Position numbers and translations under genes: made by a program. The notes beneath the pieces were generated by a model. It saw only the letters and a program-made list of their open reading frames with translations, did no database searches and was not told the origin of the DNA. A DNA stretch of 64,000 nucleotides, taken from the IMG/VR virus record IMGVR_UViG_3300020202_000078. The stretch is one strand, 5' to 3'. Positions 1-64,000 of the stretch are shown here, piece after piece. Numbering within the stretch: the first letter of the stretch is position 1; every line of letters begins with the position of its first letter. The DNA comes from a virus.

Positions 1-100
1 GATCGTGGTTCCCTTGGAACGGCCGATGCCGGGATCGCGGTCGAGGTCGTCGGCGGGGAGGGGATCGGGTTCCTGGCCGGCGGGGGGATGCTTGCTCATG
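1..100 (-). CDS. Partial host gene (N-terminus only; start ATG at 98-100 preceded by a GGAGG-like RBS; continues beyond the window edge)
   Basis: Reverse-strand ATG with RBS; translation MSKHPPAGQEPDPLP...; lies outside the attL repeat. Confidence 0.25.
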
Positions 101-186
101 GCTGGTCCTCGCGTGAGCCCACCCCGGACTCGGGCAACACCCGAGGAGAGGTTTGGTTTCGAAGACGCTTTGCGATGTGAGGGACC

Positions 187-210
187 CTTCCGATGGCTCC
201 CCGGGCAGGA
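187..210. repeat. attL: attL core (duplicated 3' end of tRNA-Asn)
   Basis: Exact 24-bp match to 63238-63261. Confidence 0.8.
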
Positions 211-331
211 ACCGCCTGGGTGTCCGCACCCGTTCACCAGTGGCCGCAAATCCCTTGCGGATCGGCCTTTCCGGCGTCTAGCGTCTCCCCGAACTGTGTT
301 TAGGTGTTCATATCAATCCGCTGCCGGATTG

Positions 332-1516
332 ATGACGGGATTTATGACGCGTCAGACCAATAAACTTTCTGCGAGGACCGTGCAGACGGCCAAGACGCCC
401 GGGCGCTTGGGCGATGGCCTGGGGCTATATCTGCACGTCGACGAGGCATTGAACAAGCGCTGGGTGTTCGTCTTCCAATGGCGCGGCCGGCGGAAGGAGA
501 TGGGACTGGGCTCGCTGCACGACGTCGGCCTCCAGGAAGCCCGCGAGGAGCGCGACAGGGCGCGCAAGCTGGTGCGGGCTGGGGTGAACCCCATCGACGC
601 CCGGAAGGCCGACAGGGGGGCTACCACGTTCGGCGCCTATGCCCTCGAAACCATCGAGGCGATCAAGGCCGAATGGACCAGCGACAAGACCGAGAAGAAC
701 TGGCGCAGCAGTCTCGAGAAGCACGCGGCGGCGATATGGGACAAGCCGATAGGTGAGGTCGGCGAGGACGACATTCTAGACGTGCTGCGCCCTATCTGGA
801 CCAGGGCGCCGGTCTTGGCGGAGAAGGTGAGGGGGCGGATTGAGCGGGTGCTTGACGCGGCCACGGCGAAGAAGCTGCGCTCTGGAGACAACCCGGCCCG
901 ATGGAAGGGCCACCTGTCCCATCTGCTTGCCAAGCGAACCGCGCTGAAGGTCGGCCATCACAAGGCCATGCCGTTCGCCGACGTGCCGGCCTTCGTTCAG
1001 GGCTTGGGGGAAAGCACCAGCGAGCGCGCCCTGGCCTGGCTGATCCTCACTGCCTCCCGCACGACGGAGGTGCGTGGCGCCACGTTCGCAGAGATCAAGG
1101 GGGACGTCTGGACGGTTCCGAAGGAGCGCATGAAGCAGCGGCGGGAACACCGGGTGCCGCTGTCCCGGCAGGCGCTAAAGCTGCTTGAGGATCTGGCGAA
1201 CGACACCCCGTTCCTATTCCCGAGCCGGAAAGAAGGGGCCTTCCTGTCGTCGGCTGCGATGGATCGGGCGCTTGAGCGGCTGGGGGTGGACGACGTCGCC
1301 ACCGTTCATGGCTTCCGGTCATCCTTTAAGGATTGGGCGACGGAGACGACGGATTTCCCCGACAGCCTCTCAGAGGCCGCCCTGGCGCACATCACCGGGG
1401 ACAAGGCCGAACGGGCCTATCGTCGGGGTGACGTGCTTCTCAGGCGGCGCGACCTGATGCAGGCGTGGGCTGACTATCTCCTTCCACCAGGGCCTCAAGC
1501 TGGGCGCGAGGAATGA
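332..1516 (+). CDS. int: Tyrosine recombinase / phage integrase (P4-type)
   Basis: N-terminal DGLGLYLHV...KRWVFVFQW arm-binding-like region; C-terminal catalytic region with HGFRSSF and AYRRGD...LMQAWADYL; track ORF 5..1516 reads through attL, so the true start is ATG 332. Confidence 0.9.
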   Translation: MTGFMTRQTNKLSARTVQTAKTPGRLGDGLGLYLHVDEALNKRWVFVFQWRGRRKEMGLGSLHDVGLQEAREERDRARKLVRAGVNPIDARKADRGATTFGAYALETIEAIKAEWTSDKTEKNWRSSLEKHAAAIWDKPIGEVGEDDILDVLRPIWTRAPVLAEKVRGRIERVLDAATAKKLRSGDNPARWKGHLSHLLAKRTALKVGHHKAMPFADVPAFVQGLGESTSERALAWLILTASRTTEVRGATFAEIKGDVWTVPKERMKQRREHRVPLSRQALKLLEDLANDTPFLFPSRKEGAFLSSAAMDRALERLGVDDVATVHGFRSSFKDWATETTDFPDSLSEAALAHITGDKAERAYRRGDVLLRRRDLMQAWADYLLPPGPQAGREE

Positions 1517-1640
1517 TCCGGCGGCCGGCTACCGTCTTGGGGACCAAGCGCCCCTCGCCGATCAGCTCGTAAATCTTCGTGCGGCCAATGCCGATGGCCT
1601 TCGCGGCTTCGTTGATATTGTAAGCCAGCTTCTCACCCAT
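1440..1640 (-). CDS. xis: AlpA/MerR-type excisionase-like DNA-binding protein
   Basis: HTH YNINEAAKAIGIGRTKIYELIGEGRLVPK; convergent with int. Confidence 0.55.
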   Translation of the reverse strand: MGEKLAYNINEAAKAIGIGRTKIYELIGEGRLVPKTVAGRRIIPRAQLEALVEGDSQPTPASGRAA

Positions 1641-2103
1641 TACCGCCCCCTTGTAGATGGATGGGGGGCATCCCGGGCTCGGCATCAACCGTCTGCGGCG
1701 ACGTCGGCTTTGCCTCCGACCCGCTGGCAGGTAAGGCCGCTAGCAGGGCGCTCAACAGGTAGCGGGCGAGTTGAGGCGCGAACGGCTGATCCGCCCGCCA
1801 GCCACGCACCGCCATGTCCTCCATCGCTTCGTTGAGCAACTCGCCTTCCCGACCGGGTTGCTTCTCCCCTACGAGGGTGAGGACAGCATCGAGTGAGGCG
1901 GTGTAGGCGGGGACGACATGGAGCGCCTTGTCACCGTCGGACGTGCGGAAGCTGAAGGTTGGTTGGCCGCCAATCGTGTGGCCCAGATGGCAGACCTTGC
2001 GGAACGTCCAGCCGTTGAGCCAAGTCCACAGGCGGGCATCCGACTCCCGATCCGGCCCGTTGGCTTCTTCCACCCGAGCCCGAAGGTCAGCTAGGTCGGT
2101 CAT
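1633..2103 (-). CDS. Hypothetical phage protein (C-terminus SPQTVDAEPGMPP coincides with repeat copy A)
   Basis: ORF in the coupled minus operon. Confidence 0.5.
   Translation of the reverse strand: MTDLADLRARVEEANGPDRESDARLWTWLNGWTFRKVCHLGHTIGGQPTFSFRTSDGDKALHVVPAYTASLDAVLTLVGEKQPGREGELLNEAMEDMAVRGWRADQPFAPQLARYLLSALLAALPASGSEAKPTSPQTVDAEPGMPPIHLQGGGNG
1683..1723. repeat. 40-bp repeat copy A (GGGGGGCATCCCGGnnCGGCATCnACCGTCTGCGGCGACG)
   Basis: Near-identical to 7047-7087; inverted copy at 7475-7519. Confidence 0.7.
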
Positions 2104-2713
2104 GGCTTCACCTGTTCAGGGGCCAGGGATGGGGGAGGGGCGGGGAGGGGTTGCCAGTGGGTGGGCTGAAGCTCGGCGTATTCCTGCATTCCCCAGTCGG
2201 CCACGGTGCCGTCAGTCCAGGCCCCGCGATAGTAGATCTCGTCGTTGTCGGCGTTGTATTCGCTGTCGAACTCCGCGTGCCAGCGACCCACGGTCTGAAC
2301 GAAGCCGTGTCCCTGGATCTGCTCGGCAAGCAGGACAGACGTCCCATCCTTCGGTGCCGTCTCAATCGGTTGCCATCCAGGGACCAGTGTCGAGGCCTTG
2401 GCCTCGCACGCCGCATCGGCGGTTGATGACGGACCCGGGAGGCGTTCAGAATACTTGTTGAGTACGGCGTCCGCTAGGTGTTGTTGCAATACGGGTCTGG
2501 ACCAGACGTCCATGTTGTTCCATGCTTCGCAGGCATCGTATATTACTTCTGACACTTCCTCCCTATCCAGTCCTTGAAGGCGGGAGAGGGCGGAGAGGCG
2601 CTCAATCTCGTCAATCGCTTCCGCCAGCAGCTTGTCGGTTTCGTCGCTGCTACGGTTCCACCCGAACGTGCCCATGTGTTCGCGCAACCGTCCAACCAGA
2701 TCAGAGGCGGTCA
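2100..2713 (-). CDS. DUF551-domain protein
   Basis: IETAPKDGT ... THWQPLPAPP motifs; start ATG at 2713 (MTASD). Confidence 0.6.
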
Positions 2714-2939
2714 TGGGCGGGGGCTCCTGGCTCGGTGAGGGTCGCGTAAACATCGGGATGGACATACAGCTTGCCTTGAGCGTGGTAGGCTCCAGGCTGC
2801 CGGCCGCGCACGACGCGCTGCGGATGGCCTAGTCGCTCACGGCGCTTTGCTCGGCTCGGCGAGCGGCAGGCGGACCAGTCCTCGTAGGCGACGGTGGCCT
2901 GAGCGGAGACGACGACCGGCATACCGGCGAGGTTGCTGA

Positions 2940-3119
2940 TCACGATCCGCCCCCTTCCTCTTGGTTAGAGGTGCGGGCGACGGCCTTGATGATCGCCTCG
3001 TAGGCTTCTGCCACCGACAGGTCTTCGCAGGCCCAATCCTCCAGCGCGAGGAAGACCGCATCCAAAGCAGCGGCGTCGTCCTCGATGCTCGTCGGGACCG
3101 TTGCCTTCTCACCCATGGT
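2940..3119 (-). CDS. Hypothetical small acidic protein
   Basis: ORF, operon context. Confidence 0.35.
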   Translation of the reverse strand, partial: TMGEKATVPTSIEDDAAALDAVFLALEDWACEDLSVAEAYEAIIKAVARTSNQEEGGGS

Positions 3120-3561
3120 CTTTTCCTCCCTGGGTATGGAGAGCGGAGCGGGCGCGGGTGTGGATGCGCTCAAGCAGCTTGGTCAGCAGGCCAACGCTCT
3201 CGGGGGCCGGTTGCGACAACACCGCGATGTTGCCCATCGTCCCCCTCAGTTCATCCCTTTCCCGTTGGACCTGGGATAGCTGGTCTAGGAGGTGGGGGAG
3301 GGCGTTTACGGCGGCGACGATGAGGCGGCCCGTGGCTTCGCCAACGTAGCCGACACCGGGGCCAATGGCGCAGAAGCCGCTGATCGTGCTTTGCTTCTCG
3401 TCACGGTCGCAAGGCCACCAGCCGCCGGGCTCGTCATCGTCCGTCGCCTTCTCCAGCAGTTCCCTTAGTTCGGAGAAGTCCTTGGGGGCCTCCCGGGAAC
3501 TGGCGTCATCGGTCTGTGCGGCGTTCGTCATGCTCACGCCTTCGGGCAGGTTGTCGGTCAT
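3109..3561 (-). CDS. Hypothetical phage protein
   Basis: 150-aa ORF, coupled. Confidence 0.5.
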   Translation of the reverse strand: MTDNLPEGVSMTNAAQTDDASSREAPKDFSELRELLEKATDDDEPGGWWPCDRDEKQSTISGFCAIGPGVGYVGEATGRLIVAAVNALPHLLDQLSQVQRERDELRGTMGNIAVLSQPAPESVGLLTKLLERIHTRARSALHTQGGKDHG

Positions 3562-4052
3562 GCTGCTGCTTTCAGTTCGATGCCGAGCAGTTCGCCCAGG
3601 ATTTCGAAGACGCGGGTCTTCACGGCCTGAAACTCAGGGGCCTTCATGGCGGCGTGCGATTGGCTCTTGGCGGTGTAGGTGGTCAGGACGTTGCCGCGCA
3701 GGGTGATGACGGCGTAGCTGTCCCGGCGGCGCAGGCGCTCAAGCCAGCGCTCGGCCTCGGCCCGGCTTTCACAGACCTCTTCGACGACATCGCACCAGCC
3801 GGCACGGATGAGCAGGTTCTTCCGAAAATGCTCCTCGGTCGGCCAACGGTCCTCGCCTTCGGGGAGGGTGTTGAAGCACTCGCGGATCACGGCGAAGAAG
3901 TGCCGATGGCTGGCGGGGCTGCGCTCCTCGACCGGCGCCAGGGTCACGCACTCACCTTCGCCATAAGTCTCGTTGCAGAGCCTCGCGAACCGGGGCGCCG
4001 GGCGAAACGCTCCGTCGATGAACGTGCAGGGGATCGGGCTGATCGTGGTCAT
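3558..4052 (-). CDS. Hypothetical phage protein
   Basis: 164-aa ORF; start uncertain. Confidence 0.45.
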   Translation of the reverse strand: MTTISPIPCTFIDGAFRPAPRFARLCNETYGEGECVTLAPVEERSPASHRHFFAVIRECFNTLPEGEDRWPTEEHFRKNLLIRAGWCDVVEEVCESRAEAERWLERLRRRDSYAVITLRGNVLTTYTAKSQSHAAMKAPEFQAVKTRVFEILGELLGIELKAAA

Positions 4053-4188
4053 CGGAAGTGATCGGGGGCCGCTTTTTCGGCCGCACCCCCTCCCTCACTG
4101 TGATTGTCGCCCCCGGAAAGGCCGCCAGGACCGCACGGCAGAACGCGCGGGCCTCGACCACCTCCGGGGTATCGGATAGCTTCACGGG

Positions 4189-4815
4189 TCACGCGGCGGC
4201 CTGGAGATAGCGGGCCGTCAGCTCCTCGAGCTTGGCGTCCAGTTGGGCCAGAAAGTCGGTGACCTCGGCCTCGGCTTCAGCGATGAACGCGGGGTCACGG
4301 GGAACCCGCTGAATGAACAGCCGCATGGCCTCGGGAAGCCTGGGATCGTAGCTGGCGAAGTCGCACCACGCCCGTCCGGTGCAGGCCATCTGCCACTGCA
4401 TCTGCGTGACGTACTTCGCCGGGACCGCGCCGCCCAAGAGGGTGTCGAGGTGCGTGGCCGTGTTGGGGCACTTGATCTCCAACATGCCGTCTTCGCCGAC
4501 CAGGCCGTCGGGGCTAGCGCCGGTCATGGCGATCACCGGATGATCGACGAAGCCGACCTCGACCACGTCCACGTCAGCCATGAAGGCGTAGGCGGCGCGG
4601 GCCTCCGGTTCCTTGTCGGCTCCCCACTGCATCGCGGCGTTGGTGAAGCCTTCGGTCCTCACACCAGCGAGCCTTTCGGCGATCAGCTCTGCCATGTAGT
4701 TGGCTCGGCTGGCGCTGTAGCCGGTCTTCGTCTTGGCGATCACGTCCGCTACGCGGGAGGCGGTGACCTTGCCAAGCCGGGCGGCGAACCATTCGGGGGA
4801 GCCCTGGACGATCAT
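4189..4815 (-). CDS. YqaJ-like viral recombinase exonuclease (lambda Exo family)
   Basis: GSPEWFAARLGKVTASRVADV N-terminal motif of the YqaJ domain. Confidence 0.8.
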   Translation of the reverse strand: MIVQGSPEWFAARLGKVTASRVADVIAKTKTGYSASRANYMAELIAERLAGVRTEGFTNAAMQWGADKEPEARAAYAFMADVDVVEVGFVDHPVIAMTGASPDGLVGEDGMLEIKCPNTATHLDTLLGGAVPAKYVTQMQWQMACTGRAWCDFASYDPRLPEAMRLFIQRVPRDPAFIAEAEAEVTDFLAQLDAKLEELTARYLQAAA

Positions 4816-5693
4816 TTCGCGGCCTTTCGCTTGGCTTCGAGCGCCTTCATGACCTTGTCGAAGTCGCGGGCCGGGATCGCGGCGATACTTTCGGCCTTGA
4901 TGTAGGCCAGGAACCGCTTCCGATCGGCGCCCACGTCTTCCATGAGGGCCTGAACCTCGGCTTGCTGATCCTCCGAAAGGCCGGCGGGATCACCGCCGCT
5001 CTTGCCGTCATCGTCCTCGCCACGGCTGGTGATGTTCAGCAGGGCCATTGCGGTGTAGCGCTTGCCGTAGCTGGTGCTGGAGCCGACCGCCTGGACAGCG
5101 TTCTTGCTGCCGGTGCTGTCATGTGGAAGGGTGATTGTCGTCTCTTCCTGGTGGCCCGCGCTGTGCGACAAGATGCCGGTGACGATGATCTTGCCGTCGG
5201 CGGCGAGGCCCGTGCGGAAGGACAAGGCGAAGCCATGTTCGGACAGGGCCGGGCGGATCGCCTCGTTAATATCCTCCCACAGCGCGTAAGGGGTGGAGTG
5301 GCCCTGCTTGCCGTCCTTTGCGGGAACGATGATCCTGCCGCGCTCGGTGATGACCGGAAGCTTGGGTTGCATGGCGGCCAGCGCTGCGGCATACGCGGCC
5401 TTCGCGTCCCGGTCGCTGATGCGCTCGTACATGTCGAGCAACCGCCCCAGCTTCTCGACATCGGTGTTGGGGTCGGCGGCGGCCCGGCTGATGACCTCCA
5501 TGATGGTCGCCGGGTTGGTCTGGACGACCTCGGCGGCTACGGCGGTAGCGGTGTCTCGTTTGGCGACGGCGCCCATCGGGCTCTCCTCTTCGGGTTGATG
5601 TTCGATCTCGCAGGCCAGCAAAGACGGTTGAAACTCCGCGACGGTTTGGGGATCTTCGTAGGGCTGCATCGGCAGGCTCCGGTCTCTGGCCAT
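4812..5693 (-). CDS. erf: ERF-family single-strand annealing protein
   Basis: Adjacent to and coupled with the YqaJ exonuclease; ERF-like core with YGKRYT; acidic C-terminus. Confidence 0.6.
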   Translation of the reverse strand: MARDRSLPMQPYEDPQTVAEFQPSLLACEIEHQPEEESPMGAVAKRDTATAVAAEVVQTNPATIMEVISRAAADPNTDVEKLGRLLDMYERISDRDAKAAYAAALAAMQPKLPVITERGRIIVPAKDGKQGHSTPYALWEDINEAIRPALSEHGFALSFRTGLAADGKIIVTGILSHSAGHQEETTITLPHDSTGSKNAVQAVGSSTSYGKRYTAMALLNITSRGEDDDGKSGGDPAGLSEDQQAEVQALMEDVGADRKRFLAYIKAESIAAIPARDFDKVMKALEAKRKAAK

Positions 5694-5893
5694 TACGGAG
5701 AGCCTGTTGACGGCTTGGTCGGCTTCAGCCCGAAGAACTCGGGATCGCGAGCCATGATGGAAAAGACGTCGCCGTAGGGCAGACCGAGGCGTTCATGGAC
5801 CATCGCCCAATGCGCGCCATCCGACAGGCCAAGCGCCTCAGTCTCGTCGAGGACGACCTTCACGGCTTCCTTTGAGAGGGTTCGTCTGGCCAT
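5693..5893 (-). CDS. Hypothetical small protein
   Basis: ORF coupled to erf. Confidence 0.4.
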   Translation of the reverse strand: MARRTLSKEAVKVVLDETEALGLSDGAHWAMVHERLGLPYGDVFSIMARDPEFFGLKPTKPSTGSP

Positions 5894-6198
5894 TACGGGG
5901 TCTCTGGAATGGAGGGCTTGCGGCGAAGCGTGAAGCCGAGACGGTCGGCGAGCTTGCGAAGCAGGGCTTCGTCGCAATCGCCGCACGAGCCGTAGCCAAG
6001 CGTCCGCATCGTGTTGCCGCCGAAGGCCACGACCTGCATCCCGCTCGAATGCATGGGCTTGCCGACCTTCACGCCAATGGCGGTGTTGCCGCCCTCTCCG
6101 GTTCTGACGTGATGCGCGATGGCGGCACCGGCCGTGCCGTTAGCCTCCAGCTCGTGAACCATGTCGTTCAGGATGAGGGCGGGGGTGTTCAGGCCCAT
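5893..6198 (-). CDS. Hypothetical Gly/His/Cys-rich protein (possible metal-binding)
   Basis: 101-aa ORF with GYGSCGDCDE. Confidence 0.45.
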   Translation of the reverse strand: MGLNTPALILNDMVHELEANGTAGAAIAHHVRTGEGGNTAIGVKVGKPMHSSGMQVVAFGGNTMRTLGYGSCGDCDEALLRKLADRLGFTLRRKPSIPETP

Positions 6199-6300
6199 CG
6201 ACGGGGCTCCTTAGTGGAATGGTTGACTCTGTGTTTCGTTGTGTGCAGATTGCACCCATGTTTAGCAGTCGTCAACACACATTGTGCGCGGAGTGCATAC
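6199..6300. promoter_or_regulatory. Divergent promoter/operator region with palindromes (gtgcagattgcac; gttgac...gtcaac)
   Basis: Intergenic region between the minus operon and the plus-strand RHH gene; inverted repeats. Confidence 0.45.
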
Positions 6301-6483
6301 ATGGCGGATGAAAGGCGAGACGCCGCGATCTCCTTGCGGACTTTCCGGTCCCTGAAGGATTGGGTGGAGGCCGAGGCCGCTGCTGAGGGCCGCACCGTGG
6401 CGCAGTTCGTCGAACGCGCGCTGGTGGCGCTCAAGCAGTCACGAACCGCCGAGTCCTCACCCCCCGCCAAGCCCAAACCCTGA
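6301..6483 (+). CDS. Ribbon-helix-helix (CopG/Arc-like) DNA-binding protein
   Basis: RTVAQFVERALVALK; lone plus-strand gene embedded in the minus operon. Confidence 0.5.
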   Translation: MADERRDAAISLRTFRSLKDWVEAEAAAEGRTVAQFVERALVALKQSRTAESSPPAKPKP

Positions 6484-6502
6484 TAGATCCAACCCCCGGC
6501 CA

Positions 6503-6682
6503 TCACAGGAGCCCCTCAGGCTTCCACGCCAGGACAGCAGCCAGGACCAGGAACAGGACCGCCGCCACGATGAAAGGCGGGGCCACCAGGGCAGCCAGGA
6601 ACTTGAACAGGGGCGCTTCCTCCTCAGGTGCGTTCAGACCAGCGACATCCACCGTGCCGGGCTTGAGGGGGGAGGAGGTCAC
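6503..6682 (-). CDS. Small membrane protein (C-terminal TM)
   Basis: GTG start overlaps the upstream stop (GTGA); hydrophobic FIVAAVLFLVLAAVLA. Confidence 0.4.
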   Translation of the reverse strand: MTSSPLKPGTVDVAGLNAPEEEAPLFKFLAALVAPPFIVAAVLFLVLAAVLAWKPEGLL

Positions 6683-7023
6683 GGGATACGCTCCAGCTCG
6701 GCCAAGATGCAGGTAGTCGGGTGGGTCTCGTCGGGCCAAGTCACCCAGGCGTGGCCGGGCGCAAGGCCAATGATCTCGCCGATGGTGTGGGTTCCCGGCG
6801 GGCTATTGACCATCACAACGCGGTCGCCCAGCCGTAACGGGCGAGGGACTATTGAGTGGATGGTGGAGACGTAGGCTGAGAAGGACTCTGGCGTTCTGTC
6901 GATTGTTTGCAGCGAGACGTAGGGCTCGGGATCGCTATACCCTCGGGTTGCCGCACCAATGATCTCGCATTCAAGCAGAACCCGGTCGCCGTCTCGCAGC
7001 TTCTTCGCTTCTTCCTCAGTCAT
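6679..7023 (-). CDS. Hypothetical phage protein
   Basis: 114-aa ORF. Confidence 0.5.
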   Translation of the reverse strand: MTEEEAKKLRDGDRVLLECEIIGAATRGYSDPEPYVSLQTIDRTPESFSAYVSTIHSIVPRPLRLGDRVVMVNSPPGTHTIGEIIGLAPGHAWVTWPDETHPTTCILAELERIP

Positions 7024-7427
7024 TGGTCTCTCTCCTGAGAAGGGGTGGGGGGCATCCCGGAGGCGGCATCCACCGTCTGCGGCGACGAGGCGACACGAGA
7101 GGCCGGTGTGTTCGCTGCGGCCCGTCGCTTGGCGTCGGCGATCTTTTCGGCCAGGGCGTCGCGCTCCGCTGTCTTGGCGGCGAGGGCGGCGTCCAGTTGG
7201 TCAAAGGCCCTCGACACCGGAACCGCTTCGTCCCTCCGGTAGGGCGGCGGATCGTGGTATTCCCGCGCCTTCTCGAAGTCGAAGATGCCGGCTTGGGTGA
7301 TGTCGTCCGTGTAGCCGGCCGCGCCGCCGTCTGACGACCGACGGTGCCAACGGCTCCAATGGTGCGACCAGATCATCCACGGGCCAGCGTCGGGATTGAT
7401 CGGCTTGAACGGTTTGCGGCGGGCCAT
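7020..7427 (-). CDS. Hypothetical protein with coiled-coil C-terminus; flanked by inverted 40-bp repeats
   Basis: Start MARRKPFKP at 7427 overlaps the upstream stop. Confidence 0.5.
   Translation of the reverse strand: MARRKPFKPINPDAGPWMIWSHHWSRWHRRSSDGGAAGYTDDITQAGIFDFEKAREYHDPPPYRRDEAVPVSRAFDQLDAALAAKTAERDALAEKIADAKRRAAANTPASRVASSPQTVDAASGMPPTPSQERDQ
7047..7087. repeat. 40-bp repeat copy B
   Basis: Match to 1683-1723. Confidence 0.7.
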
Positions 7428-8071
7428 CAGCGGCTCTCCTGCGAACACGGTGACGATTGCGGGTCGCCGTTTGGCGTCGCCGCAGACGGTTGATGACACT
7501 CCTGGGATGCACCCACCCCTTCCCATGCCTGAACAGTGGAGAGGGCGGAGAGGGCTGCGCGGCACTCTTCTTGGGCGGCCTTGGCTTCCTCGATATCGCC
7601 CCGATAGGGGACTGCTCCCGTCACGGCGTCGAGCGCCCAGCAAGCCCGTTGAGTGGCCTTCCTCAGAGCCTTGACCACCCCCGCATCTGGGGAGGGGAGG
7701 AGGGCGGCGGCTCTCTCAAACAGGACCGCGTCAGCTTCCATGTCCTGGGCAACGTCAGCCGGCATCGCCGCGAGCCAGTCACCGGGCTCCGAGGCGTTGG
7801 TTGCGGCCAGCGTTGCCCGTAGGTCGGCGGCACGCTTCAGCAGTCCTTCCCGTACTCCCTCTAGGGGGGTGTTGGGGGGCCTACCGTTGCTCTCGGCTGC
7901 CGTCGAAGCGCTGGTCGTATTGCTCCCAGCGTCAGGCGTCGGCGTGTTCAGGGTAGGCGCACGAAGCCGATCAGCCGCCGCCGTGTTTCGCCGAAGTTCG
8001 GCGTCTTGGTCCGCCTCCGAATGTTTCGCGCATGGATTGATATTGGAGCAGATCAGGCAACGGCGGCTCAT
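7427..8071 (-). CDS. Hypothetical protein with N-terminal Cys cluster
   Basis: CLICSNINPC; coupled. Confidence 0.5.
   Translation of the reverse strand: MSRRCLICSNINPCAKHSEADQDAELRRNTAAADRLRAPTLNTPTPDAGSNTTSASTAAESNGRPPNTPLEGVREGLLKRAADLRATLAATNASEPGDWLAAMPADVAQDMEADAVLFERAAALLPSPDAGVVKALRKATQRACWALDAVTGAVPYRGDIEEAKAAQEECRAALSALSTVQAWEGVGASQECHQPSAATPNGDPQSSPCSQESR
7475..7519. repeat. 40-bp repeat copy C (inverted)
   Basis: Reverse complement matches copies A and B. Confidence 0.65.
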
Positions 8072-8709
8072 CCCTGTTCTCCGGTGGCTTTGGCCTCGCC
8101 GAACGCGACGAACATCTCGACGGTGCGCCTGGTCCCCAAGGCCCGCTCGATGGCGCCCAACTCCTCGCGGGTGACGCCGACCCCCAGAGCCACGCGCCGG
8201 AACGTCTCCGTTCGCTCAGCGAACCGCGCGCCCCACTCGCGGCGCAGATCGTCCCAGGCGGCCGCGCTCTGCGCCTCGTGGGCTTCCTGTCCAGGGACCA
8301 GTGCCTCGCCTTGCGAGCACGCCGCATCGGCGGTCGGTGACTGATCCCGGGAGAGCCCCTCATGACATACGGTCGGGGCGGAGAGCGCGGCGTAAAGGGG
8401 CTCAACCTCCTTCTGCGCTCCGACGTTGCTGTCGGTCGTGTAGTTCCACGGCGGCGACAGGGGGCTGTCTGGATGCAGGCCGGCGGCTTCCTTGGTCCAT
8501 CTCCATCGCCAAGCCACGGGCTCCCCCTCCCTCATCGGGGAGGAGGGGGCGGCGGCAAGGGCGGCCAGCACCACGTCAACGGCTTCGTTGCGACGCTCGC
8601 GCTCCTTGCGGTCGACGGAGCCCTCACCGACATGGCCGGGGTCACGCTCAATGCCGAGGCGGCGAAGCGCGACGGGCAACGACAGGCTCTCGCCCTTCAC
8701 TTCAGACAT
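8068..8709 (-). CDS. Hypothetical protein sharing a TADAAC..LVPG segment with the DUF551 protein at 2100-2713
   Basis: 213-aa ORF. Confidence 0.5.
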   Translation of the reverse strand: MSEVKGESLSLPVALRRLGIERDPGHVGEGSVDRKERERRNEAVDVVLAALAAAPSSPMREGEPVAWRWRWTKEAAGLHPDSPLSPPWNYTTDSNVGAQKEVEPLYAALSAPTVCHEGLSRDQSPTADAACSQGEALVPGQEAHEAQSAAAWDDLRREWGARFAERTETFRRVALGVGVTREELGAIERALGTRRTVEMFVAFGEAKATGEQG

Positions 8710-8766
8710 TGGGACGCCCCGCGATTTGATGGATGGGAAGGCCGGAAGTGTGGAGTTGGAGCGCGT

Positions 8767-8949
8767 TCATGCTTTACCCGTGGCGCGGGAGATGGCGGGC
8801 TCGCAGAAGGGGCACGGGAAGCTCCCGGCGCAGCGGTCGGTCGCGTTGACGCAGACCAGCTTCACGAAGCGGCCAAGGCCATCACGGGGTGCGTGGTAGA
8901 CCGGTGCCGGCGCCTTCTCCCCTTGCGAGCGCTCTGTATGGGTATTCAT
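8767..8949 (-). CDS. Small hypothetical protein (paralog of 59352-59543)
   Basis: RBS GGGAGGA; ERSQGEK..ISRATGKA shared with the right-arm copy. Confidence 0.45.
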   Translation of the reverse strand: MNTHTERSQGEKAPAPVYHAPRDGLGRFVKLVCVNATDRCAGSFPCPFCEPAISRATGKA

Positions 8950-9035
8950 GGGTTCCTCCCGGGACTGAGGCTGGCGTCTGTGAGTGGACGCGGTGCCGTG
9001 GCCCGCGCCACCTTCGGGGGTCGGCGTGTTCGTGC

Positions 9036-9296
9036 TCACCGCTGCGCCTTCGATGGCTCAGCCACCCTCCAAACCCGGAGGCCGCCATCGACCTTGCGCG
9101 TGAGGCACCACGCCGGGCCGCCAATCATTTGCGACTGACGACGGGCAGCCAGCGTCTTCTCCGGGGGGAAAAGAACACTCGCCCCGATGGGAGACTCCAT
9201 CAGCTTCCGGATCACGCCCGCCACGCTTTCAGGGTTTCGGTGGCCGGGACCGGTGCGAGCCGGGATCGGAACGGAGGTTTCGATAGAATAGGTCAT
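9036..9296 (-). CDS. Hypothetical protein
   Basis: RBS AGGAAACAGG before ATG 9296. Confidence 0.5.
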   Translation of the reverse strand: MTYSIETSVPIPARTGPGHRNPESVAGVIRKLMESPIGASVLFPPEKTLAARRQSQMIGGPAWCLTRKVDGGLRVWRVAEPSKAQR

Positions 9297-9396
9297 TCGC
9301 CTGTTTCCTGCGAATACTGGTTGTTGGGGATGGTGCGGGCTACGGCACCGCATCCACGCTGAGGCGGTTGCTCTTGGCCCGGGAGGCACACCTTCA

Positions 9397-9756
9397 TCAC
9401 CCCCTCCCTACGGAGGAGGAGACAGACCGCGCGGGCAGGTGAAGAAACAGCTCGGGCTCTACCGGCTTGCCGCCGTACTCGACGTCTGCATCCCAGTAGC
9501 CGCCGTCGTCGGGGAACCACGCCGCGAACAGCAGGTCTCCCTTGACGGACACCAGCACGGGGTTACCGTCCTTGAGCTTGTCGGGGCACTCGCTGATCGG
9601 GCGCCAAGAGTGACGGAACTTGAACCGCCGCAGGTCGCGCAGTTCCTTGGCGTAGGGCTCGAAGGCGTCGCCTATGGCGCGGGCAAAAGCGCCGCCCGGC
9701 TTCATGGACGCCTCAAGGCCCGCACGCACGCCGTCTCCAATCGGGTCGCGTGCCAT
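9397..9756 (-). CDS. DUF551-like protein
   Basis: WRPISECPDKLKDGNPVLV...AAWF..GYW. Confidence 0.45.
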   Translation of the reverse strand: MARDPIGDGVRAGLEASMKPGGAFARAIGDAFEPYAKELRDLRRFKFRHSWRPISECPDKLKDGNPVLVSVKGDLLFAAWFPDDGGYWDADVEYGGKPVEPELFLHLPARSVSSSVGRG

Positions 9757-10017
9757 CTACCCAACCTCCGCCAGCGTGGAGACAGGGGCGGGGGGCTTGG
9801 CTGCTTGCGCAGCTTTCCACTCAGGGAAATCCGGGAAGTCGGCGGGGCGACCAGCTTGGTTCCAGGCGATGTTCCAGTGGGCGACTTCGCGCTTTGCTGC
9901 GGGACCGCGCGCCTTGCGATAGATTTCCCGCCGGCGCTGCCACTCAGGGTCGCTCATGCTGGCGATAAGCCGAGCCTGCCGAGCGGGCGCGTGCTTCCAG
10001 GCGTTTCCGACGCTCAT
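9757..10017 (-). CDS. Hypothetical protein
   Basis: ORF. Confidence 0.45.
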   Translation of the reverse strand: MSVGNAWKHAPARQARLIASMSDPEWQRRREIYRKARGPAAKREVAHWNIAWNQAGRPADFPDFPEWKAAQAAKPPAPVSTLAEVG

Positions 10018-10212
10018 CTACGCCACCGCCATTTCAGAGACGGGAGCAGCGAGGGCGCGGGCTTCCCGCCAAGCGTTCCGGTATTGGTTGTCTGGAGCGT
10101 CCCAATCACCACTCAGGCGGCGGCGAATGGTGACCTCGTGATTGTGGCGGGCGACCTCGGCGAACAGCTCGCGGTGAGCCCAGGCGAAGGCGACGTTTTC
10201 AGCGGGGGTCAT
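10018..10212 (-). CDS. Hypothetical protein
   Basis: ORF. Confidence 0.4.
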   Translation of the reverse strand: MTPAENVAFAWAHRELFAEVARHNHEVTIRRRLSGDWDAPDNQYRNAWREARALAAPVSEMAVA

Positions 10213-10477
10213 GCTGAATGTCCTTTTCCAGGTGACGGCGGGTGAGGAAGCGGACGACCTTGCCGTCTTGCTCTGCGCACATGCGAATGGAGGCGGCGAC
10301 AGCGAGAAGCCCGAAGGTGGCGCGCAGCTCGAAGGCGGCCAGCTCTGCGTCCTCGGCTAGGTTGCCCAGGCGCGCTGTTGAAGGCCCGGACCGCATGGCG
10401 GCGACCTGCTCGGCGAGGGCCATGAGCTGGCGTTCGGCGCTCTCCAGGTGGAGTTCCAGCGCGGTCATGCGCGGCAC
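10199..10477 (-). CDS. Hypothetical protein
   Basis: ORF. Confidence 0.45.
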   Translation of the reverse strand: MPRMTALELHLESAERQLMALAEQVAAMRSGPSTARLGNLAEDAELAAFELRATFGLLAVAASIRMCAEQDGKVVRFLTRRHLEKDIQHDPR

Positions 10478-10788
10478 CCTTGATGAATGGCAGCGGGTCC
10501 AGCGACGGCGCGCGTGGCCCGGCGAACGCGGGCGATGGCGTCACGAACCCGCTGGCGGGTGGTGGCGGGCTTGATCGACATGGACAGGGGCCACCGATCC
10601 GCTTGCGCGCGACGGTGCGCATCGAGGCAGATGCGGACGCCCGCTAGCGCCTGCCGGTACTCGACGCCAGCCGGGCCAAGCATCCGAAGCGTGGAGCCGA
10701 TGAAGCGGTGACCGGCCTCGGTGTGCGGGATGATGGTGACCCCGCTGAGCGTGCGCTGCGGGGCGGGGGTGTCGGTGTCGAAGGGCAT
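10465..10788 (-). CDS. First gene of the early-left operon, hypothetical
   Basis: Immediately downstream of the OL operators. Confidence 0.5.
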   Translation of the reverse strand: MPFDTDTPAPQRTLSGVTIIPHTEAGHRFIGSTLRMLGPAGVEYRQALAGVRICLDAHRRAQADRWPLSMSIKPATTRQRVRDAIARVRRATRAVAGPAAIHQGCRA

Positions 10789-10813
10789 CGGTCTCTCCGG
10801 GGTATGGAGAGAC

Positions 10814-10855
10814 TATGCAAAACGCATATTACAGCGTCAAGTGCAAAATGCATAT
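10814..10855. promoter_or_regulatory. OL-like operator pair (TATGCAAAACGCATA palindrome and TGCAAAATGCATAT)
   Basis: Same motif recurs twice at 12336-12378 next to cI/cro. Confidence 0.65.
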
Positions 10856-10895
10856 TTCGTCATGATAGGGGTCGGACAGCGATTGGGAGGTAGGG

Positions 10896-11621
10896 TTGAT
10901 GATCTGGGCTTTGGTCGCCGCCGAGGTTGTTTGCGGATCACCAGCGGACATTCCGCCACTCCCGCAAACCCACACCGACTTGGTCGTGGAGCGAAACTAC
11001 AAGGCCGGGGAGGCCGTGACGGCGGTCGTTGGCCAAACGGTGGTGCGTGCCAAGAGCTTGTACGTCACTACCTCATACAGTTGGAGCTGGGTGACGGACC
11101 GCGATGTCACGATTACGTCCCAAAAGTTCACGCTCTTCCTGCCGGCCGGCAGCAAACTCAAGAGCATGGATCGCCGCCGGAGCGCGAGCGGTGCGGTTGT
11201 CGAAATCGCTGCAGCGCGGCAGTACAGCGACAGAACAATAGCGGCCCTTCAGCTCGACGGCGCCGGCTGTGTGGCGGATCATTACGCGTTCACTCTGCGC
11301 AATGGCGCCTGGCGCGAACACAAAAATCCGACACTGTTCACGCCGGAGAAGCCGAAGCTGACGCGGCAGCTGGTGGCGACGAAAGCGTCAGTCCCTGGGA
11401 CGTTGAACTACGAGATCATCTACGTAGGCCAAGATGGGCCGTCTATCCGGTTTGAGTATCGGGAATACACAGCTGACGACCTCGCTAGGCCGGCATTCTC
11501 GCAAACCTTGGCCTATCCGAAAGGTGCCCAGCGATTCCGTTTTCGCGACGTTGCCTTTCAAGTTCTCAGTCTGAAAGATGACGAGATAACAGTTCGGATC
11601 ACGCCGTCAGAAGGTGATTAG
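10896..11621 (+). CDS. Secreted or lipoprotein-like moron of unknown function between OL and cI (candidate superinfection exclusion or lysogenic conversion gene)
   Basis: N-terminal signal-like MMIWALVAAEVVCGS; position equivalent to rexAB/sieB. Confidence 0.55.
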   Translation: MMIWALVAAEVVCGSPADIPPLPQTHTDLVVERNYKAGEAVTAVVGQTVVRAKSLYVTTSYSWSWVTDRDVTITSQKFTLFLPAGSKLKSMDRRRSASGAVVEIAAARQYSDRTIAALQLDGAGCVADHYAFTLRNGAWREHKNPTLFTPEKPKLTRQLVATKASVPGTLNYEIIYVGQDGPSIRFEYREYTADDLARPAFSQTLAYPKGAQRFRFRDVAFQVLSLKDDEITVRITPSEGD

Positions 11622-12311
11622 CGGACGCTGTTGAATAGGTCGCACTGTGTAAGACGAGACCACCACACCGATGATTTCCGGGCCGTCATCCGCGTCTCGA
11701 ACGCTATCGATCCGAATGGGTTCTTGGAACGCCGGGTCGCTGGACCTTGGCCACAGGGCGACGCCCCGCTTTTCCTTGACCACTTCCTTGAGGGTTGTCT
11801 CCACAAGCCCTCCGCGACGGCGGCGCACCACAACGTGGTCACCCTCGCGCACGCCGATTTCTGCAGCTGGGCACACCACCACCATCGTCCCGTCGGGATA
11901 ATGCTGGTCCATGGAAGGTCCACGCACCCGCAAGGCGAACAACTGGGCGCCCTCAAAGCCCGCTAGATGGATCGGGATGACTTCCGGGTCGTCGGGCTCG
12001 TCGAAGACTTCAGCGAACACGCCAGCCTGTATCACGCCGATCACGGGCACCATTCGCGTGACCGCACGCATCCCGACTGGCGGAGACGGGGGCGGCATCT
12101 CGTCCAGGTCGCCGCGTCCGTAAAGGAGCCACTCGGGGGAGACGCGGAAGAACTTGCCGTAGCGCTCGGCCCGGCCAGCCGGGATCCCCCGCAACTTCCC
12201 CTCATGCTGGCTGTAAGTCGGGTAGGGGACGCCCATCGCCTCGGCCGCTGCCTTAGCGCTAGCGTAGCCTGCGCGCTCTCGCGCCAGCCGCAGCCGATCC
12301 CCCGGTTCCAT
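11607..12311 (-). CDS. cI: cI/LexA-like repressor (XRE HTH plus S24 peptidase domain)
   Basis: HTH LARERAGYASAKAAAEAMGV; C-terminal S24 region with GPSMDQHYPDGTMVVV. Confidence 0.8.
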   Translation of the reverse strand: MEPGDRLRLARERAGYASAKAAAEAMGVPYPTYSQHEGKLRGIPAGRAERYGKFFRVSPEWLLYGRGDLDEMPPPSPPVGMRAVTRMVPVIGVIQAGVFAEVFDEPDDPEVIPIHLAGFEGAQLFALRVRGPSMDQHYPDGTMVVVCPAAEIGVREGDHVVVRRRRGGLVETTLKEVVKEKRGVALWPRSSDPAFQEPIRIDSVRDADDGPEIIGVVVSSYTVRPIQQRPLITF

Positions 12312-12335
12312 GGCATCACGCCTTAGATCATCGGA

Positions 12336-12378
12336 ATATGCAAAAGGCAGTTGCGAAGCGGGTCTGCAAAATGCATAT
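12336..12378. promoter_or_regulatory. OR-like operator pair (ATATGCAAAAGGCAG; TGCAAAATGCATAT) between cI and cro
   Basis: Motif shared with OL. Confidence 0.65.
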
Positions 12379-12386
12379 TCACCGTC

Positions 12387-12617
12387 ATGCGCACCCATCA
12401 GGACATCATCCGGGACGCCGGGCCGCAGAAAATCCATGAGGCGGTCGGGTTTACGGGCCAGCTGAACACCGTCTTGTCGTGGCGGCAGCGAAACAGCATC
12501 CCGCGCGAGCACTGGGCGGCCCTGGCCGACGCGAAGATCGCGAGCCTCAAGGAGTTGGCGCTGGCTGCGCCGCCCCGGAAGCGGCGCTCCGCGTCACCGT
12601 CGCAGGTGGCCGCCTGA
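12387..12617 (+). CDS. cro: Cro-like small HTH regulator
   Basis: Divergent from cI; P22 Cro-like topology (..LSWRQRNSIP..). Confidence 0.55.
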   Translation: MRTHQDIIRDAGPQKIHEAVGFTGQLNTVLSWRQRNSIPREHWAALADAKIASLKELALAAPPRKRRSASPSQVAA

Positions 12618-12726
12618 TGCCCCTCGCTCCACACACCTCGCCTCGCGCTGTCCATGCCCAATTTGTGGCGCAGCCAAGCCGGGCAGTCACGTTCCATCGC
12701 CCGCCAAAATTGAACGGTGAAGCACA

Positions 12727-13197
12727 ATGACCAAGGTCCGCGCTCCCTCAACCTTCGAAGACGCCATCGACCGGATCGTTGGGCGCATCACCATTGCTAA
12801 GGCGGCCGAGGTCGTCGGCAAAGGCGAACGGGTGATCCGGTACTGGTCGGACCCTGACGCCAATCGGTCGCCGTCTATCGAAGAAGCGGCGCTGCTGGAT
12901 GCGGCCTATCTGGAGGCCGGAGGCGGCGAACCGCCGATCTTGGCAGTCTATCAACTCCTCCTCGACCGCAGGGTAACCCCACCGGCCGATAGCGCGGAAC
13001 TCGCCAAGGTCAGTGGGGTGCTTGCTAAGGAGGTGGGGGAGGGGCTGGCCGCCTTGTTCAAGGCCTCTCAGCCCGGATCAACGCAGGCTGATCGGATGAT
13101 CGCTGAGCGGGAGCTGACAGACGTCGGGGAGGCTCTGAACTCCAGCCTTCGCGTCCTTGGCTCCCCTGCGAACGTGACGCCGCTGAGGTCCGCATGA
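12727..13197 (+). CDS. Putative CII-like transcriptional regulator
   Basis: HTH-like ITIAKAAEVVGKGERVIRYWS; position after cro. Confidence 0.4.
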   Translation: MTKVRAPSTFEDAIDRIVGRITIAKAAEVVGKGERVIRYWSDPDANRSPSIEEAALLDAAYLEAGGGEPPILAVYQLLLDRRVTPPADSAELAKVSGVLAKEVGEGLAALFKASQPGSTQADRMIAERELTDVGEALNSSLRVLGSPANVTPLRSA

Positions 13198-13313
13198 CCG
13201 CACTCGCCATCATCGGCCTGATCCTCGTGGCCCCCGCCGTCCTGTCTCTGGCCCTGGCGGCCTTGGTCGCCCTTATGGGTGCGGCGGCCAAGATGCAGGG
13301 GCATGGCCCATGA
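13194..13313 (+). CDS. Small hydrophobic peptide (single TM)
   Basis: ATGA overlaps on both sides; MTALAIIGLILVAPAVLSLALAALVAL. Confidence 0.35.
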   Translation: MTALAIIGLILVAPAVLSLALAALVALMGAAAKMQGHGP

Positions 13314-13483
13314 TAGCAGTCCGCTGGGAATGCCCGTCAGCGTACGCCGAGATTCTCGCGCTTCAAAGCCGGCGGGACGAGCTGGCTCGTAAGCTGGTCG
13401 GCCACCCGAAGAACCGCGCCACCTTGGGCAAGCTTACCCATGAGCAATTGCGGGTCCAAGTCGGCAAAGGCCTGCCGACATGA
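13310..13483 (+). CDS. Small hypothetical protein
   Basis: Coupled 57-aa ORF. Confidence 0.35.
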   Translation: MIAVRWECPSAYAEILALQSRRDELARKLVGHPKNRATLGKLTHEQLRVQVGKGLPT

Positions 13484-13848
13484 AGCGCCCCGAGGAAGCC
13501 CTACAGCGCCAAGTCGCTTCCTACCTGAACGCGGTGCCCGGCCTGCTGTGGTGGGCGACTGCCAACCAGCGCGGCACCCGCTCACGCGCGGAAATGGGTG
13601 TTCTGAAAGCCATGGGCGTCCGCCCCGGCGTCCCCGATATCTGCCTAATCCTACCCGGCGGCAAGATCGGTCTTCTGGAGCTGAAGGCCGCCAAGGGCCG
13701 GCTGTCCGAGCATCAACGCGGATTCATCGACGCTGCCATGTCCAAGGGTGCCCTTGTCGGCGTCTGCTACTCGCTGACGGACGTCGCCGATCACCTGAAC
13801 ACTTGGCTTGGCCCCTACGGCTACCGTGTCCCGAGGTTGGCGGCATGA
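13480..13848 (+). CDS. VRR-NUC domain nuclease
   Basis: VASYL...PDICLILPGGKIGLLELKAAKGRLSEHQ..F. Confidence 0.75.
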   Translation: MKRPEEALQRQVASYLNAVPGLLWWATANQRGTRSRAEMGVLKAMGVRPGVPDICLILPGGKIGLLELKAAKGRLSEHQRGFIDAAMSKGALVGVCYSLTDVADHLNTWLGPYGYRVPRLAA

Positions 13849-14234
13849 AGCGCGAAACCGTCCCCATCGGCCGCAAGCAACCCGAATGGATCGGCGCGAC
13901 GCCTGACTCCGCTATCCCCGACCGGGTGCGCCTCCGCGTGTTCCAGCGCTACGGCGGGCGCTGCTACCTGTCCAAGGCCGTGATCCGCCCCGGCGACGCC
14001 TGGGACATCGAGCACATCATCCCCCTGTCTATTGATGCGACCGGCAACCGGGAGGGGAACCTCGCCCCGGCCTTGAAGGCGCCTCACGTCGAGAAGACCG
14101 CGCAGGACCGCCGCGACAAGGCCAAGGCCGACCGGCTAGCCAAGAAGCACTTCGGCATCGGCCAGCCCAAAACCGGCGGGTTCACGGGCTGGCGCAAGTT
14201 CGACGGAACCGTTGTCAGGAAGGTTGTCCGTTGA
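13845..14234 (+). CDS. HNH endonuclease
   Basis: RVFQRYGGRCYLS...EHIIPLS...GNL. Confidence 0.75.
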   Translation: MKRETVPIGRKQPEWIGATPDSAIPDRVRLRVFQRYGGRCYLSKAVIRPGDAWDIEHIIPLSIDATGNREGNLAPALKAPHVEKTAQDRRDKAKADRLAKKHFGIGQPKTGGFTGWRKFDGTVVRKVVR

Positions 14235-14524
14235 CCAACATCAACCCCCCCCTTCACCCCGACCGCCTGGCTGACTCCTGGCCCAAGGTAGAGGCTGACA
14301 TAGCCCGGCAGGAGCGGCGCAGGAACTCGCCTGAGCCGCCGCCAGAGCCTACCAAGGCCGACGACCACCCCGGCTGGACCGATGATCGCCTAGCCACCCT
14401 GGAGCGGATGTATCTCCAGGGTAAGACCTTCGAGCAGATGGGTCGCAAGCTCGGCATTTCCAAGGTCGCTGCCTATCGAAAGATCAGACGTCTTGGTTGG
14501 GAAGGTCGGAGGGTAGCGCAGTGA
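14231..14524 (+). CDS. GcrA-like cell-cycle regulator N-terminal domain protein
   Basis: WTDDRLATLERMYLQGKTFEQMGRKLGISKVAAYRKIRRLG resembles the GcrA DNA-binding domain. Confidence 0.6.
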   Translation: MTNINPPLHPDRLADSWPKVEADIARQERRRNSPEPPPEPTKADDHPGWTDDRLATLERMYLQGKTFEQMGRKLGISKVAAYRKIRRLGWEGRRVAQ

Positions 14525-14949
14525 TCCTCCGCTCACTCTGGAAAGGCGAAATCAACAATCCCGAGTATGCACTGGCGCCGTCGGATGCGGACGTGCTGCG
14601 TGCTGTCATCTCGGAAATCTGCGTTCGGCACCAGGTTTCCGAGACCGAGCTTGCCAGTCTAAGCCGCACCCAGCGCGTCGCCCAGGCGCGTCAGGAGGCA
14701 TATTTCCGGCTCTATGAGATCCGGTATGCCGGCGGCCGGCGCCGCTTCTCCACGATCAAGATTGGCGCCCACTTCGGTCGGGATCACTCGACGATCCTGC
14801 ACGGCATCGAGGCATTCAAGCGTCGGCAGGGTGCCCCGGCAAAGCCTAAGCGGGTCAAGCCGCAACAGGCGTCCCGGCCCGCGCCCCTTGAGGTGCTGCT
14901 GGCCAAGCGCTTCCGGCGGATCGTTGCCGAGAAGGGCTGTGTGGCATGA
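14521..14949 (+). CDS. DnaA domain-IV-like HTH protein
   Basis: RVAQARQEAYFRLYEIRYAGGRRRFSTIKIGAHFGRDHSTILHG; GTG start overlaps the upstream stop. Confidence 0.55.
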   Translation: MILRSLWKGEINNPEYALAPSDADVLRAVISEICVRHQVSETELASLSRTQRVAQARQEAYFRLYEIRYAGGRRRFSTIKIGAHFGRDHSTILHGIEAFKRRQGAPAKPKRVKPQQASRPAPLEVLLAKRFRRIVAEKGCVA

Positions 14950-15731
14950 GACAGTCACTCTCCAAGAAGCTCAGGTTCGAAGTGTTCAAGCGCGACCGCT
15001 TCACCTGCCAATATTGCGGGGCAAAAGCGCCGGACGCGGTGCTTAATTGCGACCACGTTCACCCCGTCGCGGAAGGCGGGACGAACGATATCCTGAACCT
15101 TGTAACCGCCTGCGAGGCCTGCAATGGCGGCAAGGGCGCGCGGCTTCTCGATGACCGTTCGGCGGTGGACCGCCAGCGGGCGCAGATCGAGGAACTTCAG
15201 CAGCGCCGCGAGCAGCTTGAGATGATGCTGGAGTGGCGGGACGCGGAGGAAGTTTCCCGCGTCGATACCGTCGAGGAGATTTCCAAGCGTATCCAAGATC
15301 GAGGCGGCTTTCCGCCGAACGAGAACGGCAGGAACAATATCAGGCGCTGGCTAAGAACCTATTCTCTCGCTGAGCTGCTGACTTCTCTGGACGAGTGCTT
15401 TGATCGCTACATGCTTTGGGACGGTGATGAGCCGGATGAAACGGGGTGGAACTTAGCGTTCAAGAAGATCCCCGTTCAGGCGGGGTATAATCGGCGCGGA
15501 GCCGAAAAGCCCTACCTCGCCAAGCTGGCCTACATCCAAGGCATCCTGCGGAACCGCTGCGGTGACAAGCGGGAGAAATTCTTGGTCGAGCTTGAGGACA
15601 TCCATCTCTGGGGAATCCCCCTGGAAGTGATGGAGGAGTCTGCCAAGCGCGTCACCGACTTCGAGGATTACTGGAACGAAATGGTCGGCCTCGCCGAGGC
15701 GATCCGGGAGGCGGACAGTGGCGCGGATTAG
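14946..15731 (+). CDS. HNH endonuclease with C-terminal extension
   Basis: RFEVFKRDRFTCQYCG...DHVHPVAEGG...NLVTACEACN. Confidence 0.75.
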   Translation: MRQSLSKKLRFEVFKRDRFTCQYCGAKAPDAVLNCDHVHPVAEGGTNDILNLVTACEACNGGKGARLLDDRSAVDRQRAQIEELQQRREQLEMMLEWRDAEEVSRVDTVEEISKRIQDRGGFPPNENGRNNIRRWLRTYSLAELLTSLDECFDRYMLWDGDEPDETGWNLAFKKIPVQAGYNRRGAEKPYLAKLAYIQGILRNRCGDKREKFLVELEDIHLWGIPLEVMEESAKRVTDFEDYWNEMVGLAEAIREADSGAD

Positions 15732-16719
15732 ATCAATTCACCCCGGCATCTACACTGACGAGGCGTGGGCCAGTGTGTCTATCGCTGCACGATGGCTGGC
15801 CAAGGGCATCTGCACTGAAGCGGATGACAACGGCGTATTCGAGTGGAAGCCGCTTCAGCTCAAGATGCGCATCTTCCCGGCCGATTCCGTGGATGTGGTG
15901 ACCCTGCTCGCCGAGCTGGAATCGGCCGGCATCGTCATGCGCTTCACGGCCGATGGAAAGCCGTTGGGCGCGGTGCGGAATTTCTGCAAGTACCAGCGCC
16001 CCCGCAAGCCCAAGGCTTGGTTTCCGATCACCGATGAAGCGCGGACATTTGTCGCTCTCGGCTCTGAAGGTCCGGAGCCGGCCGATGATGAAGTGACGCC
16101 AGTTCCGAAAAAGTCCGAACTCGCCCCGGTTAAAGCCGATGAAGTTCCGCACGAGTCCGAAAAGCCTCCGCAGATGGAGGATGGAGTAGGAGGAGGTAGA
16201 GGGAAGGAAGAGGAGGAAGCTAACGCTTCCTTGTCGCCGAGGGCGACGAAACGCCCGTATCCGGAGGCGTTTGAGATCGCTTGGAAGGCCTATCCGCACA
16301 CGAAGGGTCGATCCTCAAAGCCGGAGACCCTCAAGCTGTGGAGAAAACTTCCCCCCGACGAGCAACAAGCCCTGGCAGGGGCCGCGAGATCGTTCGCGGG
16401 GAAGGTCGGAACCGTTTGCGGCGACAAGGGCGCCCCGGACATGGCCGAGTGGCTCCGGAAGGGCAAACACGCCGACTGGATCGATTTTGGGAGCAACGTC
16501 GCGCCAATCCGCCCCTTTGGTGGACCGCCCGAGGTCCGACAGGCAATCGCCACGGCAAAGGGGGAAGGCTTCGCCGCCGCCTATGTGGACCCTTGCGGAT
16601 GGGACGCTGAGAACCGCTGTCTGATCGCCCGAACGGAGACCGCCGCCAAGGCGCTCAAGTCCGAAGCGGGGGCCGTTCTGGCGGCTCGACAAGTCACCGT
16701 TGCGAAGGCCGCAGCATGA
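15718..16719 (+). CDS. Putative replication initiation / replisome organizer protein
   Basis: Winged-helix-like N-terminus and acidic linker; lies in the replication module after the DnaA-like gene. Confidence 0.4.
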   Translation: MARIRSIHPGIYTDEAWASVSIAARWLAKGICTEADDNGVFEWKPLQLKMRIFPADSVDVVTLLAELESAGIVMRFTADGKPLGAVRNFCKYQRPRKPKAWFPITDEARTFVALGSEGPEPADDEVTPVPKKSELAPVKADEVPHESEKPPQMEDGVGGGRGKEEEEANASLSPRATKRPYPEAFEIAWKAYPHTKGRSSKPETLKLWRKLPPDEQQALAGAARSFAGKVGTVCGDKGAPDMAEWLRKGKHADWIDFGSNVAPIRPFGGPPEVRQAIATAKGEGFAAAYVDPCGWDAENRCLIARTETAAKALKSEAGAVLAARQVTVAKAAA

Positions 16720-16973
16720 CCCGCGAAGAGCGCATCGCCGCCATCAAATCCAGCTCCAATGACTTGGTGATCTACCTCGATGCGATGGCCCGGCAGCTCC
16801 TAGCCCTGGCCCATCCCCAGGCAGACGAGGCGGAGGTTCTGGACCGCCTCGACCGAGCCTTCCGCAATGAGCCCCTAATCCTCCCCCGCTTGGCCAGTCT
16901 AGCTGAACTCGCCCCTCGTACAGCCAAGTCCGGAAGGGACTATGGCGCAGCCGTGAAGGAAGTAGCCGTATGA
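16716..16973 (+). CDS. Hypothetical protein
   Basis: Coupled ORF. Confidence 0.45.
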   Translation: MTREERIAAIKSSSNDLVIYLDAMARQLLALAHPQADEAEVLDRLDRAFRNEPLILPRLASLAELAPRTAKSGRDYGAAVKEVAV

Positions 16974-17233
16974 CCGAGGAAGAAGACCTGTGCCGCACCA
17001 TCACCGAGTTTCGCCGCGTGCTGCCTGGGTGGTGGTTCACGGTCGGCCACTGCAAGCTGACGTCGGACGCATCGTGCGGCCCTGACGCGGGCAATCCGCT
17101 GTGTCGTGTGCCTCGCTTCGACGAGGGCTTTCATGCCGATCTCGAACCGCCTGCCACTTTGGCTGATGCCATGCGTGTCGTGATGGGCGACGCCCTTGAG
17201 GCCAAGGCAGCCGTGAAGGAGATCGCAGCGTGA
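16970..17233 (+). CDS. Hypothetical protein (paralog of 57973-58269; LPGWWF..C..SC.AS.GPD)
   Basis: Shared motif with the right-arm gene. Confidence 0.5.
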   Translation: MTEEEDLCRTITEFRRVLPGWWFTVGHCKLTSDASCGPDAGNPLCRVPRFDEGFHADLEPPATLADAMRVVMGDALEAKAAVKEIAA

Positions 17234-17490
17234 AATTTTCAATCGTGGCCTTTGTGATCGCGCTGCCGCTGGCGGCCTGTGGCTCTGAAGCGTCCCCTTC
17301 CGATGCCTCGGATGGACCAGACCCGAACGTGATCCATGTTGGCGGTTACTGGCATGTGGTGAAAACCTGCGACGCGGGACGCGCGGTCTACATCACGCAC
17401 AGCGACTACAGCGGCGACGGCGGCAACATTTTTGTCGTCCCTGAAGCGCCCGAATGTGCTCCTCGTGACTTCCTGAGGGAGGCCCCATGA
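17230..17490 (+). CDS. Lipoprotein
   Basis: Signal peptide plus lipobox LAAC. Confidence 0.55.
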   Translation: MKFSIVAFVIALPLAACGSEASPSDASDGPDPNVIHVGGYWHVVKTCDAGRAVYITHSDYSGDGGNIFVVPEAPECAPRDFLREAP

Positions 17491-17678
17491 CCTCCCCATC
17501 CCCATCCAAGACAATACCAGAACAGCGGGAGGAAGGCCTCCGCGACCGTTTCGCCATGGCAGCCCTGACCGGGATACTCGCGTGCTTTCGAGACTATCGA
17601 GGAAGCTCAACGACCGAGGGCCGGGCGGTGCTCGCCTACCAGTACGCCGACGCCATGATGAAGGCGAGGGCCAACTGA
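17487..17678 (+). CDS. Hypothetical protein
   Basis: ORF. Confidence 0.4.
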   Translation: MTSPSPSKTIPEQREEGLRDRFAMAALTGILACFRDYRGSSTTEGRAVLAYQYADAMMKARAN

Positions 17679-17887
17679 TGTTTCCAATCGGATACGCAGA
17701 AATCGCGTTCGCGAATGCGATCTCGAGGGTGATGAGGCCGCTCTACGAGCCGGAGAGCCCCGATGCCGCTAAGCAGCGCACCGCGGCTGCTACGCGCGCC
17801 GCTAAGGCGCTAGTGGAAATTCAAGCCATGATGAAGGCGCGCCAAGCCCCGCCCGCACAAATCGACATGGAGCCGAGCAATGACTGA
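17678..17887 (+). CDS. Hypothetical protein
   Basis: ATGA coupling. Confidence 0.4.
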   Translation: MFPIGYAEIAFANAISRVMRPLYEPESPDAAKQRTAAATRAAKALVEIQAMMKARQAPPAQIDMEPSND

Positions 17888-18113
17888 CTGGCAGGATATA
17901 GCGAGCGCACCTCGGGATGGGAGCGACTTCCACGCGGTGGACGGCAGGACCGGCCATCAGGAGATCGTCTTCTTCGACGACACCAGGAAGTCCGACGTCA
18001 CACAGGAATGGGTTTGGCACACGAAGGACGGTCCCGCCTACCACGAACGGTTCTTTACGCATTGGCGGCCCCTCCCTTCACCCCCCGGTCAAACCGACAG
18101 GGAAGCGAAATGA
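17880..18113 (+). CDS. DUF551-domain protein
   Basis: IASAPRDGSDF ... THWRPLPSPP. Confidence 0.6.
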   Translation: MTDWQDIASAPRDGSDFHAVDGRTGHQEIVFFDDTRKSDVTQEWVWHTKDGPAYHERFFTHWRPLPSPPGQTDREAK

Positions 18114-18271
18114 ACCGCTCCGCCTTCTACGGCTGGACGTGCTGCGCACTCAGCCAAGTGTCCCTGCTGATCCTCGCCAATGGCCACGCCATCGCCACGA
18201 CGCTCTCCGCCCTGTTGCTGGCTATGTCGGCAGTATCCGCCGCCTTAGCCCTGGTGAAGAAGTCGGCATGA
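18110..18271 (+). CDS. Small membrane protein (2 TM)
   Basis: Hydrophobic; ATGA coupling. Confidence 0.4.
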   Translation: MNRSAFYGWTCCALSQVSLLILANGHAIATTLSALLLAMSAVSAALALVKKSA

Positions 18272-18435
18272 CCCGCGAACTCCTCTGCTTCCCCCACGAC
18301 TACCGCCTGACCATGATCACCCATGAGTACGAGGACTGGTCCTGTCGTCTCTGTGGGCAACCTCAATCCTGGCCCGTGTGGATGGGGAAGAGGCCGCCGC
18401 AGCAGCCGCCTAGCCAACCTGTGAGGCCCGAATGA
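18268..18435 (+). CDS. Small Cys-containing protein
   Basis: Coupled ORF. Confidence 0.35.
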   Translation: MTRELLCFPHDYRLTMITHEYEDWSCRLCGQPQSWPVWMGKRPPQQPPSQPVRPE

Positions 18436-18863
18436 CCCGCATTGCCATCCTCGCCGCTGCCCTCGCCCTGCTGGCCACCCCGGCCCTGGCGGACCCCTGC
18501 AAGGCAATCCCCGACCGTGGCCCCGTTCCAACCTGGATTGAGCCCGGCGCTGTCTTCACCGGCCAGGTCCGCCATATCCTCGACGGGGACGGCCTATGCG
18601 TGGGCAACAGCCCCGATCCCAAGACATGGGTGGAGGTTCGCCTGGAGGACTTCTACGCCCCCGAGCTGAGGGAGCCTGGAGGCCAAGCGGCTAAGGCGAC
18701 CCTCTCCCGCATCACCGCCGGCCGAACCGTCCGCTGCGTCGTCACTCGTCGAGGAAGGGTCCGCTCCTATGACCGCGTCGTCGCAACCTGCACGTTGAAC
18801 GGCCGGAGCCTGCGGGACCACATGACAGCCGCAGGTATCCGTGAAGGGGGTAGGGGCCAATGA
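18432..18863 (+). CDS. Secreted thermonuclease (SNase/micrococcal nuclease-like)
   Basis: Signal peptide; HILDGDGLCV and EVRLEDFYAPELRE SNase motifs. Confidence 0.65.
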   Translation: MTRIAILAAALALLATPALADPCKAIPDRGPVPTWIEPGAVFTGQVRHILDGDGLCVGNSPDPKTWVEVRLEDFYAPELREPGGQAAKATLSRITAGRTVRCVVTRRGRVRSYDRVVATCTLNGRSLRDHMTAAGIREGGRGQ

Positions 18864-19468
18864 GTCGCAAAGCCAAGAAGAAGTCGCCCCAGCAGATCGC
18901 GGCCGGCAGCAAACGCATCCGAAAGTCGGAGGCCCAGCTTGCCCGAGAAGCGGAGGAGCAGCGCGCCCGCGACTTCGAAGCGCTAGGCCTGCCTGGGCAC
19001 ATCGCAAACCTGCCCACTCAGGCCGATGTCCTGGTCGAGCGCGCCACCCGCCAGTCCGCCGACAACCGGGGAAACGTCGACCGGGCGCGTCGTCAGGCTG
19101 GCTTGGACTGGCTCTGGAACAAGAAGCGGTTAGAGCCGCACCAGATGCAAGCGGGCCTCAAGTATGGCGACGACTACCGCGCCGCTACGGATGCCAGGGT
19201 TCGGTCCTGTATGGCCAGCGCGACAGGTGGCGATCTGATGTTCGCACAGGAGCACCGCGCCGCTGCGCGCCAACGGCTATTGAAGGCGCAAAAGGAGGGG
19301 CTGGCTAATCACCCGTCCATGACCAACCTTTGCAACCGGGTTGCCGGCGAGGGTGAGCGGGTTACAGAAATCGCCAATGGAAACGACCCGGAAGCCAAGA
19401 AATTAGAGGCCGTGTTGTGCGTTTCCCTGGACCTGCTCGCCAAGCACTATGGTATCATTACTGCATGA
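18860..19468 (+). CDS. Hypothetical protein
   Basis: 202-aa ORF. Confidence 0.45.
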   Translation: MSRKAKKKSPQQIAAGSKRIRKSEAQLAREAEEQRARDFEALGLPGHIANLPTQADVLVERATRQSADNRGNVDRARRQAGLDWLWNKKRLEPHQMQAGLKYGDDYRAATDARVRSCMASATGGDLMFAQEHRAAARQRLLKAQKEGLANHPSMTNLCNRVAGEGERVTEIANGNDPEAKKLEAVLCVSLDLLAKHYGIITA

Positions 19469-20103
19469 TCCGTTCTGTTTACATCATCGGCGTCGGAACC
19501 GCTCCGGTTAAGGTGGGTGTCGCCGACGACGTCATCGCTAGGCTGGCGACCCTACAGATCGGCAACGCCGATGCCTTGGTCCTGCACCATGCGGTAGCCC
19601 TGCCCTGGGGTGTGGCACAACAGGTTGAGGCCGCTGCGCACAGGGATCTGGCGCCCTACCATCGGCGCGGAGAGTGGTTCAATGTTACGTCCGTCGAGGC
19701 AAGGCGGGTTGTGGAGGCATTGGCTGGCCCCATGATCGCCAAGTGGCGCGCGGGCTCCTACAACAGCGGGGACACGCTTCTGCGTCTGGTGACAGATCAC
19801 CAGGTCAGCCCGTGGGCATTTGAGGCGCTGCAGCACTATCGCGCCCGATGCGCGGCCAAGGACACCCAGGCGGTTCAAGCGATGAACCGAGCCATTCTCG
19901 ACGCTGAGGGCGCCGCCTGCTTGACCGCCTTCACCATGTTCGTCTCCAAGGGCGGTAGCATCGCGGGCATCCTCAGCCGCGCGCCGGAGGCAGCGCACAA
20001 GGCGCTTGCAGCGCTCGCCCGTGGCACGAATGCCCTTTGTGCCCATTGGCGGGCACAGCAGGACGCATCCCTGCTTGACGAAATCCAGAGAAACGTGGCA
20101 TGA
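19465..20103 (+). CDS. T5orf172/GIY-YIG-like domain protein
   Basis: SVYIIGVGTAPVKVGVADDVIARL...HR.L..Y..RGEWF. Confidence 0.55.
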   Translation: MIRSVYIIGVGTAPVKVGVADDVIARLATLQIGNADALVLHHAVALPWGVAQQVEAAAHRDLAPYHRRGEWFNVTSVEARRVVEALAGPMIAKWRAGSYNSGDTLLRLVTDHQVSPWAFEALQHYRARCAAKDTQAVQAMNRAILDAEGAACLTAFTMFVSKGGSIAGILSRAPEAAHKALAALARGTNALCAHWRAQQDASLLDEIQRNVA

Positions 20104-20170
20104 AATTACTCAGGGTGGTGCTTCGCGTCCACCCGACCCCCAACATTCGGTATCGGGCGCGGTGCGCCTG

Positions 20171-20425
20171 CTACTCTCCCCGGATCATCGCCGCCAGACT
20201 GAGCGCATCCCGCCGAACAGACGGCAGCGCCAAGTCTATGTTCCCCTGACTGAGGGCCAGGGCAAGTGAGACCCGCTCCACGGCGAGGGCATGGAGATTG
20301 CGGAGCTTCGAGGCGCCGGCTTCTACGTCCTGGTAGGCTCGATGGCTTAGGCCGATGAGGTCGGCCATCTCCGCCTGTGTAATGCCTGCCCGGTCTCTTA
20401 GGGCCTTGAGGTCGCCGACATTCAT
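20171..20425 (-). CDS. XRE-family HTH transcriptional regulator
   Basis: LRDRAGITQAEMADLIGLSHRAYQDVEAG; RBS GGAG. Confidence 0.6.
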   Translation of the reverse strand: MNVGDLKALRDRAGITQAEMADLIGLSHRAYQDVEAGASKLRNLHALAVERVSLALALSQGNIDLALPSVRRDALSLAAMIRGE

Positions 20426-20429
20426 TGAT

Positions 20430-20960
20430 TTTTCTCCGGTTACCTGATACCCCTCCGGAGAGCCTAGGCGGGACGGGAATCCCACCTAGGCCCCCCGGTT
20501 ACTTCCGGAAGCTGATTTGGACTTGTAGGACCTTCAGCTTCCAGAACCGGAGTAGGAGTTTGAAGCGAAGCTTCATTTCTTCCTCCGAGTTGCCGGCTGG
20601 GGGTCAGCCGGTAAGAATGTTGTACGCGGAAACTGCGCATAGGTCAACAGCCTAGCGCAGTTTCTTCGTATTTTTCTCGCGGTAAGCCGCAGAAACCACG
20701 CATCTCCCCGTATAGGCAGACAGGTTAAGGCGCCGACCTTGTGAAAGGCGCTCCAAGTTTCAGCGGCGGCGTGGAAACGTAGACACGCAGGTCCGGGTAC
20801 ACTGATCGGCAACCACGCAGGGAAACCTGCTTAGGGCTCGTTCAGAGCCGGTTTAACGCCCGGCCCGCTGAAAGCCATTCAGTTCGCGCCCACGGCCTTC
20901 CTCCCTCGGGGCCTGCGCGAGGCCCATCGGTAGAGCTTCTGTTCCCGATGGGCCAACCTA
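20430..20960. other. Structured ~500-bp noncoding region with reduced GC and multiple hairpins (candidate ori, ncRNA or late-operon control region)
   Basis: No convincing ORF; perfect stems such as cccatcgg...ccgatggg, aaactgcgcatagg...cctagcgcagttt, gccggctg..cagccggt. Confidence 0.35.
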
Positions 20961-20972
20961 CAGGAGACAGCG

Positions 20973-21173
20973 ATGCACCCCGACAGCCAAGCGGCCATCA
21001 TTGCAAACGACCTCGATAGCCTGGTGCACCGCATCGAGGCTCTTCCGGCGCATCCGGAGAACACGGCTGCGCTTAACGCCGTTCAAGCGGCCCGGCAGGC
21101 GATCAACAAGGCTAGAGCCGACCTGCACCAGAGCGCCATGCGGGAGCGTTTCGCCGCTTCGGACGCCGCCTAA
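20973..21173 (+). CDS. Hypothetical protein
   Basis: ORF. Confidence 0.4.
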   Translation: MHPDSQAAIIANDLDSLVHRIEALPAHPENTAALNAVQAARQAINKARADLHQSAMRERFAASDAA

Positions 21174-21240
21174 CCCCCTTCGCCCCGTCATCGCCACATC
21201 CAAGCATAGCGACTTAGACGATAGAACGCGGGCGAACCCT

Positions 21241-21435
21241 ATGAACCCCACCCCCACCGAATGGCAAGAAACCGGCCGGGACCGCACGGTGACCAGAGGG
21301 GTCTTCGTCAGGCGGCAGGTCCGCCAGGTCGAGGAGCGCCGCTACGTCTTTCGGCCAGTATCGCGGGGTTGGACCCCCGCCAACTGGCGGGAGCAAACGC
21401 GGTGGCGAGAGTGCGGTCCAAGCCGGCGCCCATAG
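21241..21435 (+). CDS. Hypothetical protein
   Basis: ORF. Confidence 0.35.
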   Translation: MNPTPTEWQETGRDRTVTRGVFVRRQVRQVEERRYVFRPVSRGWTPANWREQTRWRECGPSRRP

Positions 21436-21680
21436 CGTGAGCGAACCCTAAGAGGCCGTATGACGAAGCCACGCCTTCTCCGGTCTTCATCCGCCACGGT
21501 CCTGCACCGGCTGCTGAAGTCGAAGCGACCGCCTTGTCCGCCGAACACTGAACCGAACGCTGCGATACACTACCAGTCGCACCGAAACGAGATCGCCACA
21601 CCGACCGCGTTGCCGCTCGATCTCACCGAGCCGACGTATTGGGCCGTCGCCTAGGCGAACGCTTCAGAGGACACCGAACG

Positions 21681-21956
21681 ATGGATGACAGCGAAATCCG
21701 CCGCGATGCCCTCCGCATGGCAATGGACACCCGCCCACCGAACGAGCGAGACGTCGATACCGTCAAACGCGCTGAGGCCTTCTATCGGTTCATGCAGTCC
21801 CGGCCGCTTAACGGGAAGCCGGAAGGGTCACCGCCAGGAACGCGAGGCATCGTGCCGAGGCCCGAACGTCCGCCTACAGTGACAATCCGAGAGGGGTGGG
21901 CGAAGCCCATGCCGCCGCCTCCACCCCCGCCGCAGATGGGGCGCATTCCGCGTTAA
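21681..21956 (+). CDS. Hypothetical protein, Pro-rich C-terminus
   Basis: RBS AGAGGA. Confidence 0.4.
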   Translation: MDDSEIRRDALRMAMDTRPPNERDVDTVKRAEAFYRFMQSRPLNGKPEGSPPGTRGIVPRPERPPTVTIREGWAKPMPPPPPPPQMGRIPR

Positions 21957-21959
21957 GCG

Positions 21960-22241
21960 ATGACGCTGGCTGAGATCATCACCACTCCCGAGACCGACCG
22001 CTACACCATCACCGGCCCTCACCCTGACGGCAAACTCTGGACGGTGATAGACCGCAACACCGGGGAAGAGGTGGGCGGCTACAACGCTTACTCGTTGGCA
22101 AAGGATCTATGCCAACGGCTGAGCGACCAAACGCCATCGCCCTTTGAGATCGCGGCGCTCCCTCTGCCTCAGGCCGACGAGGATATCTACCGCTCATACC
22201 TTGAGACACGCATGGCTGTTGCCCGCGCCTTCTCCGCCTAG
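21960..22241 (+). CDS. Hypothetical protein
   Basis: ORF. Confidence 0.45.
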   Translation: MTLAEIITTPETDRYTITGPHPDGKLWTVIDRNTGEEVGGYNAYSLAKDLCQRLSDQTPSPFEIAALPLPQADEDIYRSYLETRMAVARAFSA

Positions 22242-22253
22242 CCCAACCACATC

Positions 22254-22631
22254 ATGGGTAAGGCCAGCCGCCTCTCAAGCCCGACCGGTAGGCTGATCCT
22301 GGCCTCACACCGCCTGTCGCACTCGCCCACCCAAGATCCCGAGCCAACCACCCCTAACCAGTCTCCGTGGAAGGCGTGGTACAACACAGCCCAATGGCGC
22401 AGGCTCCGCCTAGCCACCTTTGAGCGCGACCGCTTCACCTGCCAGATGTGCCGGAAGCTCGAAGGTGACACCTCTCAGCTCGTCTGTGACCACAAGCAGC
22501 CCCACAGGGGCAATGCCACCAAGTTCTGGAATCCCGACAACCTCCAGACCCTCTGTAAATCCCCCTGTCATGACCAGCACAAGCAAGCCCAGGAGCAAGA
22601 CAGCCGGTGCCACCAGGGGACATGGGACTAA
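22254..22631 (+). CDS. HNH endonuclease (terminase-associated)
   Basis: FERDRFTCQMC...CDHKQPH...NLQTLCKSPCH; directly upstream of terS. Confidence 0.7.
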   Translation: MGKASRLSSPTGRLILASHRLSHSPTQDPEPTTPNQSPWKAWYNTAQWRRLRLATFERDRFTCQMCRKLEGDTSQLVCDHKQPHRGNATKFWNPDNLQTLCKSPCHDQHKQAQEQDSRCHQGTWD

Positions 22632-22755
22632 CCCCCGGGGGGGAGGGTCCAAAATCCTATCAAGTCGGTGGGAGAAGACCGGCGGCCAATCACGGAGAGA
22701 TTATTTCCGGCCCGGGGGATTTGAGTCCCGCGAACCTCATTGCGAACGGAGACCG

Positions 22756-23322
22756 ATGACCGAAACCAGGAAGCCGATCGACTGGGCAGACATCGAGCGC
22801 GACTACAGCACGAGCCCCATGTCCGTAAGGGAAATTGCCCGATGGCATGGCGTGACGGAGGCCGCGATTCGCAAGCACGCCAAGAAGGCCAAATGGGTGA
22901 GGCCCGAGACGGCGCCCGGTTCGCAGCAGGAGCCGCGCACTCCACCCCCAGTCAAGGTCTACGTTGGGACGGTTCTGACCCCGGAGAACACGACCCCTGA
23001 GGCCATTGTCGACAGGGGTCGCGCGCTTGCCATGCGGATGCTCGATGAGTTGGACGCTTCCACGAGCATGATGGGCGAGTTGGAGACGCTGATCACCGCT
23101 GGCATCGAGGGCGACAACGACAAGCAGCGCGAGGCGGCCCTTGCGGCGGTCTCGTTGAAGACCCGGGCGGAGGTTCTGAAGTCGCTGGCAACCGCGACGA
23201 AGACCTTCGCTGAGAGCGGGGCTCCGGCGGGGATCAAGAAGCAGCGCCAGGAGGCCGGGGAGCGGGTCGCGAGGGGAGGGGGCAAGTTCGCCGCGCCGCC
23301 GCCGCCGAGGATCGTTCAATAG
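22756..23322 (+). CDS. terS: Terminase small subunit
   Basis: HTH MSVREIARWHGVTEAAIRKHAKK; sits before terL. Confidence 0.7.
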   Translation: MTETRKPIDWADIERDYSTSPMSVREIARWHGVTEAAIRKHAKKAKWVRPETAPGSQQEPRTPPPVKVYVGTVLTPENTTPEAIVDRGRALAMRMLDELDASTSMMGELETLITAGIEGDNDKQREAALAAVSLKTRAEVLKSLATATKTFAESGAPAGIKKQRQEAGERVARGGGKFAAPPPPRIVQ

Positions 23323-24993
23323 GTGGAGTGGTCCACCGCCTGCGTCGACTGGCAAGACCGGATTGTCGCCAGGCGCTCGCTGATCCCGTCACCACTGTTT
23401 GCCGATGAGGCCCGCGAGGCGCTGGAGGTCTTCAAGTCGCTGCGGATCGTGGACGCGCCCGGCAAACCGACTTTCGGTGAGGCGTGCGATCGGTGGGTGT
23501 TCGACTTCGTCTCATCGATCTTCGGCGCATATGACGCGGAGACGGGCAAGCGCCTGATCCGCGAGTTCTTCCTCCTGATCTCGAAGAAGAACTCCAAGTC
23601 CACCATCGCGGCCGGAATCATGCTCACCGCGCTGATCCGCAACTGGCGGCACTCGGCGGAACTTCTGATCCTGGCGCCGACCATCGAGGTTGCCCAAAAC
23701 GCCTACAACCCGGCCCGGGACATGGTGAAGGAGGACGAGGAGCTGACCGACCTCCTGCATGTGCAGGACCACCTTCGAACGATCACGCACCGCGAGAACG
23801 GCGCGATGCTCAAAGTGGTGGCGGCCGACACCGATACGGTCTCCGGCAAGAAGGCGGGTCACATCTTCGTCGACGAGCTGTGGGTGTTCGGCAAGCGCGC
23901 CAAGGCCGATGCAATGCTCCGCGAGGCGACCGGCGGCTCTGTGTCGAGGCCGGAAGGGTTCATCATCTGGGCGAGCACCCAATCGGACGAAGAGCCGGCC
24001 GGGGTGTTCAAGACCAAGCTGGACTATTTCCGCGATGTGCGGGACGGCAGGATCGAGGACCCCCGCAGCTTGCCGGTGATCTATGAGTTCCCGGAGGCGA
24101 TGGTTGAATCGGGCGAATATCTGAAGCCTGAGAACTTCTACATCACGAACCCGAACCTTGGCCGGTCGGTCGATCAGCGCTGGCTTGAGGATGAACTTCG
24201 CAAGGTCAGGGACGCGACCGGTGGCGAGAAGCAGGTCTTCCTCGCCAAGCACCTCAACATCGAAATCGGCCTGAAACTATCGAACAACCGATGGGCCGGT
24301 GCGGACTATTGGGAGGCCGCCGCCGACCCGACGCTTACGCTGGATGAGCTACTTCGGCGATCGGAGGTCTGCACGATTGGCCTGGACGGTGGCGGTCTGG
24401 ATGACCTTTTCGGCTTGGCGGTCGTCGGCCGATGCAGGGAAACCCGAACCTGGCTTCTGTGGAACCGGGCCTGGGCGCATGACGACGTCCTTCAGCGGCG
24501 CAAGGACATCGCCAGCAAGCTGAAGGACTTCGAGCGCGACGGCGACCTGGTGATCTGCAAGGACCCGATGGCGCCGATCATCCAGGCGGCGGAAATCGTC
24601 GAGCGCGTATATCTGGCCGGCCTACTGCCGGAAAAGGACGGGGTCGGCCTGGACCCGGCCGGCGTCGCGACGCTGGTTGACGAGTTGGAAGACAGGGGCG
24701 TCGGGATCGGCCTGCAGGTCGCGGTGCGGCAGGGATATGCGCTTTCTCCCGCATCCTGGGGATCTGAGATCAAATTGAAGAATGGCTCCCTGAAGCACGG
24801 TGGCCGACCGATGATGGCCTGGTGTGTCGGAAACGCGAAGGTCGAGGTTCGCGGCGGCGCGGTTGTCATCACCAAGCAGTCGGCGGGACGGGCCAAGATC
24901 GACCCGCTGGTGGCGTCGTTCAACGCGATGATGCTGATGAGCCGGAACCCGTCGGCGAAGTCGGCTCCCAAATACCAAATGATCGTAATCTAG
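23323..24993 (+). CDS. terL: Terminase large subunit
   Basis: Walker A-like ISKKNSKST; Walker [12 protein letters not shown]-terminal nuclease domain; GTG start. Confidence 0.85.
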
Positions 24994-25002
24994 GAGGCCG
25001 GC

Positions 25003-25620
25003 ATGAACCGAGCCTATTCCATGTTGGAGGCCAAGGCCTTCGATGACGACAAGCGTACCTTTTCCGGCTGGGCCACCACCCCCGCACCGGACCGCATGTC
25101 GGACACTATCGACCCGCTGGGCGCCAAGTTCCAGAACCCCCTGGTTCTGCTGCACCAGCACAATCACACGGCGCCCATCGGCTCCGTCCGGTTCGGTAAG
25201 CCGACTGCCAGGGGGATCGAGTTCGAGGCCCAAATCCCTGAGATCAAGGAGCCCGGCCCTCTGAAGGACCGCGTGGATACCGCCTGGGGCGAGATCAAGC
25301 ACGGCTTGGTCCGCGCGGTATCGATTGGCTTTCGCCCGCTCAAGTACGCGTTCCGCGACGATGGTGGAATCGACTACCAAGAGATCGAAGTGCTGGAGCT
25401 TAGCAGCGTTTCAGTGCCGGCCAACGCGAGCGCCGTGATCATGGCGGTCAAGTCCATCGACGCCGGCCTGAGGGCCGCCGAGGGCGTGCCCGACCCCGAA
25501 ATTCCGCCGACCCCCGAGAGCGAAGCCGCGCCTGGCAAGTCCGCTCATGTGGTGAAGCTGAACCCCCCGGCCCGCGACAGGGCCCAGCCTTTCGTCATCA
25601 ACAAGATCAACCACCGCTAG
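25003..25620 (+). CDS. HK97-family prohead protease
   Basis: FSGWATTP..D..GD.I.P..LLHQHNHTAPIGSV...SIGF. Confidence 0.75.
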   Translation: MNRAYSMLEAKAFDDDKRTFSGWATTPAPDRMSDTIDPLGAKFQNPLVLLHQHNHTAPIGSVRFGKPTARGIEFEAQIPEIKEPGPLKDRVDTAWGEIKHGLVRAVSIGFRPLKYAFRDDGGIDYQEIEVLELSSVSVPANASAVIMAVKSIDAGLRAAEGVPDPEIPPTPESEAAPGKSAHVVKLNPPARDRAQPFVINKINHR

Positions 25621-25651
25621 GCGCTGCCGGCGGCTGGAAGGAACCACGACA

Positions 25652-27022
25652 ATGCAAACCTACGCAGAGCAACGCTCCGCGTACGAGGCCACCCGCGCCT
25701 CGTCCGCCGCGCGCATGAAGTCCATCATGGACGAGTCGGCCGCCAAGGGTGAAACCCTGGACGCCGCTCAACAGGAAGAGTTCGACACCTTGGAGAAGGA
25801 CATCGAGGCTGTCGATGCTCAGATCAAGCGGCTGAAGACCCTGGAAAGCCTGAACCTGGAGAAGGCCGTCGAGGTCAAGGGCGCCACCGCCGAAGAGGGC
25901 TCCAACGCCCGCTCCAGCGTGACCGTCCAGGTAAAGGGGACCAACGTCCCGGCCGGCATCGGCTTCGTTCGCCTGATGGGCGCCAAGTACCTGGCGCAGA
26001 AGCACTATCAGGCGCCCGCCGAGATCGCCAAGCAGATGTGGCCGGAGATGCCGGAGCTTCAGACCATCCTTCGGACGGCTGTCACCCCCGGCAACACCAC
26101 GGACACCACCTGGGCCTCACCGCTGGTCGAGTACACCAATCTCGCCAGCGAGTTCGTCGATCTGCTGCGGCCGGCGACCATCATCGGCCGCATCCCCGGC
26201 CTGACCCGCGTGCCCTTCAACGTGAAGATTCCCCGCGCCACCACCGACCCGACCGTCAACTGGGTCGGCGAGGGTAAGGTGAAGCCGGTCTCCTCGATGG
26301 CGTTCGACTCGATCACCCTCGACCACACGAAGGTTGCGGGCATCGTGCCCATCACCGAGGAGCTGTTGCGCTTCTCGAGCCCCTCGGCGGAGATGCTGAT
26401 CCGCAACGCGCTGGTCGCGGCCGTGGCCTATCTGACCGACCGGGACTTCCTCGACCCGACGAAAGCCGAAGCGGTGGGCGTGTCGCCGGCTTCGATCACC
26501 AACGGCGTCACCCCGATTACCGCCACCGGCACCACGGCCGACGCCCTGCGCGACGACCTCGGCACGCTGCTGTCGGAGTACGCGGAAGCCAACATGGGCC
26601 TTTCCGGCCTGGTCCTGGTGATGACGGCGCAACAGGCGATCAAGATCAGCCTGATGCGCAACAGCCTGGGTCAGAAGGAGTTCGACACCATCGGCATCGG
26701 CGGCGGCACCCTGGAAGGCATTCCGGTGGTCATCTCCGAGAACATCGTCTCCACCGGCGGCTCGCCGGTCGACGGTGGCCTGATCGTGGCGATCAACGCT
26801 CCCGAAATCCTGCTCGCCGACGACGGCCAGGTGAACGTGGACATGAGCCGCGAAGCCTCGCTGCAAATGGAGACCACGCCGGATAGCCCGGCGTCGGCCT
26901 CTACGGTCCTGACCTCGCTGTGGCAACACAACATGGTCGCCTTCAGGGCCGAGCGTATGATCCACTGGAAGGCCCGCCGCTCTGGCGCCGTTCAGTTCAT
27001 CCAGAACGCCAAGTACCAGTAA
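25652..27022 (+). CDS. Major capsid protein (HK97 fold) with N-terminal coiled-coil delta domain
   Basis: 456 aa, placed after the protease; capsid-like core. Confidence 0.8.
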   Translation: MQTYAEQRSAYEATRASSAARMKSIMDESAAKGETLDAAQQEEFDTLEKDIEAVDAQIKRLKTLESLNLEKAVEVKGATAEEGSNARSSVTVQVKGTNVPAGIGFVRLMGAKYLAQKHYQAPAEIAKQMWPEMPELQTILRTAVTPGNTTDTTWASPLVEYTNLASEFVDLLRPATIIGRIPGLTRVPFNVKIPRATTDPTVNWVGEGKVKPVSSMAFDSITLDHTKVAGIVPITEELLRFSSPSAEMLIRNALVAAVAYLTDRDFLDPTKAEAVGVSPASITNGVTPITATGTTADALRDDLGTLLSEYAEANMGLSGLVLVMTAQQAIKISLMRNSLGQKEFDTIGIGGGTLEGIPVVISENIVSTGGSPVDGGLIVAINAPEILLADDGQVNVDMSREASLQMETTPDSPASASTVLTSLWQHNMVAFRAERMIHWKARRSGAVQFIQNAKYQ

Positions 27023-27027
27023 GGGTC

Positions 27028-27056
27028 GGCCCGCGCCGGTTAGAGCCGGCGCGGGC
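27028..27056 (+). terminator. Perfect 11-bp stem-loop downstream of the capsid gene (attenuator / transcript stabilizer)
   Basis: gcccgcgccggc-ttagag-ccggcgcgggc; no T-tract. Confidence 0.4.
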
Positions 27057-27075
27057 GCCTCTGAGGAGACGCCTG

Positions 27076-27522
27076 ATGAAACTGAAAGTTACAGCGCCGG
27101 ACCTCCGGTGGAAGGGCGTCCGCATACTCAAGGGCGCACCGTTCGAGGCAAACACCGACCGAGAGCGGGAGCTAGCCGATCTGCTGGTGCGGATTGGCAA
27201 GGCGGAGGAGGTCAAGGGAGGCCCCGTCCGGCGCGCTCACGTCGAGGCTCCGACGGCAAAATCGTTGGAGTGGGTCGATCCCCGCCTCGACCACGACGGC
27301 AACGGCAAGCAGGGCGGCTCTGTCGCTGTCACGGCCGAGGAGCCTTTTGAAGACATGACCGACGACCAACTCCGCGAGTTCATCGAGAAGCGGGACGGCG
27401 AGAAGCCGCATTTCCGCCTTGGTCGGCCGAAGCTTCTGGCGCTCGCCAACAAGACCGACGATGCCGAGCCCAGGGTCGGCGAGTACAAGCACCGCGCCAT
27501 GAGGGCTGAAGGCTCTGAATAA
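27076..27522 (+). CDS. Hypothetical head protein with HeH/Rho_N-like C-terminal motif
   Basis: MTDDQLREFIEKRDGEKP. Confidence 0.45.
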   Translation: MKLKVTAPDLRWKGVRILKGAPFEANTDRERELADLLVRIGKAEEVKGGPVRRAHVEAPTAKSLEWVDPRLDHDGNGKQGGSVAVTAEEPFEDMTDDQLREFIEKRDGEKPHFRLGRPKLLALANKTDDAEPRVGEYKHRAMRAEGSE

Positions 27523-27702
27523 GGCCCTCGCCCGAATGCTGGCGGCTGTTGTCAGCCCTCCGGCAGTTATCGCATTCCTGGTGCTGTTTGCCGTCGTGAG
27601 CGCGGCGGTGGGCGTTTCGATGCTCGTGGGCACGGCGTGGACGCTGATCTTCCTGTCCGCCGTCGCCCTGACGATGGCCGTGTTGCTGGCGAGAGGGATG
27701 AG

Positions 27703-36147: not shown

Positions 36148-36969
36148 TTGCGGCTTGAACCGGCAAACACGGCATTCTTCCGTCCCAACGGCTTGAGCGC
36201 CTTCAAGGTCAGGCTTTTCGACAGGGTTGGGGCCGCCATCCAAGCTGCCGGCGGCGCCTATGTGAAGGGCGACTTCGAGCTTCTGGACCACAAGGTAAGC
36301 AAGGGCCGCATTCCGATAGTCGGCTGCACGCCGGAGCTTCGGCCCTACATCAACCGATGGAGGGAGGAAGGGCGGACGTGGGTCTACTGGGATCGGGGCT
36401 ATAATCGCCGGGTCTTTGCCACGGACCTGCCAACAGGAACGGACGGGGGCTACTACCGCTGGCAGGTCAACGGCTACCAGATGCGCGAGATCAGGGATGT
36501 CCCTGCCGACCGCTGGCGGGCCGCTGCAACGCCGTTGTGGCCCTGGTCAAAGAACGGCCGACACATCGTGGTCGCCGAGCCCTCGCCGACCTATCAGCGC
36601 TTCCACCGGATCGAGGGCTGGACGGAGCGGACGCTAGAGGCCCTGAAGGCCATCACAGACCGGCCCATCGTGGTCCGCGACAAGGAACAGCAGCGGTTCG
36701 GACGCAAGCTGCATGAGGATTTGAAGGGCGCCCACTGCCTCGTCACCCACGGCTCTAACGCGGCGGTGGAGGCGGTCATCATGGGTTGCCCGGTGTTCGT
36801 TCACCCCGACAGCGCCGCCTCCCTGGTGGGGCGAACCGATTTCGATATCGAAAACCCGATCTACCCCGACCGCGAGCCCTGGGTTCGGTCGCTTGCCTAC
36901 TCACAGTTCAACGAGCGCGAGCTGATCGACGGCACCCTGTGGCGGCTGCTTGGAGGCCCAAATGACTGA
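36148..36969 (+). CDS. Putative GT-B-like glycosyltransferase (capsule-polysaccharide-biosynthesis-like C-terminal domain)
   Basis: RBS AGGAAAGG before TTG; HIVVAEPS...IVVRDKEQQ..G.K....L.......VTHGSNAAVEAVIMGCPVFV. Confidence 0.45.
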   Translation: MRLEPANTAFFRPNGLSAFKVRLFDRVGAAIQAAGGAYVKGDFELLDHKVSKGRIPIVGCTPELRPYINRWREEGRTWVYWDRGYNRRVFATDLPTGTDGGYYRWQVNGYQMREIRDVPADRWRAAATPLWPWSKNGRHIVVAEPSPTYQRFHRIEGWTERTLEALKAITDRPIVVRDKEQQRFGRKLHEDLKGAHCLVTHGSNAAVEAVIMGCPVFVHPDSAASLVGRTDFDIENPIYPDREPWVRSLAYSQFNERELIDGTLWRLLGGPND

Positions 36970-37168
36970 CACCGAAATGAAGGCGCCAACGATGAGGGTT
37001 CGATTTCTCCGCGACTACGACTACGTTCCATCGGGAGCGCCCCGCTCCATCGTGGCGTACAAGGCGAACACAAAGCCGACCGTGAAGCGCGAGGCCGGCG
37101 AGGCCGCCATCGCCAACGGTGCGGCTGTCGAAATCGCCCCGCCGAAGCGCGTCCGTGGCCGCACCTAA
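36961..37168 (+). CDS. Small hypothetical structural-module protein
   Basis: RBS GGAGG. Confidence 0.4.
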
Positions 37169-37514
37169 GTCCCCCGGCGACCTCAGGCAGCGCATCACCT
37201 TCCAGCGCCGCCTGACGGCGTCCGACGGCTACGGCAATCATCAAGGCGACTGGGCGGACCTGTTCACCCGCTGGGCAAGCATCAACCCTACGCGGGGTGG
37301 CGAGGAAATCCAGGCCGGGCGGATCGCTGGCAAGGCCACCTGGGATTTGTGGATGCGCAATGACGGCCAGGGCCGGGAGGTGGTGACCGGGGACCGGGCC
37401 ATCGACCAGCGCGACAAGACGCGGACGTTCAACATCGTCTTCGGGCCGGTGGATATGTACGGGGATGGCAAGTTCTTGTTCTGCCAACTCCAGTCCGGTG
37501 TCGCTGATGGCTAG
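37152..37514 (+). CDS. Head-tail joining protein (gp16-like / Phage_H_T_join)
   Basis: LRQRITFQRR...DGYGN....W..LFTRWASI.P..G.E. Confidence 0.55.
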   Translation, partial: SVAAPKSPGDLRQRITFQRRLTASDGYGNHQGDWADLFTRWASINPTRGGEEIQAGRIAGKATWDLWMRNDGQGREVVTGDRAIDQRDKTRTFNIVFGPVDMYGDGKFLFCQLQSGVADG

Positions 37515-37929
37515 TGGCGTTGAGGGCGTTGAGCGGCTGATGGCCAAGTTCGCAAAAATGCCCTCTCGTGTTCGGGCGGCGATGAAGCGGAGCGTCGATA
37601 GGAACGCGGACTCCCTAGTATCGCAGATGCGTGCCATCGCTCCGGTATCTGCCGACGGGGATCATCCCGGCCGCCTTCGCGACAGCATCCGTAAGGAAGA
37701 GGGCAGGCTGGGTGATGTGTCGGCGGTGGTCTTGGTTGACGCCAAGGACGAGAACGGAAAGCCCTATGCTGCGCACGTTGAGCTTGGCCACGCCGCTGTC
37801 GACGGGTCTCAAGTTCCTGCCGAGCCGTTCTTCTACCCCGTGGTCCGGATCAATCGGAAGAAGATCAAGCGCAGTATCGCCAGCGCTGTCAGCCGAGCAG
37901 TGAAGGCAGACGCCAAGGGGGCGGCATGA
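37507..37929 (+). CDS. HK97 gp10-like tail component
   Basis: LVSQMRAIAPVSADGDHPGRLRDSI....YAAHVELGHA..PAEPFF. Confidence 0.6.
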   Translation: MASGVEGVERLMAKFAKMPSRVRAAMKRSVDRNADSLVSQMRAIAPVSADGDHPGRLRDSIRKEEGRLGDVSAVVLVDAKDENGKPYAAHVELGHAAVDGSQVPAEPFFYPVVRINRKKIKRSIASAVSRAVKADAKGAA

Positions 37930-38360
37930 GCAGCAGCTACGCCGCCACCGCCGCCCTCGCGGTCCAGGGCGCTATTCACACGGCTATGCTGGCTTCGACG
38001 GCCTTGCGGGCCATCCTGGGCAATCCAGTTAGGATTTATGATCGCGTCCCCAGCGACCCCGATAAGCCCGTGTTTCCCTATGCCAGCTTCGGCCCTATCC
38101 AGGGCTTGGACGGCGGCGATACCTGTCACGTTGGCGCAGAAGTCTTCGTTCAGATCGACGTCTGGTCTCGGAAGGTCGGACGGGTAGAGGCTCAACAGGC
38201 CGCTGCGGTCATCGCTTCCCTTTTGGATGACGAGATCACTGTCACCGGCTTTCAATTGCTCGTCCATGAGATGCGGGACGTCCTGATCCAGACCGGCAGG
38301 GACGGCCTAACCACGCAGGCGATCATCCGCCTTCGCTACGAACTGGCTCCGACCAGCTGA
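37926..38360 (+). CDS. DUF3168-like tail completion / terminator protein
   Basis: Position and size; RIYDRVP..P...FPYASF. Confidence 0.5.
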   Translation: MSSSYAATAALAVQGAIHTAMLASTALRAILGNPVRIYDRVPSDPDKPVFPYASFGPIQGLDGGDTCHVGAEVFVQIDVWSRKVGRVEAQQAAAVIASLLDDEITVTGFQLLVHEMRDVLIQTGRDGLTTQAIIRLRYELAPTS

Positions 38361-38415
38361 CCATTCCGGCTTTGACCGGCTTTCGCCGCCCTGCGGTTTC
38401 ACTAGGAGCGCCACT

Positions 38416-38856
38416 ATGGCTCAAGTTGACGTCGTCAACGGCGAGAAGCTGTTGATCATGATTGGAGACGGGGCTTCGCCCGAAGTCTTCTCCCACCCCT
38501 GCTTGATCAATACCGATCGGGGAATTTCCTTCTCTTCGTCGCTGACCCAGGAGCTGATCCCCGACTGTGACTCCCCGGAAGATCCGGCCTGGCAGTCGGC
38601 GGAGAAGGACGGCCTGTCGGCCAACATCAACGGCGCCGGCATGCTCGACGTCGCCAGCATCGAGGAGTTCTACGACTGGTTCACCTCGCCCGACACGAAG
38701 AACGTCAAGGTGAAGGTGGACAAGACCGGCGGCTCCACCTGGACCGGAGCCTTCCACCTGACCGAGTTCTCGATCTCGGGGACCCGGAAGAGCAAGGCCA
38801 CAGCCAGCCTGACCTTGGTCAGCGACGGTGAAGTGACGCGGGCCGACAACGCCTAA
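38416..38856 (+). CDS. Major tail tube protein
   Basis: 146 aa before the chaperone and TMP; RBS AGGAG. Confidence 0.6.
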   Translation: MAQVDVVNGEKLLIMIGDGASPEVFSHPCLINTDRGISFSSSLTQELIPDCDSPEDPAWQSAEKDGLSANINGAGMLDVASIEEFYDWFTSPDTKNVKVKVDKTGGSTWTGAFHLTEFSISGTRKSKATASLTLVSDGEVTRADNA

Positions 38857-39308
38857 TGAGCCGCTCAGCCAAGATCAGCGCGGTATTCGGCGACGGCATC
38901 CACGACTTCCGGCTGCGCATCGGCGAACTCGAAGAGCTGCAAGAGCGCTGCGACGCCGGGCCTGAAGAGATCCTGTTTCGGCTCATGAACGCCACATGGC
39001 GCATCGCCGACGTCAGGCAAACGATCCGCCTTGGCCTGATCGGGGCCGGGATGCAACCGACTCCCGCCCTGATCTTGGTGGAGCGCTACGCTGCCGAGGG
39101 AAGCCTGGGGGAGTGGAAGTCCCTTTGTATCAACATCATCGCTGCCGCGATTGATGGCGCTCCCGACGAGGACAAGCCGCCGGGGGAGGGGAAGGGGGAG
39201 ACGGCGACCTCCCCAGAAGAAAAATCCGGTTCGCCCGGCTCTACGCCATCGGGGGCAAGCTCGGATACGCCCCGGAAGCGGTCGCGGAAACGAGCCTCTG
39301 GCGCTTGA
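38856..39308 (+). CDS. Tail assembly chaperone (GTA g10-like)
   Basis: Lies between the tail tube and TMP genes. Confidence 0.55.
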   Translation: MSRSAKISAVFGDGIHDFRLRIGELEELQERCDAGPEEILFRLMNATWRIADVRQTIRLGLIGAGMQPTPALILVERYAAEGSLGEWKSLCINIIAAAIDGAPDEDKPPGEGKGETATSPEEKSGSPGSTPSGASSDTPRKRSRKRASGA

Positions 39309-39426
39309 TGGCCGCTTTTGAAGGCTGGCGCGAGGCCAACCAGCCCGGCGGCCCGGAAGCCCCCACCGAGCGTGAGTTCGAAGATGCGGTTGCCCGGCAT
39401 ATGTCGCCGGATCAGGAGGCTTAATG
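39308..39426 (+). CDS. Small ORF in the -1 frame after the chaperone (possible frameshift T-part)
   Basis: ATGA/TAATG overlaps on both sides. Confidence 0.3.
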
Positions 39427-41787
39427 GCTGACGAAATTGAGCGTCTCCTGGTCCGCATCGAGGCGAACGCGACCCAATTTGAAGCCCAGATGAAGAAGGT
39501 CAACCGCACCCTCTACGGTGTGGAGGCGACCAACAAGCGCACGTTCGAGCGGATGAAGCGGGACGCGGCGCAGGCGGGGCAGGAACTTGGCCAAATGCTG
39601 GGGGCCGGGTTCGGCAGGGCGTCATTACTGGCCGGCGCCGCTCTGGCCGGCATCAGCGCCTACGCAATCAGGCTGGCGTCGGATGCGGCCGAAATCCGCG
39701 ATGCCTTCCAAGTCGCGTTCAAGGACTCTGCACAATCAGCGCGCCAGTTTGCCGAGGCGCTGGCGGGTAGCCTTGATCGCGACTCTGTCCCAATGCTGGA
39801 GTCGATGACCCGGCTTCAACTGGTCATCACCGGCACTGGGGTTGCGGCAGAAAAGTCGACAGAACTGGTGAAGAGCCTGACGGCCCGGGCGGTCGACGTG
39901 GGGTCTCTGTTCAACGTCGAAGACGCCGAAGCCTACCGGGCCATGATCTCCGGCCTGACCGGCGAGACGGAGCCGCTGAAGCGCTTTGGCGTGGTGCTCA
40001 ATGAAGCTGCCGTGAAGACTGAACTGCTGCGACTGGGCTTCAAGGGCAACACTTCGGCGGCCAGCGAGGCAGCGAAGACCATCGCGCGCGCCAACATCAT
40101 CCTGGAGAAAACTTCTGTCGCCCAGGGCAACGCTGCACGCACGGCGGGTAGCGCGGCCAACTCCGCCAAGGCGATGAAGGATCAGTTCAACATTGCCGCC
40201 CGCGACCTCGGCGAAATCCTCCTACCGCATGTGACGAAGGCCATGCAGGAGGTGACGAAGCTCGTCAAAGCCTTCAACGACATGCCGAGCGGCGTCCAGA
40301 TCGCCGGCCTGGCGATCCTAGCCTTCGTAGCGGCCGGTGGGCCGATTGCTGCGCTGCTCGGCAGCCTCGGCAAAGTCATCAAACTCGCCGGGATGGCTCG
40401 GGCCTCGCTGATGGGCCTTACGGGGGCCAACGCCGCCGCTGGAGGCTCCGGCCTGATCGGGGCGGCGGGGGTCGGGGGCACGTTCGGAGCGCCACTTGCC
40501 GTGGCCGGTGCTGGTGGCTTCGCCCTATGGCAGTCCAACGAGCAGGAGAAGCGCTACGAAGGCATCATGAAGAACCTCGGCCGGGCTTCGGAAGAGGATC
40601 TTGCGTTCGCCTTGGGCTATACGGATTCGAACCTGGACCGCGCCACCCGCACGAGCCGCGTCGCGGCTGGCGCTCAGCGTCGGAGCAGGTTCACCAGCGA
40701 CCGGGGGCGGCTCCTAAGGGAGCAGATGGAACGCGGCCTGCAACCCGGCAACGTGTTCAATCCGGATGGCATCCGTTCGACGGAAGCCTCGCGGTTTGAC
40801 CTTCCGCCGGAGCTGCTGAGACCGACAAGTGGCTCGTCCGGTGGCGGGCGCGGGAAGACGGGTCCGACCAAGGAGGAGCTTGCGGCCAAGGCCGAGGAGC
40901 TACGCCTTGAGCAGGAGTTGGAGCGCGCCCGGGCGTCTGGCGATGCGACCCGCATCCAAGCCGCCGAAACCGAACAATGGCTGAAGGATCGTACGGCGAA
41001 GTACGTCGCAACCGGACGCAGCCAAGCCGACGCGGAGATTCTCGCCCTTACGGACAAGATTGCCCTCAACCGGGAAGAACTGGCGCTGGTCGAGCGGCTG
41101 GCGAGCGTAAAGGCTGCCACTTTCGAGGCGGACCCTCAACTGATCGACTTCGGCCTTGCCGAGGCGGCGGAAGGCATACAGGCCAACGAAGACGAGATGC
41201 GCGAGACGTTCCGCCGTTCGTTTGGCGATGGCGTCCGCGCGGCGCTGCAGGGCGACCTCGACGGCTATTTCATGAGCCTGGCCGACAGGTTCTCCAACCG
41301 CCTGATCGACAATCTCAGCGATCAACTTTTCGACCTGCTGAACAACTACTCCAAACAGCAGCAGGGCAGCGGAAGCGGCAACTGGTTCTCGTCGGCCCTG
41401 TCCTGGCTGGGAACGAACCTGTTCAGTTCGGGCAGTTACGCGGGCGGCTTCGCCGGTGGAGGAGATTTCCCCTCGGGCAAATGGGCCACCGTGGGCGAGC
41501 AGGGTCCAGAGGCGCTCTACGCCAAGCCCGGCGGCGGGGTGAAGGTGCTCTCCAACGGCGCGCTTCGCGCCATGCGTAGCGCGCGGCCAGCGCAGGGCGG
41601 TGGTGGCTCGGCTCCCATCCTGCAGTTCGACTTGCGAGGCGCCGTGATGACGGAAGACCTGGTCAGCCAGATGAACGCCATTGGGAACGTCGCCCTGCAG
41701 GGCGGCGCGATGATGGGCGGCGCGCAGGCGGCGGCGGCGTCGGCGCGGGCAAGCGCCCGCAAGCAAGCAACGACGATCCCTCGATGA
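39424..41787 (+). CDS. Tail tape measure protein
   Basis: 787 aa, coiled-coil/Ala-Gly rich, canonical position. Confidence 0.85.
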   Translation: MADEIERLLVRIEANATQFEAQMKKVNRTLYGVEATNKRTFERMKRDAAQAGQELGQMLGAGFGRASLLAGAALAGISAYAIRLASDAAEIRDAFQVAFKDSAQSARQFAEALAGSLDRDSVPMLESMTRLQLVITGTGVAAEKSTELVKSLTARAVDVGSLFNVEDAEAYRAMISGLTGETEPLKRFGVVLNEAAVKTELLRLGFKGNTSAASEAAKTIARANIILEKTSVAQGNAARTAGSAANSAKAMKDQFNIAARDLGEILLPHVTKAMQEVTKLVKAFNDMPSGVQIAGLAILAFVAAGGPIAALLGSLGKVIKLAGMARASLMGLTGANAAAGGSGLIGAAGVGGTFGAPLAVAGAGGFALWQSNEQEKRYEGIMKNLGRASEEDLAFALGYTDSNLDRATRTSRVAAGAQRRSRFTSDRGRLLREQMERGLQPGNVFNPDGIRSTEASRFDLPPELLRPTSGSSGGGRGKTGPTKEELAAKAEELRLEQELERARASGDATRIQAAETEQWLKDRTAKYVATGRSQADAEILALTDKIALNREELALVERLASVKAATFEADPQLIDFGLAEAAEGIQANEDEMRETFRRSFGDGVRAALQGDLDGYFMSLADRFSNRLIDNLSDQLFDLLNNYSKQQQGSGSGNWFSSALSWLGTNLFSSGSYAGGFAGGGDFPSGKWATVGEQGPEALYAKPGGGVKVLSNGALRAMRSARPAQGGGGSAPILQFDLRGAVMTEDLVSQMNAIGNVALQGGAMMGGAQAAAASARASARKQATTIPR

Positions 41788-42383
41788 GCTTCATCGCCTT
41801 GCCGGTGACGGCCATTCCGAAAGACAGCCTCGAATGGGCCATCGTTGGGGGTGGTGGGTTGCTGACCCCGCTTGTGGGCGGTGTGGAGCAATTCGCGGCG
41901 CGCATGGGCGACAAGTTCGCCGTCGGGGGTGTTCTCGGGACTATGGAGGCCACTTGCGCCAAGGCTTGGATCGCTGCCCTGTTGGCTCAACGGCGCGGCA
42001 CTCCGGTGCGCTGGACCCTGCCGTCTCCCTACGGGATGACCGCCGGAACACCGCTCGTGAAGGGCGCGGCTCAGACGGGTTCGACGCTGGATATCGATGG
42101 CGTCACCGCCGGTCTCACCATCCCAGCCGGGACGCCGTTCAATATCCATGACGGCAGCGGCCGACCGTACCTGCACTTCACCAGCCAAGCGGTGACGGCG
42201 AACGGTTCGGGCGAAGCTACGCTGACATTCACCCCCATGATGCGCGTCAGCCCGGCAGACAACAGCGCCGTGGAGTTCGCCTCGCCGAAGCTGGAGGGGT
42301 GGATGAACGAGGTGGGGGTGAGCTGGTCACTTCGGCGGCTCCGTTTTCACACGGTTCCCTTCTCAATCCGGGAGGCCCGATGA
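41784..42383 (+). CDS. Distal tail protein (GTA g12-like)
   Basis: Position after the TMP. Confidence 0.55.
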   Translation: MSFIALPVTAIPKDSLEWAIVGGGGLLTPLVGGVEQFAARMGDKFAVGGVLGTMEATCAKAWIAALLAQRRGTPVRWTLPSPYGMTAGTPLVKGAAQTGSTLDIDGVTAGLTIPAGTPFNIHDGSGRPYLHFTSQAVTANGSGEATLTFTPMMRVSPADNSAVEFASPKLEGWMNEVGVSWSLRRLRFHTVPFSIREAR

Positions 42384-43123
42384 CTCCTGAAATGGAAGCA
42401 GCCTATGACGGCTATGGCTTCATCGAATGGGCGGCGCTGAAGATCGAGTTTCCGGACCGGACGGTCAGGCTGCTGGAGCGGTCTGGCTATCTGGACTTGG
42501 GCGGCTCTGAGGTCTTCACCGGGGAAGACGCTGTCTATGGAACCTGGGTCACGGGGGATGACATTGGCGATGGGGTCGACGGTGAGGCTCCGCGCTTTCA
42601 GTTCACCCTTGCTGTTCCCGATGCAACGACGGCGCAAGCGCTGATCGCGGGGGACCGGCAGATGAGCCCGGTCACGGTGCTAACGGGCCTGGTCGATCCA
42701 ATGACGGGCGAGCCGTTGCCGGGCTGGGAAACCGAGTTCGTCGGCTTCTTCGACGTTGCCCGACGACACACTGCCTATGGGGAGGGCGACCTGGTCGAAT
42801 GCGACAGCTTCTCCGTCTTTGAGCATCTGATGGAGAACGCCGAAGGGGTCCGCCTGAACGGCGCTTGGCACAAGGAACGGTATCCAGCCGAGTTGGGCCT
42901 GGACCATATCGTCGATATTGAGAAAACCTTGCCGTGGGGCACCGGCGGCGCGAACAGCGGTTTCAGCGGCAAGGGCAAGAATGACGGCCCCTGGTGGACG
43001 GAGGGTTTCTCGCCGCTCACTCGCTACGCGACCCGCTCATCCGGGACCTTCGGCCAGCTGTTCAACCCCGCCATTCAGGCGGCGACGCACTTCCGCCAGA
43101 TGCGGCAGATCAAGAACGGATGA
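42380..43123 (+). CDS. GTA g13-like tail protein (DUF2163-like)
   Basis: Position; ATGA coupling. Confidence 0.55.
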   Translation: MTPEMEAAYDGYGFIEWAALKIEFPDRTVRLLERSGYLDLGGSEVFTGEDAVYGTWVTGDDIGDGVDGEAPRFQFTLAVPDATTAQALIAGDRQMSPVTVLTGLVDPMTGEPLPGWETEFVGFFDVARRHTAYGEGDLVECDSFSVFEHLMENAEGVRLNGAWHKERYPAELGLDHIVDIEKTLPWGTGGANSGFSGKGKNDGPWWTEGFSPLTRYATRSSGTFGQLFNPAIQAATHFRQMRQIKNG

Positions 43124-43560
43124 CGCACCCAGCGATCCGGCGGCAACAGGCCGCGCAAGCCGTTCTCGACCAGTTCAAAGGGCGCCAGATCGATTACCGG
43201 GATGTCGACTGTGGACGCATGGCGAAGGCGCTCCTTCTGGCCATGGGACACAAGCCCCGATGGGCTCGGTTCAGCGGCTACACGACCGAGCGCGGAGCCG
43301 TCCTGAAGCTGAAGCGGGCCGGCTTCAACGACGTGGCTGCAGTAGTTGATGACCTGGGGTTCCCCCGTGTCCCCTTCAGCATGGCGATGCGGGCCGATCT
43401 GCTTGGGTTCCCCGATGGGGGCTGGACGGCGTTAGGGGTGGCCATGGGCGGTGGGAAGTTTCTGGCGGCCCGGGGATCTGATCAGGTGTTCGAGGTTGGC
43501 GGCGATCTGCCGCCGCACTTGATGGATCAAGCCTTCGCCTGGCGGGTGGAGCCGCGCTGA
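43120..43560 (+). CDS. Tail-associated NlpC/P60-family cell-wall peptidase (GTA g14-like)
   Basis: YRDVDCGRMAKALL catalytic Cys context; position. Confidence 0.55.
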   Translation: MTHPAIRRQQAAQAVLDQFKGRQIDYRDVDCGRMAKALLLAMGHKPRWARFSGYTTERGAVLKLKRAGFNDVAAVVDDLGFPRVPFSMAMRADLLGFPDGGWTALGVAMGGGKFLAARGSDQVFEVGGDLPPHLMDQAFAWRVEPR

Positions 43561-45968
43561 TGGGAGCGTTGGCGGGTGTGTTCTCCAGCGCCGTGAACTG
43601 GGTCGGAGGGATGTTCTCCGGCGGCGCGGCCGGTGGTGTCGGCGCTGGCAGCGTTGGCGCAGGGACTACGAACGCCATGGTGAGCGGCTTCGCATCGGCG
43701 GCGGGCAGTTCAGGGTTCATCGGCCAGGTCGCCAATACTGCGTTTCAGCTTGCGCTCTCGTCGGCTCTCTCAGTGGCCTTTCAGCCAAATCTTGCCAGCT
43801 CTGGCGGGCAGACGATCAAGTGGCGCCCCGACCCGAACGCAGGCGTTCCCTACGTGCTGGGTAGAACGGCTACGGCCGGCGCTCCGGTCTATAAGAATGT
43901 CTACGGCGGGGAGAAGGCTCGCCACTACCGAACGGTCAACGTCCTGTCGGTCGGTCCTATCGAGGGGATCGAAGCGCAGTTCATGAACGACGTTGACACC
44001 ACGTTCAACGTCAACCGGAACGCAGTCGGCTATTACAACGACCTGATGTGGTTCGACTACAAAGTCGGCAACATCACGGAGTCGGCGCACACCCTTTCCA
44101 CGCCGCCGTTTACGCCCGATCCCGATACTGTCTTCACGACGGACCACAAGATTTCGGGGCTGGCGACCTACCAGCTGATCATGCGCTACGCGGCGCTGAA
44201 GTATTCCACCGGGCCGGCCACGCCGCTCATGGTGACGCTTGGGCCGGCTGTATACGACCCGCGAGAGGACAGCTCTGTTCCTGGGGGATCGGGATCGCAG
44301 GACTCGACCGACCCTGACACCTGGTCGTTTACGGGGCGAAGCAATCCCTTCCTGCAGGCCATCACATGGTCGCTCGGGATCAAGGGGTGGGACGGATCGA
44401 GCAGCCCTGGCCAGTGGGTGACGCTGTTGGGCGCGGGAATGCCCATTGCCGGCATAGACACGGCGGCCTTCATGGAGGGGGCCAACGTCTGCGAGACGAA
44501 CGGCTGGACCTGCGGCGGCGTCGCGCTCTCCACGGATGCGAAGTACACGGTGCTGGAGCAGATGCTTCGCGCCGGTGGCGGGCGACCGATCCCGATGGGC
44601 GGGAAAATGTCGGTCATGGTGCAGGCGCCGAGGGTGTCTATCGCCACGCTGACCGGCGCGGATTTGGTCGGGCCGATTTCTCTCACGGGGCCGCCGGGGT
44701 TCAGGGAGCGGTTCAACACGGTCATTCCCCGCTACCGCGAAGAGGATCGCGGTTGGGAGGTGATCGCGGCAGACCCGGTCTCTGTCCCGGCCTTCGTGGT
44801 GGCCGATGAAGGTCCGCGAACGAGGGAGATTGGATACCCCTTCGTTCAAGACAAGGACCAAGCGGCGCAGCTGGCCAAGTACGACATTTGGGAAAGCCGT
44901 GAGGCCGGACCGTGGGAATTGGAGGTGCGCCCTCGCTGGCGGGCGTTGAAGCCCGGGGATTGCATCACCCTCGACGAACCTGAGCTTGGCATTGATGCGG
45001 TGAAGCTGTTGATCCGCGAGCGGACCCGCAACCCGGTCACCGGTCGCGTGGTCCTGCGCTGCTGGACCGAGACGGACGCCAAGCACGCCGACGCCCTAGG
45101 CGCTACCGGCACGCTGCCGGCGGCCGGCGGGTTCGATACGACCGAGCCGGGGATCGAGCCGCCGGATAGCGGAACTTGGACTGCGACGCCGGGAACGGCT
45201 GTTGGGGGCGGGGCGGAAATCCCGGTGATCTACATCACGGGGACCGTGGATAGCGTCGAGGCGGCCGACCTTGTCGTTCGCTACCGTATCGACACAGGCT
45301 CGCCGGCTTCAGATTGGGAATACGTCGCCTTTCCGGTGGACGCGCCCAAGATGCCGATCCCGGCCATCGCGCCGATCACCGACTATGAAATCGAGTACGC
45401 CTATCGGTCCGTTCGTGGGGCGGTCTCAGAGACGTGGACGGCAGACGCCGGCGGCTTCGTCACGACCGGTGACCTGATCCCGATGGATGACAGCGTCACC
45501 ACGCCGAAGATCGTGGATGAGAATGTCACCATCCTTGAGCAGCAGACCCGATCCACGGGCTTCGGTGGCGCTGGAGCGATCTTCATTCCCTGGCAAGGCG
45601 CGGGGAATGACGTGTTCACACAGCTGGATGAGTACACCTTCACCTACAGCGGCGAGGGTTCGATCACCATTGAATGGACTGGCAAGATCGAGTGGCAGCG
45701 CAACGCCGCGACACACCTCAAGTTCTTCGTCAGCTTGGACGAGAGCCCAACCTTCACCGGGTCATACGGGGGTTTCGAGGGTGACATCGTCATCTATCAG
45801 GGCAACCAGAATGCCCTGTCTTCAGTGGTCATCCTGCCCATCAACCTGTCGGGATTGAGCGTCGGCAGCCACACGCTCGAAATCTGGGCTCAGACCGAAG
45901 AGAACACGGCCAACGTGCCGTACCTCGACACCGGCGCGACCTTCAAAGAGTTCGTGAGCAAGAAATGA
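43560..45968 (+). CDS. Host specificity / central tail fiber protein (gpJ or GTA g15-like)
   Basis: 802 aa with Gly-rich N-terminus; position. Confidence 0.7.
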   Translation: MGALAGVFSSAVNWVGGMFSGGAAGGVGAGSVGAGTTNAMVSGFASAAGSSGFIGQVANTAFQLALSSALSVAFQPNLASSGGQTIKWRPDPNAGVPYVLGRTATAGAPVYKNVYGGEKARHYRTVNVLSVGPIEGIEAQFMNDVDTTFNVNRNAVGYYNDLMWFDYKVGNITESAHTLSTPPFTPDPDTVFTTDHKISGLATYQLIMRYAALKYSTGPATPLMVTLGPAVYDPREDSSVPGGSGSQDSTDPDTWSFTGRSNPFLQAITWSLGIKGWDGSSSPGQWVTLLGAGMPIAGIDTAAFMEGANVCETNGWTCGGVALSTDAKYTVLEQMLRAGGGRPIPMGGKMSVMVQAPRVSIATLTGADLVGPISLTGPPGFRERFNTVIPRYREEDRGWEVIAADPVSVPAFVVADEGPRTREIGYPFVQDKDQAAQLAKYDIWESREAGPWELEVRPRWRALKPGDCITLDEPELGIDAVKLLIRERTRNPVTGRVVLRCWTETDAKHADALGATGTLPAAGGFDTTEPGIEPPDSGTWTATPGTAVGGGAEIPVIYITGTVDSVEAADLVVRYRIDTGSPASDWEYVAFPVDAPKMPIPAIAPITDYEIEYAYRSVRGAVSETWTADAGGFVTTGDLIPMDDSVTTPKIVDENVTILEQQTRSTGFGGAGAIFIPWQGAGNDVFTQLDEYTFTYSGEGSITIEWTGKIEWQRNAATHLKFFVSLDESPTFTGSYGGFEGDIVIYQGNQNALSSVVILPINLSGLSVGSHTLEIWAQTEENTANVPYLDTGATFKEFVSKK

Positions 45969-46357
45969 CCTGGTCCGTGCTCGGCGAGGATGGAAGGGTC
46001 CTGGCGACCTACCGGCGGCAAGAGTCGGCGGTCTTGAACGCCAAAGAGCGAGCCGTTGTCGAGGGACCACCTGAGGGGGGTCAGGCAAAGGATTGGCGGT
46101 TCGGTGAAGGCTTCACCTGGAATTATGACCCGCTTCCCGATGCGCGAGCCGAGCGGCTCGCCGCGAAGGACCGGGACGGGCGCCGCAAGGACGGCTATGC
46201 GCGGATCGACCGCGACATGATGATCGAGGTGGCGGTCGATCTGGCCCTCGACCTTGCCGAACAGCCTGACGTGGCCGCGCGGCTGCGCCCGACCACGATA
46301 GCCAAGGCCGCCCAGCTGAAGGCGATGCTCGCGGCCGTGAAGACCCAGCATCCCTAG
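45965..46357 (+). CDS. Hypothetical protein
   Basis: ORF. Confidence 0.45.
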   Translation: MTWSVLGEDGRVLATYRRQESAVLNAKERAVVEGPPEGGQAKDWRFGEGFTWNYDPLPDARAERLAAKDRDGRRKDGYARIDRDMMIEVAVDLALDLAEQPDVAARLRPTTIAKAAQLKAMLAAVKTQHP

Positions 46358-46397
46358 CGTCTCGGGGCGTCCGCCCCCGGCCCTTAACCCCTAACGC

Positions 46398-49300
46398 TTG
46401 CAGGTGACAATGGAACGCAACGGGCCTCCGTTCGGCGCGGACGGTGACGCGCTGGTCTATGCCGGCGAGGTCGTGGCCGTCGGCTGGCGGCTTCTCGACG
46501 ACAACGATGCGGTACAGGACTACGCCAACCGCAGCTTTGCCTTGCGGGTCTTCGGAACGCTTGGCGTAACGCCGGTCAACGTCGCCGCAGAGGTCGTTGA
46601 TGACGCGGACGGTGACTATCTGCTGGCCACCCTGACAGGAGACCAGACGGCGGCCCTGGTCCCGAGCGGCCGGGCGGGCGCCGTCCTGCGTTGGTCGTTC
46701 GACGAGCTGGTGGATGGCGGTCGAAGCGTCATCGAGTCCGGCGAGTTCCGGGTGAAGATCGCGGCCGACCCTGATCTCAACGAGCCCGCCGCTGGTGCTG
46801 GAGGGGCTCCGGCCGTCATCTACAACGTCCCGGCAACGAGCCCCATCCGCACAGTGGTTTACAGCGGGGCGCCGGGGGTTAGCGCTTACGCGGCGGCCGT
46901 TTCGGCGGGCTACACAGGGACTCCGGAAGAGTTCGCGGAGGCCCTTGCTGAGAACGCAACGGCCGTTTCGGAGAACATCGCGGACATCAATGCCGCAGGT
47001 GCTACCCAAGTCGGACTGGTCAATTCAGCCGGGACTACTCAGGTCGCCAACGTCAATGCGGCGGGCTCAACCCAGGTCGCGGCCGTCAATTCCGCCGGGT
47101 CGACCCAGACGGCCGCCGTCAACGCTGCTGGGGCCGCCGCGCAGTCAGCCATTGCGGCTGACGTGGCGACCAGTGGGGCCAATGCAGCGTCGGCCGCCAC
47201 CAGCGCTGCAGACGCCGCCCTGAACGCGGCATATGCCGGCGGCGTCGGGTTCACCTTTTCGACTACCACTACCGACAGCGACCCGGGCGCGGGGAACATC
47301 CGCTACAACAACGCCACGCCCGCTTCGGTGACCTTCCTCTACATCGACGATACGGATGTAGGCGGCGGGACGGCAAGCGGCTGGGTCGACACCTTCGACG
47401 ACGTCGAGGGACCGGTGCGGGGCCAAATCTACCTAGCCGAGCCCGGCACGCTGAAATACGCGGTGTTCGACGTCACCGGCGCGGTGGTGACCGGCACCGG
47501 CTATCGCAAGGTCCCGGTGGTCTGGCGCGAGGGTTCGGCAACGCTGCCGACCAACGCCGCCCGCGTGAACCTGCAATTCACCAGGGCTGGCGTGGCGACG
47601 GGCGGTGTCGCCATGACCTTCTCCAGCACCACCACAGACGCAGACCCGGGCAACGGCAATATCCGGTTCAACAACGCGACCCTCGCTAGTGTGACGATCC
47701 TCTACATCGACCTGCAGGAGGTCGGCGGCGGTTCCATCACGGCGTGGATCGACAGCTTCGACGACGTGAACGGCGGTGTTCGGGGTCAATTGATCCTGAA
47801 TGAGCCGGCCAGCGGCAAGTTCGTGCTGTTCAACGTTACCGGTTCCATCACCGACGGCGGAGGCTACCGGAAGGTCCCGGTAACGTATGTGGCGGGATCG
47901 TCGTCGAACTTCACCAACGGCAATCGGCTGCTGCTGAGGTTTGCGCCGGCAGGGTCCGAAGCCGGCATTGCGTTCCAATTCTCGACCACCATCACCGATG
48001 CTGACCCGGGTTCAGGCTTCATTCGCTTCAACAGCGCGACCGTTACCGCCGTTACCCAGATCTTCGCCGACAACAATGCCGCTGGCGGCAATGCCATCTC
48101 CGGATGGCTGGACACCTTCGACGACGCCGACGCGGCGGTGAAGGGCCAAATCTACATCGTGGAGCCGGGAACGGCGAAGTTCACCGTCTTCAACGTGACT
48201 GGCGCCGTCCTCGACGGAACCGGCTACCGGAAGATCAACGTCGCCTGGGTGGCGGGCGTCCTGCCGACGAACAACGCCCGGGTCCTGCTGACGTTCGCTC
48301 GGTTCGGCGCTGACGCCGATGCGGCGGAGATCGCCCAAAGCGCCGATACCTACCGGTTTGGGAAGGCGCGGTATGAGGCCGAAATCGCCGAGCGGCTCGC
48401 GGCCTATCCCGCACAACAGGTCCGGCCGACGTCCTGGGTTCTGAGCGGCGTCACCTACAACGACGACGGCACGTTCACCGGGACGCCCGGCGGCACGATG
48501 ACCACCACCCTGACCGCCGCGCCGTGGGTCGATCCTGCGGCGACCCGGTATATGTACGCGGTTTCGAAGTCGGGAACGTCGGGCTCCGTTACTCTGGCGT
48601 CCAGGGCGCACGCCAGCATCGCCTACAACCCGCCGGCCGTTGAGACCGAGCCGTTCCCCGGCACAAAGAAGCTGGCGTGGGCGAACACCTCAAACGGTGG
48701 CACGACGGTTCGTGGAACGACCGTCACCAACACCATCACCTTCAACGTCGATGATACGATCTTCGAGCCCGAGGTCTGTCTGACAGACAGCCCCTTCATG
48801 CCGAGGATCATGCCCACGCTGCCGGCGGAGCCGTACATCGATCCCCGCCCGTGCTGGGAAGAGACATTTGAGACGCACCGCCGCTGGAGGAACCGCCGTC
48901 TCACCATGCGGGCGGCGGCAGAGACGAGCATCACCAAGGCGGTCAACAGCCTCTCTGGGTCGGATGCGGCTGCTGGAGACCGCTTCAATCCCAAGCAGAA
49001 CATCACCGGCCTGACTGCGCTCGGGGCCTTGGCGGATGGCGCCGTGGTTGGCCTTTGGGGCGAATGGGACAACCAGGGCTTTGGGAGCAGCGTCGGAACG
49101 GTCTCAAAGGGGTTGATCTTCATGGCGCAGCCCCAAGGGCGGCGCCGTGCCAGTTGGAGTGGCGAGACTTATAGACGCCAGCCCTGGCCTCGGATGAACG
49201 GCGACAAGGACGTCACCGATCAAACTTGGACCCTCGAAAGCGGGACCTGTTGGAAGACCACCTACACCGTCAACACCGGGACCAACCTTGCCCCGGTGAA

Positions 49301-50990
49301 CGACGCCTACTCCACCATGCATTGTCTCCGGGTCCAGCGAGACATCATGGACGCGACGCCATTGGCCGCCGAGCGGCTGATGCGCCAGGCCACGTCCAAG
49401 GCCAACTGCATCGCCACGAGTGACAGCTCGTGGTTTGAGCTGGTCAGCGGTTCGACCTGGACCCTCTACGTCAATATGCCGGATGGCCTTGCGCCAGACG
49501 TCGGAGCCTACCGGGTCCGCCCGGTGTCCACGTTCGGCGCAATCGTCTGGGGCCAGAACGTCGACCGCGACGGCGGGGCTGTCTACGACATCTTCTTCAG
49601 CCACTTCAACGCCGGCCTGGGGATCGTCAATGGCGGCCAGAACATCGACTATTCCGGCTGCGTATTCGCCCACAATCCAAAGCACATCACGAACAGCGGC
49701 GGCGGCTCGTTTACGGACTGTCTCTACTACTCGCGCGGCTACTCCACGAGCAACCTGCTGAACATCTACGCGCCGGATGCTCTGGGCATGTCGGCGATCA
49801 TCCGCGATGTCGTGATCGATAGCGACACGCCGGGTGGGTCGATCTACGTCCACCGGGGGGGAACTGAGTTCACAGGCTCCATCACTGACGACGTGATGAC
49901 CGTCGATTCCTTGCCGACTGGCGCGGTTACACTTCGTATCGGCTACGTCGTGAGAAACACGGCCGAGACGGTAGCGGTCGGCACCTACATCGCCGAGCAA
50001 CTCACCAGCACCGAGAGCGGCGGCACGCTTGGCTTGCGCGGCACCTACCGCGTCACCATCGGCGGACAGGCTATCGCCAGCGGTACGTTGGGCGCGGGCG
50101 GCAACTTCTTCTACGTCGAGGTTTCCGGCGTCTCCGACGTTATTGTTCCCGCCGCCTCCGGCGCCCTCGCGGGCGATCACCCCCAGGCTATCGACCAGAC
50201 CGAACACGCGCTGATCGAGGGTTACCACACCCACGGTTACTACACGGCGTTCGGCGAGGCCGGCAGCTGGGCCGTCCCGTGCGCCTCCATCTGCCGCTAT
50301 AGCCTCTGCACCGCCTGTTCGCGGAATACGTCGTTCGCCGACAAGCACGACAACGTCGTCATCGTGCGCAATGCCTCCATCGACGCCAACAATCGCGGGA
50401 TGCGGCTGCAGCGGCTTATGGAGGGCCATCAGGTCCACCATGAGACAGTCTTCGCCCGAACGGTCCAGACGGCCTATGGCGACGCCAACCCCGGCTCCGA
50501 CTATCTGGCAGCCATCTATGAAGTCGGCTCGACCGCCGCCCAACAGCAGGGTCAGACCCCGAGCTGCACGTACTCCCTCCTGGTCGCAGATTGTCCCCAC
50601 AGCACTGTCGGAACTCGGATTCGCTTGGACAGCGCCGCCGGCCAAGCGTTGCTGACCGACTGGAACATCATCGTCGTCTTCACGCCCGGGAACATGAGTT
50701 CCGCGGTATTCGGCGGGGCCACGAAGCTGACCTGGGACGAGTACCTGGTGGACTTCGCCCCGAACGACGCTAACAGCCGGTTCTTCGACTGTCGGGGTAT
50801 GGCGGGGGGGGCGGCCAACCTGTTCGTGGATCCGGACAACAACGACCTGCGCATTCGCACTGACACCGAGCTAGGCCGGGCAGTGCTGGCGGCAATGGCG
50901 GAGATGGGCGCCGGCGCGAGCTGGACCATCGGCGGAACACCTCGACGCCTCACGGCAGACGAGTACCTCACAACCCTGCAGCACGGCTAA
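46398..50990 (+). CDS. Tail fiber / tailspike (1530 aa) with four ~110-aa tandem repeats and a C-terminal beta-helix-like domain
   Basis: Repeats GxxFxFSTTTTDxDPGxGxIRxNNAT...GYRKVPV x4; pectate-lyase-like Gly/Asn-rich C-terminus. Confidence 0.75.
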   Translation: MQVTMERNGPPFGADGDALVYAGEVVAVGWRLLDDNDAVQDYANRSFALRVFGTLGVTPVNVAAEVVDDADGDYLLATLTGDQTAALVPSGRAGAVLRWSFDELVDGGRSVIESGEFRVKIAADPDLNEPAAGAGGAPAVIYNVPATSPIRTVVYSGAPGVSAYAAAVSAGYTGTPEEFAEALAENATAVSENIADINAAGATQVGLVNSAGTTQVANVNAAGSTQVAAVNSAGSTQTAAVNAAGAAAQSAIAADVATSGANAASAATSAADAALNAAYAGGVGFTFSTTTTDSDPGAGNIRYNNATPASVTFLYIDDTDVGGGTASGWVDTFDDVEGPVRGQIYLAEPGTLKYAVFDVTGAVVTGTGYRKVPVVWREGSATLPTNAARVNLQFTRAGVATGGVAMTFSSTTTDADPGNGNIRFNNATLASVTILYIDLQEVGGGSITAWIDSFDDVNGGVRGQLILNEPASGKFVLFNVTGSITDGGGYRKVPVTYVAGSSSNFTNGNRLLLRFAPAGSEAGIAFQFSTTITDADPGSGFIRFNSATVTAVTQIFADNNAAGGNAISGWLDTFDDADAAVKGQIYIVEPGTAKFTVFNVTGAVLDGTGYRKINVAWVAGVLPTNNARVLLTFARFGADADAAEIAQSADTYRFGKARYEAEIAERLAAYPAQQVRPTSWVLSGVTYNDDGTFTGTPGGTMTTTLTAAPWVDPAATRYMYAVSKSGTSGSVTLASRAHASIAYNPPAVETEPFPGTKKLAWANTSNGGTTVRGTTVTNTITFNVDDTIFEPEVCLTDSPFMPRIMPTLPAEPYIDPRPCWEETFETHRRWRNRRLTMRAAAETSITKAVNSLSGSDAAAGDRFNPKQNITGLTALGALADGAVVGLWGEWDNQGFGSSVGTVSKGLIFMAQPQGRRRASWSGETYRRQPWPRMNGDKDVTDQTWTLESGTCWKTTYTVNTGTNLAPVNDAYSTMHCLRVQRDIMDATPLAAERLMRQATSKANCIATSDSSWFELVSGSTWTLYVNMPDGLAPDVGAYRVRPVSTFGAIVWGQNVDRDGGAVYDIFFSHFNAGLGIVNGGQNIDYSGCVFAHNPKHITNSGGGSFTDCLYYSRGYSTSNLLNIYAPDALGMSAIIRDVVIDSDTPGGSIYVHRGGTEFTGSITDDVMTVDSLPTGAVTLRIGYVVRNTAETVAVGTYIAEQLTSTESGGTLGLRGTYRVTIGGQAIASGTLGAGGNFFYVEVSGVSDVIVPAASGALAGDHPQAIDQTEHALIEGYHTHGYYTAFGEAGSWAVPCASICRYSLCTACSRNTSFADKHDNVVIVRNASIDANNRGMRLQRLMEGHQVHHETVFARTVQTAYGDANPGSDYLAAIYEVGSTAAQQQGQTPSCTYSLLVADCPHSTVGTRIRLDSAAGQALLTDWNIIVVFTPGNMSSAVFGGATKLTWDEYLVDFAPNDANSRFFDCRGMAGGAANLFVDPDNNDLRIRTDTELGRAVLAAMAEMGAGASWTIGGTPRRLTADEYLTTLQHG

Positions 50991-51199
50991 GGGCGTCGAC
51001 TCGCATAGGCACGGGAGGTTGCTAGCGGTGCTGCGCTGCCGGCGGCGGGATCGCCGGGCCTTCGGCAGTGTTGGGCTCCATCAGCAATACCGCGATACCG
51101 AGCACGATGATTGCGATGGCGGCGACGCCAAACCAGAGTTTGAGGTTGAAGTCGATCTTCATGTCGATATTCAAGCGGTCCGATGGGCCGTTGGCAACT

Positions 51200-51400
51200 G
51201 GGATGCGCATGGGAAAGCTGGGGTGGATTTTGGCGGCGGAGGCGGCTCTTCTCCTCCTGCTGGCCTATGGCATCTGCCGCTACGTGTTCATCCACACCCC
51301 GTTTGCCAGCGTGTGCTTTTTCCTGTTCGGGGTGACGCTGGGCATGATGACGGTCACCGCCGGGCAACTTGTGAAGGCCTTGCCAGCCCGCCGGCAATGA
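51200..51400 (+). CDS. Small 2-TM membrane protein (holin-like), uncertain
   Basis: High GC3; hydrophobic; overlaps the 3' end of the convergent SGNH gene. Confidence 0.25.
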   Translation, partial: GMRMGKLGWILAAEAALLLLLAYGICRYVFIHTPFASVCFFLFGVTLGMMTVTAGQLVKALPARRQ

Positions 51401-52157
51401 TCTCCGCGAGCAGAGCAGTTCCCTCGGGTCCGGGGTGGACGCCCTGCTCGTAGTATTCCGCCGACCAGGGAACTTCGATCACCTCCGGCGCCATGTTCCT
51501 AATCCAGCGGAGCGGGTCGGTGCGCTGGTTCATATCGTCGGGGATGGGGTAGCCGACCACCACCACGCGGCCCTTGTAGCGGCGTAGAAACGCCTCCCAC
51601 TCGGGCTTCCAGGGCGGCAGTTCACGGTAAACGATGGCCTTCTTCTTGGCGATCCATCGGTCATAGGCGAACGCCATGGCCAGGATCGGCCGCTTCGTCG
51701 GCATCTGCACCTCGCCCAGCCATTCGCCCTGCCGGCTGTCCGTGGCGTTCAGAACGAAGACGATGGTGTCGAGCTGCAGCACTTCGGGGCGGGCCTTGAT
51801 GTAGGCCAGCTGGTTCGCCAAGCCCCAGCCGCCAGCCGACACCGGCCACACGTCGCGGCCGATGCGTTCCTCCAGCTGCGGGCCAAGACGCTCGGGCTGA
51901 TCGTGAAGGGTGCCGCCGTTGACGATGCTGTCGCCGAGCAAGAGGACGCCTTCGGGAACGAACGGCTGTTCCACCCCCATTGATAGCTCGTTGTAGGCGT
52001 AGCGACGAAGGAACACCGACCCGCGCTGATTGGGAGCGTGGATGTAGCCCTCAGGCCCCAAGTGATGCAGGGGAACGGCGGTCACGAACCGAACCATCAG
52101 TTCGACGCACAACAACGCGATGACGGCGACCATCGCCGCCCAACCGATACGCCCCAT
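51354..52157 (-). CDS. SGNH/GDSL-family hydrolase with N-terminal membrane anchor
   Basis: LLLGDSIVNGG GDS(L) block; N-terminal TM. Confidence 0.65.
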   Translation of the reverse strand: MGRIGWAAMVAVIALLCVELMVRFVTAVPLHHLGPEGYIHAPNQRGSVFLRRYAYNELSMGVEQPFVPEGVLLLGDSIVNGGTLHDQPERLGPQLEERIGRDVWPVSAGGWGLANQLAYIKARPEVLQLDTIVFVLNATDSRQGEWLGEVQMPTKRPILAMAFAYDRWIAKKKAIVYRELPPWKPEWEAFLRRYKGRVVVVGYPIPDDMNQRTDPLRWIRNMAPEVIEVPWSAEYYEQGVHPGPEGTALLAEIIAGGLARPSQVARR

Positions 52158-52201
52158 TCAGCGAGTATGTCGGCGCCCCGACCGTCTTGCAACTCCAGCA
52201 T

Positions 52202-52366
52202 TCACCATTCGCGCAGGTTGCACGGCTCGCAGTATCCGAACTGATCGATATCGCGCCTCACCCGCCGGCAGGTGCGGCACCTGAGCAGGGGCCCGGTTCC
52301 GTGGTCGGCCTCGGGATCGGTTACCTCTACGAGCCAGCGCCAGAAGCGGGCCAGGATCGTCCTCAT
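52202..52366 (-). CDS. Small zinc-ribbon protein
   Basis: RCRTCRR...YCEPC. Confidence 0.3.
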   Translation of the reverse strand: MRTILARFWRWLVEVTDPEADHGTGPLLRCRTCRRVRRDIDQFGYCEPCNLREW

Positions 52367-52528
52367 ACATCCAGTGAAGGGCCGCCGCCTATCGGCGTCA
52401 ATACGCAGATCGCAGCCGTGGGGATGCAGCAACATCCCCACGGCCCCGACCCCGGACATGGAGCAAGCCCACGCCCGAAGCCGCACCGCGCGGCAGGGAG
52501 AGGGAGCGCACCGTCTGGTTAACTAACG

Positions 52529-52837
52529 GTGAGCAAGCCGCCGGAGAACCGAATGACATTGCCCTCTTGGATCGCTTTGGCGTCGCTGTTTGTCCTGATC
52601 AGCCTCCAGGGGCTCGCCTTCGCATTTTGGGCCGGCCGGCTGTCTCAACGGGTGACTGGGCTCGAAAAGCAGGGGGACGGCGATGCCACCCTCGCCGAGA
52701 AGGTCATCCGCCTCACGGTCGAGATGGAGCACGCCAACGCGAGCCTGTTGAAGATGGGAAATCAGCTTGAGGGCGTGAACCGCCAACTCGGGAACATCGC
52801 CATGGGTCGAATGGGGCAGTCGGGAGAAATGGTGTGA
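52529..52837 (+). CDS. Membrane-anchored coiled-coil protein
   Basis: N-terminal TM then coiled coil. Confidence 0.45.
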   Translation: MSKPPENRMTLPSWIALASLFVLISLQGLAFAFWAGRLSQRVTGLEKQGDGDATLAEKVIRLTVEMEHANASLLKMGNQLEGVNRQLGNIAMGRMGQSGEMV

Positions 52838-53089
52838 GTGCAATCAATGAATGAACGCAAGATCAACTTCGACCTCAGCTTCAATATCCCCATCCTGATG
52901 AGCATCGTTGGAGCGGTCGCCGCCGGCTCGATGTGGGTGGCCACGGTGAACAACAAGCTCGACACCCTGGCTGTTGTGGTGGCTGACCAGGCTGCGACCA
53001 GGGTGCAGATCGAAGACCTCCGAAATCAAGTCCTCAAGAACCGGGAAGAGACCCTCGAAAACCGCCGAGTAATTACGGAGGGAGAATGA
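52838..53089 (+). CDS. Membrane-anchored coiled-coil protein (second of pair)
   Basis: N-terminal TM then coiled coil. Confidence 0.45.
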   Translation: MQSMNERKINFDLSFNIPILMSIVGAVAAGSMWVATVNNKLDTLAVVVADQAATRVQIEDLRNQVLKNREETLENRRVITEGE

Positions 53090-53113
53090 CGGCGACTGAG
53101 CACGCTGCCCGAT

Positions 53114-53227
53114 GTGGGATTATTTCGCCATCGTCGGCATTCTCGCGCATGTCTTGGTCGCGGCCGGAGTTGGGCTCTACTTCGTCGGCGTGGCCATCGT
53201 GAAGTCCATGATCGGGGTCCGGTAGCT
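53114..53227 (+). CDS. 37-aa hydrophobic peptide
   Basis: MWDYFAIVGILAHVLVAAGVGLYFVGVAIV; GC3-rich. Confidence 0.25.
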
Positions 53228-53261
53228 CGCCGGCCTTGTAGCGGATAAGCTGAAGTAGGGG

Positions 53262-53501
53262 TTAGAGCGCCGGAACCATCCAAGTGGCGGCGACCCCAAG
53301 CCGGGCCATTTCTTCCCTGATCTTCGCCCCTTTGAGCCTCGACTCCTCGGTGTTCCACGCCTTCAGTTCGGCGAGCTGTTTCGGCGTTACGAACATACCG
53401 TCGCCGACTTTGACAAGCTCTCCGGCGGCAACCTTGGCGTTGAGGTCGGCGAGCATTGCTTCGAAGCGCCCGTCGTCCTCGGTGATGATCTCGGTGGTCA
53501 C
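53262..53501 (-). CDS. Hypothetical protein
   Basis: ORF. Confidence 0.4.
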   Translation of the reverse strand: MTTEIITEDDGRFEAMLADLNAKVAAGELVKVGDGMFVTPKQLAELKAWNTEESRLKGAKIREEMARLGVAATWMVPAL

Positions 53502-53502
53502 G

Positions 53503-53919
53503 CTAGGCCGCCTGTCTCACCGGCACGTGCTTGTACATCCATCCACCCGGCGGATCGGGTTCGATGAACTCAATCTTGTCGGTGGGTCTCTTGGACGTGT
53601 CGTCGGTGAAGACGCACGACTCAAACACGCCGGCAGGCTTGCCCTCAAAGGTGGCCAGCGCGCACCCGGCAGGCCTCACCCATACGCGGGGGTTGGTATC
53701 GACACGGGCGAGGATGTTGGCCTTCTCCGGCGCGCTGCGGACGACGCGCCATTCGGCCGGGGTAAGGCGGATGCGCTTCTGACGCGCCCATAGCTCGATG
53801 GCTTTGGCTCTCCAGTCGCCGACCGGCTGCGCGGCAGCGGCGGTGACAGCGACGGCCGATCCGGCGACGCCAGCGAGAACGGCTCTACGGGCGATCATTT
53901 CCATGCCTGAGAGTCCCAC
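53503..53919 (-). CDS. Secreted (Tat/Sec signal) periplasmic protein
   Basis: MIARRAVLAGVAGSAVAVTAAAAQP signal. Confidence 0.45.
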   Translation of the reverse strand: MGLSGMEMIARRAVLAGVAGSAVAVTAAAAQPVGDWRAKAIELWARQKRIRLTPAEWRVVRSAPEKANILARVDTNPRVWVRPAGCALATFEGKPAGVFESCVFTDDTSKRPTDKIEFIEPDPPGGWMYKHVPVRQAA

Positions 53920-53982
53920 GAAAGCGGCGGCTTTTCAACTCTCTCGCCGCACCCCAACCCACCCCCACCGCAAGAGGTATCT

Positions 53983-54261
53983 ATGACGCTCCCCAAGATC
54001 GTCACCGACCTGTTTACCGGCCCTGACGGCCACACCTGGCACATGGGCCGGTTCGGCGCGGCCATGACGGTGATCAGCGGTCTTCCCCTGCCTTGGGTGC
54101 AGCTCTGGCGCACAGGTGTCCTGGACCTTGCGGCGACGGGCGTCTTCTACAGCGGTGTCGCGGCTGGGGCCTGGGCGATGGCCCAGGGCGCCAAGAACAT
54201 GGACCTGATGCCTGAGGGGTCCGCCACCACAACCACCACCACGACAACGGAGACCCTGTAA
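53983..54261 (+). CDS. Holin candidate (2 TM) with poly-Thr tail
   Basis: Immediately upstream of and coupled to the endolysin. Confidence 0.5.
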   Translation: MTLPKIVTDLFTGPDGHTWHMGRFGAAMTVISGLPLPWVQLWRTGVLDLAATGVFYSGVAAGAWAMAQGAKNMDLMPEGSATTTTTTTTETL

Positions 54262-54638
54262 TGTGGACCTGGGATCAATCCGCCGGAAAACTCTACCACA
54301 ACGGCCAGCTCGTCTCGACCGGCTACAGCGGCAAGGCGCGCGGGAAGAACAACCCGGCCATGCAAGGCGAGCGAGGCTTCGGTCCGATCCCGCGCGGCAA
54401 GTGGAAGATCGTCAGCCGCTATGACAGCAAGAACGTCGGCCCCTACGCCCTGACCCTTCACGCTGTCGATGGCAAGTTGGACGACACGCACGCCCCAACG
54501 GGGAGGGGAGCGTTCCGCATCCACGGGGACAGCGCGCGGGCTCCCGGCACGGCGAGCCAAGGCTGCATCATCCTTCCCCGGGCCATTCGCGAGAAGATCT
54601 GGACGAGCGGGGATCGTGACCTGGAGGTGGTGGAGTGA
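54261..54638 (+). CDS. Endolysin candidate, DUF2778/Tlde1-like L,D-transpeptidase-fold peptidase
   Basis: GAFRIHGD...GTASQGCIIL His/Cys motif; lysis-cassette context. Confidence 0.55.
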   Translation: MWTWDQSAGKLYHNGQLVSTGYSGKARGKNNPAMQGERGFGPIPRGKWKIVSRYDSKNVGPYALTLHAVDGKLDDTHAPTGRGAFRIHGDSARAPGTASQGCIILPRAIREKIWTSGDRDLEVVE

Positions 54639-55039
54639 TCCCCCGCTGGCTCATCGGAGCGGGCGTCGCCCTCTTCCTCATGCTCCTGGGCGCCTTCGTG
54701 TTCGGAGGCCCCATCGTCTCGTTCTGGAAAGCCCAGACCCACAAGTGGCAGGCCAAGGAAGAGACGGCGCAGGACAACGCCGCCGCGCGAGGCCTTGAAG
54801 CCGGGGCTGGCCAGGCCCTCGCCACCGAACAAGCCGCCATCACCGAGCGCATCATCGAGCGCAACAACGAAAGCATCCGCTATGTGGAGAAGGCCAATGC
54901 AGCCCCGGACGCGCAAACTCCTCTCGGCTCTGATCGTCAGCAGCGTATGCGTGACCACTATGTCAGCCTGTGCAAACAGCGGCCGGCAGTCTGCGCCAGT
55001 GGCGAAAGCCCCAAGGGTGACGACCCCGCTTTACGCTAA
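54635..55039 (+). CDS. i-spanin (Rz-like)
   Basis: N-terminal TM plus periplasmic coiled coil. Confidence 0.55.
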   Translation: MIPRWLIGAGVALFLMLLGAFVFGGPIVSFWKAQTHKWQAKEETAQDNAAARGLEAGAGQALATEQAAITERIIERNNESIRYVEKANAAPDAQTPLGSDRQQRMRDHYVSLCKQRPAVCASGESPKGDDPALR

Positions 55040-55274
55040 GGCCCCCTGCAAGCTCTACGGGCCTCCGGAGGGGCGGGAGCTGACCCTGCAAGACCTGGAG
55101 ATCACGGCGGCCATCCGAGGGGTGGAGATCGTCACCTGTGACGAGAAGCGGGTACTGGCGGACAAGGCCAACATCGAGCAGCAAAAGGCCCTGGACGCCT
55201 GGGAAGCTGAGCGCGCCAAGCGGCGGTGCGAGTGGTGGCGGTTCGGGACATGCAAGCCACCTGACCCCGGCTAG
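54897..55274 (+). CDS. o-spanin (Rz1-like lipoprotein) overlapping the i-spanin in the +1 frame
   Basis: Lipobox LIVSSVCVTTMSAC; Pro-rich; C-terminal Cys. Confidence 0.5.
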   Translation: MQPRTRKLLSALIVSSVCVTTMSACANSGRQSAPVAKAPRVTTPLYAKAPCKLYGPPEGRELTLQDLEITAAIRGVEIVTCDEKRVLADKANIEQQKALDAWEAERAKRRCEWWRFGTCKPPDPG

Positions 55275-55354
55275 TGACCTCACTTAGGGCCTTACTGAGG
55301 ACAGTAGCCCCCTGACTGATAGCCCTTGAGACTTAGGTCTCGGGCCAACAGAAA

Positions 55355-55388
55355 GGCCCCGCTGGCGATTGCTGGCGGGGCCTTTTGC
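55355..55388. terminator. Bidirectional rho-independent terminator between the lysis cassette and the SPFH operon
   Basis: ggccccgc...gcggggcc stem followed by TTTTG. Confidence 0.6.
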
Positions 55389-55404
55389 CGTTCGGAGGGC
55401 TGGC

Positions 55405-56232
55405 TTAGCGGATGTTGACGAACGGGGTTGCGCCGGGGCCGACGACCTGCGGCATCTGGCCATTCCACTTGGCGATGGCCTGCTGTTCCAGAACCTGCGG
55501 ATTGGCGCGGAGGGCCTCGCCACGGAGGCGGTATGCTTCGGCGTCACCCTTGGCGATGGCGATCTTCTCCAGGGCTTGCGCCTCCGCCACTTTCACCTTG
55601 GCGGTGGCCGCGAGAACGTTCTGGTCGGCTTGGGTGCGCGACTTGATGCTTTCGAGGATCAGGTCGGGGAAGCGGATCGAGCCGATCCATTCCAGTTGGG
55701 AGATTGTCACCCCCTCCTTCGACCATTTGGTCTGGACGGTCTTGAGGGCGCGCTGGATCACCTGCTGACGCCCGCCAGCCAAAAGGTCATCGACGCCGAC
55801 CTTCTCCGTTTCGGCGGCGATGGCGGCCCGCACGTCGTTGCGGATGGGTCCGTCGAGCAGTTGGGGAAAGCTGAGCCGGTACTTGGCGTACAGGGCTGGC
55901 GCGGCTCTCGGCTCGACCTTCAGGGTGGCGGCCACGTCGGCGGTCATGGGCAGGCCGGTGCGGTCGGTGAAGACGATCTCTTCGTTTTCGTCGCCGTCGT
56001 CGGTCTTCTCGCGGGTGTAGGGGTAGGTCTTCTGGATCGTCGGATAGACCTCGATACGCTCCCCGATGCCGGTGGCGTGCCACCCGTTCGGCAAGGCTTC
56101 CTGCTGGACACCGGCGCCAGAGCCGAGGGTCTTCACCTTCACGCCGGCGTTGCCCGGCTCAACGGTCTTGCCGCAAGCGGCGGTGGAAAGCGCGGCGACA
56201 CAGACGGCCGCCAGGATGATGGCTCGCTTCAT
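55405..56232 (-). CDS. SPFH/band-7 (HflC/stomatin-like) domain lipoprotein
   Basis: Lipobox LSTAAC; SPFH core; RBS GAGGA. Confidence 0.6.
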   Translation of the reverse strand: MKRAIILAAVCVAALSTAACGKTVEPGNAGVKVKTLGSGAGVQQEALPNGWHATGIGERIEVYPTIQKTYPYTREKTDDGDENEEIVFTDRTGLPMTADVAATLKVEPRAAPALYAKYRLSFPQLLDGPIRNDVRAAIAAETEKVGVDDLLAGGRQQVIQRALKTVQTKWSKEGVTISQLEWIGSIRFPDLILESIKSRTQADQNVLAATAKVKVAEAQALEKIAIAKGDAEAYRLRGEALRANPQVLEQQAIAKWNGQMPQVVGPGATPFVNIR

Positions 56233-56470
56233 TGGTTCCTCGTAGGTTGGAAGTGCTTGGCGACGTCGCGGAACATGACCAGGGCGACCCAGGCCAGACC
56301 GAGAACGCCGAACGCGGCGGCGGCAACAGCGCCGAACAGGCCGTAGTCGCTCGCCGAGCCCCAGAGGGGGCCAACGACGCCACGGAACAGGGTCATTGCG
56401 GCGGCGATCCAGAGGAGGGCGTAGGCCGCCCCCTTCGCCGCGCCGATGAACTGGCTTTCGTACACGGGTG
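56229..56470 (-). CDS. Small 2-TM membrane protein partnered with the SPFH gene (NfeD/YbbJ-like arrangement)
   Basis: GTG start with RBS GGAGA; hydrophobic. Confidence 0.4.
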
Positions 56471-56577
56471 ATCTCCTGCGGCGACGGGGCGGGGGTTGCA
56501 AAATCGCCGTGACGTAGATATAAACGCGACGTTGATTTTGAGCAATACATGCCGGAAGAAAAAACGACGCCACGTAG

Positions 56578-56832
56578 ATGAGTTGTGCGACTCCCCCCGA
56601 CGCGCTATCCGCTGCCCTGGTGAAGAACACGCCCTGGCAAGCGCGGCTGAAGGCTGCCGGCCTGACGCAGAAGCGTCTCGCCGCGCTGCTGGGCGTGGCT
56701 GAGAACACGATCTCCCGCCAGATGAAGGGGGATTGGGACGTGCCAGGCTATGTGGAGGCGTTCGTGGTCGCTTGGGAGGAAAGCCCCCCGGACGTCAGGG
56801 AGCGGGTCGCCAAGCGGCTGGGCAAGCCCTAG
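56578..56832 (+). CDS. XRE-type HTH regulator divergent from the SPFH operon
   Basis: AGLTQKRLAALLGVAENTISRQMKG. Confidence 0.5.
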   Translation: MSCATPPDALSAALVKNTPWQARLKAAGLTQKRLAALLGVAENTISRQMKGDWDVPGYVEAFVVAWEESPPDVRERVAKRLGKP

Positions 56833-56921
56833 ACCCGGGCAGAGCCTTCGAGGGCGTCGTGTCTTAGGTACCGGGCCACACGGCTGAGGTAAACTCGGTC
56901 AAAATCGGTAAACTCGATCAA

Positions 56922-56953
56922 GCCCCTCGGTTCAGACCGGGGGGCTTTTCGCG
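56922..56953 (+). terminator. Rho-independent terminator
   Basis: gcccctcggttcagaccgggggg followed by CTTTTCG. Confidence 0.55.
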
Positions 56954-56959
56954 TTTGGG

Positions 56960-57238
56960 CTAGGCGGTCTGCGCGTTCGGAGCGTCGTCATCCTCGTACA
57001 GGCGCTTGCCGGTCTCGTCTTCGATCCAGACCGTATAGCGCTCGTCGCCGCATTCGGACTCATGGTCATCGTCGCCGGCTGCTTGCGCGAAGAACAGGCC
57101 TCGGTTGCAGTCACAAGACCAGTTGCCCATGTCCCAAATGAACTCGGCAGCCTCTAGGTCTTCCGCAAACCAAAGGTCGCGGTCAGTCAGGGAGCGAACC
57201 TCGGCCGTCGTGTTGTCGCGGATGAAGACCGTGGTCAT
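56960..57238 (-). CDS. Hypothetical acidic protein
   Basis: ORF. Confidence 0.45.
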   Translation of the reverse strand: MTTVFIRDNTTAEVRSLTDRDLWFAEDLEAAEFIWDMGNWSCDCNRGLFFAQAAGDDDHESECGDERYTVWIEDETGKRLYEDDDAPNAQTA

Positions 57239-57678
57239 GCTGCGGCTTTTGTCAGGCCAGCAAGGACGGCGATGTTCCGCTGATATTTCCAGAACCGCTT
57301 GTGGTCCTTCTGGGTCGGGTTGGGAATGCGGGACAGGTCGGCGTTGTCCTGCAGGTCCGCCATCTTCACGATGCGGGCGATGGGGTTGCGGGACACGCGC
57401 TTGATGAAGGCGCCATAGGCCTCGCCATCGCGGCGGGTCAGGGCCTCGACGGCTTCGATCACTGGCGCGGAGAAGCCTTCGCGTGCGAGGTCGGCAGCGG
57501 TTACGTCGGTGTCCTCCAAGACGTCGTGCAGGACCGCCGCGATGCGCGCCTCGTCCCCGTCAACGTCGATGGCAAACATGACGCGGAGCGGATGGAGGAT
57601 GTACGGCGCACCGCCATTGTCCACTTGGCCAGCGTGGGCGGTGACCGCAATCTGAATGGCGCGCTCCAGGCTGCTCAT
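57235..57678 (-). CDS. Small alarmone hydrolase (RelA/SpoT-type HD domain (p)ppGpp hydrolase, SAH)
   Basis: AHAGQVDNGGAPYILHPLRV...IAAVLHDVLEDTDVT...KMADLQDN. Confidence 0.75.
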   Translation of the reverse strand: MSSLERAIQIAVTAHAGQVDNGGAPYILHPLRVMFAIDVDGDEARIAAVLHDVLEDTDVTAADLAREGFSAPVIEAVEALTRRDGEAYGAFIKRVSRNPIARIVKMADLQDNADLSRIPNPTQKDHKRFWKYQRNIAVLAGLTKAAA

Positions 57679-57971
57679 GCTGCGGCTTCTGTCTTGCTGG
57701 GGTGGGATAGGATGTGGTCGATGACCCTGACGAAAGCCTCCGCTACAATTCCCTCGCTGATGAAGAAATCGGGGTTGCTGTCGGCGGCAGCGGCCACAGC
57801 CTCCGCCCCCGGCTCCCGTAGAGCGGTGAGGATGGGCGCGATCATGTGTCGATAGGCCGGCCATGCGCCGTTGACGTACTTCTGCACGACAGGCTGTTCG
57901 GCCTTGCCGTGTTTGAGGCAGTCGGCCAGACAGGCCGCCCGCGCCAGCCGTTCGATCACCGGGTTTTCCAT
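57675..57971 (-). CDS. Hypothetical protein
   Basis: Coupled ORF. Confidence 0.45.
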   Translation of the reverse strand: MENPVIERLARAACLADCLKHGKAEQPVVQKYVNGAWPAYRHMIAPILTALREPGAEAVAAAADSNPDFFISEGIVAEAFVRVIDHILSHPSKTEAAA

Positions 57972-57972
57972 G

Positions 57973-58269
57973 TTAGGCCAACTCCTGGATAGCGACGGCC
58001 CTGGCGGCGAGACCTTGACGCAATACGTCGCGGAGTGCGTCGCCTAGGCTCGATGGGTGGCCGATATCGGCATGGAAGCCGTCGTCGAACCCCTCGATCG
58101 CGAGGAGCGGTCGATCGTCCCACTGGAAGTCTGGTCCTGCGCTAGCGTGACAAGAGACGGAGCATTTGCCCAACGAGAACCACCAGCCCGGAAGGGCGGC
58201 CTGGAACTCGTCGATGGCGGCTCGGAGGTCGTCGGTTTCGCCGGGCGTTTCCATACCCAAGAATCCCAC
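57973..58269 (-). CDS. Hypothetical protein (paralog of 16970-17233)
   Basis: LPGWWFSLGKCSVSCHASAGPD. Confidence 0.5.
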   Translation of the reverse strand: MGFLGMETPGETDDLRAAIDEFQAALPGWWFSLGKCSVSCHASAGPDFQWDDRPLLAIEGFDDGFHADIGHPSSLGDALRDVLRQGLAARAVAIQELA

Positions 58270-58529
58270 GAAAACCCTTGAGATTCAAGCAAAAGCGGGC
58301 GATATTAGCCGGGCTGCGGCGGCGGGGAAGGACCCGCTACCGGATGGCTCAGACCCGAGCCGGCTGCCCGCACCAGGCATATCGAAAGATGTGCGACGGC
58401 GCGACCCGAAAGGGAGGGGGCAGACGGTAGCCATGGCGCGCGCGCCGCCTACACGTCGGGAGCCGGTATCAAGCCCGGCCCGCAGCATCTTCCCTCGCCA
58501 AGCCCTACGCGACCAACTACCGTCCCAAC

Positions 58530-58763
58530 ATGGATGAATTAGAGCGCAGACTGGCCGCCCTGGAACTCTGGGCCATCGAGGTCGGCAGCTTCATAGAGCC
58601 CCAGCACCTTGCCGACGCGGCCCGTTCAATCCGCTCCTGCATTGACACCGTAGACCCCGAAGAGCGGGATATCCGCATGGGAGCGTTAGGGCTTATCGAG
58701 GACGCTCAACGCCGCTGGGCGCCGCCTGCCGAGGGGCTGTGTGTTCCTGGGGAAGACCCGTAG
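58530..58763 (+). CDS. Hypothetical protein
   Basis: ORF. Confidence 0.35.
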   Translation: MDELERRLAALELWAIEVGSFIEPQHLADAARSIRSCIDTVDPEERDIRMGALGLIEDAQRRWAPPAEGLCVPGEDP

Positions 58764-58771
58764 ACTGGCGG

Positions 58772-59155
58772 TCATCTGCCGATGTCCGTGAGGTAGTCGA
58801 TTGCCGCTTCGTGGCGGGCTTTGATGTCAGCCTTCTCGAAGGGATCTAGGCGGAAGCCTTCAGGGGCGTCGCACTCGTTCAGCAGGTAGGTGACGGCGCG
58901 GGTGAGGCCCTCAAGGTGATCCGCACCCCCTGCCGCATTGGATGCTCGGAACCCCGCCTCAAAGGCTGCCCACAGCGCGCGTCTGGAGTGGCCGGGATAG
59001 CTCGCCTGACGACAGGCGTTCTCAAAGTCGTCTGTCGCTGCGTAGGCGCACCATGCAAGCTTCACGGGCTCGTCCGGACGATGGCCGTTGCCCGCCCCGT
59101 CACTTCCCGTCTGCGTGTTCGCAGGCTCAGGGCGTCGTTCGCCATGGCTGTTCAT
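58772..59155 (-). CDS. Hypothetical protein; the same frame stays open ~190 bp upstream and encodes a Cys/His-rich zinc-ribbon-like segment without any ATG/GTG/TTG
   Basis: Manual translation of 59156-59350 gives FSFICGCEHCGHKYRRGDGYADNYFCTQVVPGQHCPECG. Confidence 0.4.
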   Translation of the reverse strand: MNSHGERRPEPANTQTGSDGAGNGHRPDEPVKLAWCAYAATDDFENACRQASYPGHSRRALWAAFEAGFRASNAAGGADHLEGLTRAVTYLLNECDAPEGFRLDPFEKADIKARHEAAIDYLTDIGR

Positions 59156-59351
59156 GCCGCACTCAGGGCAGTGCTGGCCGGGGACGACCTGCGTGCAGAA
59201 GTAGTTGTCGGCGTATCCGTCTCCGCGCCGGTACTTGTGACCGCAATGCTCGCAGCCGCAGATGAAGGAGAAGTCGTTCCGATATTGATCCCACTCCTGG
59301 TCAGTGGGATCGGTCGCGGCGGGACTGAGGCTGGCGGGAGTTGGAGCGCGC

Positions 59352-59543
59352 TCATGCTTTACCCGTGGCGCGGGAGATGGCGACTTCGGCTTTGCGAATG
59401 AACGTCATGCCCTCGCGGGCGATTGCGGGGGTGGTGCTCAGCAGGGCGAAGCGGAACAGTTCCTTGACCTCGCGAAGGCTCTCCACCAGATCGGCGATCA
59501 GCTCGTCCTTCTCCCCTTGCGAGCGCTCTTTGGGCGTAGTCAT
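59352..59543 (-). CDS. Small protein paralogous to 8767-8949
   Basis: Shared ERSQGEK and ISRATGKA; flanking DNA duplicated. Confidence 0.45.
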   Translation of the reverse strand: MTTPKERSQGEKDELIADLVESLREVKELFRFALLSTTPAIAREGMTFIRKAEVAISRATGKA

Positions 59544-59761
59544 GGGGCGGTCTTCTTGACGGCAGCGGCGACCGCATCCCGATCCAGCCACAGCACCAAG
59601 CCGAGCATCTTCGTCCCCTTGAGGTCGATGGGCTGCCCCGTCCCAAAGGTGATCTTCGTGCCCTTCTTCTCGCTGTAATTCAGGTCGATGGCGCACTGGT
59701 CGAGGTTCTGAAACTGGACGTTGTCATCGCCGACGGCGAGAATGAGTTCGGACATTTTCAT
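59540..59761 (-). CDS. Hypothetical small protein
   Basis: RBS GGGAGGAA duplicated from 8951-8981. Confidence 0.45.
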   Translation of the reverse strand: MKMSELILAVGDDNVQFQNLDQCAIDLNYSEKKGTKITFGTGQPIDLKGTKMLGLVLWLDRDAVAAAVKKTAP

Positions 59762-59970
59762 TGGGGGTTCCTCCCGGGACTGAGGCTGGCGTCTGCGCGG
59801 CGCTCCTCTTGGTCGCTGCCACTTGGCTTCGGCGTGTTTGTAGGGGCGCACCAAGGGCACGGTTCGGTGCGCCAAGCGGCCTCGGCATGGTCGAACCATC
59901 CGATCTCACCCCGACCATTGCAGGCCTCGCACACCCGCTTCTTCCGCCGGGGCTTCGGCCTGATACCCAT
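59758..59970 (-). CDS. Small zinc-finger protein
   Basis: CEACNGRG...CPWC. Confidence 0.35.
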   Translation of the reverse strand: MGIRPKPRRKKRVCEACNGRGEIGWFDHAEAAWRTEPCPWCAPTNTPKPSGSDQEERRADASLSPGRNPQ

Positions 59971-59993
59971 CGCGGGTTTCCACAGATGATTGC

Positions 59994-60233
59994 TCACGGC
60001 ACCAGCTCCCTCATTGGGACCTCAAGAAAGTCGGCGATCTTGCGGAGCCGGGAGACGGGCAGATCGGAGCGCCCGCACTCGATGTTGGCGACCTGTGCCC
60101 GCGACAAACCGGCAGCGCTCGCCACTTCGTCCTGCGTTTTTCGCTTGGCCTTGCGGGCCGCCTGGATAAACAGGCCGACGTGAGCCTTCTCGATGGGCAG
60201 ATCACCCGTGCCGTCGCAGTAGGGGCACTTCAT
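59994..60233 (-). CDS. XRE-family HTH regulator with N-terminal zinc ribbon
   Basis: CPYCDG; KTQDEVASAAGLSRAQVANIECG. Confidence 0.6.
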   Translation of the reverse strand: MKCPYCDGTGDLPIEKAHVGLFIQAARKAKRKTQDEVASAAGLSRAQVANIECGRSDLPVSRLRKIADFLEVPMRELVP

Positions 60234-60490
60234 GGCCGCTCACCGACGCGAAGGTGAACCTCGTCGCGGACGTTTCTCCCGCATACCAGACACCCATGCT
60301 CATCGCCGGGGTCGACAACATGGATGTGCCGCTTGACCCGCAGGGCTTCCTCTATTGCCGCCACGACAGCATCCGCCTCACTGGCGGCGAGGACGTGGTC
60401 AAACGCGACGGCAATGGTGTGGGTGTCGCGCCGATAGCAAGTGAAGGCTTCCGGATTATAGGCCGACGCCGGTGCGAGGCTCACAGCCAC
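60230..60490 (-). CDS. Hypothetical protein
   Basis: Coupled ORF. Confidence 0.4.
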   Translation of the reverse strand: MAVSLAPASAYNPEAFTCYRRDTHTIAVAFDHVLAASEADAVVAAIEEALRVKRHIHVVDPGDEHGCLVCGRNVRDEVHLRVGERP

Positions 60491-60678
60491 ACCATCACGA
60501 TCACGCCAAGCGCCGCAATGAGTTCACCGCCAGCGCGGGCCATAGAGCGCCAGTGGTCGCCGACGGAACCGTACTGTACCTCGGTCGCTAGCAGGCTGTG
60601 GGTTCGCTGTGCCCCGTAGATCACGAAGGCGCTGGCGGCGATCTTGGCGATGATGAGAAGCCAATTGATGGCGGTCAT
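60481..60678 (-). CDS. Small 2-TM membrane protein
   Basis: Hydrophobic. Confidence 0.4.
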   Translation of the reverse strand: MTAINWLLIIAKIAASAFVIYGAQRTHSLLATEVQYGSVGDHWRSMARAGGELIAALGVIVMVWL

Positions 60679-60944
60679 TTCGGCTGCTCCAGCAGGTCTC
60701 GCGCCAGCCGCGCTTGAAGGTCCACCACGCCGCCAAGAGCCGTGTGGCGATGCTCTGTCATGCCTCGCCCGGCGTACCCGCTGCCGACCGCCGTTACCCG
60801 CTCACCATCGAGTTGAACAGTGGTGACCGCTATGCCGTGGAAGTCGCCGTCGCGAGCCGATTGGAGCATCCGCTGGCAGAAGCGCACGACCTCTTCGTCG
60901 GCTGTGGCTACTGGCTCATTCTCTACCAAGTGCACGGTGTTCAT
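60675..60944 (-). CDS. Hypothetical protein
   Basis: ORF. Confidence 0.4.
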   Translation of the reverse strand: MNTVHLVENEPVATADEEVVRFCQRMLQSARDGDFHGIAVTTVQLDGERVTAVGSGYAGRGMTEHRHTALGGVVDLQARLARDLLEQPK

Positions 60945-60949
60945 TGGCT

Positions 60950-61013
60950 ATCTCCGATATCGTAGTTGAACTCTACACCCATCCCTGTTAGGGTCAACCA
61001 CGATATCGGAGAT
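60950..61013. promoter_or_regulatory. Perfect 14-bp inverted repeat ATCTCCGATATCGT / ACGATATCGGAGAT (37-bp spacer) in a divergent promoter region
   Basis: Seen directly in the sequence. Confidence 0.5.
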
Positions 61014-61056
61014 AGAGATATTTTGACCGCAACCGCGATATCGCTCACAACGCTCC

Positions 61057-61271
61057 CGATGCCGGGGCCAAAGCCGCAAGACCTAGAAGACATCCTCGGG
61101 CGGTATCCGCGCGGGACAAAGGAGCGAATTGCCCGGCTGCTCGGCGAGGGGGCGCCCAAGGGCGCGCAGGCCGAATTGCTACGCGAGGCCCTGGAGAGGG
61201 AGCTAAGGCGGAGGGAGCGGCACGCGAAGCTCAAAGCCCTCGCCAAGCCTAGAACCCATCCCGCAGGTTGA
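61057..61271 (+). CDS. Hypothetical small basic protein
   Basis: ORF after the IR. Confidence 0.3.
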
Positions 61272-61521
61272 TGAGCGGCGTTCCTGGCGCGGCGTTGGCG
61301 GAGAAGAACACCCGCCCGGGGCAGTCACCCTTGCACCTGGGCCGCCTGTTCCACAGCGAGTAGTTCTCGCCCTTCTCGGCAATGATCGCATCAAGATCGA
61401 CAGGCCAGACCGTCTTGCACCGTGAGCAGTAGGCGGTGACCGTGCACCCGCGCTCAACGCCCTCTTTCAGGAGGCCTACGGTAGAGGACCACAGGGGGAT
61501 GGTGGCGGAGGGGGTTCGCAT
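61249..61521 (-). CDS. Cys4 zinc-binding protein
   Basis: CTVTAYCSRC...CKGDC. Confidence 0.4.
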   Translation of the reverse strand: MRTPSATIPLWSSTVGLLKEGVERGCTVTAYCSRCKTVWPVDLDAIIAEKGENYSLWNRRPRCKGDCPGRVFFSANAAPGTPLINLRDGF

Positions 61522-61562
61522 CCCCCGGCTTATGCCTTGGAGAACGGGAGGGGAACAAGGGG

Positions 61563-61763
61563 CTAGGCGGGGCTCGCGGGCTTCGTCCCCAGCTTCACCT
61601 CTCCACCTTCCCCAACAGTCCCAACCGCTACAGGGCGAAGGGCAAACTCTCGGAGGATGGCGTCGGCGGCGTGAACTGAGCGGTTGTCGCCTTGCCCTGC
61701 GTACATCTCGATGATGGCGACCAGCCTCTCCCTAACCCGCTCTCTCAGTACGTCACTGCTCAT
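61563..61763 (-). CDS. Hypothetical protein
   Basis: ORF. Confidence 0.35.
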   Translation of the reverse strand: MSSDVLRERVRERLVAIIEMYAGQGDNRSVHAADAILREFALRPVAVGTVGEGGEVKLGTKPASPA

Positions 61764-62199
61764 AGACGTTAATCCCGAACAAGGTGCGCCACTTTTCCTC
61801 ATCGACCGCCTTCAACTCCTGAACGGTGCGGTTCACCCGCGCCTCATAGTCCGGCGGCTGCGGCCAGACATCTAGGCTTTCGCCAGGTGGCCCGATTAGC
61901 TCGCAGGTCTTTATGTCGCCGTCATACAGCGTGCGGAACCCGCCACTGCACGACATCCCGGCCATAGGCTTGATCTGCCGAACTGCTGCAAAGAGAATGC
62001 TGCTAGGCCAAGGGTCGTGACCGCAGAGCTGCGCAACGCGTCGCGCGACCTCTTCCGTCAGGTTCCTGTTGACTGATACCGTGCCGCCGTGGGTGACGGT
62101 TATTACAGCCCAGCACGCTGGCGAGTCTACCGTTTCGGCGTCTTCCATCTTCCGTCCTTCCTGTTCACTCATGGGGAGGGGGAGTTTCCGCAACAGCAC
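61753..62199 (-). CDS. Hypothetical protein
   Basis: ORF. Confidence 0.4.
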   Translation of the reverse strand: MLLRKLPLPMSEQEGRKMEDAETVDSPACWAVITVTHGGTVSVNRNLTEEVARRVAQLCGHDPWPSSILFAAVRQIKPMAGMSCSGGFRTLYDGDIKTCELIGPPGESLDVWPQPPDYEARVNRTVQELKAVDEEKWRTLFGINVYEQ

Positions 62200-62355
62200 G
62201 CAGGTCTAGGGCGAGGGCGTCAAGCGCCTGTCGCCCCGTCATGCCCGGATAAAGCTTGTAGGCGGCGTCCATAATACTATCGCGATGGCCTGCGGTCACG
62301 ACGATCTCGGCCAGCCTTTGAAGGCGTTTGCTTCTGTCTTCCATCTTCCCCTCCT

Positions 62356-62580
62356 TCAGGGACTAGGGGGCTCAGTCAAAGCCTGCCGAAGGTCGGCAAC
62401 CTCTTCCAGCCGCCAGGCAATCTCCTCCTGCAGATCTTCCAATCGGGCGCGCATGGCGGCCTCGATAGTGGGGTACTCGCCGTTGATCCCGGCGGGGATG
62501 TCGTGGATGTAGCCCGCGTCGCTCGATATGAAGGTCGCCGGTTCATCCTCGTGGTGTTGCCAAGTCCAGGTCAGTTCCAT
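62356..62580 (-). CDS. Hypothetical protein
   Basis: ORF. Confidence 0.35.
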   Translation of the reverse strand: MELTWTWQHHEDEPATFISSDAGYIHDIPAGINGEYPTIEAAMRARLEDLQEEIAWRLEEVADLRQALTEPPSP

Positions 62581-62581
62581 C

Positions 62582-62818
62582 TCATCCCTCCATACTGTTA
62601 GAGCGAGCGGGCTCGAAGCCGCGCATGTATTCCGCCAGGAACGAACCGGACGGCCGGTCATGGACCTTGCCGGGCCCAAGCACTTCAACGCCATGCCGAC
62701 GAGCGCGGTCGATCATGCCCTGCCACCAGTTGTTCGGCTCGCCGCGTTGACAGCCAAGGGCGTCGATCAGGAGCATGACGGTGTGCTCCAGCTCGTCGAT
62801 GCGGTCCTTCTCACCCAT
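62582..62818 (-). CDS. Hypothetical protein
   Basis: ORF. Confidence 0.4.
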   Translation of the reverse strand: MGEKDRIDELEHTVMLLIDALGCQRGEPNNWWQGMIDRARRHGVEVLGPGKVHDRPSGSFLAEYMRGFEPARSNSMEG

Positions 62819-63149
62819 TTCCCTTCTCCGTGTCGTTAGAGCGGAGGACCGGCGTCTCGTCGCCGATTGCTGCCCGTAACATCGCGCGAAAGCGTATCGC
62901 GTGCTTGGCCTTTACGCTGACATACCGATCCGTCGGCCGGCGCTCTGGAGACAGCGCCTTGGCTGCAGCCTTGAGCATCTTGTTGTCGGGCGCCAGCAGG
63001 GCGCGGACAACCGCAACTGTCGCTTCGTCGACGCGATGCTCGGCAATGCCCTGACGCAGGAGCGCAGACCGGACGCGCTGAGCGGCTGGCGTGAACTGCG
63101 GAGCAGGCCAGTCCAGGCCGCCATCACCCTCGGCCATTCGGCCCTCCAA
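62811..63149 (-). CDS. Hypothetical protein next to attR
   Basis: ORF (TTG start in the track). Confidence 0.4.
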   Translation of the reverse strand: MEGRMAEGDGGLDWPAPQFTPAAQRVRSALLRQGIAEHRVDEATVAVVRALLAPDNKMLKAAAKALSPERRPTDRYVSVKAKHAIRFRAMLRAAIGDETPVLRSNDTEKGNG

Positions 63150-63237
63150 TCGCCAGAGCGAAACCGCTTTGATGACGGGATTGATGATAGCATTTCCGAG
63201 AGGGAGCGGAAAGCCTTACGTTTCGGGCGTTTCCGGA

Positions 63238-63261
63238 CTTCCGATGGCTCCCCGGGCAGGA
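63238..63261. repeat. attR: attR core
   Basis: Exact match to 187-210. Confidence 0.8.
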
Positions 63262-63320
63262 CTCGAACCTGCGACCCGGCGGTTAACAGCCGCCTGCTCT
63301 ACCAACTGAGCTACCGAGGA
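63245..63320 (-). tRNA. tRNA-Asn (GTT anticodon)
   Basis: Reverse complement tcctcggtagctcagttggtagagcaggcggctgttaaccgccgggtcgcaggttcgagtcctgcccggggagcca; 76 nt; cloverleaf with a CUGUUAA anticodon loop. Confidence 0.9.
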
Positions 63321-63521
63321 ACATCGCTTCGGAAGGAGGCGGCGTATACGCCGGGGGCGGCGGCGGTGCAAGCCGTGCGGGGCGGAAAAAAGAGCCCGGC
63401 GGATGAGGCCGGGCTGTTCAAAGTCTGTGATGGTGGGGTGTCTTCAAGGAAGACGTCCGGAAGGTCGAACTTTATGGTTAACGAGAGGTGAATCGCGCGC
63501 GTTGAATCGCAAGGTGAGGGA

Positions 63522-63866
63522 CTAGGCGGGTGGGGGCCGCCGGAGCCGGCGCGCCAGCACAGCGGCCGCCACCATCAGGGCCCCGACGGCGAGGAAGGAG
63601 GCCGCGCGGGCCACGCCACCCAGGCTGGCCATGTCGAAGACCAGAACCTTGCCCGCCGTCAGGAAGAGCACGCCGAGCGCCATCCAGCGCAGCGCGCGCT
63701 CGTGGATGGCCGATCCCAGGGCCAGCAGCGCGGCGCCGAACAGCGCCCAGAGCGCCGAGTAGGTCCAGGTTTCCAGGCCGACAGCGGTGGTCGTCTGCAT
63801 ATTCCCGGGGTGGAAGGCCCAGCGCACTGAAAGGGTGACCAGCACCAGCGCCTGGGCCGCCGCCAC
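63522..63866 (-). CDS. Host integral membrane protein (fragment or small gene; may extend)
   Basis: Multi-TM hydrophobic ORF outside the prophage. Confidence 0.3.
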   Translation of the reverse strand: MAAAQALVLVTLSVRWAFHPGNMQTTTAVGLETWTYSALWALFGAALLALGSAIHERALRWMALGVLFLTAGKVLVFDMASLGGVARAASFLAVGALMVAAAVLARRLRRPPPA

Positions 63867-64000
63867 GACGAGGGCGGTCTCCCGGGCGGCGCCTATCAGC
63901 CGTCGGGCGTTGAGCGCCGCCAGGATCGCCAGCGCCGCGAGGGCGGGGCCGGTGAGCCAGGGCGGACCGGGAAGGACGGGTACGAGGCCCCACCAGGGAT

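What the first reader, a model, noticed from the sequence alone, without database searches (positions are those of the whole stretch)
20430..20960. ~500-bp low-GC, hairpin-dense noncoding region between the early and late gene blocks
No credible ORF is present. GC content is visibly lower than the ~65% background, and there are several perfect stems (cccatcgg/ccgatggg; aaactgcgcatagg/cctagcgcagttt; gccggctg/cagccggt; gggcctgcgcgaggccc). The candidate functions are a replication origin, a late-promoter and antitermination control region, or a structured ncRNA. It lies downstream of an XRE regulator gene on the opposite strand.
Basis: seen in the sequence. Interest (0 to 1): 0.5.

Follow-up and report, generated by a model that had tools for sequence, protein, structure and literature searches.

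The report
Structured micro-ORF leader of phage XRE gene
The hairpin-rich "empty" stretch is mostly the control region and folded, translated leader (with an unannotated 25-codon mini-gene) of the neighbouring phage regulator gene, a small conserved cassette found in other alphaproteobacterial phages and plasmids.

Summary
The gap is real: 20426-20972, GC down to 52%. Window 20501-20700 is the most structured 200 nt of the whole 64 kb (z = -8.3). It is not one element.

The left ~275 nt (20426-20701) belongs to the leftward XRE gene (20171-20425). It holds:
- three copies of a palindromic operator, GCGNNGTTTCNNCG, the only exact matches in 64 kb;
- the best sigma-70-like promoter in the window (TTGACC-N17-TACAAC, minus strand);
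- a ~186-nt folded leader: a 5' hairpin, a strong Shine-Dalgarno sequence, a 25-codon ORF (MKLRFKLLLRFWKLKVLQVQISFRK, 20499-20576, minus strand), and a 20-bp GC hairpin directly after its stop.

The same layout, with different stem sequences and a 20-27-codon ORF, precedes XRE homologues (33-65% identity) in 11 other distinct loci. These include the cultured Rhizobium phage RHph_TM3_3_3, where the ORF is unannotated.

The right ~270 nt (20702-20972) has no homologue and no recognisable promoter, so its role is unresolved. I found no origin features and no Rfam match.

Closest analogue: autoregulated HTH operons such as acr-aca. What the peptide does is unknown.

The parts
20171..20425 (-). XRE-family helix-turn-helix gene, 84 aa. 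It is the downstream cistron of the cassette.
   Evidence: Pfam HTH_3 E = 6e-8, 33 bits against a cutoff of 23. Identical to P0001, with homologues at 54-65% identity. The AF2 model has five helices, pLDDT 91. The nearest folds are small HTH regulators: HipB, C proteins, P22 c2, Aca2 and Aca10.
20434..20437 (-). Shine-Dalgarno GGAG of the XRE gene, 8 nt before its ATG.
   Evidence: Read from the sequence.
20455..20498 (-). H1: a 20-bp GC-rich hairpin with a UCCC loop that starts at the base right after the micro-ORF stop codon. Four of its pairs are G.U on the minus strand and would be C.A mismatches on the plus strand.
   Evidence: An equivalent 10-20-bp GC hairpin with a different sequence follows the micro-ORF in 10 of the 11 other loci tabulated (L037 shows it in the whole-leader fold). 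Several have GNRA loops.
20499..20576 (-). Micro-ORF of 25 codons plus stop: MKLRFKLLLRFWKLKVLQVQISFRK. ATG at 20576-20574, TAA at 20501-20499.
   Evidence: An ORF of 20-27 codons with a strong Shine-Dalgarno sequence sits at the same place in L007, L009, L014, L015, L016, L018, L019, L022, L037, L039, L043 and L044. dN/dS is below 1 in several pairs, and the +1 frame has conserved stops. The peptides show beta-type amphipathic periodicity.
20503..20546 (-). H2: a 13-bp hairpin inside the second half of the micro-ORF. It contains a U.G pair on the minus strand that is a C.A mismatch on the plus strand.
   Evidence: The hairpin-picking script found a hairpin of at least 10 bp in the second half of the ORF in 8 of the other 11 loci.
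20553..20586 (-). Helix that pairs the micro-ORF Shine-Dalgarno sequence (GGAGG, 20582-20586) with CUCC in codons 7-8. It encloses the small hairpin H3 (20561-20575), which contains the UG of the start codon.
   Evidence: MFE folds of the predicted leader in the window. The same SD/anti-SD pairing appears in L016, L018, L009 and L037. On the plus strand this is the one 'terminator-like' site reported.
20593..20611 (-). H4: a 7-bp hairpin (CCGGCUG/CAGCCGG) at the predicted 5' end of the transcript.
   Evidence: A hairpin at the same position with different stem sequences (GUCGCGGC, GUCAGC, CCGGCC, GCCGGGC, GUCAGGC, CCGAAGC and others) was found at the leader 5' end in the other 11 tabulated loci (the L009 and L044 picks differ from the whole-leader fold).
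20619..20647 (-). Predicted promoter of the cassette: -35 TTGACC (20642-20647), a 17-nt spacer, -10 TACAAC (20619-20624). The predicted start is near 20612.
   Evidence: A custom sigma-70 PWM gives 14.9 bits, the best score in the whole 64 kb. A -10 and a TTGnnn -35 at 17 nt are found at the same aligned place in the homologous loci. The start site is inferred, not measured.
20625..20638 (-). Operator O1 (GCGCAGTTTCCGCG; 13-bp palindrome CGCAG-TTT-CCGCG) in the promoter spacer, abutting the -10.
   Evidence: It is one of only three exact matches to GCGNNGTTTCNNCG in 64 kb, against 0.35 expected. The homologous loci carry their own palindrome at the same place, for example CCGG-AAA-CCGG, CACGG-TTT-CCGTG and TCCAA-TTT-TTGGA.
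20655..20668 (+). Operator O2, just upstream of the -35 and 30 bp from O1.
   Evidence: The O1-O2 spacing of about 31 bp, counted by eye from the sequences printed, is kept in L015, L018, L022 and L039. In L016, L018, L009 and L039 the two copies have the same central orientation, so a conserved RNA hairpin is not required.
20688..20701 (-). Operator O3 (GCGTGGTTTCTGCG), 33 bp from O2.
   Evidence: L015 has an O3-like site at a similar distance (sequence).
20702..20972 (.). Right part of the gap, function unresolved. It contains three further GAAAC/GTTTC half-site-like motifs (20753-20766, 20770-20782, 20816-20829), the overlapping hairpins H6 (20909-20925) and H7 (20921-20954), and the Shine-Dalgarno AGGAG (20962-20966) of the 66-aa gene.
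   Evidence: Structure is ordinary at 20701-20900 (z = -0.8) and moderate at 20801-21000 (z = -2.3). There is no plus-strand sigma-70-like promoter, no similarity elsewhere in the window and none in any fetched locus.
20973..21173 (+). A 66-aa gene, the first gene to the right of the gap.
   Evidence: Homologues at 68-73% identity occur in two viral contigs (L001, L002). There the gene sits inside a run of same-strand genes with no such gap upstream.

Best explanation
The hairpin-dense left part of the gap (20426-20701) is the regulatory region and 5' leader of a small, self-contained, leftward two-cistron cassette: micro-ORF, then XRE gene.

Shown by sequence comparison:
- Three copies of a 13-14-bp palindromic operator lie 30 and 33 bp apart, about three helical turns. 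One sits in the promoter spacer against the -10, one just upstream of the -35, and one further upstream.
- A strong sigma-70-type promoter reads leftward.
- A ~186-nt leader contains a hairpin at its predicted 5' end, a strong Shine-Dalgarno sequence that is paired with codons 7-8 of a 25-codon ORF, a hairpin inside that ORF, and a 20-bp GC hairpin starting immediately after its stop codon. The XRE ribosome-binding site follows.
- The same layout, with diverged sequences, lies in front of XRE homologues in other phages, prophage ends and a plasmid.

Inferred:
- The XRE dimer binds O1-O3 cooperatively and shuts off its own strong promoter.
- The 5' hairpin and the post-stop hairpin bracket the micro-ORF, so that this mRNA segment is protected from 5'-end-dependent and 3'-exonucleolytic decay and its translation is gated by the SD-sequestering helix.
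- The product that matters is therefore a small cationic, beta-hairpin-like amphipathic peptide, with XRE as its regulator. This is the same logic as an effector-plus-autorepressor 'moron' such as an acr-aca operon.

The right ~270 nt is probably the untranslated upstream region of the rightward packaging/late genes, possibly also under XRE control through weak half-sites. That is not shown.
For: Structure
- The gap is the structural extreme of the window.
- The predicted leaders of 10 loci whose XRE proteins are only 33-65% identical all fold far better than shuffles (z from -4.6 to -7.7). In all 10 the sense-strand z is lower than the antisense z (barely so in L019 and L007).
- The four helices recur at the same places with different stem sequences, and with G.U pairs on the sense strand.
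- nhmmer detects homology of the upstream region itself: L015 at E = 1.6e-7 for the gap alone, and 8 loci at E from 5e-28 to 9e-16 when the gene is included.

Operators and promoter
- There are three exact operator matches in 64 kb, all within 77 nt, against 0.35 expected.
- Each homologue has its own palindrome at the same two positions about 31 bp apart.
- The promoter is the top PWM score in the window and is positionally conserved.

Micro-ORF
- A 20-27-codon ORF with a strong Shine-Dalgarno sequence lies at the same place in 13 loci (11 distinct ORF sequences besides the window's, since L014 = L018 at the peptide level), with its stop 0-12 nt before the GC hairpin.
- The MAFFT alignment of window and L015 shows a 9-nt indel here.
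- L019 against L007 gives dN/dS = 0.22; the +1 frame has conserved stops; the other open frame shows dN > dS.
- Alternating hydrophobic/basic residues on both sides of a central G or KK turn recur in peptides of low sequence identity.

Cassette behaviour
- Its neighbours differ between loci: convergent with TerL, after an SRAP gene, next to a tRNA, next to an M15 peptidase at a prophage end, and on a plasmid.

XRE protein
- It is a five-helix small HTH protein, most like C proteins, HipB, P22 c2 and Aca proteins.
Against: - There are no transcript, start-site or ribosome data. The promoter, the +1 position and translation of the micro-ORF are all predictions.
- The built-in promoter scan found nothing, because it demands T at the last -10 position. 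My PWM was relaxed to allow C there.
- Substitutions in the micro-ORF are spread almost evenly over codon positions (103/89/107), and some pairs have dN/dS above 1. The peptide sequence is therefore only weakly constrained, or is confounded by the RNA helices that overlap it.
- The ORF is absent in L024, apparently deleted in L020, and reduced to 13 codons in L027/L028. In L039 it encodes a quite different hydrophobic peptide. XRE function therefore does not need it, and a purely cis-acting role remains possible.
- RNAalifold on a plain MAFFT alignment gave only a weak consensus (-3.8 kcal/mol), because the variable-length helices misalign. The covariation evidence rests on per-sequence folds.
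- The right ~270 nt is unexplained.
Confidence: 0.75

Rival explanations
1. The micro-ORF is only a cis-acting leader (uORF). Its translation melts the base of the post-stop hairpin H1 and remodels the leader, which tunes translation or stability of the XRE message. The peptide has no function of its own.
For: - The layout (sequestered Shine-Dalgarno sequence, short ORF, stop codon abutting a large hairpin) is conserved even where the peptide changes character completely (L039, hydrophobic).
- Codon-position substitution counts are flat and several dN/dS values exceed 1.
- The ORF is dispensable in L024 and L020.
Against: - The amphipathic strand-turn-strand pattern recurs in peptides whose underlying RNA hairpins differ in sequence.
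- The XRE Shine-Dalgarno sequence is not sequestered by H1 in the folds, so there is no obvious switch to operate.
Confidence: 0.3
2. The cassette is a toxin/regulator module resembling type I toxin-antitoxin loci. A small membrane-active peptide is made from a heavily folded, translationally silent mRNA. It is held in check by XRE autorepression and perhaps by a plus-strand antisense RNA that ends at the T-run after the O1/O2 inverted repeat.
For: - The mRNA is stable and highly folded, with the Shine-Dalgarno sequence and start codon sequestered.
- The peptides are cationic and amphipathic, and in L039 the peptide is a 27-aa transmembrane-like helix.
- A T-rich tract follows the inverted repeat on the plus strand in the window and in L015.
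Against: - The window peptide is not hydrophobic (mean Eisenberg hydrophobicity -0.08, charge +8).
- No plus-strand promoter was found.
- The 'terminator' is made of two protein-binding palindromes. I inferred their relative orientation to differ between loci by reading the sequences; no tool tested this.
- No known type I family has an XRE gene co-transcribed downstream (my own knowledge).
Confidence: 0.12
3. One reading: the gap, at least its right part, is the late-operon promoter and antitermination region, equivalent to lambda PR'-qut-tR'. Under this reading the hairpins would be terminators or antiterminator RNA on the plus strand.
For: - The position is exactly between the early rightward operon and the small-gene/HNH/TerS/TerL block.
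- Two mutually exclusive hairpins, H6 and H7, lie just before the first rightward gene.
- GAAAC/GTTTC half-site-like motifs are enriched in 20753-20829.
- A -10-like TACACT occurs at 20798-20803 without a -35, as expected of an activator-dependent promoter (read from the sequence).
Against: - No sigma-70-like plus-strand promoter is present, and no terminator with a proper T-run.
- No Q-like or other antiterminator domain was found in the neighbouring genes.
- In relatives L001 and L002 the 66-aa gene simply continues a same-strand operon without any such region.
- Most of the conserved leader hairpins fold better on the minus strand (H4 in the window extends further on the plus strand).
- The right part has no homologue, so nothing can be tested by comparison.
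Confidence: 0.2
4. The region is the phage replication origin.
For: - There is a local GC dip.
- Three repeated 14-bp sites occur at regular spacing.
- The DNA is rich in palindromes.
Against: - There are no tandem iterons, no DnaA boxes and no CtrA boxes, and the lowest 40-nt GC is still 42.5%.
- The three sites sit at fixed positions relative to a -35/-10 pair. Homologous cassettes in unrelated genomic contexts have them too.
- The replication genes lie 5-7 kb to the left.
Confidence: 0.02

Closest known systems
acr-aca operons of phages (for example acrIF8-aca2 of Pectobacterium phage ZF40; Aca1-Aca14)
   Same: - A small upstream gene is followed by a small HTH autorepressor gene.
- The promoter is strong, with inverted-repeat operators overlapping it.
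- The 5' region of the mRNA is structured.
- The unit behaves as a portable cassette found at varied places in mobile elements (PMC6765145; PMC13551039 abstract and section 18).
- Aca2 and Aca10 are among the Foldseek matches of the XRE model.
   Different: - The upstream ORF is 20-27 codons, smaller than any anti-CRISPR protein I know of.
- The XRE was not tested against Aca family models, and the fold matches are generic (E about 0.05-0.1).
- The RNA hairpins do not resemble the DNA operator, unlike the Aca2 case.
- There are three operators at about 31-bp spacing.
- No anti-defence activity is known.
Controller (C) proteins of restriction-modification systems and their C-box operators
   Same: - The protein is an ~80-aa XRE-fold dimer-type regulator.
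- Repeated palindromic sites lie in front of its own gene, one proximal to the core promoter and one distal, which suggests combined positive and negative autoregulation.
- PADLOC 'Control_protein' hits at E = 1.4e-5. C.EcoT38IS, C.Kpn2I, C.BclI and C.Csp231I are among the best fold matches.
   Different: - No restriction or methylase genes are co-transcribed.
- The operator spacing is ~31 bp rather than adjacent boxes.
- A long leader with a micro-ORF lies between promoter and regulator gene, where C genes are typically leaderless or have short leaders (my own knowledge).
Lambda/434-type Cro and CI with tripartite operators
   Same: - Three related palindromic operators bound by a small HTH protein at a promoter in a temperate phage.
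- 434 Cro, 434 repressor and P22 c2 are sequence or fold matches.
   Different: - This is not the immunity region. The CI-like S24 repressor and its divergent partner are at 11.6-13.2 kb.
- Only one recognisable promoter is present.
- Operator spacing is 30-33 bp.
Operons with segmental mRNA stability set by an intercistronic hairpin (for example the Rhodobacter puf operon)
   Same: A large GC hairpin lies directly after a short upstream cistron, and a 5' hairpin is present. That layout would let the small-ORF segment outlive the downstream cistron (inference; the comparison rests on my own knowledge).
   Different: No decay data exist here. The puf peptides are membrane proteins of about 50 aa and that operon has no autoregulator.
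Type I toxin mRNAs (hok, tisB, zorO, dinQ)
   Same: The mRNA is heavily folded, the Shine-Dalgarno sequence and start codon are sequestered, and the ORF is very short.
   Different: The peptide is cationic and amphipathic, not a hydrophobic helix, except in L039. No antisense RNA is evident. A regulator gene is co-transcribed.

Membership tests
XRE/Cro-C1-type HTH autoregulator with operators in its own promoter | HTH_3-type DNA-binding domain | tested here: met
   Pfam HTH_3 E = 6e-8, 33 bits against a cutoff of 23. The AF2 model is a five-helix bundle with pLDDT 91. Fold matches are to 434 and P22 repressors, HipB and C proteins.
XRE/Cro-C1-type HTH autoregulator with operators in its own promoter | Repeated palindromic sites overlapping the promoter of its own gene | tested here: met
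   There are three exact matches to GCGNNGTTTCNNCG in 64 kb, all at 20625-20701, against 0.35 expected. O1 abuts the -10 of the best-scoring promoter. Homologues have lineage-specific palindromes at the same positions.
XRE/Cro-C1-type HTH autoregulator with operators in its own promoter | The protein binds these sites and represses transcription | not testable with these tools
   This needs EMSA or footprinting and reporter assays.
acr-aca operon | The regulator belongs to a described Aca family (Aca1-Aca14) | not tested
   No Aca profile library is available here. The only link is generic fold similarity to Aca2 (E about 0.055-0.1) and Aca10 (E about 0.1).
acr-aca operon | The upstream gene encodes an anti-CRISPR or anti-defence protein | not testable with these tools
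   The 25-aa peptide is too short for homology searches in gene-call-based databases. No activity data exist.
acr-aca operon | Inverted-repeat operator in a strong promoter, on a mobile element | tested here: met
Restriction-modification controller (C) protein | Co-transcribed with, or adjacent to, restriction endonuclease and methyltransferase genes | tested here: not met
   The neighbours in the window are a T5orf172/MUG113-domain gene (convergent) and a 66-aa gene (divergent). Only L009-L011 have a convergent orphan D12 methylase.
Type I toxin-antitoxin locus | Small hydrophobic, membrane-spanning toxin peptide | tested here: not met
   The window peptide has charge +8, mean hydrophobicity -0.08 and beta rather than alpha periodicity. 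Only L039 encodes a transmembrane-like helix.
Type I toxin-antitoxin locus | Cis- or trans-encoded antisense RNA antitoxin | tested here: inconclusive
   No plus-strand promoter scores above background. One weak terminator-like site and a T-run after the O1/O2 repeat are present. RNA data are needed.
Any described RNA family (Rfam 15) | Match to a covariance model at or near its gathering score | tested here: not met
   There are no gathering-score hits in the gap. At E <= 10 there are only two eukaryotic-family chance hits, 19.5 and 15.9 bits against cutoffs of 70 and 40.
Phage replication origin | Iterons or initiator boxes next to an AT-rich unwinding element | tested here: not met
   No tandem repeats. 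No DnaA or CtrA boxes, and the minimum 40-nt GC is 42.5%.
Lambdoid late control region (PR'-qut-tR' with Q) | Rightward constitutive promoter followed by an intrinsic terminator, with an antiterminator gene just upstream | tested here: not met
   No plus-strand sigma-70-like promoter. No stem plus T-run terminator in 20700-20972. No antiterminator domain in the genes at 17.9-20.1 kb. An activator-dependent promoter cannot be excluded.

The most novel reading that the evidence does not exclude
The 20-27-residue cationic beta-hairpin peptide is the actual payload of a previously undescribed phage 'moron' family in Alphaproteobacteria. It would be an effector, for example an anti-defence factor, a superinfection-exclusion factor or a membrane-active toxin. 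It would be made from an mRNA segment stabilised by flanking hairpins, transcribed from a very strong promoter, and throttled by a co-encoded XRE autorepressor binding three phased operators. That would make it an acr-aca-like circuit with by far the smallest known effector.
Probability: 0.25. Interest if true: 0.7.

Novelty: new variant of a known kind. Interest (0 to 1): 0.5.

Why it matters
- It changes an apparently empty 0.5-kb stretch into a defined, testable genetic unit with promoter, three operators, folded leader, micro-ORF and regulator. Gene callers miss the micro-ORF, which is unannotated in the one GenBank phage record and absent from the gene calls of all metagenome loci examined.
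- It adds a candidate small-protein family of 20-27 aa with an amphipathic strand-turn-strand pattern, and a rare XRE subfamily. Only 14 representatives in 1.84 billion protein clusters match its C-terminal half.
- A cultured phage, Rhizobium phage RHph_TM3_3_3, carries the cassette, so the predictions can be tested directly.
- If the peptide proves to be an effector, it would extend the effector-plus-autorepressor logic known from anti-CRISPR operons to micro-proteins.
- If the peptide is not an effector, the region is an ordinary autoregulated regulator gene with an unusually elaborate leader.

Tried and rejected
- Rfam at gathering and at E <= 10 found nothing relevant.
- blastn of 20100-21500 against 50,697 phage records gave no match.
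- The XRE protein alone against viral contigs gave no relative. The HNH protein against viral contigs gave none. A micro-ORF DNA pattern in viral contigs gave no hit.
- The exact-protein look-up of the 85-aa version of XRE failed because the start was wrong. The contigs carrying the 66-aa protein were all 100% identical over the gap and so were uninformative.
- The genome-contig scan gave only one relative.
- ORFs of 30 aa or more in the gap (76 aa plus strand; 58 and 79 aa minus strand) were rejected. They have no coding-type GC3 signal, no conservation and no gene calls.
- RNAalifold on a MAFFT alignment of the leaders was too misaligned to be useful. I relied on per-locus folds and shuffles instead.
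- The long stem at 20623-20670 was considered as a plus-strand terminator or as an RNA hairpin. I rejected it as the primary reading because it consists of two operator copies and lies upstream of the predicted start.
- Resemblance between the RNA hairpins and the operators, as in Aca2, was looked for by eye and not found.
- Replication origin features were looked for and not found.
- Similarity of the right half to other parts of the window, for shared late-promoter motifs, gave only chance 11-14-mers.
- The literature search for an upstream small ORF with XRE in prophages returned nothing relevant.
Full report
**1. Setting**

The window is a lambdoid-style prophage in a ~64% GC genome. The host is probably a Caulobacter-like alphaproteobacterium, since a CC0196 sRNA and a tRNA-Asn lie at 63.2-63.45 kb.

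The gene map:
- integrase, 5-1516;
- YqaJ and ERF recombination genes on the minus strand;
- a CI-like S24 repressor, 11607-12512 (minus strand);
- a long rightward early operon, 12.7-20.1 kb, which includes a DnaA-C-like HTH, an HNH and a T5orf172/MUG113 gene;
- an 84-aa XRE gene on the minus strand, 20171-20425;
- the gap;
- a rightward block of small genes, then HNH, TerS, TerL, protease and capsid.

However, the gap lies upstream of the XRE gene, not downstream of it.

**2. The observation**

- The gap is 20426-20972, 547 nt.
- GC falls to 0.52-0.56.
- The whole gap folds with z = -7.1 on either strand.
- In a scan of 639 overlapping 200-nt windows, 20501-20700 is the most structured of the entire 64 kb (z = -8.3; mean -0.37, sd 1.26). 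By contrast, 20701-20900 is ordinary (z = -0.8).
- The four quoted stems exist. Two of them are imperfect: one has a 1-nt bulge and one ends in a G.T pair.
- ORFs of 30 aa or more in the gap show no coding signal. Gene callers left the gap empty in four identical metagenome contigs.

**3. Finding relatives**

- Close contigs were 100% identical over the gap and gave no information.
- Relatives of the 66-aa rightward gene (L001, L002) have no such gap. In those contigs the gene continues a same-strand operon.
- The informative step was to follow the XRE protein. Eight homologues at 54-100% identity were found and their contigs were fetched.
- nhmmer then showed that the DNA upstream of these genes is homologous to the left part of the gap. 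L015 matched the gap alone at E = 1.6e-7. Eight loci matched at E between 5e-28 and 9e-16 when the gene was included.
- Further relatives came from genome, metagenome and viral scans using the protein alignment.
- tblastn against annotated collections added the cultured Rhizobium phage RHph_TM3_3_3 (MN988468.1) and a Bosea plasmid.

**4. Anatomy of the left part (minus strand, read 5' to 3')**

(a) *Operators.* The motif GCGNNGTTTCNNCG has exactly three perfect matches in 64 kb: O3 at 20688-20701, O2 at 20655-20668 and O1 at 20625-20638. The expected number is 0.35, and none of 100 shuffles reached three.
- Each site is a 13-bp palindrome with an A/T-tract centre (CGCAG-TTT-CCGCG).
- Centre-to-centre spacings are 30 and 33 bp, about three helical turns.
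- Homologous loci have their own palindrome at the same two positions about 31 bp apart. Examples are CCGG-AAA-CCGG, CACGG-TTT-CCGTG, TCCAA-TTT-TTGGA, CACG-AAAA-CCGTG and ATACGCA-ATTTC-TGCGTAT. This is the pattern expected when a repressor and its operator co-evolve.
In several loci the central tracts have the same orientation, so a conserved RNA hairpin is not implied. The stem also lies upstream of the predicted transcription start.

(b) *Promoter.* The -35 is TTGACC (20642-20647) and the -10 is TACAAC (20619-20624), separated by 17 nt.
- With a sigma-70 PWM that tolerates C at the last -10 position (the alphaproteobacterial TAnAWC form, from my own knowledge), this is the highest-scoring promoter in the whole window at 14.9 bits (99th percentile of per-620-nt-segment best scores 14.6).
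- A TTGnnn-N17 -10 pair lies at the same aligned position in the relatives.
- O1 fills the spacer up to the -10, and O2 sits just upstream of the -35.
- The low-GC trough, 42.5% at 20638-20677, is this promoter and O2 region.

(c) *Leader*, about 186 nt from roughly 20612. In order it contains:
- a 7-bp hairpin at the predicted 5' end (H4, 20593-20611);
- a strong Shine-Dalgarno sequence GGAGG (20582-20586), paired with CUCC in codons 7-8, around a small hairpin that contains the start codon (20553-20586);
- a 25-codon ORF (20576 down to 20499);
- a 13-bp hairpin within that ORF (H2, 20503-20546);
- a 20-bp GC hairpin beginning at the base after the TAA stop (H1, 20455-20498);
- the XRE Shine-Dalgarno sequence (20434-20437) and its ATG.

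**5. Is the structure conserved, and on which strand?**

- Leaders from 10 loci whose XRE proteins are 33-65% identical all fold much better than dinucleotide shuffles (z from -4.6 to -7.7).
- In all 10 the sense-strand z-score is lower than the antisense one, though only marginally in L019 and L007. In the window it is -7.5 against -3.4.
- The helices recur at the same places with different stem sequences. For H4 the stems include CCGGCUG, GUCGCGGC, GUCAGC, CCGGCC, GCCGGGC, GUCAGGC and CCGAAGC. H1 is 10-20 bp and often has a GNRA loop.
- The helices contain G.U pairs on the sense strand that would be C.A mismatches on the other strand.
- A MAFFT/RNAalifold consensus was weak because the helices vary in length. 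The covariation evidence is therefore qualitative and should be redone with R-scape on a larger structural alignment.

**6. The micro-ORF**

Thirteen loci, counting the window, have a 20-27-codon ORF at the same place, always with a strong Shine-Dalgarno sequence. In the window and L022 the stop codon directly abuts the GC hairpin; elsewhere the hairpin begins within roughly 2-12 nt, judged by eye:

| Locus | Peptide |
|---|---|
| window | MKLRFKLLLRFWKLKVLQVQISFRK |
| L015 | MRFLLKLRLRGFGLRLNLSIRM |
| L016 | MRLQLKLVLSWTKGLRLVIEFRD |
| L018 / L014 | MRLHLKLVLRWIGLRLTLKVRI |
| L009 | MRLQPKLVLRWIGLRLTLKVRI |
| L019 | VKITLRVTLWIIGLRLSLKVRK |
| L007 | VKLSLRVTLWIIGLKLALRIKR |
| L022 | MFISFTLRWKKWSLTVTIFF |
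| L037 | MFNLALRFKWKRIRLILEIRF |
| L043 (Rhizobium phage) | MSVKLTFQVRFGKWRLTISISR |
| L044 (Bosea plasmid) | ..RLRYVKLEIRLWFARLLLIFK |
| L039 | MSYETASLILQALSVIIALASLIIALR |

Evidence for coding:
- The common theme is alternating hydrophobic and basic or polar residues on both sides of a central G or KK. That describes an amphipathic strand-turn-strand.
- The 180-degree hydrophobic moment beats shuffles at p = 0.03-0.17 per peptide. No alpha-type periodicity is seen.
- L019 against L007 differ mainly by synonymous or conservative changes (dN/dS = 0.22).
- The +1 frame has conserved stops, and the other open frame shows dN > dS.
- The MAFFT alignment of window and L015 places a 9-nt gap in this region.

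Cautions:
- Substitutions are spread evenly over codon positions, and some pairs have dN/dS above 1.
- The RNA helices overlap the ORF and confound the substitution pattern.
- L039 encodes a different, hydrophobic peptide.
- The ORF is missing in L024, deleted in L020 and truncated in L027/L028.

My conclusion is that the ORF is very probably translated and its peptide type is under selection. A purely cis-acting role is not excluded.

**7. The regulator**

- The XRE protein models as a five-helix bundle (pLDDT 91).
- Its nearest sequence and fold matches are small HTH regulators: HipB, R-M controller proteins, P22 c2, 434 Cro and repressor, CapH, Aca2 and Aca10. All are at generic levels.
- Its conserved C-terminal half is rare. 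Only 14 of 1.84 billion cluster representatives match at E <= 1e-3.

**8. Context**

The cassette keeps its internal layout while its neighbours change:
- between the early and late blocks (this window);
- convergent with TerL (L015);
- after an SRAP gene (L007, L027);
- beside a tRNA (L021/L022; L043);
- at a prophage end next to an M15 peptidase and a host metabolic gene (L037);
- on a plasmid (L044).

This is the behaviour of a self-contained 'moron'.

**9. Mechanism proposed**

Shown: the operators, the promoter motif, the leader architecture and their conservation.

Inferred:
- XRE dimers bind O1-O3 on one face of the helix and repress an intrinsically strong promoter. O1 sits at about -20. 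O2 at about -50 could also activate at low occupancy, as happens for C proteins and for lambda CI.
- The 5' hairpin and the post-stop hairpin bracket the micro-ORF. This should protect that segment from 5'-end-dependent and 3'-exonucleolytic decay, as an intercistronic hairpin does in the puf operon (my own knowledge).
- The SD/anti-SD helix gates translation of the micro-ORF.

The overall logic is effector plus autorepressor. This matches acr-aca operons, where HTH Aca proteins bind inverted repeats in strong promoters and, for Aca1 and Aca2, also bind hairpins in the 5' UTR (PMC6765145; PMC13551039). Membership in that family is not established. The Aca families were not tested, the ORF is far smaller than any Acr protein I know of, and the RNA hairpins do not mimic the operator.

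**10. The right part (20702-20972)**

- It has no homologue in any fetched locus and no similarity elsewhere in the window.
- It has no ORF with a ribosome-binding site.
- It has no sigma-70-like plus-strand promoter and no terminator.
- Its structure is only moderate near 20900-20954, where two mutually exclusive hairpins precede the Shine-Dalgarno sequence of the 66-aa gene.
- GAAAC/GTTTC motifs are enriched: six occur in 20629-20826 against 1.5 per kb in the window. Three lie beyond the operators, and two of those share an operator half-site, CGTGG or CGCAG (plus the sequence).
- XRE might therefore also act on rightward transcription, and a -10-like TACACT at 20798-20803 lacks a -35. This is speculation. 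The late-promoter idea can be neither supported nor excluded.

**11. Rejected readings**

- Replication origin: no iterons and no DnaA or CtrA boxes.
- A known RNA family: none.
- A free-standing ncRNA: the structure is in an mRNA leader that contains an ORF.

**12. Verdict**

Most of it is explained as the control region and folded, micro-ORF-bearing leader of an autoregulated XRE cassette. The cassette is conserved, rare and unannotated. I class it as a new variant of a known kind. Interest is moderate and would rise if the peptide proves to be an effector.

Noticed in passing
window 27023-27060 (structured window 27001-27200): The second most structured 200-nt window of the 64 kb (z = -6.5). 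An 11-bp perfect GC hairpin, GGCCCGCGCCGG-UUAGA-GCCGGCGCGGGC, lies immediately after the major capsid gene stop (27022). It is probably the usual post-capsid attenuator or terminator.
   Followed up: partly
window 15801-16000, 44601-44800, 25001-25200, 60901-61100: Other windows with unusually low folding z-scores (-5.3, -4.7, -4.6 and -4.3). The first lies inside the 333-aa gene at 15718-16719. None was examined.
   Followed up: no
window 31300-31379 and 62454-62541: ARAGORN calls a tRNA-Trp (80 nt) inside the structural-gene region and a tRNA-Ile (88 nt). Neither reaches the Rfam tRNA gathering score. Only the tRNA-Asn at 63245-63320 does. The two may be false positives or degenerate copies.
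   Followed up: no
window 63245-63450: A tRNA-Asn and a match to Caulobacter sRNA CC0196 (41 bits, cutoff 35) lie side by side on the minus strand near the right end. This is host flank, and perhaps the attachment-site side of the prophage.
   Followed up: no
L021 against L022 (JGI contigs Ga0116229_10002417 and Ga0209611_10010234), about 4900-4960: Two otherwise identical cassettes differ by a 36-nt deletion in L021 between GATGG repeats. The deletion removes operator O1 and the -10. This looks like a natural promoter-knockout variant.
   Followed up: partly
L044 (Bosea sp. Tri-49 plasmid NZ_CP017947.1, record 7696-8229): RefSeq annotates a 177-aa hypothetical protein on the opposite strand across the XRE homologue (41% identity over 99% of the query), and annotates neither the XRE gene nor the micro-ORF. 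This is probably a mis-annotation.
   Followed up: partly
L043 (Rhizobium phage RHph_TM3_3_3, MN988468.1, record 1-1422): In this cultured phage the cassette lies between a tRNA-Met and a convergent gene annotated as a NusG-like transcription antiterminator. The 279-nt stretch holding the operators, leader and micro-ORF carries no annotation.
   Followed up: partly
window 14946-15731 and 22254-22631: The prophage has two HNH endonuclease genes. The second lies immediately upstream of TerS and TerL, the arrangement typical of HNH-assisted cos packaging. The cos site is therefore more likely near 22632-22755 than in the gap studied here.
   Followed up: no
window 20103-20171: The early operon (T5orf172 gene) and the XRE gene converge on a 68-nt spacer containing the hairpin GGGTGG-N10-CCACCC. 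This may be a shared bidirectional terminator, though neither side has a good T-run.
   Followed up: no

Follow-up and report, generated by a model that had tools for sequence, protein, structure and literature searches.

The window analysed here is a stretch of 64,000 nucleotides from a virus, IMG/VR record IMGVR_UViG_3300020202_000078. Between positions 55405 and 56832, it carries a two-gene operon on the minus strand and a divergent regulator gene on the plus strand. The SPFH/Band_7 lipoprotein gene (55405–56232, −; 275 aa; Pfam Band_7, phrog_200) is preceded by the gene of a small partner protein with two transmembrane (TM) segments (56229–56465, −; 78 aa), which starts with GTG, 6 nt after a GGAGA motif. 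The TGA stop codon of the partner gene overlaps the ATG of the SPFH gene (ATGA), and the two genes are translationally coupled through this overlap. An ORF of 381 aa reaching 56550 represented an upstream extension of the 275-aa SPFH gene. A divergent regulatory region of 112 bp (56466–56577) separates the operon from an XRE-family HTH gene (56578–56832, +; 84 aa), and hairpins at 55351–55386 and 56920–56947 bracket the three genes. An earlier sequence-only reading had described an SPFH lipoprotein, a co-transcribed two-TM partner, a divergent HTH gene, bracketing terminators and intergenic repeats at this place, and all five were confirmed.

The SPFH protein comprises a signal peptide with a lipobox Cys (Cys20), the SPFH domain, a helix of ~54 residues (190–243) and a C-terminal tail. 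Pfam Band_7 (PF01145) matched residues 23–220 with an E-value of 2e-22 (80.5 bits against a cutoff of 23.6), and residues 1–275 aligned with positions 81–360 of the 379 in the phrog_200 'lipoprotein' profile (E 1.1e-63). The signal peptide ends in ...AALSTAAC20, and the lipobox stretch reads MKRAIILAAVCVAALSTAAC. Cys20 was invariant across 33 SPFH homologues, and a lipobox was seen in 14 of the 16 distant phage copies inspected, those of Kayvirus (MbpS) and Ruegeria phage RpAliso being ambiguous. The residue at position +2 after the lipobox Cys is Gly, and the enterobacterial and Burkholderia copies have Asp there, which is an inner-membrane retention signal for E. coli lipoproteins. The AF2 monomer model had a pLDDT of 79 and contained the helix 190–243. 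Its best Foldseek matches were the cages of prohibitin, HflK/C, stomatin, erlin and QmcA (E 1e-13 to 1e-9), and the probability was 1.00 for these and for the flotillin cage. In the sequence search of the PDB, prohibitin-2 was the single match (E 0.004), and no NCBIfam family, the HflK/HflC equivalog models included, matched at E ≤ 0.01. In the predicted structure, the cage-forming SPFH architecture was shown to be complete, with the SPFH domain, the long wall helix and the C-terminal cap region.

The 78-aa partner has two hydrophobic segments, and the loop between its helices carries the motif VVGPLWGSxSDxG. It had no match in Pfam (E ≤ 0.01), PHROG, NCBIfam or PADLOC. A word-indexed search with it returned 5 proteins, and an exhaustive profile search was needed to recover the 37 clusters of the family among 1.84 billion representatives. 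The homologues are 72–95 aa long and were located directly upstream of SPFH genes in all partner-family contexts examined, the distant members likewise. The partner gene again lay directly upstream of the SPFH gene in four phage backgrounds from metagenomes whose flanking genes differed completely (early genes, terminase-portal and DNA metabolism). The small partner was the only constant neighbour of the SPFH gene.

The loop P-x-L-x-S-x-x-D marks the small partner, whose annotation is often missing. Two-TM ORFs with the loop P-x-L-x-S-x-x-D/S were found upstream of SPFH genes in Burkholderia, Stx2d, E. coli 4MG, Vibrio, Stenotrophomonas, Klebsiella, Ruegeria and Pseudomonas phages. An hhalign comparison of the two sets of partners gave a probability of 80% (E 1.5e-5); outside the Caulobacterales, the proposed homology of the partners rests on the short motif and 10–17% identity. 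A small TM ORF directly upstream was also present in Brevundimonas and Caulobacter phages and in PhiBt-E264.1; in phiCbK-type phages this ORF was longer (112–116 aa) and had no loop motif. The pattern was broken in two of the phages examined: there was no TM ORF among the two genes upstream in Erwinia phage Coenus, and the upstream ORF of Pseudomonas phage PUTH1 had 1 TM only.

The cassette had been likened to an NfeD-type arrangement, and the likeness stands as an analogy of gene order. In the SPFH-NfeD operons, such as E. coli QmcA-YbbJ (PDB 8z5g), B. subtilis FloA-NfeD2 and Pyrococcus stomatin PH1511 with the protease PH1510, a small membrane partner is likewise co-transcribed with the SPFH gene, and the QmcA cage was among the fold matches of the phage protein. 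However, no NfeD OB-fold domain (Pfam PF01957) was found in the partner, where the two TM helices leave no residues for one, and the protein itself is not NfeD. The SPFH protein here also differs from those of the classical operons in being lipid-anchored and necessarily extracytoplasmic, with no N-terminal TM helix.

The XRE protein matched Pfam HTH_3 at borderline level (24.2 bits against a cutoff of 23), and its HTH_31 score was 25.6 bits against a cutoff of 27. The intergenic region between the XRE and partner genes contains an imperfect palindrome, with arms of 17 nt each at 56499–56515 and 56524–56540 (76% complementary), together with three copies of a 20-mer as direct repeats. The motif NCGTWGAT occurs at 56512, 56529 and 56572, the last copy abutting the XRE start codon. 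In DNA upstream of the XRE genes of four phages, this motif was found 11 times in 398 bp, vs. 24 times in 88 kb elsewhere. The sequence ACGTAGAT was present in 4 copies in the window against 0.45 expected, two of them inside the divergent intergenic region. A copy at 11418, near the immunity region, lay inside an ORF and was set aside as chance, so there is no indication that the main repressor controls the cassette.

Promoter-like hexamers were recognized by eye on both strands: TTGCAA (56496–56501) and TATAAA (56519–56524) with a 17-nt spacer on the plus strand, and TTGCTC (56545–56540) and TATATC (56522–56517), also 17 nt apart, on the minus strand. These pairs scored 9/12 and 7/12, and both overlapped the palindrome. 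A strict sigma-70 scan of the locus found no promoter, and the two divergent promoters are therefore putative. A riboswitch or sRNA in the intergenic region was also considered and rejected, as the RNA fold (z −0.1) was no better than that of shuffled sequences and Rfam gave only sub-threshold noise. The XRE gene as part of a toxin-antitoxin pair was likewise set aside, given sub-threshold HipB/MqsA-type HTH matches, the divergent arrangement and no toxin-like partner. Judging from the sequence, the XRE gene is probably a local repressor and autoregulator of this accessory-gene slot.

Both terminators were missed by an automated scan and were found by folding against shuffles. The first (55351–55386), a bidirectional intrinsic-terminator hairpin with a 16-bp stem, divides the SPFH operon (−) from the lysis cassette (+) that converges on it. 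The surrounding 65 nt (55340–55404) folded at −38.3 kcal/mol on the plus strand (z −3.6) and −32 kcal/mol on the minus strand (z −2.9), and on either strand 0 of 200 shuffles were as stable. The second (56920–56947) separates the XRE gene (+) from a convergent upstream operon (−) that ends at 56960; it folded at −25.1 and −20.9 kcal/mol on the two strands, with z about −4. Its sole Rfam match was sub-threshold, to the terminator-like part of sX6.

The cassette comes directly after the spanin genes and is encoded on the other strand, with an insulating terminator on either side. The lysis cassette alongside (holin, Tlde1-like enzyme and spanin) is convergent to the SPFH operon. Homologues of the XRE protein with 56–79% identity occupied the same post-lysis position in other temperate phages, with different cargo opposite: a PAPS reductase in L090, and unrelated small ORFs in L088 and L092. 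The NCGTWGAT repeats were always found upstream of these XRE homologues. The XRE gene is therefore independent of the SPFH module, because its homologues hold the same slot with other cargo and with the same motif. The integrase and the S24 CI-like repressor mark the phage itself as temperate.

The position next to the lysis genes raises one alternative, in which the cage would organise or restrain holin or endolysin export at the inner membrane and so act on lysis timing. It has a parallel in Kayvirus, where the SPFH gene mbpS and the one-TM gene mbpV are located between lysK and tgl (PMC7150955). MbpS is a distant SPFH homologue (25% identity), and an overlapping gene for a small membrane protein precedes it. 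With its single TM and long charged tail, however, MbpV differs from the two-TM P-x-L-x-S partner described here, and the MbpV-MbpS pair, unlike the cassette in this phage, lies within the lysis region of a lytic phage of Gram-positive bacteria. The module in the window is on the strand opposite to the lysis genes and behind a terminator. In most other contexts no annotated lysis gene was adjacent to it (Bajun, Magneto, PhiBt-E264.1, L074, L077 and L079, and also the Stx2d phage, phi1026b, 4MG and others), and we consider a lysis-timing accessory improbable. A consistent link of the SPFH module to lysis genes was dropped as a candidate after about 20 contexts had been sampled.

Insulation from the flanking operons by terminators and varying occupancy of the slot in related phages are both features of morons. 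The composition of the cassette did not differ from that of its surroundings, with no foreign island, and a recent acquisition is therefore not visible. The closest positional parallel is lambda bor, a lipoprotein gene in a variable, terminator-flanked slot right after the spanin genes and on the opposite strand; its position and orientation relative to Rz/Rz1 are the same as those of the SPFH cassette. Unlike lambda bor and other morons of the Hendrix type, the cassette has two genes and a dedicated regulator gene, and its protein family is unrelated to Bor. In Burkholderia phage CSP3, a PAPS reductase gene and an SPFH gene were both listed as morons by the authors (PMC10269572), and the same pair represents two of the cargo types seen in the XRE slot.

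The parallel with bor also suits an envelope or surface lipoprotein of lysogenic conversion, which would benefit the host (stress tolerance or host interaction), as lambda Bor does, and would play no part in the cycle of the phage. The unrelated cargo in the slot of sister phages agrees with this explanation, as does the P. multocida virulence factor PM0222, an HflK/C-like prophage lipoprotein found in outer-membrane vesicles (PMC9872710), although PM0222 has been likened to the phage SPFH lipoproteins by description only. Against it, hundreds of lytic phages, which never form lysogens, conserve the module, and its strict coupling to a partner in the inner membrane points to a complex in that membrane. 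Lysogenic conversion as the sole role appears unlikely.

The phrog_200 SPFH family was found in 717 phage records and on 637 plasmids, most of them non-mobilizable. Among the phage records, 275 were from Staphylococcus (mostly Kayvirus-type in the sampled rows) and 26 were phiCbK-type Caulobacter phages; the Kayvirus and phiCbK-like phages, which we take to be strictly lytic, would account for at least about 300 of the 717. Annotated members include the phiCbK-type 'putative band 7 lipoprotein', gp48 of Burkholderia phage phi1026b and the 'HflC/HflK family inner membrane lipoprotein' of BcepF1. The phiCbK-type and Bajun proteins showed 57–65% identity to the SPFH protein and shared with it the lipobox and a small TM ORF upstream. 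In most other phages the pair is co-directional within early, middle or late operons, unlike the separate, terminator-insulated unit facing an XRE gene in the window. In lytic phages, the family was often found among early or DNA-metabolism genes.

Megablast of positions 50000–60000 against phage genomes gave no match. A viral-contig search with the SPFH protein returned 4 loci, one of them close, and a genome-contig search found no close relative, only distant, mostly TM-anchored SPFH genes of Gemmatimonadota with another partner (1 TM plus a zinc ribbon). In the jumbo viral contig L063, a ClpP-like gene was directly upstream of the SPFH gene. The chromosomes of Caulobacter sp. 602-2 and Root655 contained the same SPFH-partner gene pair, with no phage genes nearby. 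The pair was shown to be an ancient conserved unit: many unrelated phages have it, and so, in Caulobacter at least, do host chromosomes.

This distribution bears on the explanation first offered for the cassette, modulation of FtsH-dependent lysis-lysogeny control, in which the phage SPFH protein would mimic or compete with host HflK/C, modulate the degradation of a CII-like activator by FtsH and bias the decision. The same idea was put forward for the SPFH genes of other phages, as stock speculation that was untested there (PMC10269572; PMC4936722). SPFH cages are best known as membrane-protease regulators, and HflK/C-FtsH structures were among the fold matches; like HflK/HflC, the predicted model has the SPFH fold with the long helix of a periplasm-facing cage. 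The phage is temperate, as noted above, and in the Stx2d phage the module is located between the CI region and xis/int. However, the SPFH protein had no match to the HflK/HflC families of NCBIfam, its closest solved sequence was prohibitin-2 at E 0.004 only, and it is encoded by a single gene, with a lipobox instead of a TM anchor, not by a pair of paralogues. Elsewhere, in temperate and lytic phages alike, the module was found among head, DNA-metabolism or early genes, unlinked to immunity regions, and orthologous pairs are on host chromosomes. The ORF at 12727–13197, described earlier as CII-like, had no Phage_CII domain (PF05269) and no Pfam or NCBIfam match; it matched only phrog_38866, whose function is unassigned. 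Since the family is abundant in strictly lytic phage groups, lysogeny control cannot be its general role. As far as the sequence can tell, nothing ties the cassette to lysis-lysogeny control, and the FtsH/CII proposal, found to be unsupported, is very improbable. A protease-client role for the SPFH protein as such is compatible with the results.

Superinfection exclusion or abortive infection, the latter already raised in the sequence-only reading, was also considered. A periplasmic cage expressed from the prophage could block incoming DNA at the inner membrane or collapse the membrane. The insulated, moron-like architecture with its own regulator is consistent with such a function, and several known exclusion proteins, including T5 Llp and TP-J34 Ltp, are extracytoplasmic lipoproteins like the SPFH protein. 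The frequent location of the family among the early or DNA-metabolism genes of lytic phages is also that of T4 imm and sp. However, PADLOC-DB 2.0 at E ≤ 0.1 gave no model for the SPFH protein or the partner, and only weak generic HTH matches for the XRE protein. No toxin-like or sensor domain was present, the Caulobacter chromosomes carry housekeeping-like copies, and a published exclusion phenotype was not found in literature searches. The abortive-infection proposal gained no PADLOC match, and a defence function of either kind seems rather unlikely.

We therefore favour, with a probability of about 0.5, the explanation that the locus is a moron-like, XRE-controlled cargo slot that holds an extracytoplasmic SPFH cage module in a temperate phage of Caulobacterales type. 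The cassette was shown to be a self-contained accessory unit, with a predicted small inner-membrane two-TM protein and a predicted secreted, lipid-anchored SPFH protein. The SPFH lipoprotein would oligomerise into a ring or cage at the periplasmic surface of the inner membrane, and the two-TM partner may nucleate the cage or sit inside it, taking the place of NfeD in the classical SPFH operons. Such a cage could enclose a piece of membrane or a membrane-protein client, membrane proteases being the textbook client class of SPFH cages, and would change the turnover or stability of inner-membrane proteins in the infected or lysogenic cell. The phage copy would do the same job as the host copy. 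Counting against the inner-membrane placement are the Gly at position +2, which in an alphaproteobacterium would fit sorting to either membrane, and the outer-membrane-vesicle location of PM0222. An XRE dimer is expected to bind the repeats and the palindrome overlapping both divergent promoters, and binding over both would make the cassette a regulated moron positioned like lambda bor.

A wider explanation is possible but more tentative. The SPFH lipoprotein and its unannotated P-x-L-x-S-x-x-D partner may form a distinct and widespread class of extracytoplasmic cage, in which the mini-partner replaces NfeD, and which is shared by phages of Proteobacteria, phage-plasmid-like replicons and some host chromosomes. 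Phages might use it for a specific task at the inner membrane, e.g., the exclusion of superinfecting DNA or the shielding of a membrane client from proteolysis or defence effectors. If so, one of the larger PHROG families still without a function would gain one.

The reason why phages carry SPFH lipoprotein genes was still called unclear in a 2026 paper (PMC13239085), and our literature searches returned no study of what such a protein does in a phage. The locus is an ordinary member of the SPFH family, and its analysis is mainly a correction, not evidence for a new lysis-lysogeny circuit. The usual guess of HflK/C-like control of CII fits the distribution of the phrog_200 family poorly. What is really conserved is a module of two genes, one of them encoding a mini-membrane partner that had been overlooked. 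In the lineage of this phage, the XRE-controlled slot takes the module as one of several cargos that can replace one another. The two-gene unit, the chromosomal pair of the host and the cargo slot provide handles for a first functional study in the tractable Caulobacter.

The SPFH gene (55405-56232, − strand) encoded a protein of 275 aa that matched Band_7 (E 2e-22) and phrog_200, a family of phage SPFH/Band_7 proteins annotated as "lipoprotein" (E 1.1e-63). Its N-terminus carried the lipoprotein signal MKRAIILAAVCVAALSTAAC, in which the Cys was invariant across 33 homologues; the protein is lipid-anchored and necessarily extracytoplasmic. In the AlphaFold model (pLDDT 79), an SPFH alpha/beta domain was followed by a helix of 54 residues (190-243) and a short C-terminal stretch. 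Foldseek matched this model with a probability of 1.00 to the full-length subunits of every solved SPFH cage (prohibitin, HflK/C, stomatin, erlin, QmcA-YbbJ, and flotillin). In sequence the protein was distant from all of these cages, and prohibitin-2 (E 0.004) was its only match in the PDB. No NCBIfam model matched the protein, which ruled out the HflK and HflC equivalogs; given this result and the lipid anchor, the HflC-like identity proposed in the sequence-only reading was rejected.

The partner gene (56229-56465, − strand) encoded 78 aa with two hydrophobic helices. It started with GTG behind GGAGA, and its TGA stop overlapped the ATG of the SPFH gene. Four further metagenomic phage contexts carried close SPFH homologues (64–79% identity). 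The surrounding genes were early genes encoding GapR, GcrA, and a serine recombinase in contig L074, small unknown genes in L076, terminase GpA on one side and gpW/portal on the other in L077, and SbcCD-like, DNMK, and RNR genes in L079. An ORF of 72–85 aa lay directly 5′ of SPFH in all four, with a 4-bp start overlap in three, and no XRE gene was found near the pair in any of them. The constant neighbor of the SPFH gene is a small membrane protein, not XRE. The same pair was present in two Caulobacter isolate genomes (sp. 602-2 and Root655), where SPFH was 58–60% identical to that of the window and no phage genes surrounded the pair. One of these chromosomal neighborhoods contained an ABC transporter, transglutaminase, and TamAB; the other contained Usp, FA hydroxylase, KAS III, and M48 peptidase. 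The partner in strain 602-2 was 39% identical to the window's and shared the motif VVGPLWGSxxDxGL with it. An exhaustive profile search of 1.84 billion representatives recovered only 37 clusters of this partner family, all of 53–95 aa, with a common layout of TM1, Arg, a (V/I)xxLWGSxSDxG loop, TM2, and a basic tail. Two distant members were looked up again, and both had an SPFH gene directly 3′.

Outside Caulobacterales, a 2-TM ORF of 49–79 aa (annotated as 102 aa in phi1026b) with the loop P-x-(L/M)-x-S-x-x-(D/S)-(T/S) was located just 5′ of SPFH in Burkholderia PhiBt-E264.1 and phi1026b, Vibrio CKB-S1, Stenotrophomonas Paxi, Ruegeria RpAliso, Klebsiella KpCHEMY26, and Pseudomonas UFV-P2. Unannotated P-x-L-x-S 2-TM ORFs of ~60–78 aa abutted the 5′ side of SPFH in Stx2d phage LC567830.1 (L083, about 2350-2538) and in MH445381.1 (L100, about 620-850). 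Phage annotations systematically miss the partner gene or leave it unnamed. When the two partner sets were compared profile to profile, they matched with a probability of 80% (E 1.5e-5) and their motifs lined up, which is suggestive of homology, although the TM composition weakens this match. One small gene separated the 2-TM ORF from SPFH in E. coli 4MG and Klebsiella NDO71. There were also exceptions: the two genes 5′ of SPFH in Erwinia Coenus included no TM ORF, Pseudomonas PUTH1 had a 1-TM ORF, and the Kayvirus MbpV had one TM. The phiCbK-type phages Magneto and Bajun had a 5′ ORF of 112–116 aa with three to four hydrophobic segments, no loop motif, and 22–28% identity to the window partner. 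The description "NfeD-like" held for the gene arrangement of SPFH operons; however, no NfeD domain was found in the partner, so the term is an analogy of arrangement and not membership. Other SPFH subfamilies had other partners. A ClpP-like protease gene was directly 5′ of SPFH in a 339-kb viral contig (L063, 5396-5935), and TM-anchored chromosomal SPFH genes of Gemmatimonadota (L005, L026, and L030, about 5670-5940) followed a gene whose 84–87-aa product was predicted to cross the membrane once or twice and carried a CPxC...CPxC zinc ribbon.

A tblastn search of 50,697 phage records detected SPFH homologues in 717, and in 692 of these the match covered 80% of the length or more. By host genus, these included 275 records from Staphylococcus, 72 from Pseudomonas, 45 from Klebsiella, 42 from Erwinia, 38 from Escherichia, 33 from Bacillus, 31 from Burkholderia, 26 from Caulobacter (phiCbK type, 56–58% identity to the window protein), and 24 from Salmonella, plus others. 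N4-like, rV5-like, FelixO1-like, and jumbo phages were among the carriers, as were the temperate Stx2d phage and Burkholderia phi1026b and phi644-2. The gene was also found in 637 plasmids; 616 were non-mobilizable and many were about 108–110 kb, and this size and immobility suggests that they are phage-plasmids. Phage-borne copies (64–79%) were more similar to the window SPFH than chromosomal copies (57–60%). The sequence-only reading had placed the SPFH protein in FtsH-dependent control of the lysis-lysogeny decision. That functional reading found no support and is partly contradicted by where the family occurs: Kayvirus and phiCbK-type carriers are strictly lytic, so the family cannot be accounted for by a function confined to the lysogeny decision. 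Profile searches gave no support to the "CII-like" regulator at 12727-13197. HflC-like action on CII has been guessed at for phage SPFH genes (PMC10269572, PMC4936722), but FtsH/CII control by this cassette is very improbable. Others called their purpose "unclear" (PMC13239085) or guessed that they aid Sec export of Tgl (PMC7150955). In the literature searched, genome papers mentioned these genes, and none was found that tested a role in the phage cycle.

The window represented a temperate phage or prophage with a GC content of 64%, encoding an integrase (5-1516, + strand), Erf recombinase (4812-5693, − strand), S24-peptidase CI-like repressor (about 11607-12290, − strand), and large terminase (23323-24993). 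A tRNA-Asn (63245-63320, − strand) was near the right end, opposite the integrase at the left end; should the genome be circular, attP may therefore be associated with a tRNA. Further ARAGORN calls were a tRNA-Trp (31300-31379, + strand) among the structural genes and a tRNA-Ile of 88 nt (62454-62541). Immediately before the SPFH module, the + strand carried a lysis cassette of a holin-like gene (53983-54261, 92 aa), a 125-aa Tlde1/YkuD-fold (L,D-transpeptidase fold) protein in the endolysin position (54261-54638; Pfam Tlde1_dom 4.6e-15; phrog_24118, annotated as unknown function), an inner-membrane spanin-like gene (54635-55039), and an overlapping outer-membrane spanin-like lipoprotein ORF ending at 55274. 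The Tlde1/YkuD protein, lying between the holin-like gene and the overlapping spanin pair, is a candidate non-canonical endolysin; Phage_lysozyme filled this position in sister phages with the same XRE slot (L090 and L092). A lysis-timing role for the adjoining SPFH cassette is quite unlikely.

Lambda bor is a similarly placed, opposite-strand lipoprotein gene after the spanins. Likewise, the window lipoprotein operon directly followed the spanins, was encoded on the opposite strand, and had a bidirectional terminator at its end. This layout fits the concept of morons, autonomous accessory cassettes in temperate phages. A Pasteurella multocida prophage "HflK/C-like" lipoprotein, likened to the window SPFH by description only, was a virulence factor in the only experimental paper on such genes found in the literature searched (PMC9872710). 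Host-benefit conversion by the cassette is unlikely.

The divergent XRE gene (56578-56832, + strand, 84 aa) matched HTH_3 with 24.2 bits against a cutoff of 23. The 112-bp intergenic region between it and the partner gene contained a palindrome with 17-nt arms (76% complementary) and three copies of a 20-mer with the core NCGTWGAT. Strong hairpins at 55351-55386 and 56920-56947 bounded the unit on both sides, and none of 200 shuffles folded as well. The lipoprotein, partner, regulator, hairpins, and repeats were thus all found, which confirmed the observation made in the sequence-only reading. XRE homologues (56–79% identical) occurred in three other temperate-phage contexts, after lysis genes, near a recombinase, and divergent from opposite-strand cargo: a PAPS-reductase gene (L090), ORFs of 120 and 65 aa (L092), and ORFs of 68, 62, and 137 aa (L088). 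Pfam and PADLOC gave no match for this cargo save the generic PAPS-reductase domain. For the SPFH cassette, exclusion or defense (an abortive-infection module had been suggested) seems an unlikely role. NCGTWGAT was 5′ of all four XRE genes in two to four copies each, one always at the very start of the gene, with 11 copies in 398 bp of XRE-upstream DNA vs. 24 across the other 88 kb (Poisson P about 5e-19); the motif was defined on one locus, and 8 of the 11 copies came from the three loci outside that definition. It is the phylogenetic footprint of a putative operator traveling with the XRE gene, while the facing cargo is exchangeable. XRE belongs to the slot, not to the SPFH module. The window palindrome spanned −35/−10-like hexamers, seen by eye, on both strands; a strict sigma-70 scan of this intergenic region reported no promoter, and the divergent promoters are therefore inferred.

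Several other genes were observed. A four-gene operon ending at the 56920-56947 terminator included an HD_4 (RelA/SpoT-type HD hydrolase) gene (57235-57678, − strand; phrog_990 "metal-dependent phosphohydrolase" E 2.8e-53, Pfam HD_4 4.4e-7), which may encode a phage alarmone or nucleotide hydrolase. The only other nearby copy of ACGTAGAT, at 11418, was probably due to chance; it was inside a 241-aa ORF (10896-11621, + strand) that adjoined the CI-like repressor, fell outside the usual high-GC3 pattern, matched no family, and may represent a further accessory gene of the immunity region. The Cro-position gene (12351-12617, + strand) had no Pfam HTH match and hit NCBIfam NF046037 "carph-isopro domain" below threshold (31.1 bits vs. 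38). A GDSL-lipase/acylhydrolase-like gene (51354-52157, − strand; sub-threshold, 22.9 bits) after the 1530-aa tail-fiber gene may encode a receptor- or envelope-modifying esterase; sister phage L090 had a clear Lipase_GDSL_2 gene (1-1073) beside lysozyme.

The module is a translationally coupled pair of an inner-membrane 2-TM protein and a secreted lipoprotein, the latter with a complete cage-type SPFH architecture; the pair is kept as a unit across phages and Caulobacter chromosomes and is here placed in an insulated, XRE-associated cargo slot. On the periplasmic side of the inner membrane, the lipoprotein would assemble into a ring or cage, either jointly with the partner or enclosing it. 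Asp at lipoprotein position +2 is the inner-membrane retention signal of E. coli, and it was present in enterobacterial and Burkholderia SPFH copies; the window protein reads Cys-Gly-Lys-Thr, with Gly at +2, and its inner-membrane location is putative. The cage might fence a membrane patch or client protein and so alter the turnover or stability of membrane proteins. The phage copy would act as the host copy does, and XRE would repress the divergent promoters. We give this overall picture of an SPFH cage with a 2-TM partner in an XRE-repressed cargo slot a probability of about 0.5, and any specific benefit of the cassette much less weight; that the pair constitutes an SPFH-cage system of its own kind, with a function dedicated to the phage, is a tentative proposal at best. 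As a new member, the locus is ordinary within a phage family that is large and annotated but functionally unstudied; what it adds is an overlooked conserved 2-TM partner and an exchangeable XRE slot.

Follow-up and report, generated by a model that had tools for sequence, protein, structure and literature searches.

The aph-like gene at positions 57235-57678 (minus strand) of the window, that is, of the whole 64,000-nucleotide stretch of viral DNA analysed here, encodes a 147-residue HD-domain protein predicted to be an adenosine 3'-pyrophosphohydrolase of the Aph/PbcSpo family. Its family, active site, specificity signature, fold, lack of a toxin, cassette-like mobility and purifying selection are all observed features, and the reading preferred here, to which a probability of roughly 0.7 is assigned, is that of an adenosine-directed 3'-pyrophosphohydrolase acting as a toxin-less antidote against RelA/SpoT-homologue toxins.

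The protein reads MSSLERAIQ...TKAAA up to its stop codon. The mechanical open reading frame (ORF) around it extends further upstream, to 57864 (209 aa), but the 147-aa start is the correct one, since homologues all begin with M-S-[ST]-L, independent metagenome gene calls also yield 147 aa, and this ATG shares bases with the stop of the preceding gene (ATGA). The first-pass annotation, which had proposed this 147-aa ORF with a RelA/SpoT-type hydrolase motif and no synthetase, is upheld: the motif AHAGQVDNGGAPYILHPL...IAAVLHDVLEDT...KMADLQDN is present, far beyond chance, and the architecture is that of one HD domain devoid of a synthetase domain. Its description as a stand-alone small alarmone hydrolase (SAH) of the RSH HD superfamily likewise agrees with matches to Pfam HD_4 (E=1.9e-7, score above the gathering score), to phrog_990 of PHROGs (E=6e-53) and to the PDB structure 7SMG. 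Homologues amount to 2,797 at E<=1e-10, and a dN/dS of 0.116 relative to the orthologue in locus L007 indicates that the gene is under purifying selection. NCBIfam holds no dedicated model for this family, its spoT_relA model giving the protein 59 bits for a cut-off of 499. Databases and pipelines name the homologues 'HD domain protein', 'GTP pyrophosphokinase' or 'ppGpp pyrophosphohydrolase'. Scans for promoters and terminators returned non-specific matches, both with an E. coli pattern of sigma-70 type and with a relaxed, sigma-73-like one for Caulobacter; the timing of expression is, like the substrate and the particular protective role, a matter of prediction.

The protein is a member of the Aph/PbcSpo adenosine 3'-pyrophosphohydrolase family. 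Its best PDB match by phmmer is Aph1 from Bacteroides caccae (7SMG; Ahmad et al. 2023, PMC10083569), at E=6.8e-35, the two sharing 48% identity across the 130 residues aligned. The limits of the family are drawn by homology through the C-terminal Y90-E143 region of Aph1 (PMC10083569), and the alignment, spanning Aph1 residues 7-136, reaches into that region. Rel/SpoT enzymes follow at E of about 1e-11, Mesh1 at 1e-4 to 1e-5, and SAHs of the Mesh1, PaSAH and RelH type at 1e-4 to 1e-6, so that in the PDB search the E-value of Aph1 is better than those of the Rel/SpoT enzymes by some 24 orders of magnitude. Aph1 and the present protein are both prophage-borne, belong to the same length class (147 versus about 143 aa) and share catalytic residues, six specificity residues and the HD fold.

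All catalytic and metal-binding residues are in place (H29, H51, D52, E55, D56, D108 and N112, corresponding to H33, H53-D54, E57-D58, D110 and N114 of Aph1; PMC10083569), and an alignment, the kind of check proposed earlier for loss of the catalytic His/Asp residues, finds these seven intact and invariant in 122/122 aligned relatives. The specificity signature of Aph1, formed by D24, R96, D116, R119, K133 and Y134 (PMC10083569), is also complete, with D20, R94, D114, R117, K131 and Y132 at the equivalent positions; a control SAH of another subfamily, from the Pakpunavirus PAK_P2, misses four of the six. Position 21 is distinctive. It corresponds to K25 of Aph1 and to the guanine-stacking R44 of TtRel, and it is occupied by Asn here, while Lys is found in 119 of the 122 relatives, including the 88% identical orthologue. 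N21 could, as judged from the alignment, alter substrate handling. It distinguishes the protein from Aph1, as does the alphaproteobacterial host of its phage. D20/N21 stand where Rel enzymes have two Arg that stack on guanine.

The AlphaFold (AF2) monomer model, with a pLDDT of 95.8, has 7SMG as top Foldseek match (TM 0.89/0.93, rmsd 1.6 A, end-to-end). Other SAHs and Rel hydrolase domains superpose less well (TM 0.65-0.79, rmsd 3-7 A) and are 172-193 aa long, about 30 residues longer than the protein, and the model lacks the extra helices of the Mesh1, PaSAH and Rel hydrolase domains. This is consistent with the compact, all-helical Aph family fold without helix 0 and C-terminal helix 9, whose members are homotetramers (PMC10083569); with its 147 residues and its match to 7SMG, the protein shows that same compact fold. 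Mesh1, PaSAH, RelH and the SpoT/Rel hydrolase domain share with it the HD superfamily, the 3'-pyrophosphohydrolase chemistry and the metal-binding H..HD..ED..D..N core, but they comprise 170-190 aa and at least nine helices, and they read the guanine through Arg residues where D20/N21 stand here. SAHs of the Mesh1, PaSAH and RelH type are moreover characterised by dual ppGpp/ppApp or NADPH activity. Long RSH enzymes (SpoT/Rel) further combine the HD with SYNTH and TGS/ACT domains, in contrast to the single 147-aa domain of this protein. In view of the PDB scores, the retained D20 and R117 and the missing helices, the 'SpoT-like' label of the first-pass annotation is not supported.

Regarding substrate, inferred here from the six residues and the homologues, the protein is predicted to hydrolyse (p)ppApp and to act on (p)ppGpp weakly or not at all. 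All 12 Aph homologues assayed hydrolyse ppApp, with modest ppGpp activity in only two of them, and in Aph1 it is D24 and R119 that determine specificity, mutation of both permitting ppGpp hydrolysis (PMC10083569). Of the clusters A-L into which Ahmad et al. divide the family, E and I are those with some ppGpp activity. Retention of their equivalents D20 and R117 thus argues against ppGpp and for (p)ppApp as substrate. Nonetheless, ATfaRel, a PbcSpo enzyme as is the SAH of phage PVP-SE1 and likened here by description, has been described as degrading ppGpp as well as ppApp (PMC7229694, PMC11782079), so that not every member of the family is strictly adenosine-specific. ATfaRel belongs to the faRel operon of C. 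marina, a type IV toxin-antitoxin system; it targets the product of the toxin and not the toxin itself, cross-protects against non-cognate toxSAS, and, unlike the gene studied here, is encoded in an operon with the toxin FaRel and a second antitoxin.

A functional precedent is the stand-alone PbcSpo SAH of the Salmonella phage PVP-SE1, which was shown by experiment to neutralise each of the five toxSAS toxins it was tried against (Jimmy et al. 2020, PMC7229694). We infer that it corresponds to PVP-SE1 gp220, the main text of that study giving no accession. Gp220 is 46% identical to the protein (E=1e-34) and also has 7SMG as best PDB match; it differs by a Gly at the position of R96 and by about 20 additional residues. 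Both are phage genes without a partner toxin, but PVP-SE1, a myovirus of 146 kb, is strictly lytic, and its SAH gene adjoins thymidylate kinase among nucleotide-metabolism genes, whereas the phage analysed here is temperate and siphovirus-like. The phage SAHs termed PbcSpo and the (p)ppApp hydrolases termed Aph appear to constitute one family.

These precedents also bear on an alternative that overlaps with the antidote reading and differs from it in substrate alone, namely that the enzyme acts on tRNA 3'-pyrophosphorylated at A76 by CapRel, PhRel or FaRel2 and restores aminoacylation during infection. SAHs of the PbcSpo subfamily can reverse tRNA pyrophosphorylation, ATfaRel and MESH1 restoring aminoacylation of FaRel2-modified tRNA (bioRxiv 10.1101/2021.04.30.441581). 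The PVP-SE1 SAH neutralises the tRNA-targeting CapRel, PhRel, PhRel2 and FaRel2 (PMC7229694), systems of the CapRel type have been proven to defend against phages (PMC9712102), and an adenosine-specific 3'-pyrophosphatase would chemically suit the terminal A76. On the contrary, no tRNA activity is reported for Aph1, the word 'tRNA' being absent from PMC10083569, the compact tetrameric Aph fold may exclude the tRNA acceptor end, and the window holds nothing bearing on tRNA as substrate. By analogy the protein possibly also strips the 3'-pyrophosphate from tRNA, but such repair as its proper function is considered rather unlikely. Of the earlier suggestion that the gene counters toxSAS/CapRel-type defences, the countering of such toxins stands as the best-supported role, whereas CapRel as a maker of alarmones does not, since CapRel-type toxins pyrophosphorylate tRNA.

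The stringent-response override raised at the same time, in which host (p)ppGpp would be hydrolysed and an infected Caulobacter kept growing in favour of phage production, fares slightly worse and is judged improbable. The fold and catalytic residues common to (p)ppGpp hydrolases, the ppGpp pyrophosphohydrolase labels borne by many homologues in databases, the unusual N21 at a base-contacting position and the strong control exerted by ppGpp over the Caulobacter cell cycle are points for it. So are the modest ppGpp activity in 2/12 Aph homologues and the degradation of both nucleotides by ATfaRel (PMC10083569). Against it, D20 and R117 are kept, giving a (p)ppApp-type signature, and Aph1 needed the double mutation D24R/R119A for ppGpp hydrolysis, which even then proceeded at only about 3 per minute versus about 478 for ppApp (PMC10083569). 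In addition, the protein is devoid of the Rel-type Arg-Arg guanine-stacking pair, and, measured by E-value, it is closer to Aph1 than to any (p)ppGpp hydrolase by over 20 orders of magnitude.

The gene sits in a ~63-kb prophage integrated at the tRNA-Asn of a Caulobacter-like host. An exact 24-bp repeat, CTTCCGATGGCTCCCCGGGCAGGA, forms the attL core (187-210) and the attR core (63238-63261), the latter overlapping the 3' end of the tRNA-Asn (63248-63320, minus strand; Rfam 67 bits and ARAGORN), and the joined attP junction was found in a 63,192-bp metagenome contig (L003). The att sites thus bound a complete phage, in agreement with the phage origin assigned to the gene at first sight. A tyrosine integrase with Arm-DNA-bind_3, Phage_int_M and Phage_integrase domains is encoded at 380-1516 (plus strand), and the integrase called in L003 (378 aa) adjoins attP. 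Two further ARAGORN tRNAs (Trp, Ile) were rejected for their missing Rfam support. When the right arm was searched for near-identical DNA in GenBank phages, the tRNA alone matched, indicating that there is no close cultured relative.

As anticipated by the first-pass annotation, which had placed the gene in a right-arm accessory operon with other small genes, it lies among about 20 same-strand small genes (55405-63137, minus strand) that run from attR to the lysis cassette, with two or three ORFs on the opposite strand. Two members alone could be recognised, an XRE-type HTH protein (59994-60233) and an SPFH/Band-7 lipoprotein (55405-56232), and Pfam scans of the array came out mostly empty. 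Scans with PADLOC (10 array proteins), PHROGs (17 array and neighbour proteins) and NCBIfam found only HTH regulators, phrog_6851 and the hydrolase, so that the array offers no functional context; phrog_6851, matched among the array and neighbour proteins, is a PHROG of unknown function.

The sole neighbour with any conserved linkage is the 98-aa gene directly upstream (57675-57971, minus strand), whose stop overlaps the start of the aph-like gene (ATGA). A 43% identical homologue of its product (E=1.4e-15) is encoded in L007, two genes upstream of the hydrolase. The 98-aa protein has no match in Pfam, PHROG, NCBIfam or PADLOC; a word-indexed search returned the protein itself alone, an exhaustive HMMER search gave 8 matches among 1.8 billion representatives, two of them credible small proteins, and the AF2 model from a 3-sequence alignment reached a pLDDT of 51. 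Further upstream, a 93-aa gene (57973-58254, minus strand) is the first of a tightly packed four-gene block; its product shows no family match in these four collections and has a paralogue in the prophage at 16970-17233 (plus strand), with 45% identity and E=8e-23 to the ORF at 16907-17230. Downstream, the start codon of a gene for a 92-aa acidic, Cys-containing protein (56960-57238, minus strand; ORF and metagenome gene calls) overlaps the stop of the hydrolase gene (ATGA). The 92-aa protein is also unmatched in Pfam, PHROG, NCBIfam and PADLOC, and its gene is not kept beside the hydrolase in L007 or L009.

The same 14-nt sequence, AAGCCGCAGCATGA, occurs at both junctions on the minus strand, at the upstream stop and aph ATG (57675-57688) and at the aph TGA and downstream ATG (57235-57248). 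The 12-mer GCCGCAGCATGA has three occurrences in 64 kb, two of them flanking the gene, and in L007 the downstream junction of the orthologue reads GGCCGCAGCATGA. The bracketing repeat was considered as a recombination footprint, but a coincidence, given Ala-rich C-termini and ATGA stop/start coupling, would explain it just as well. Regarding mobility, DNA similarity to the 88% identical L007 orthologue is confined to the ORF itself, and the gene behaves as a single-gene cassette.

Profiles for partner toxins were negative. Pfam detected neither a Phage_Mu_F nor a RelA_SpoT domain in any called phage gene. In a control on a real Apk2, Pfam recognised the MuF domain and missed the toxin domain, for which reason a custom 54-sequence Apk2tox HMM was run on the six-frame ORFs; its best E was 6.5 over 970 ORFs of the window, compared with 8e-97 for the control. 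By both Pfam and the Apk2tox HMM, the window thus contains no RelA_SpoT-type or Apk2-type synthetase such as a faRel-type operon would pair with the SAH gene, although a very divergent one might escape these profiles, and PADLOC gave no defence match near the gene among the 10 array proteins. By these profiles the gene is an orphan antidote gene, in a phage devoid of MuF, Apk2-type or RelA_SpoT-type synthetases. Aph1, on the contrary, comes third in a MuF-Apk2 toxin/Tis1/Aph1 module of the head-gene region, while the present gene has neither a toxin nor a recognisable Tis1/IapK and lies in an att-proximal small-gene array beside the lysis cassette. Among relatives, a toxin is present at 32 of the 67 IMG/VR loci examined, and 128 records contain anything Apk2-like out of 554 from GenBank phages with a homologue. 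When loci with a relative of at least 50% identity are considered, 14 of 17 in IMG/VR are toxin-less and these copies keep the signature. Toxin-less copies therefore dominate the branch nearest to this phage, with the specificity residues retained under purifying selection.

These observations largely refute a role as cognate immunity, by which the enzyme would guard against a (p)ppApp synthetase toxin of its own phage. Prophages of Bacteroides, Streptococcus and Pasteurellaceae provide the model with their apk2-iapK/tis1-aph1 loci, the setting in which the family was founded (PMC10083569, PMC12226406). That arrangement does hold at the 32 toxin-bearing IMG/VR loci, a Streptococcus phage locus (L008) also pairing a homologue with a toxin, and the 98-aa gene lies at the place where IapK/Tis1 would be expected. 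Nonetheless, the complete phage shows no MuF domain, Apk2tox match or RelA_SpoT domain, some 28 kb separate the gene from the portal and head genes, which are the invariable site of MuF toxins, phmmer with IapK finds no match in the window, and the nearest relatives are mostly toxin-less, all of which leaves this role very improbable. Just as improbable is another substrate, for instance NADPH, as for the Mesh1 of metazoans, or signalling nucleotides that carry a 3'-phosphate and belong to a different defence system, since the promiscuity of HD-domain SAHs (Mesh1 acts on NADPH and PAPS according to PDB titles, and PMC9765508 describes an orphan SAH with metabolic promiscuity) is opposed by the full Aph signature, a near-identical fold indicating an adenosine 3'-pyrophosphate pocket, and ppApp hydrolysis by 12/12 homologues (PMC10083569).

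As the toxin-less antidote favoured here, the protein would be a metal-dependent (Mg2+/Mn2+) HD-domain enzyme that takes the 3'-pyrophosphate off adenosine nucleotides, yielding ATP from pppApp and ADP from ppApp, and perhaps also, by analogy with the same subfamily, off tRNA A76. It would work as a diffusible, partner-independent antidote that acts on the product of the toxin without binding the toxin, its targets being toxSAS or Apk-type (p)ppApp synthetases, or tRNA pyrophosphokinases, deployed by the host or by a competitor. Phage replication might then continue after a toxSAS abortive-infection system has been triggered or, as another option, the lysogen might be shielded from incoming Apk toxins. 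Immunity proteins of the hydrolase type can be exchanged between toxins (PMC12226406). Hydrolase turnover is far below that of Apk1 (PMC12691689), and protection against an injected T6SS toxin would thus be only partial. In the literature searched, no phage SAH has been shown to act as counter-defence in a real infection.

More tentatively, and with the odds rather against it, toxin-less Aph genes of temperate phages might form a distinct class of mobile 'universal antidote' cassettes in the att- and lysis-proximal array. Such cassettes may provide (a) orphan immunity or lysogenic conversion against (p)ppApp toxins of competitors or of superinfecting MuF-toxin phages, or they may (b) disarm host toxSAS abortive infection on induction, possibly through repair of 3'-pyrophosphorylated tRNA. 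The 98-aa protein encoded upstream is conserved only together with this aph lineage and might be a new partner of a non-enzymatic kind.

The gene adds an ordinary member to a family already described, of which phage stand-alone copies have been reported and tested before. The practical gain is one of annotation, six residues and a fold predicting a (p)ppApp-specific enzyme where pipelines say otherwise, together with the joining of two literatures, that of the toxSAS-neutralising PbcSpo phage SAH and that of the Aph (p)ppApp hydrolases. To our knowledge, (p)ppApp or tRNA-pyrophosphate warfare has not been described in Caulobacter-like alphaproteobacteria; either cassette role, if true, would place it there. 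If the orphan antidote role is true, in infection or in lysogens, the gene would provide a clean, easily testable case of counter-defence at the level of the toxin product, and adenosine-alarmone or tRNA-pyrophosphate toxins would matter in Caulobacter ecology.

The open reading frame at 57235-57678 (minus strand), here aph, comprises 147 codons and encodes the product MSSLERAIQIAVTAHAGQ...KMADLQDN...TKAAA*. The longest mechanical ORF at the locus starts at an upstream ATG at 57864 and has 209 aa, yet the true product is the 147-aa form, since every homologue starts with M-S-[ST]-L, independent gene calls on eleven metagenome contigs also give 147 aa, and the aph start codon shares bases with the TGA of the gene before it (ATGA). 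The hydrolase motif recognized by the first-pass annotation is present in this frame far beyond chance, as reflected by a Pfam HD_4 match exceeding the gathering score (E=1.9e-7), a phrog_990 'metal-dependent phosphohydrolase' match (E=6e-53) and 2,797 database homologues at E<=1e-10, and, as also claimed there, no synthetase domain accompanies it in the product. NCBIfam has no model for the Aph family, which explains the generic or misleading database names of these homologues.

The best solved relative of the product is Aph1, the (p)ppApp hydrolase of Bacteroides caccae (PDB 7SMG; E=6.8e-35, 48% identity), with weaker matches to Rel/SpoT enzymes (~1e-11) and Mesh1 (1e-4 to 1e-5). In an alignment of 122 sequences, all seven catalytic residues are found in the product (H29, H51-D52, E55-D56, D108 and N112), the His and Asp residues whose loss would have undermined the assignment thus being intact, together with all six signature residues (D20, R94, D114, R117, K131 and Y132). 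This signature discriminates between subfamilies of small alarmone hydrolases (SAHs): the control, the SAH of Pakpunavirus PAK_P2, a bona fide phage SAH of a different subfamily, fails at four of the six positions, while the enzyme of a T4-like Aeromonas phage keeps all six. The AlphaFold2 model (pLDDT 95.8, pTM 0.90) superposes end to end on 7SMG (TM 0.89/0.93, rmsd 1.6 A). Mesh1, PaSAH, RelH and Rel/SpoT hydrolase domains, ~30 residues longer, give TM 0.65-0.79 and rmsd of 3-7 A, and in its compactness relative to them the model agrees with the published Aph1 fold, which is compact and devoid of two helices (PMC10083569). At the levels of sequence, residues and fold, the product belongs to the Aph family, its sole peculiarity being N21, a Lys in 119 of the 122 relatives, including the 88%-identical orthologue.

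These observations leave the gene, its superfamily and the general idea of the initial reading standing, refined to the Aph/PbcSpo type (PbcSpo being the SAH subfamily of phage PVP-SE1), whereas 'SpoT-like ppGpp hydrolase' gives way, on the signature and the 7SMG match, to a predicted (p)ppApp-specific enzyme encoded by what appears to be a toxin-less antidote gene. Override of the stringent response by ppGpp hydrolysis might be argued from the unusual N21 and from some ppGpp activity in 2 of 12 tested homologues; nonetheless it is disfavoured, as the specificity determinants D20 and R117 are both present and Aph1 is favoured over any ppGpp hydrolase by 24 orders of magnitude. In Aph1 itself, D24R/R119A is the change that permits ppGpp as substrate (Ahmad et al., PMC10083569). 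That the enzyme acts on a different class of substrate is unlikely, considering the conservation of the pocket.

The window is essentially a single prophage. An exact 24-bp direct repeat, CTTCCGATGGCTCCCCGGGCAGGA, occurs at 187-210 and 63238-63261, the latter copy overlapping the 3' end of a tRNA-Asn (63248-63320, minus strand). In a 63,192-bp metagenome contig (L003), window position 63261 is joined directly to 187-210 through this 24-bp core, a junction that is attP, i.e., excised or circular phage; another metagenome contig (L001) extends into the host flank. Gene content comprises a tyrosine integrase, ERF/YqaJ recombination, replication, TerS/TerL, prohead protease, capsid, portal, GTA-like tail genes and a lysis cassette, followed by a minus-strand array of ~20 small genes reaching from attR back to that cassette. 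In the host flank, a DUF2339 protein is 70-83% identical to counterparts in Caulobacter MAGs, and just beyond attR a match to the Caulobacter sRNA CC0196 (RF01519; 63391-63450, minus strand; Rfam 41 bits against a gathering score of 35), useful for host identification, adjoins the tRNA-Asn and the DUF2339 membrane-protein gene. The att repeat and attP, the gene content and these two flank features together identify the phage as temperate, from a Caulobacter-like alphaproteobacterium, and bear out both the phage origin of aph and its placement in a right-arm accessory operon, the gene lying within the small-gene array. Two ARAGORN candidates, a tRNA-Trp (31300-31379, plus strand, 80 nt) and a tRNA-Ile (62454-62541, plus strand, 88 nt), lie inside or antisense to coding sequence, lack Rfam support at the gathering threshold and are probably false positives.

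The founding loci have a three-gene module next to the portal gene, in which aph1 comes last, preceded by the genes for the MuF-Apk2 toxin (a (p)ppApp synthetase) and for the small immunity protein Tis1 (IapK) (PMC10083569, PMC12226406). The locus of Streptococcus phage phiARI0462 (L008) served as the reference for such a module. Pfam found neither Phage_Mu_F nor RelA_SpoT in any called gene of the window; in the positive control it detects the MuF domain of a genuine Apk2 and misses the toxin domain. Since Pfam is blind to that domain, an Apk2-toxin HMM was built from 54 homologues and searched against 970 six-frame window ORFs of at least 40 aa, the best hit having E=6.5 (2 bits) versus 8e-97 for the control. 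Few unannotated window proteins reach ~200 aa, the size of the reference toxin domain, and none scores with this HMM, which readily detects a toxin gene just ahead of aph at 32 of 67 IMG/VR loci. With the att sites bounding a complete phage, these negatives indicate that it carries aph without an Apk2-type toxin, the chance of a very divergent synthetase among the small unannotated proteins being slight. Cognate immunity to a toxin of the same phage, the arrangement of the founding loci, is essentially refuted, the cognate toxin being absent here.

The closest viral relatives mostly lack a toxin. Among the best 80 IMG/VR loci, the 67 whose sequence extends 3 kb or more ahead of the hydrolase were analysed: toxin hits were strong, weak and absent in 2, 1 and 14 of the 17 loci with >=50% identity to the window's protein, in 3, 0 and 11 of the 14 at 47-50%, and in 24, 2 and 10 of the 36 below 47%. 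The seven catalytic residues are all retained where the toxin is missing, and the exact six-residue signature in 22 of these 35 copies. An aph homologue occurs in 554 GenBank phage records, mostly of large lytic phages (Seunavirus-like, T4-like Aeromonas, Pakpunavirus, an Agrobacterium jumbo phage), and an Apk2-like sequence in only 128, Streptococcus (35 records) being the only genus common to both top genus lists; only 0.4% of Aph homologues were reported near a MuF gene (Ahmad et al., PMC10083569). Weak partial tblastn matches to the Apk2 toxin domain (28-33% identity) appear in 84 Ralstonia solanacearum phage records (e.g., ON170320.1 and ON170019.1), a genus absent from the ten listed for hydrolase matches; these could be RSH-like toxins with a different immunity strategy. 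In bacterial chromosomes, a relative stands alone in Pseudomonas (L014), another adjoins an HTH-M78 regulator (L012), and a 60%-identical homologue of Brevibacillus brevis NBRC 100599 (L016, 4240428-4250850) lies among Ank, DUF1877 and DUF4280 (PAAR-like) genes, a neighbourhood resembling an immunity island for polymorphic toxins and suggesting that Aph serves as orphan immunity beyond phages too.

The gene moves as a single unit under purifying selection. Its closest relative (P0002, 88% amino acid identity) resides in a different phage (L007), with 85.8% DNA similarity exactly over 57235-57678 and none on either side, and dN/dS of 0.116 (dS 0.53). An identical 14-nt stop/start junction, AAGCCGCAGCATGA, is found at both ends of aph (57235-57248 and 57675-57688, minus strand), and the same sequence downstream of the L007 copy. 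The 12-mer core of this junction, GCCGCAGCATGA, which encodes ..AAA-stop with an overlap to the following ATG, has only three copies in 64 kb (shuffles predict ~0.4 copies of its 9-mer core): two bracket the ORF exactly, and the third (16708-16719, plus strand) falls at another junction between genes, near a paralogue of the first gene in the operon. The repeated junction might be the trace that recombination left when the cassette was inserted, or it might result by chance from Ala-rich C-termini. In three different temperate phages, namely this one, L007 and L009 (56 kb, 60%-identical homologue, represented by 19 long contigs), a same-strand array of small genes converges on the lysis cassette, with aph at its distal end or adjacent to that end. 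The only neighbour with conserved linkage is the 98-aa protein directly upstream, whose 43% homologue in L007 lies two genes ahead of aph there; it is nearly an orphan in sequence space (structure model pLDDT only 51) and could be a Tis1/IapK-like binder. No known defence or anti-defence gene is recognizable near aph.

Other features of the prophage deserve mention. Paralogue pairs are formed by 57973-58254 (minus) and 16970-17233 (plus; 45% identity, E=8e-23), and by 59352-59543 and 8770-9057 (both minus; 44%, E=3e-5), the latter sharing 46 bp at 98% DNA identity (8752-8797). Directly downstream of the hydrolase operon, a 275-aa SPFH/Band-7 lipoprotein (55405-56232, minus), preceded by a 78-aa membrane protein (56229-56465, minus), faces a small XRE-type HTH gene encoded on the opposite strand (56578-56832); unmatched by PADLOC, the pair could be an exclusion or membrane-stress module. 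In the lysis cassette, a Tlde1-domain protein (54261-54638, plus), with 53983-54261 and 54635-55274, is the apparent wall-degrading enzyme, Tlde1 being an L,D-transpeptidase-like domain known from T6SS effectors; overlapping spanin-like ORFs follow, one with a lipoprotein-like signal. Head-gene order at 23323-30427 (plus) is unusual (TerL, S78 prohead protease, major capsid, 200-aa ORF, portal), and a 446-aa protein after the portal matches 'portal protein' PHROGs 1289 and 2271 and no Pfam portal or MuF family. Oddly located inside the virion structural module, between a head-tail connector (30379-31002) and a head-completion protein (37119-37514), a plus-strand block at 30917-36969 encodes GT8 (31477-32286), a GT9 heptosyltransferase-like protein (32163-33038), two SAM methyltransferases (33031-33588 and 33573-34196), a hexapeptide acyltransferase (34724-35401) and unannotated ORFs, and could serve virion glycosylation or host-surface modification.

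Of the family, a crystal structure is available, 13 members have been characterised enzymatically, one PHROG gathers hundreds of phage proteins, and a stand-alone phage representative has been tested; the searched literature offers hypotheses and no in-infection demonstration of its role. Judging from the family, the enzyme would remove the 3'-pyrophosphate in a Mg2+/Mn2+-dependent manner, converting pppApp to ATP and ppApp to ADP, with little activity expected on ppGpp, and would need no specific partner because it acts on the product of the toxin; immunity proteins of the hydrolase type can indeed be exchanged between toxins (PMC12226406). For a phage copy without a toxin, the nearest precedent from experiment is the stand-alone SAH (PbcSpo) of Salmonella phage PVP-SE1, which neutralised CapRel, PhRel, PhRel2, FaRel2 and FaRel in E. 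coli, its authors proposing that phages thereby bypass alarmone-based abortive infection (PMC7229694). We infer that gp220 is the SAH tested, and no other SAH gene was found in PVP-SE1. With 46% identity between gp220 and the window's protein (E=1e-34), and 7SMG as the best PDB match of gp220 (E=7e-27), PbcSpo and Aph look like one family. Another PbcSpo member, ATfaRel, removes the pyrophosphate added by toxSAS, toxic small alarmone synthetases, to the tRNA CCA end (bioRxiv 10.1101/2021.04.30.441581), which makes tRNA-PP a plausible second substrate. With promoter scans favouring neither use, the phage may employ the enzyme for counter-defence in lytic growth or, in the lysogen, for protection from incoming Apk toxins.
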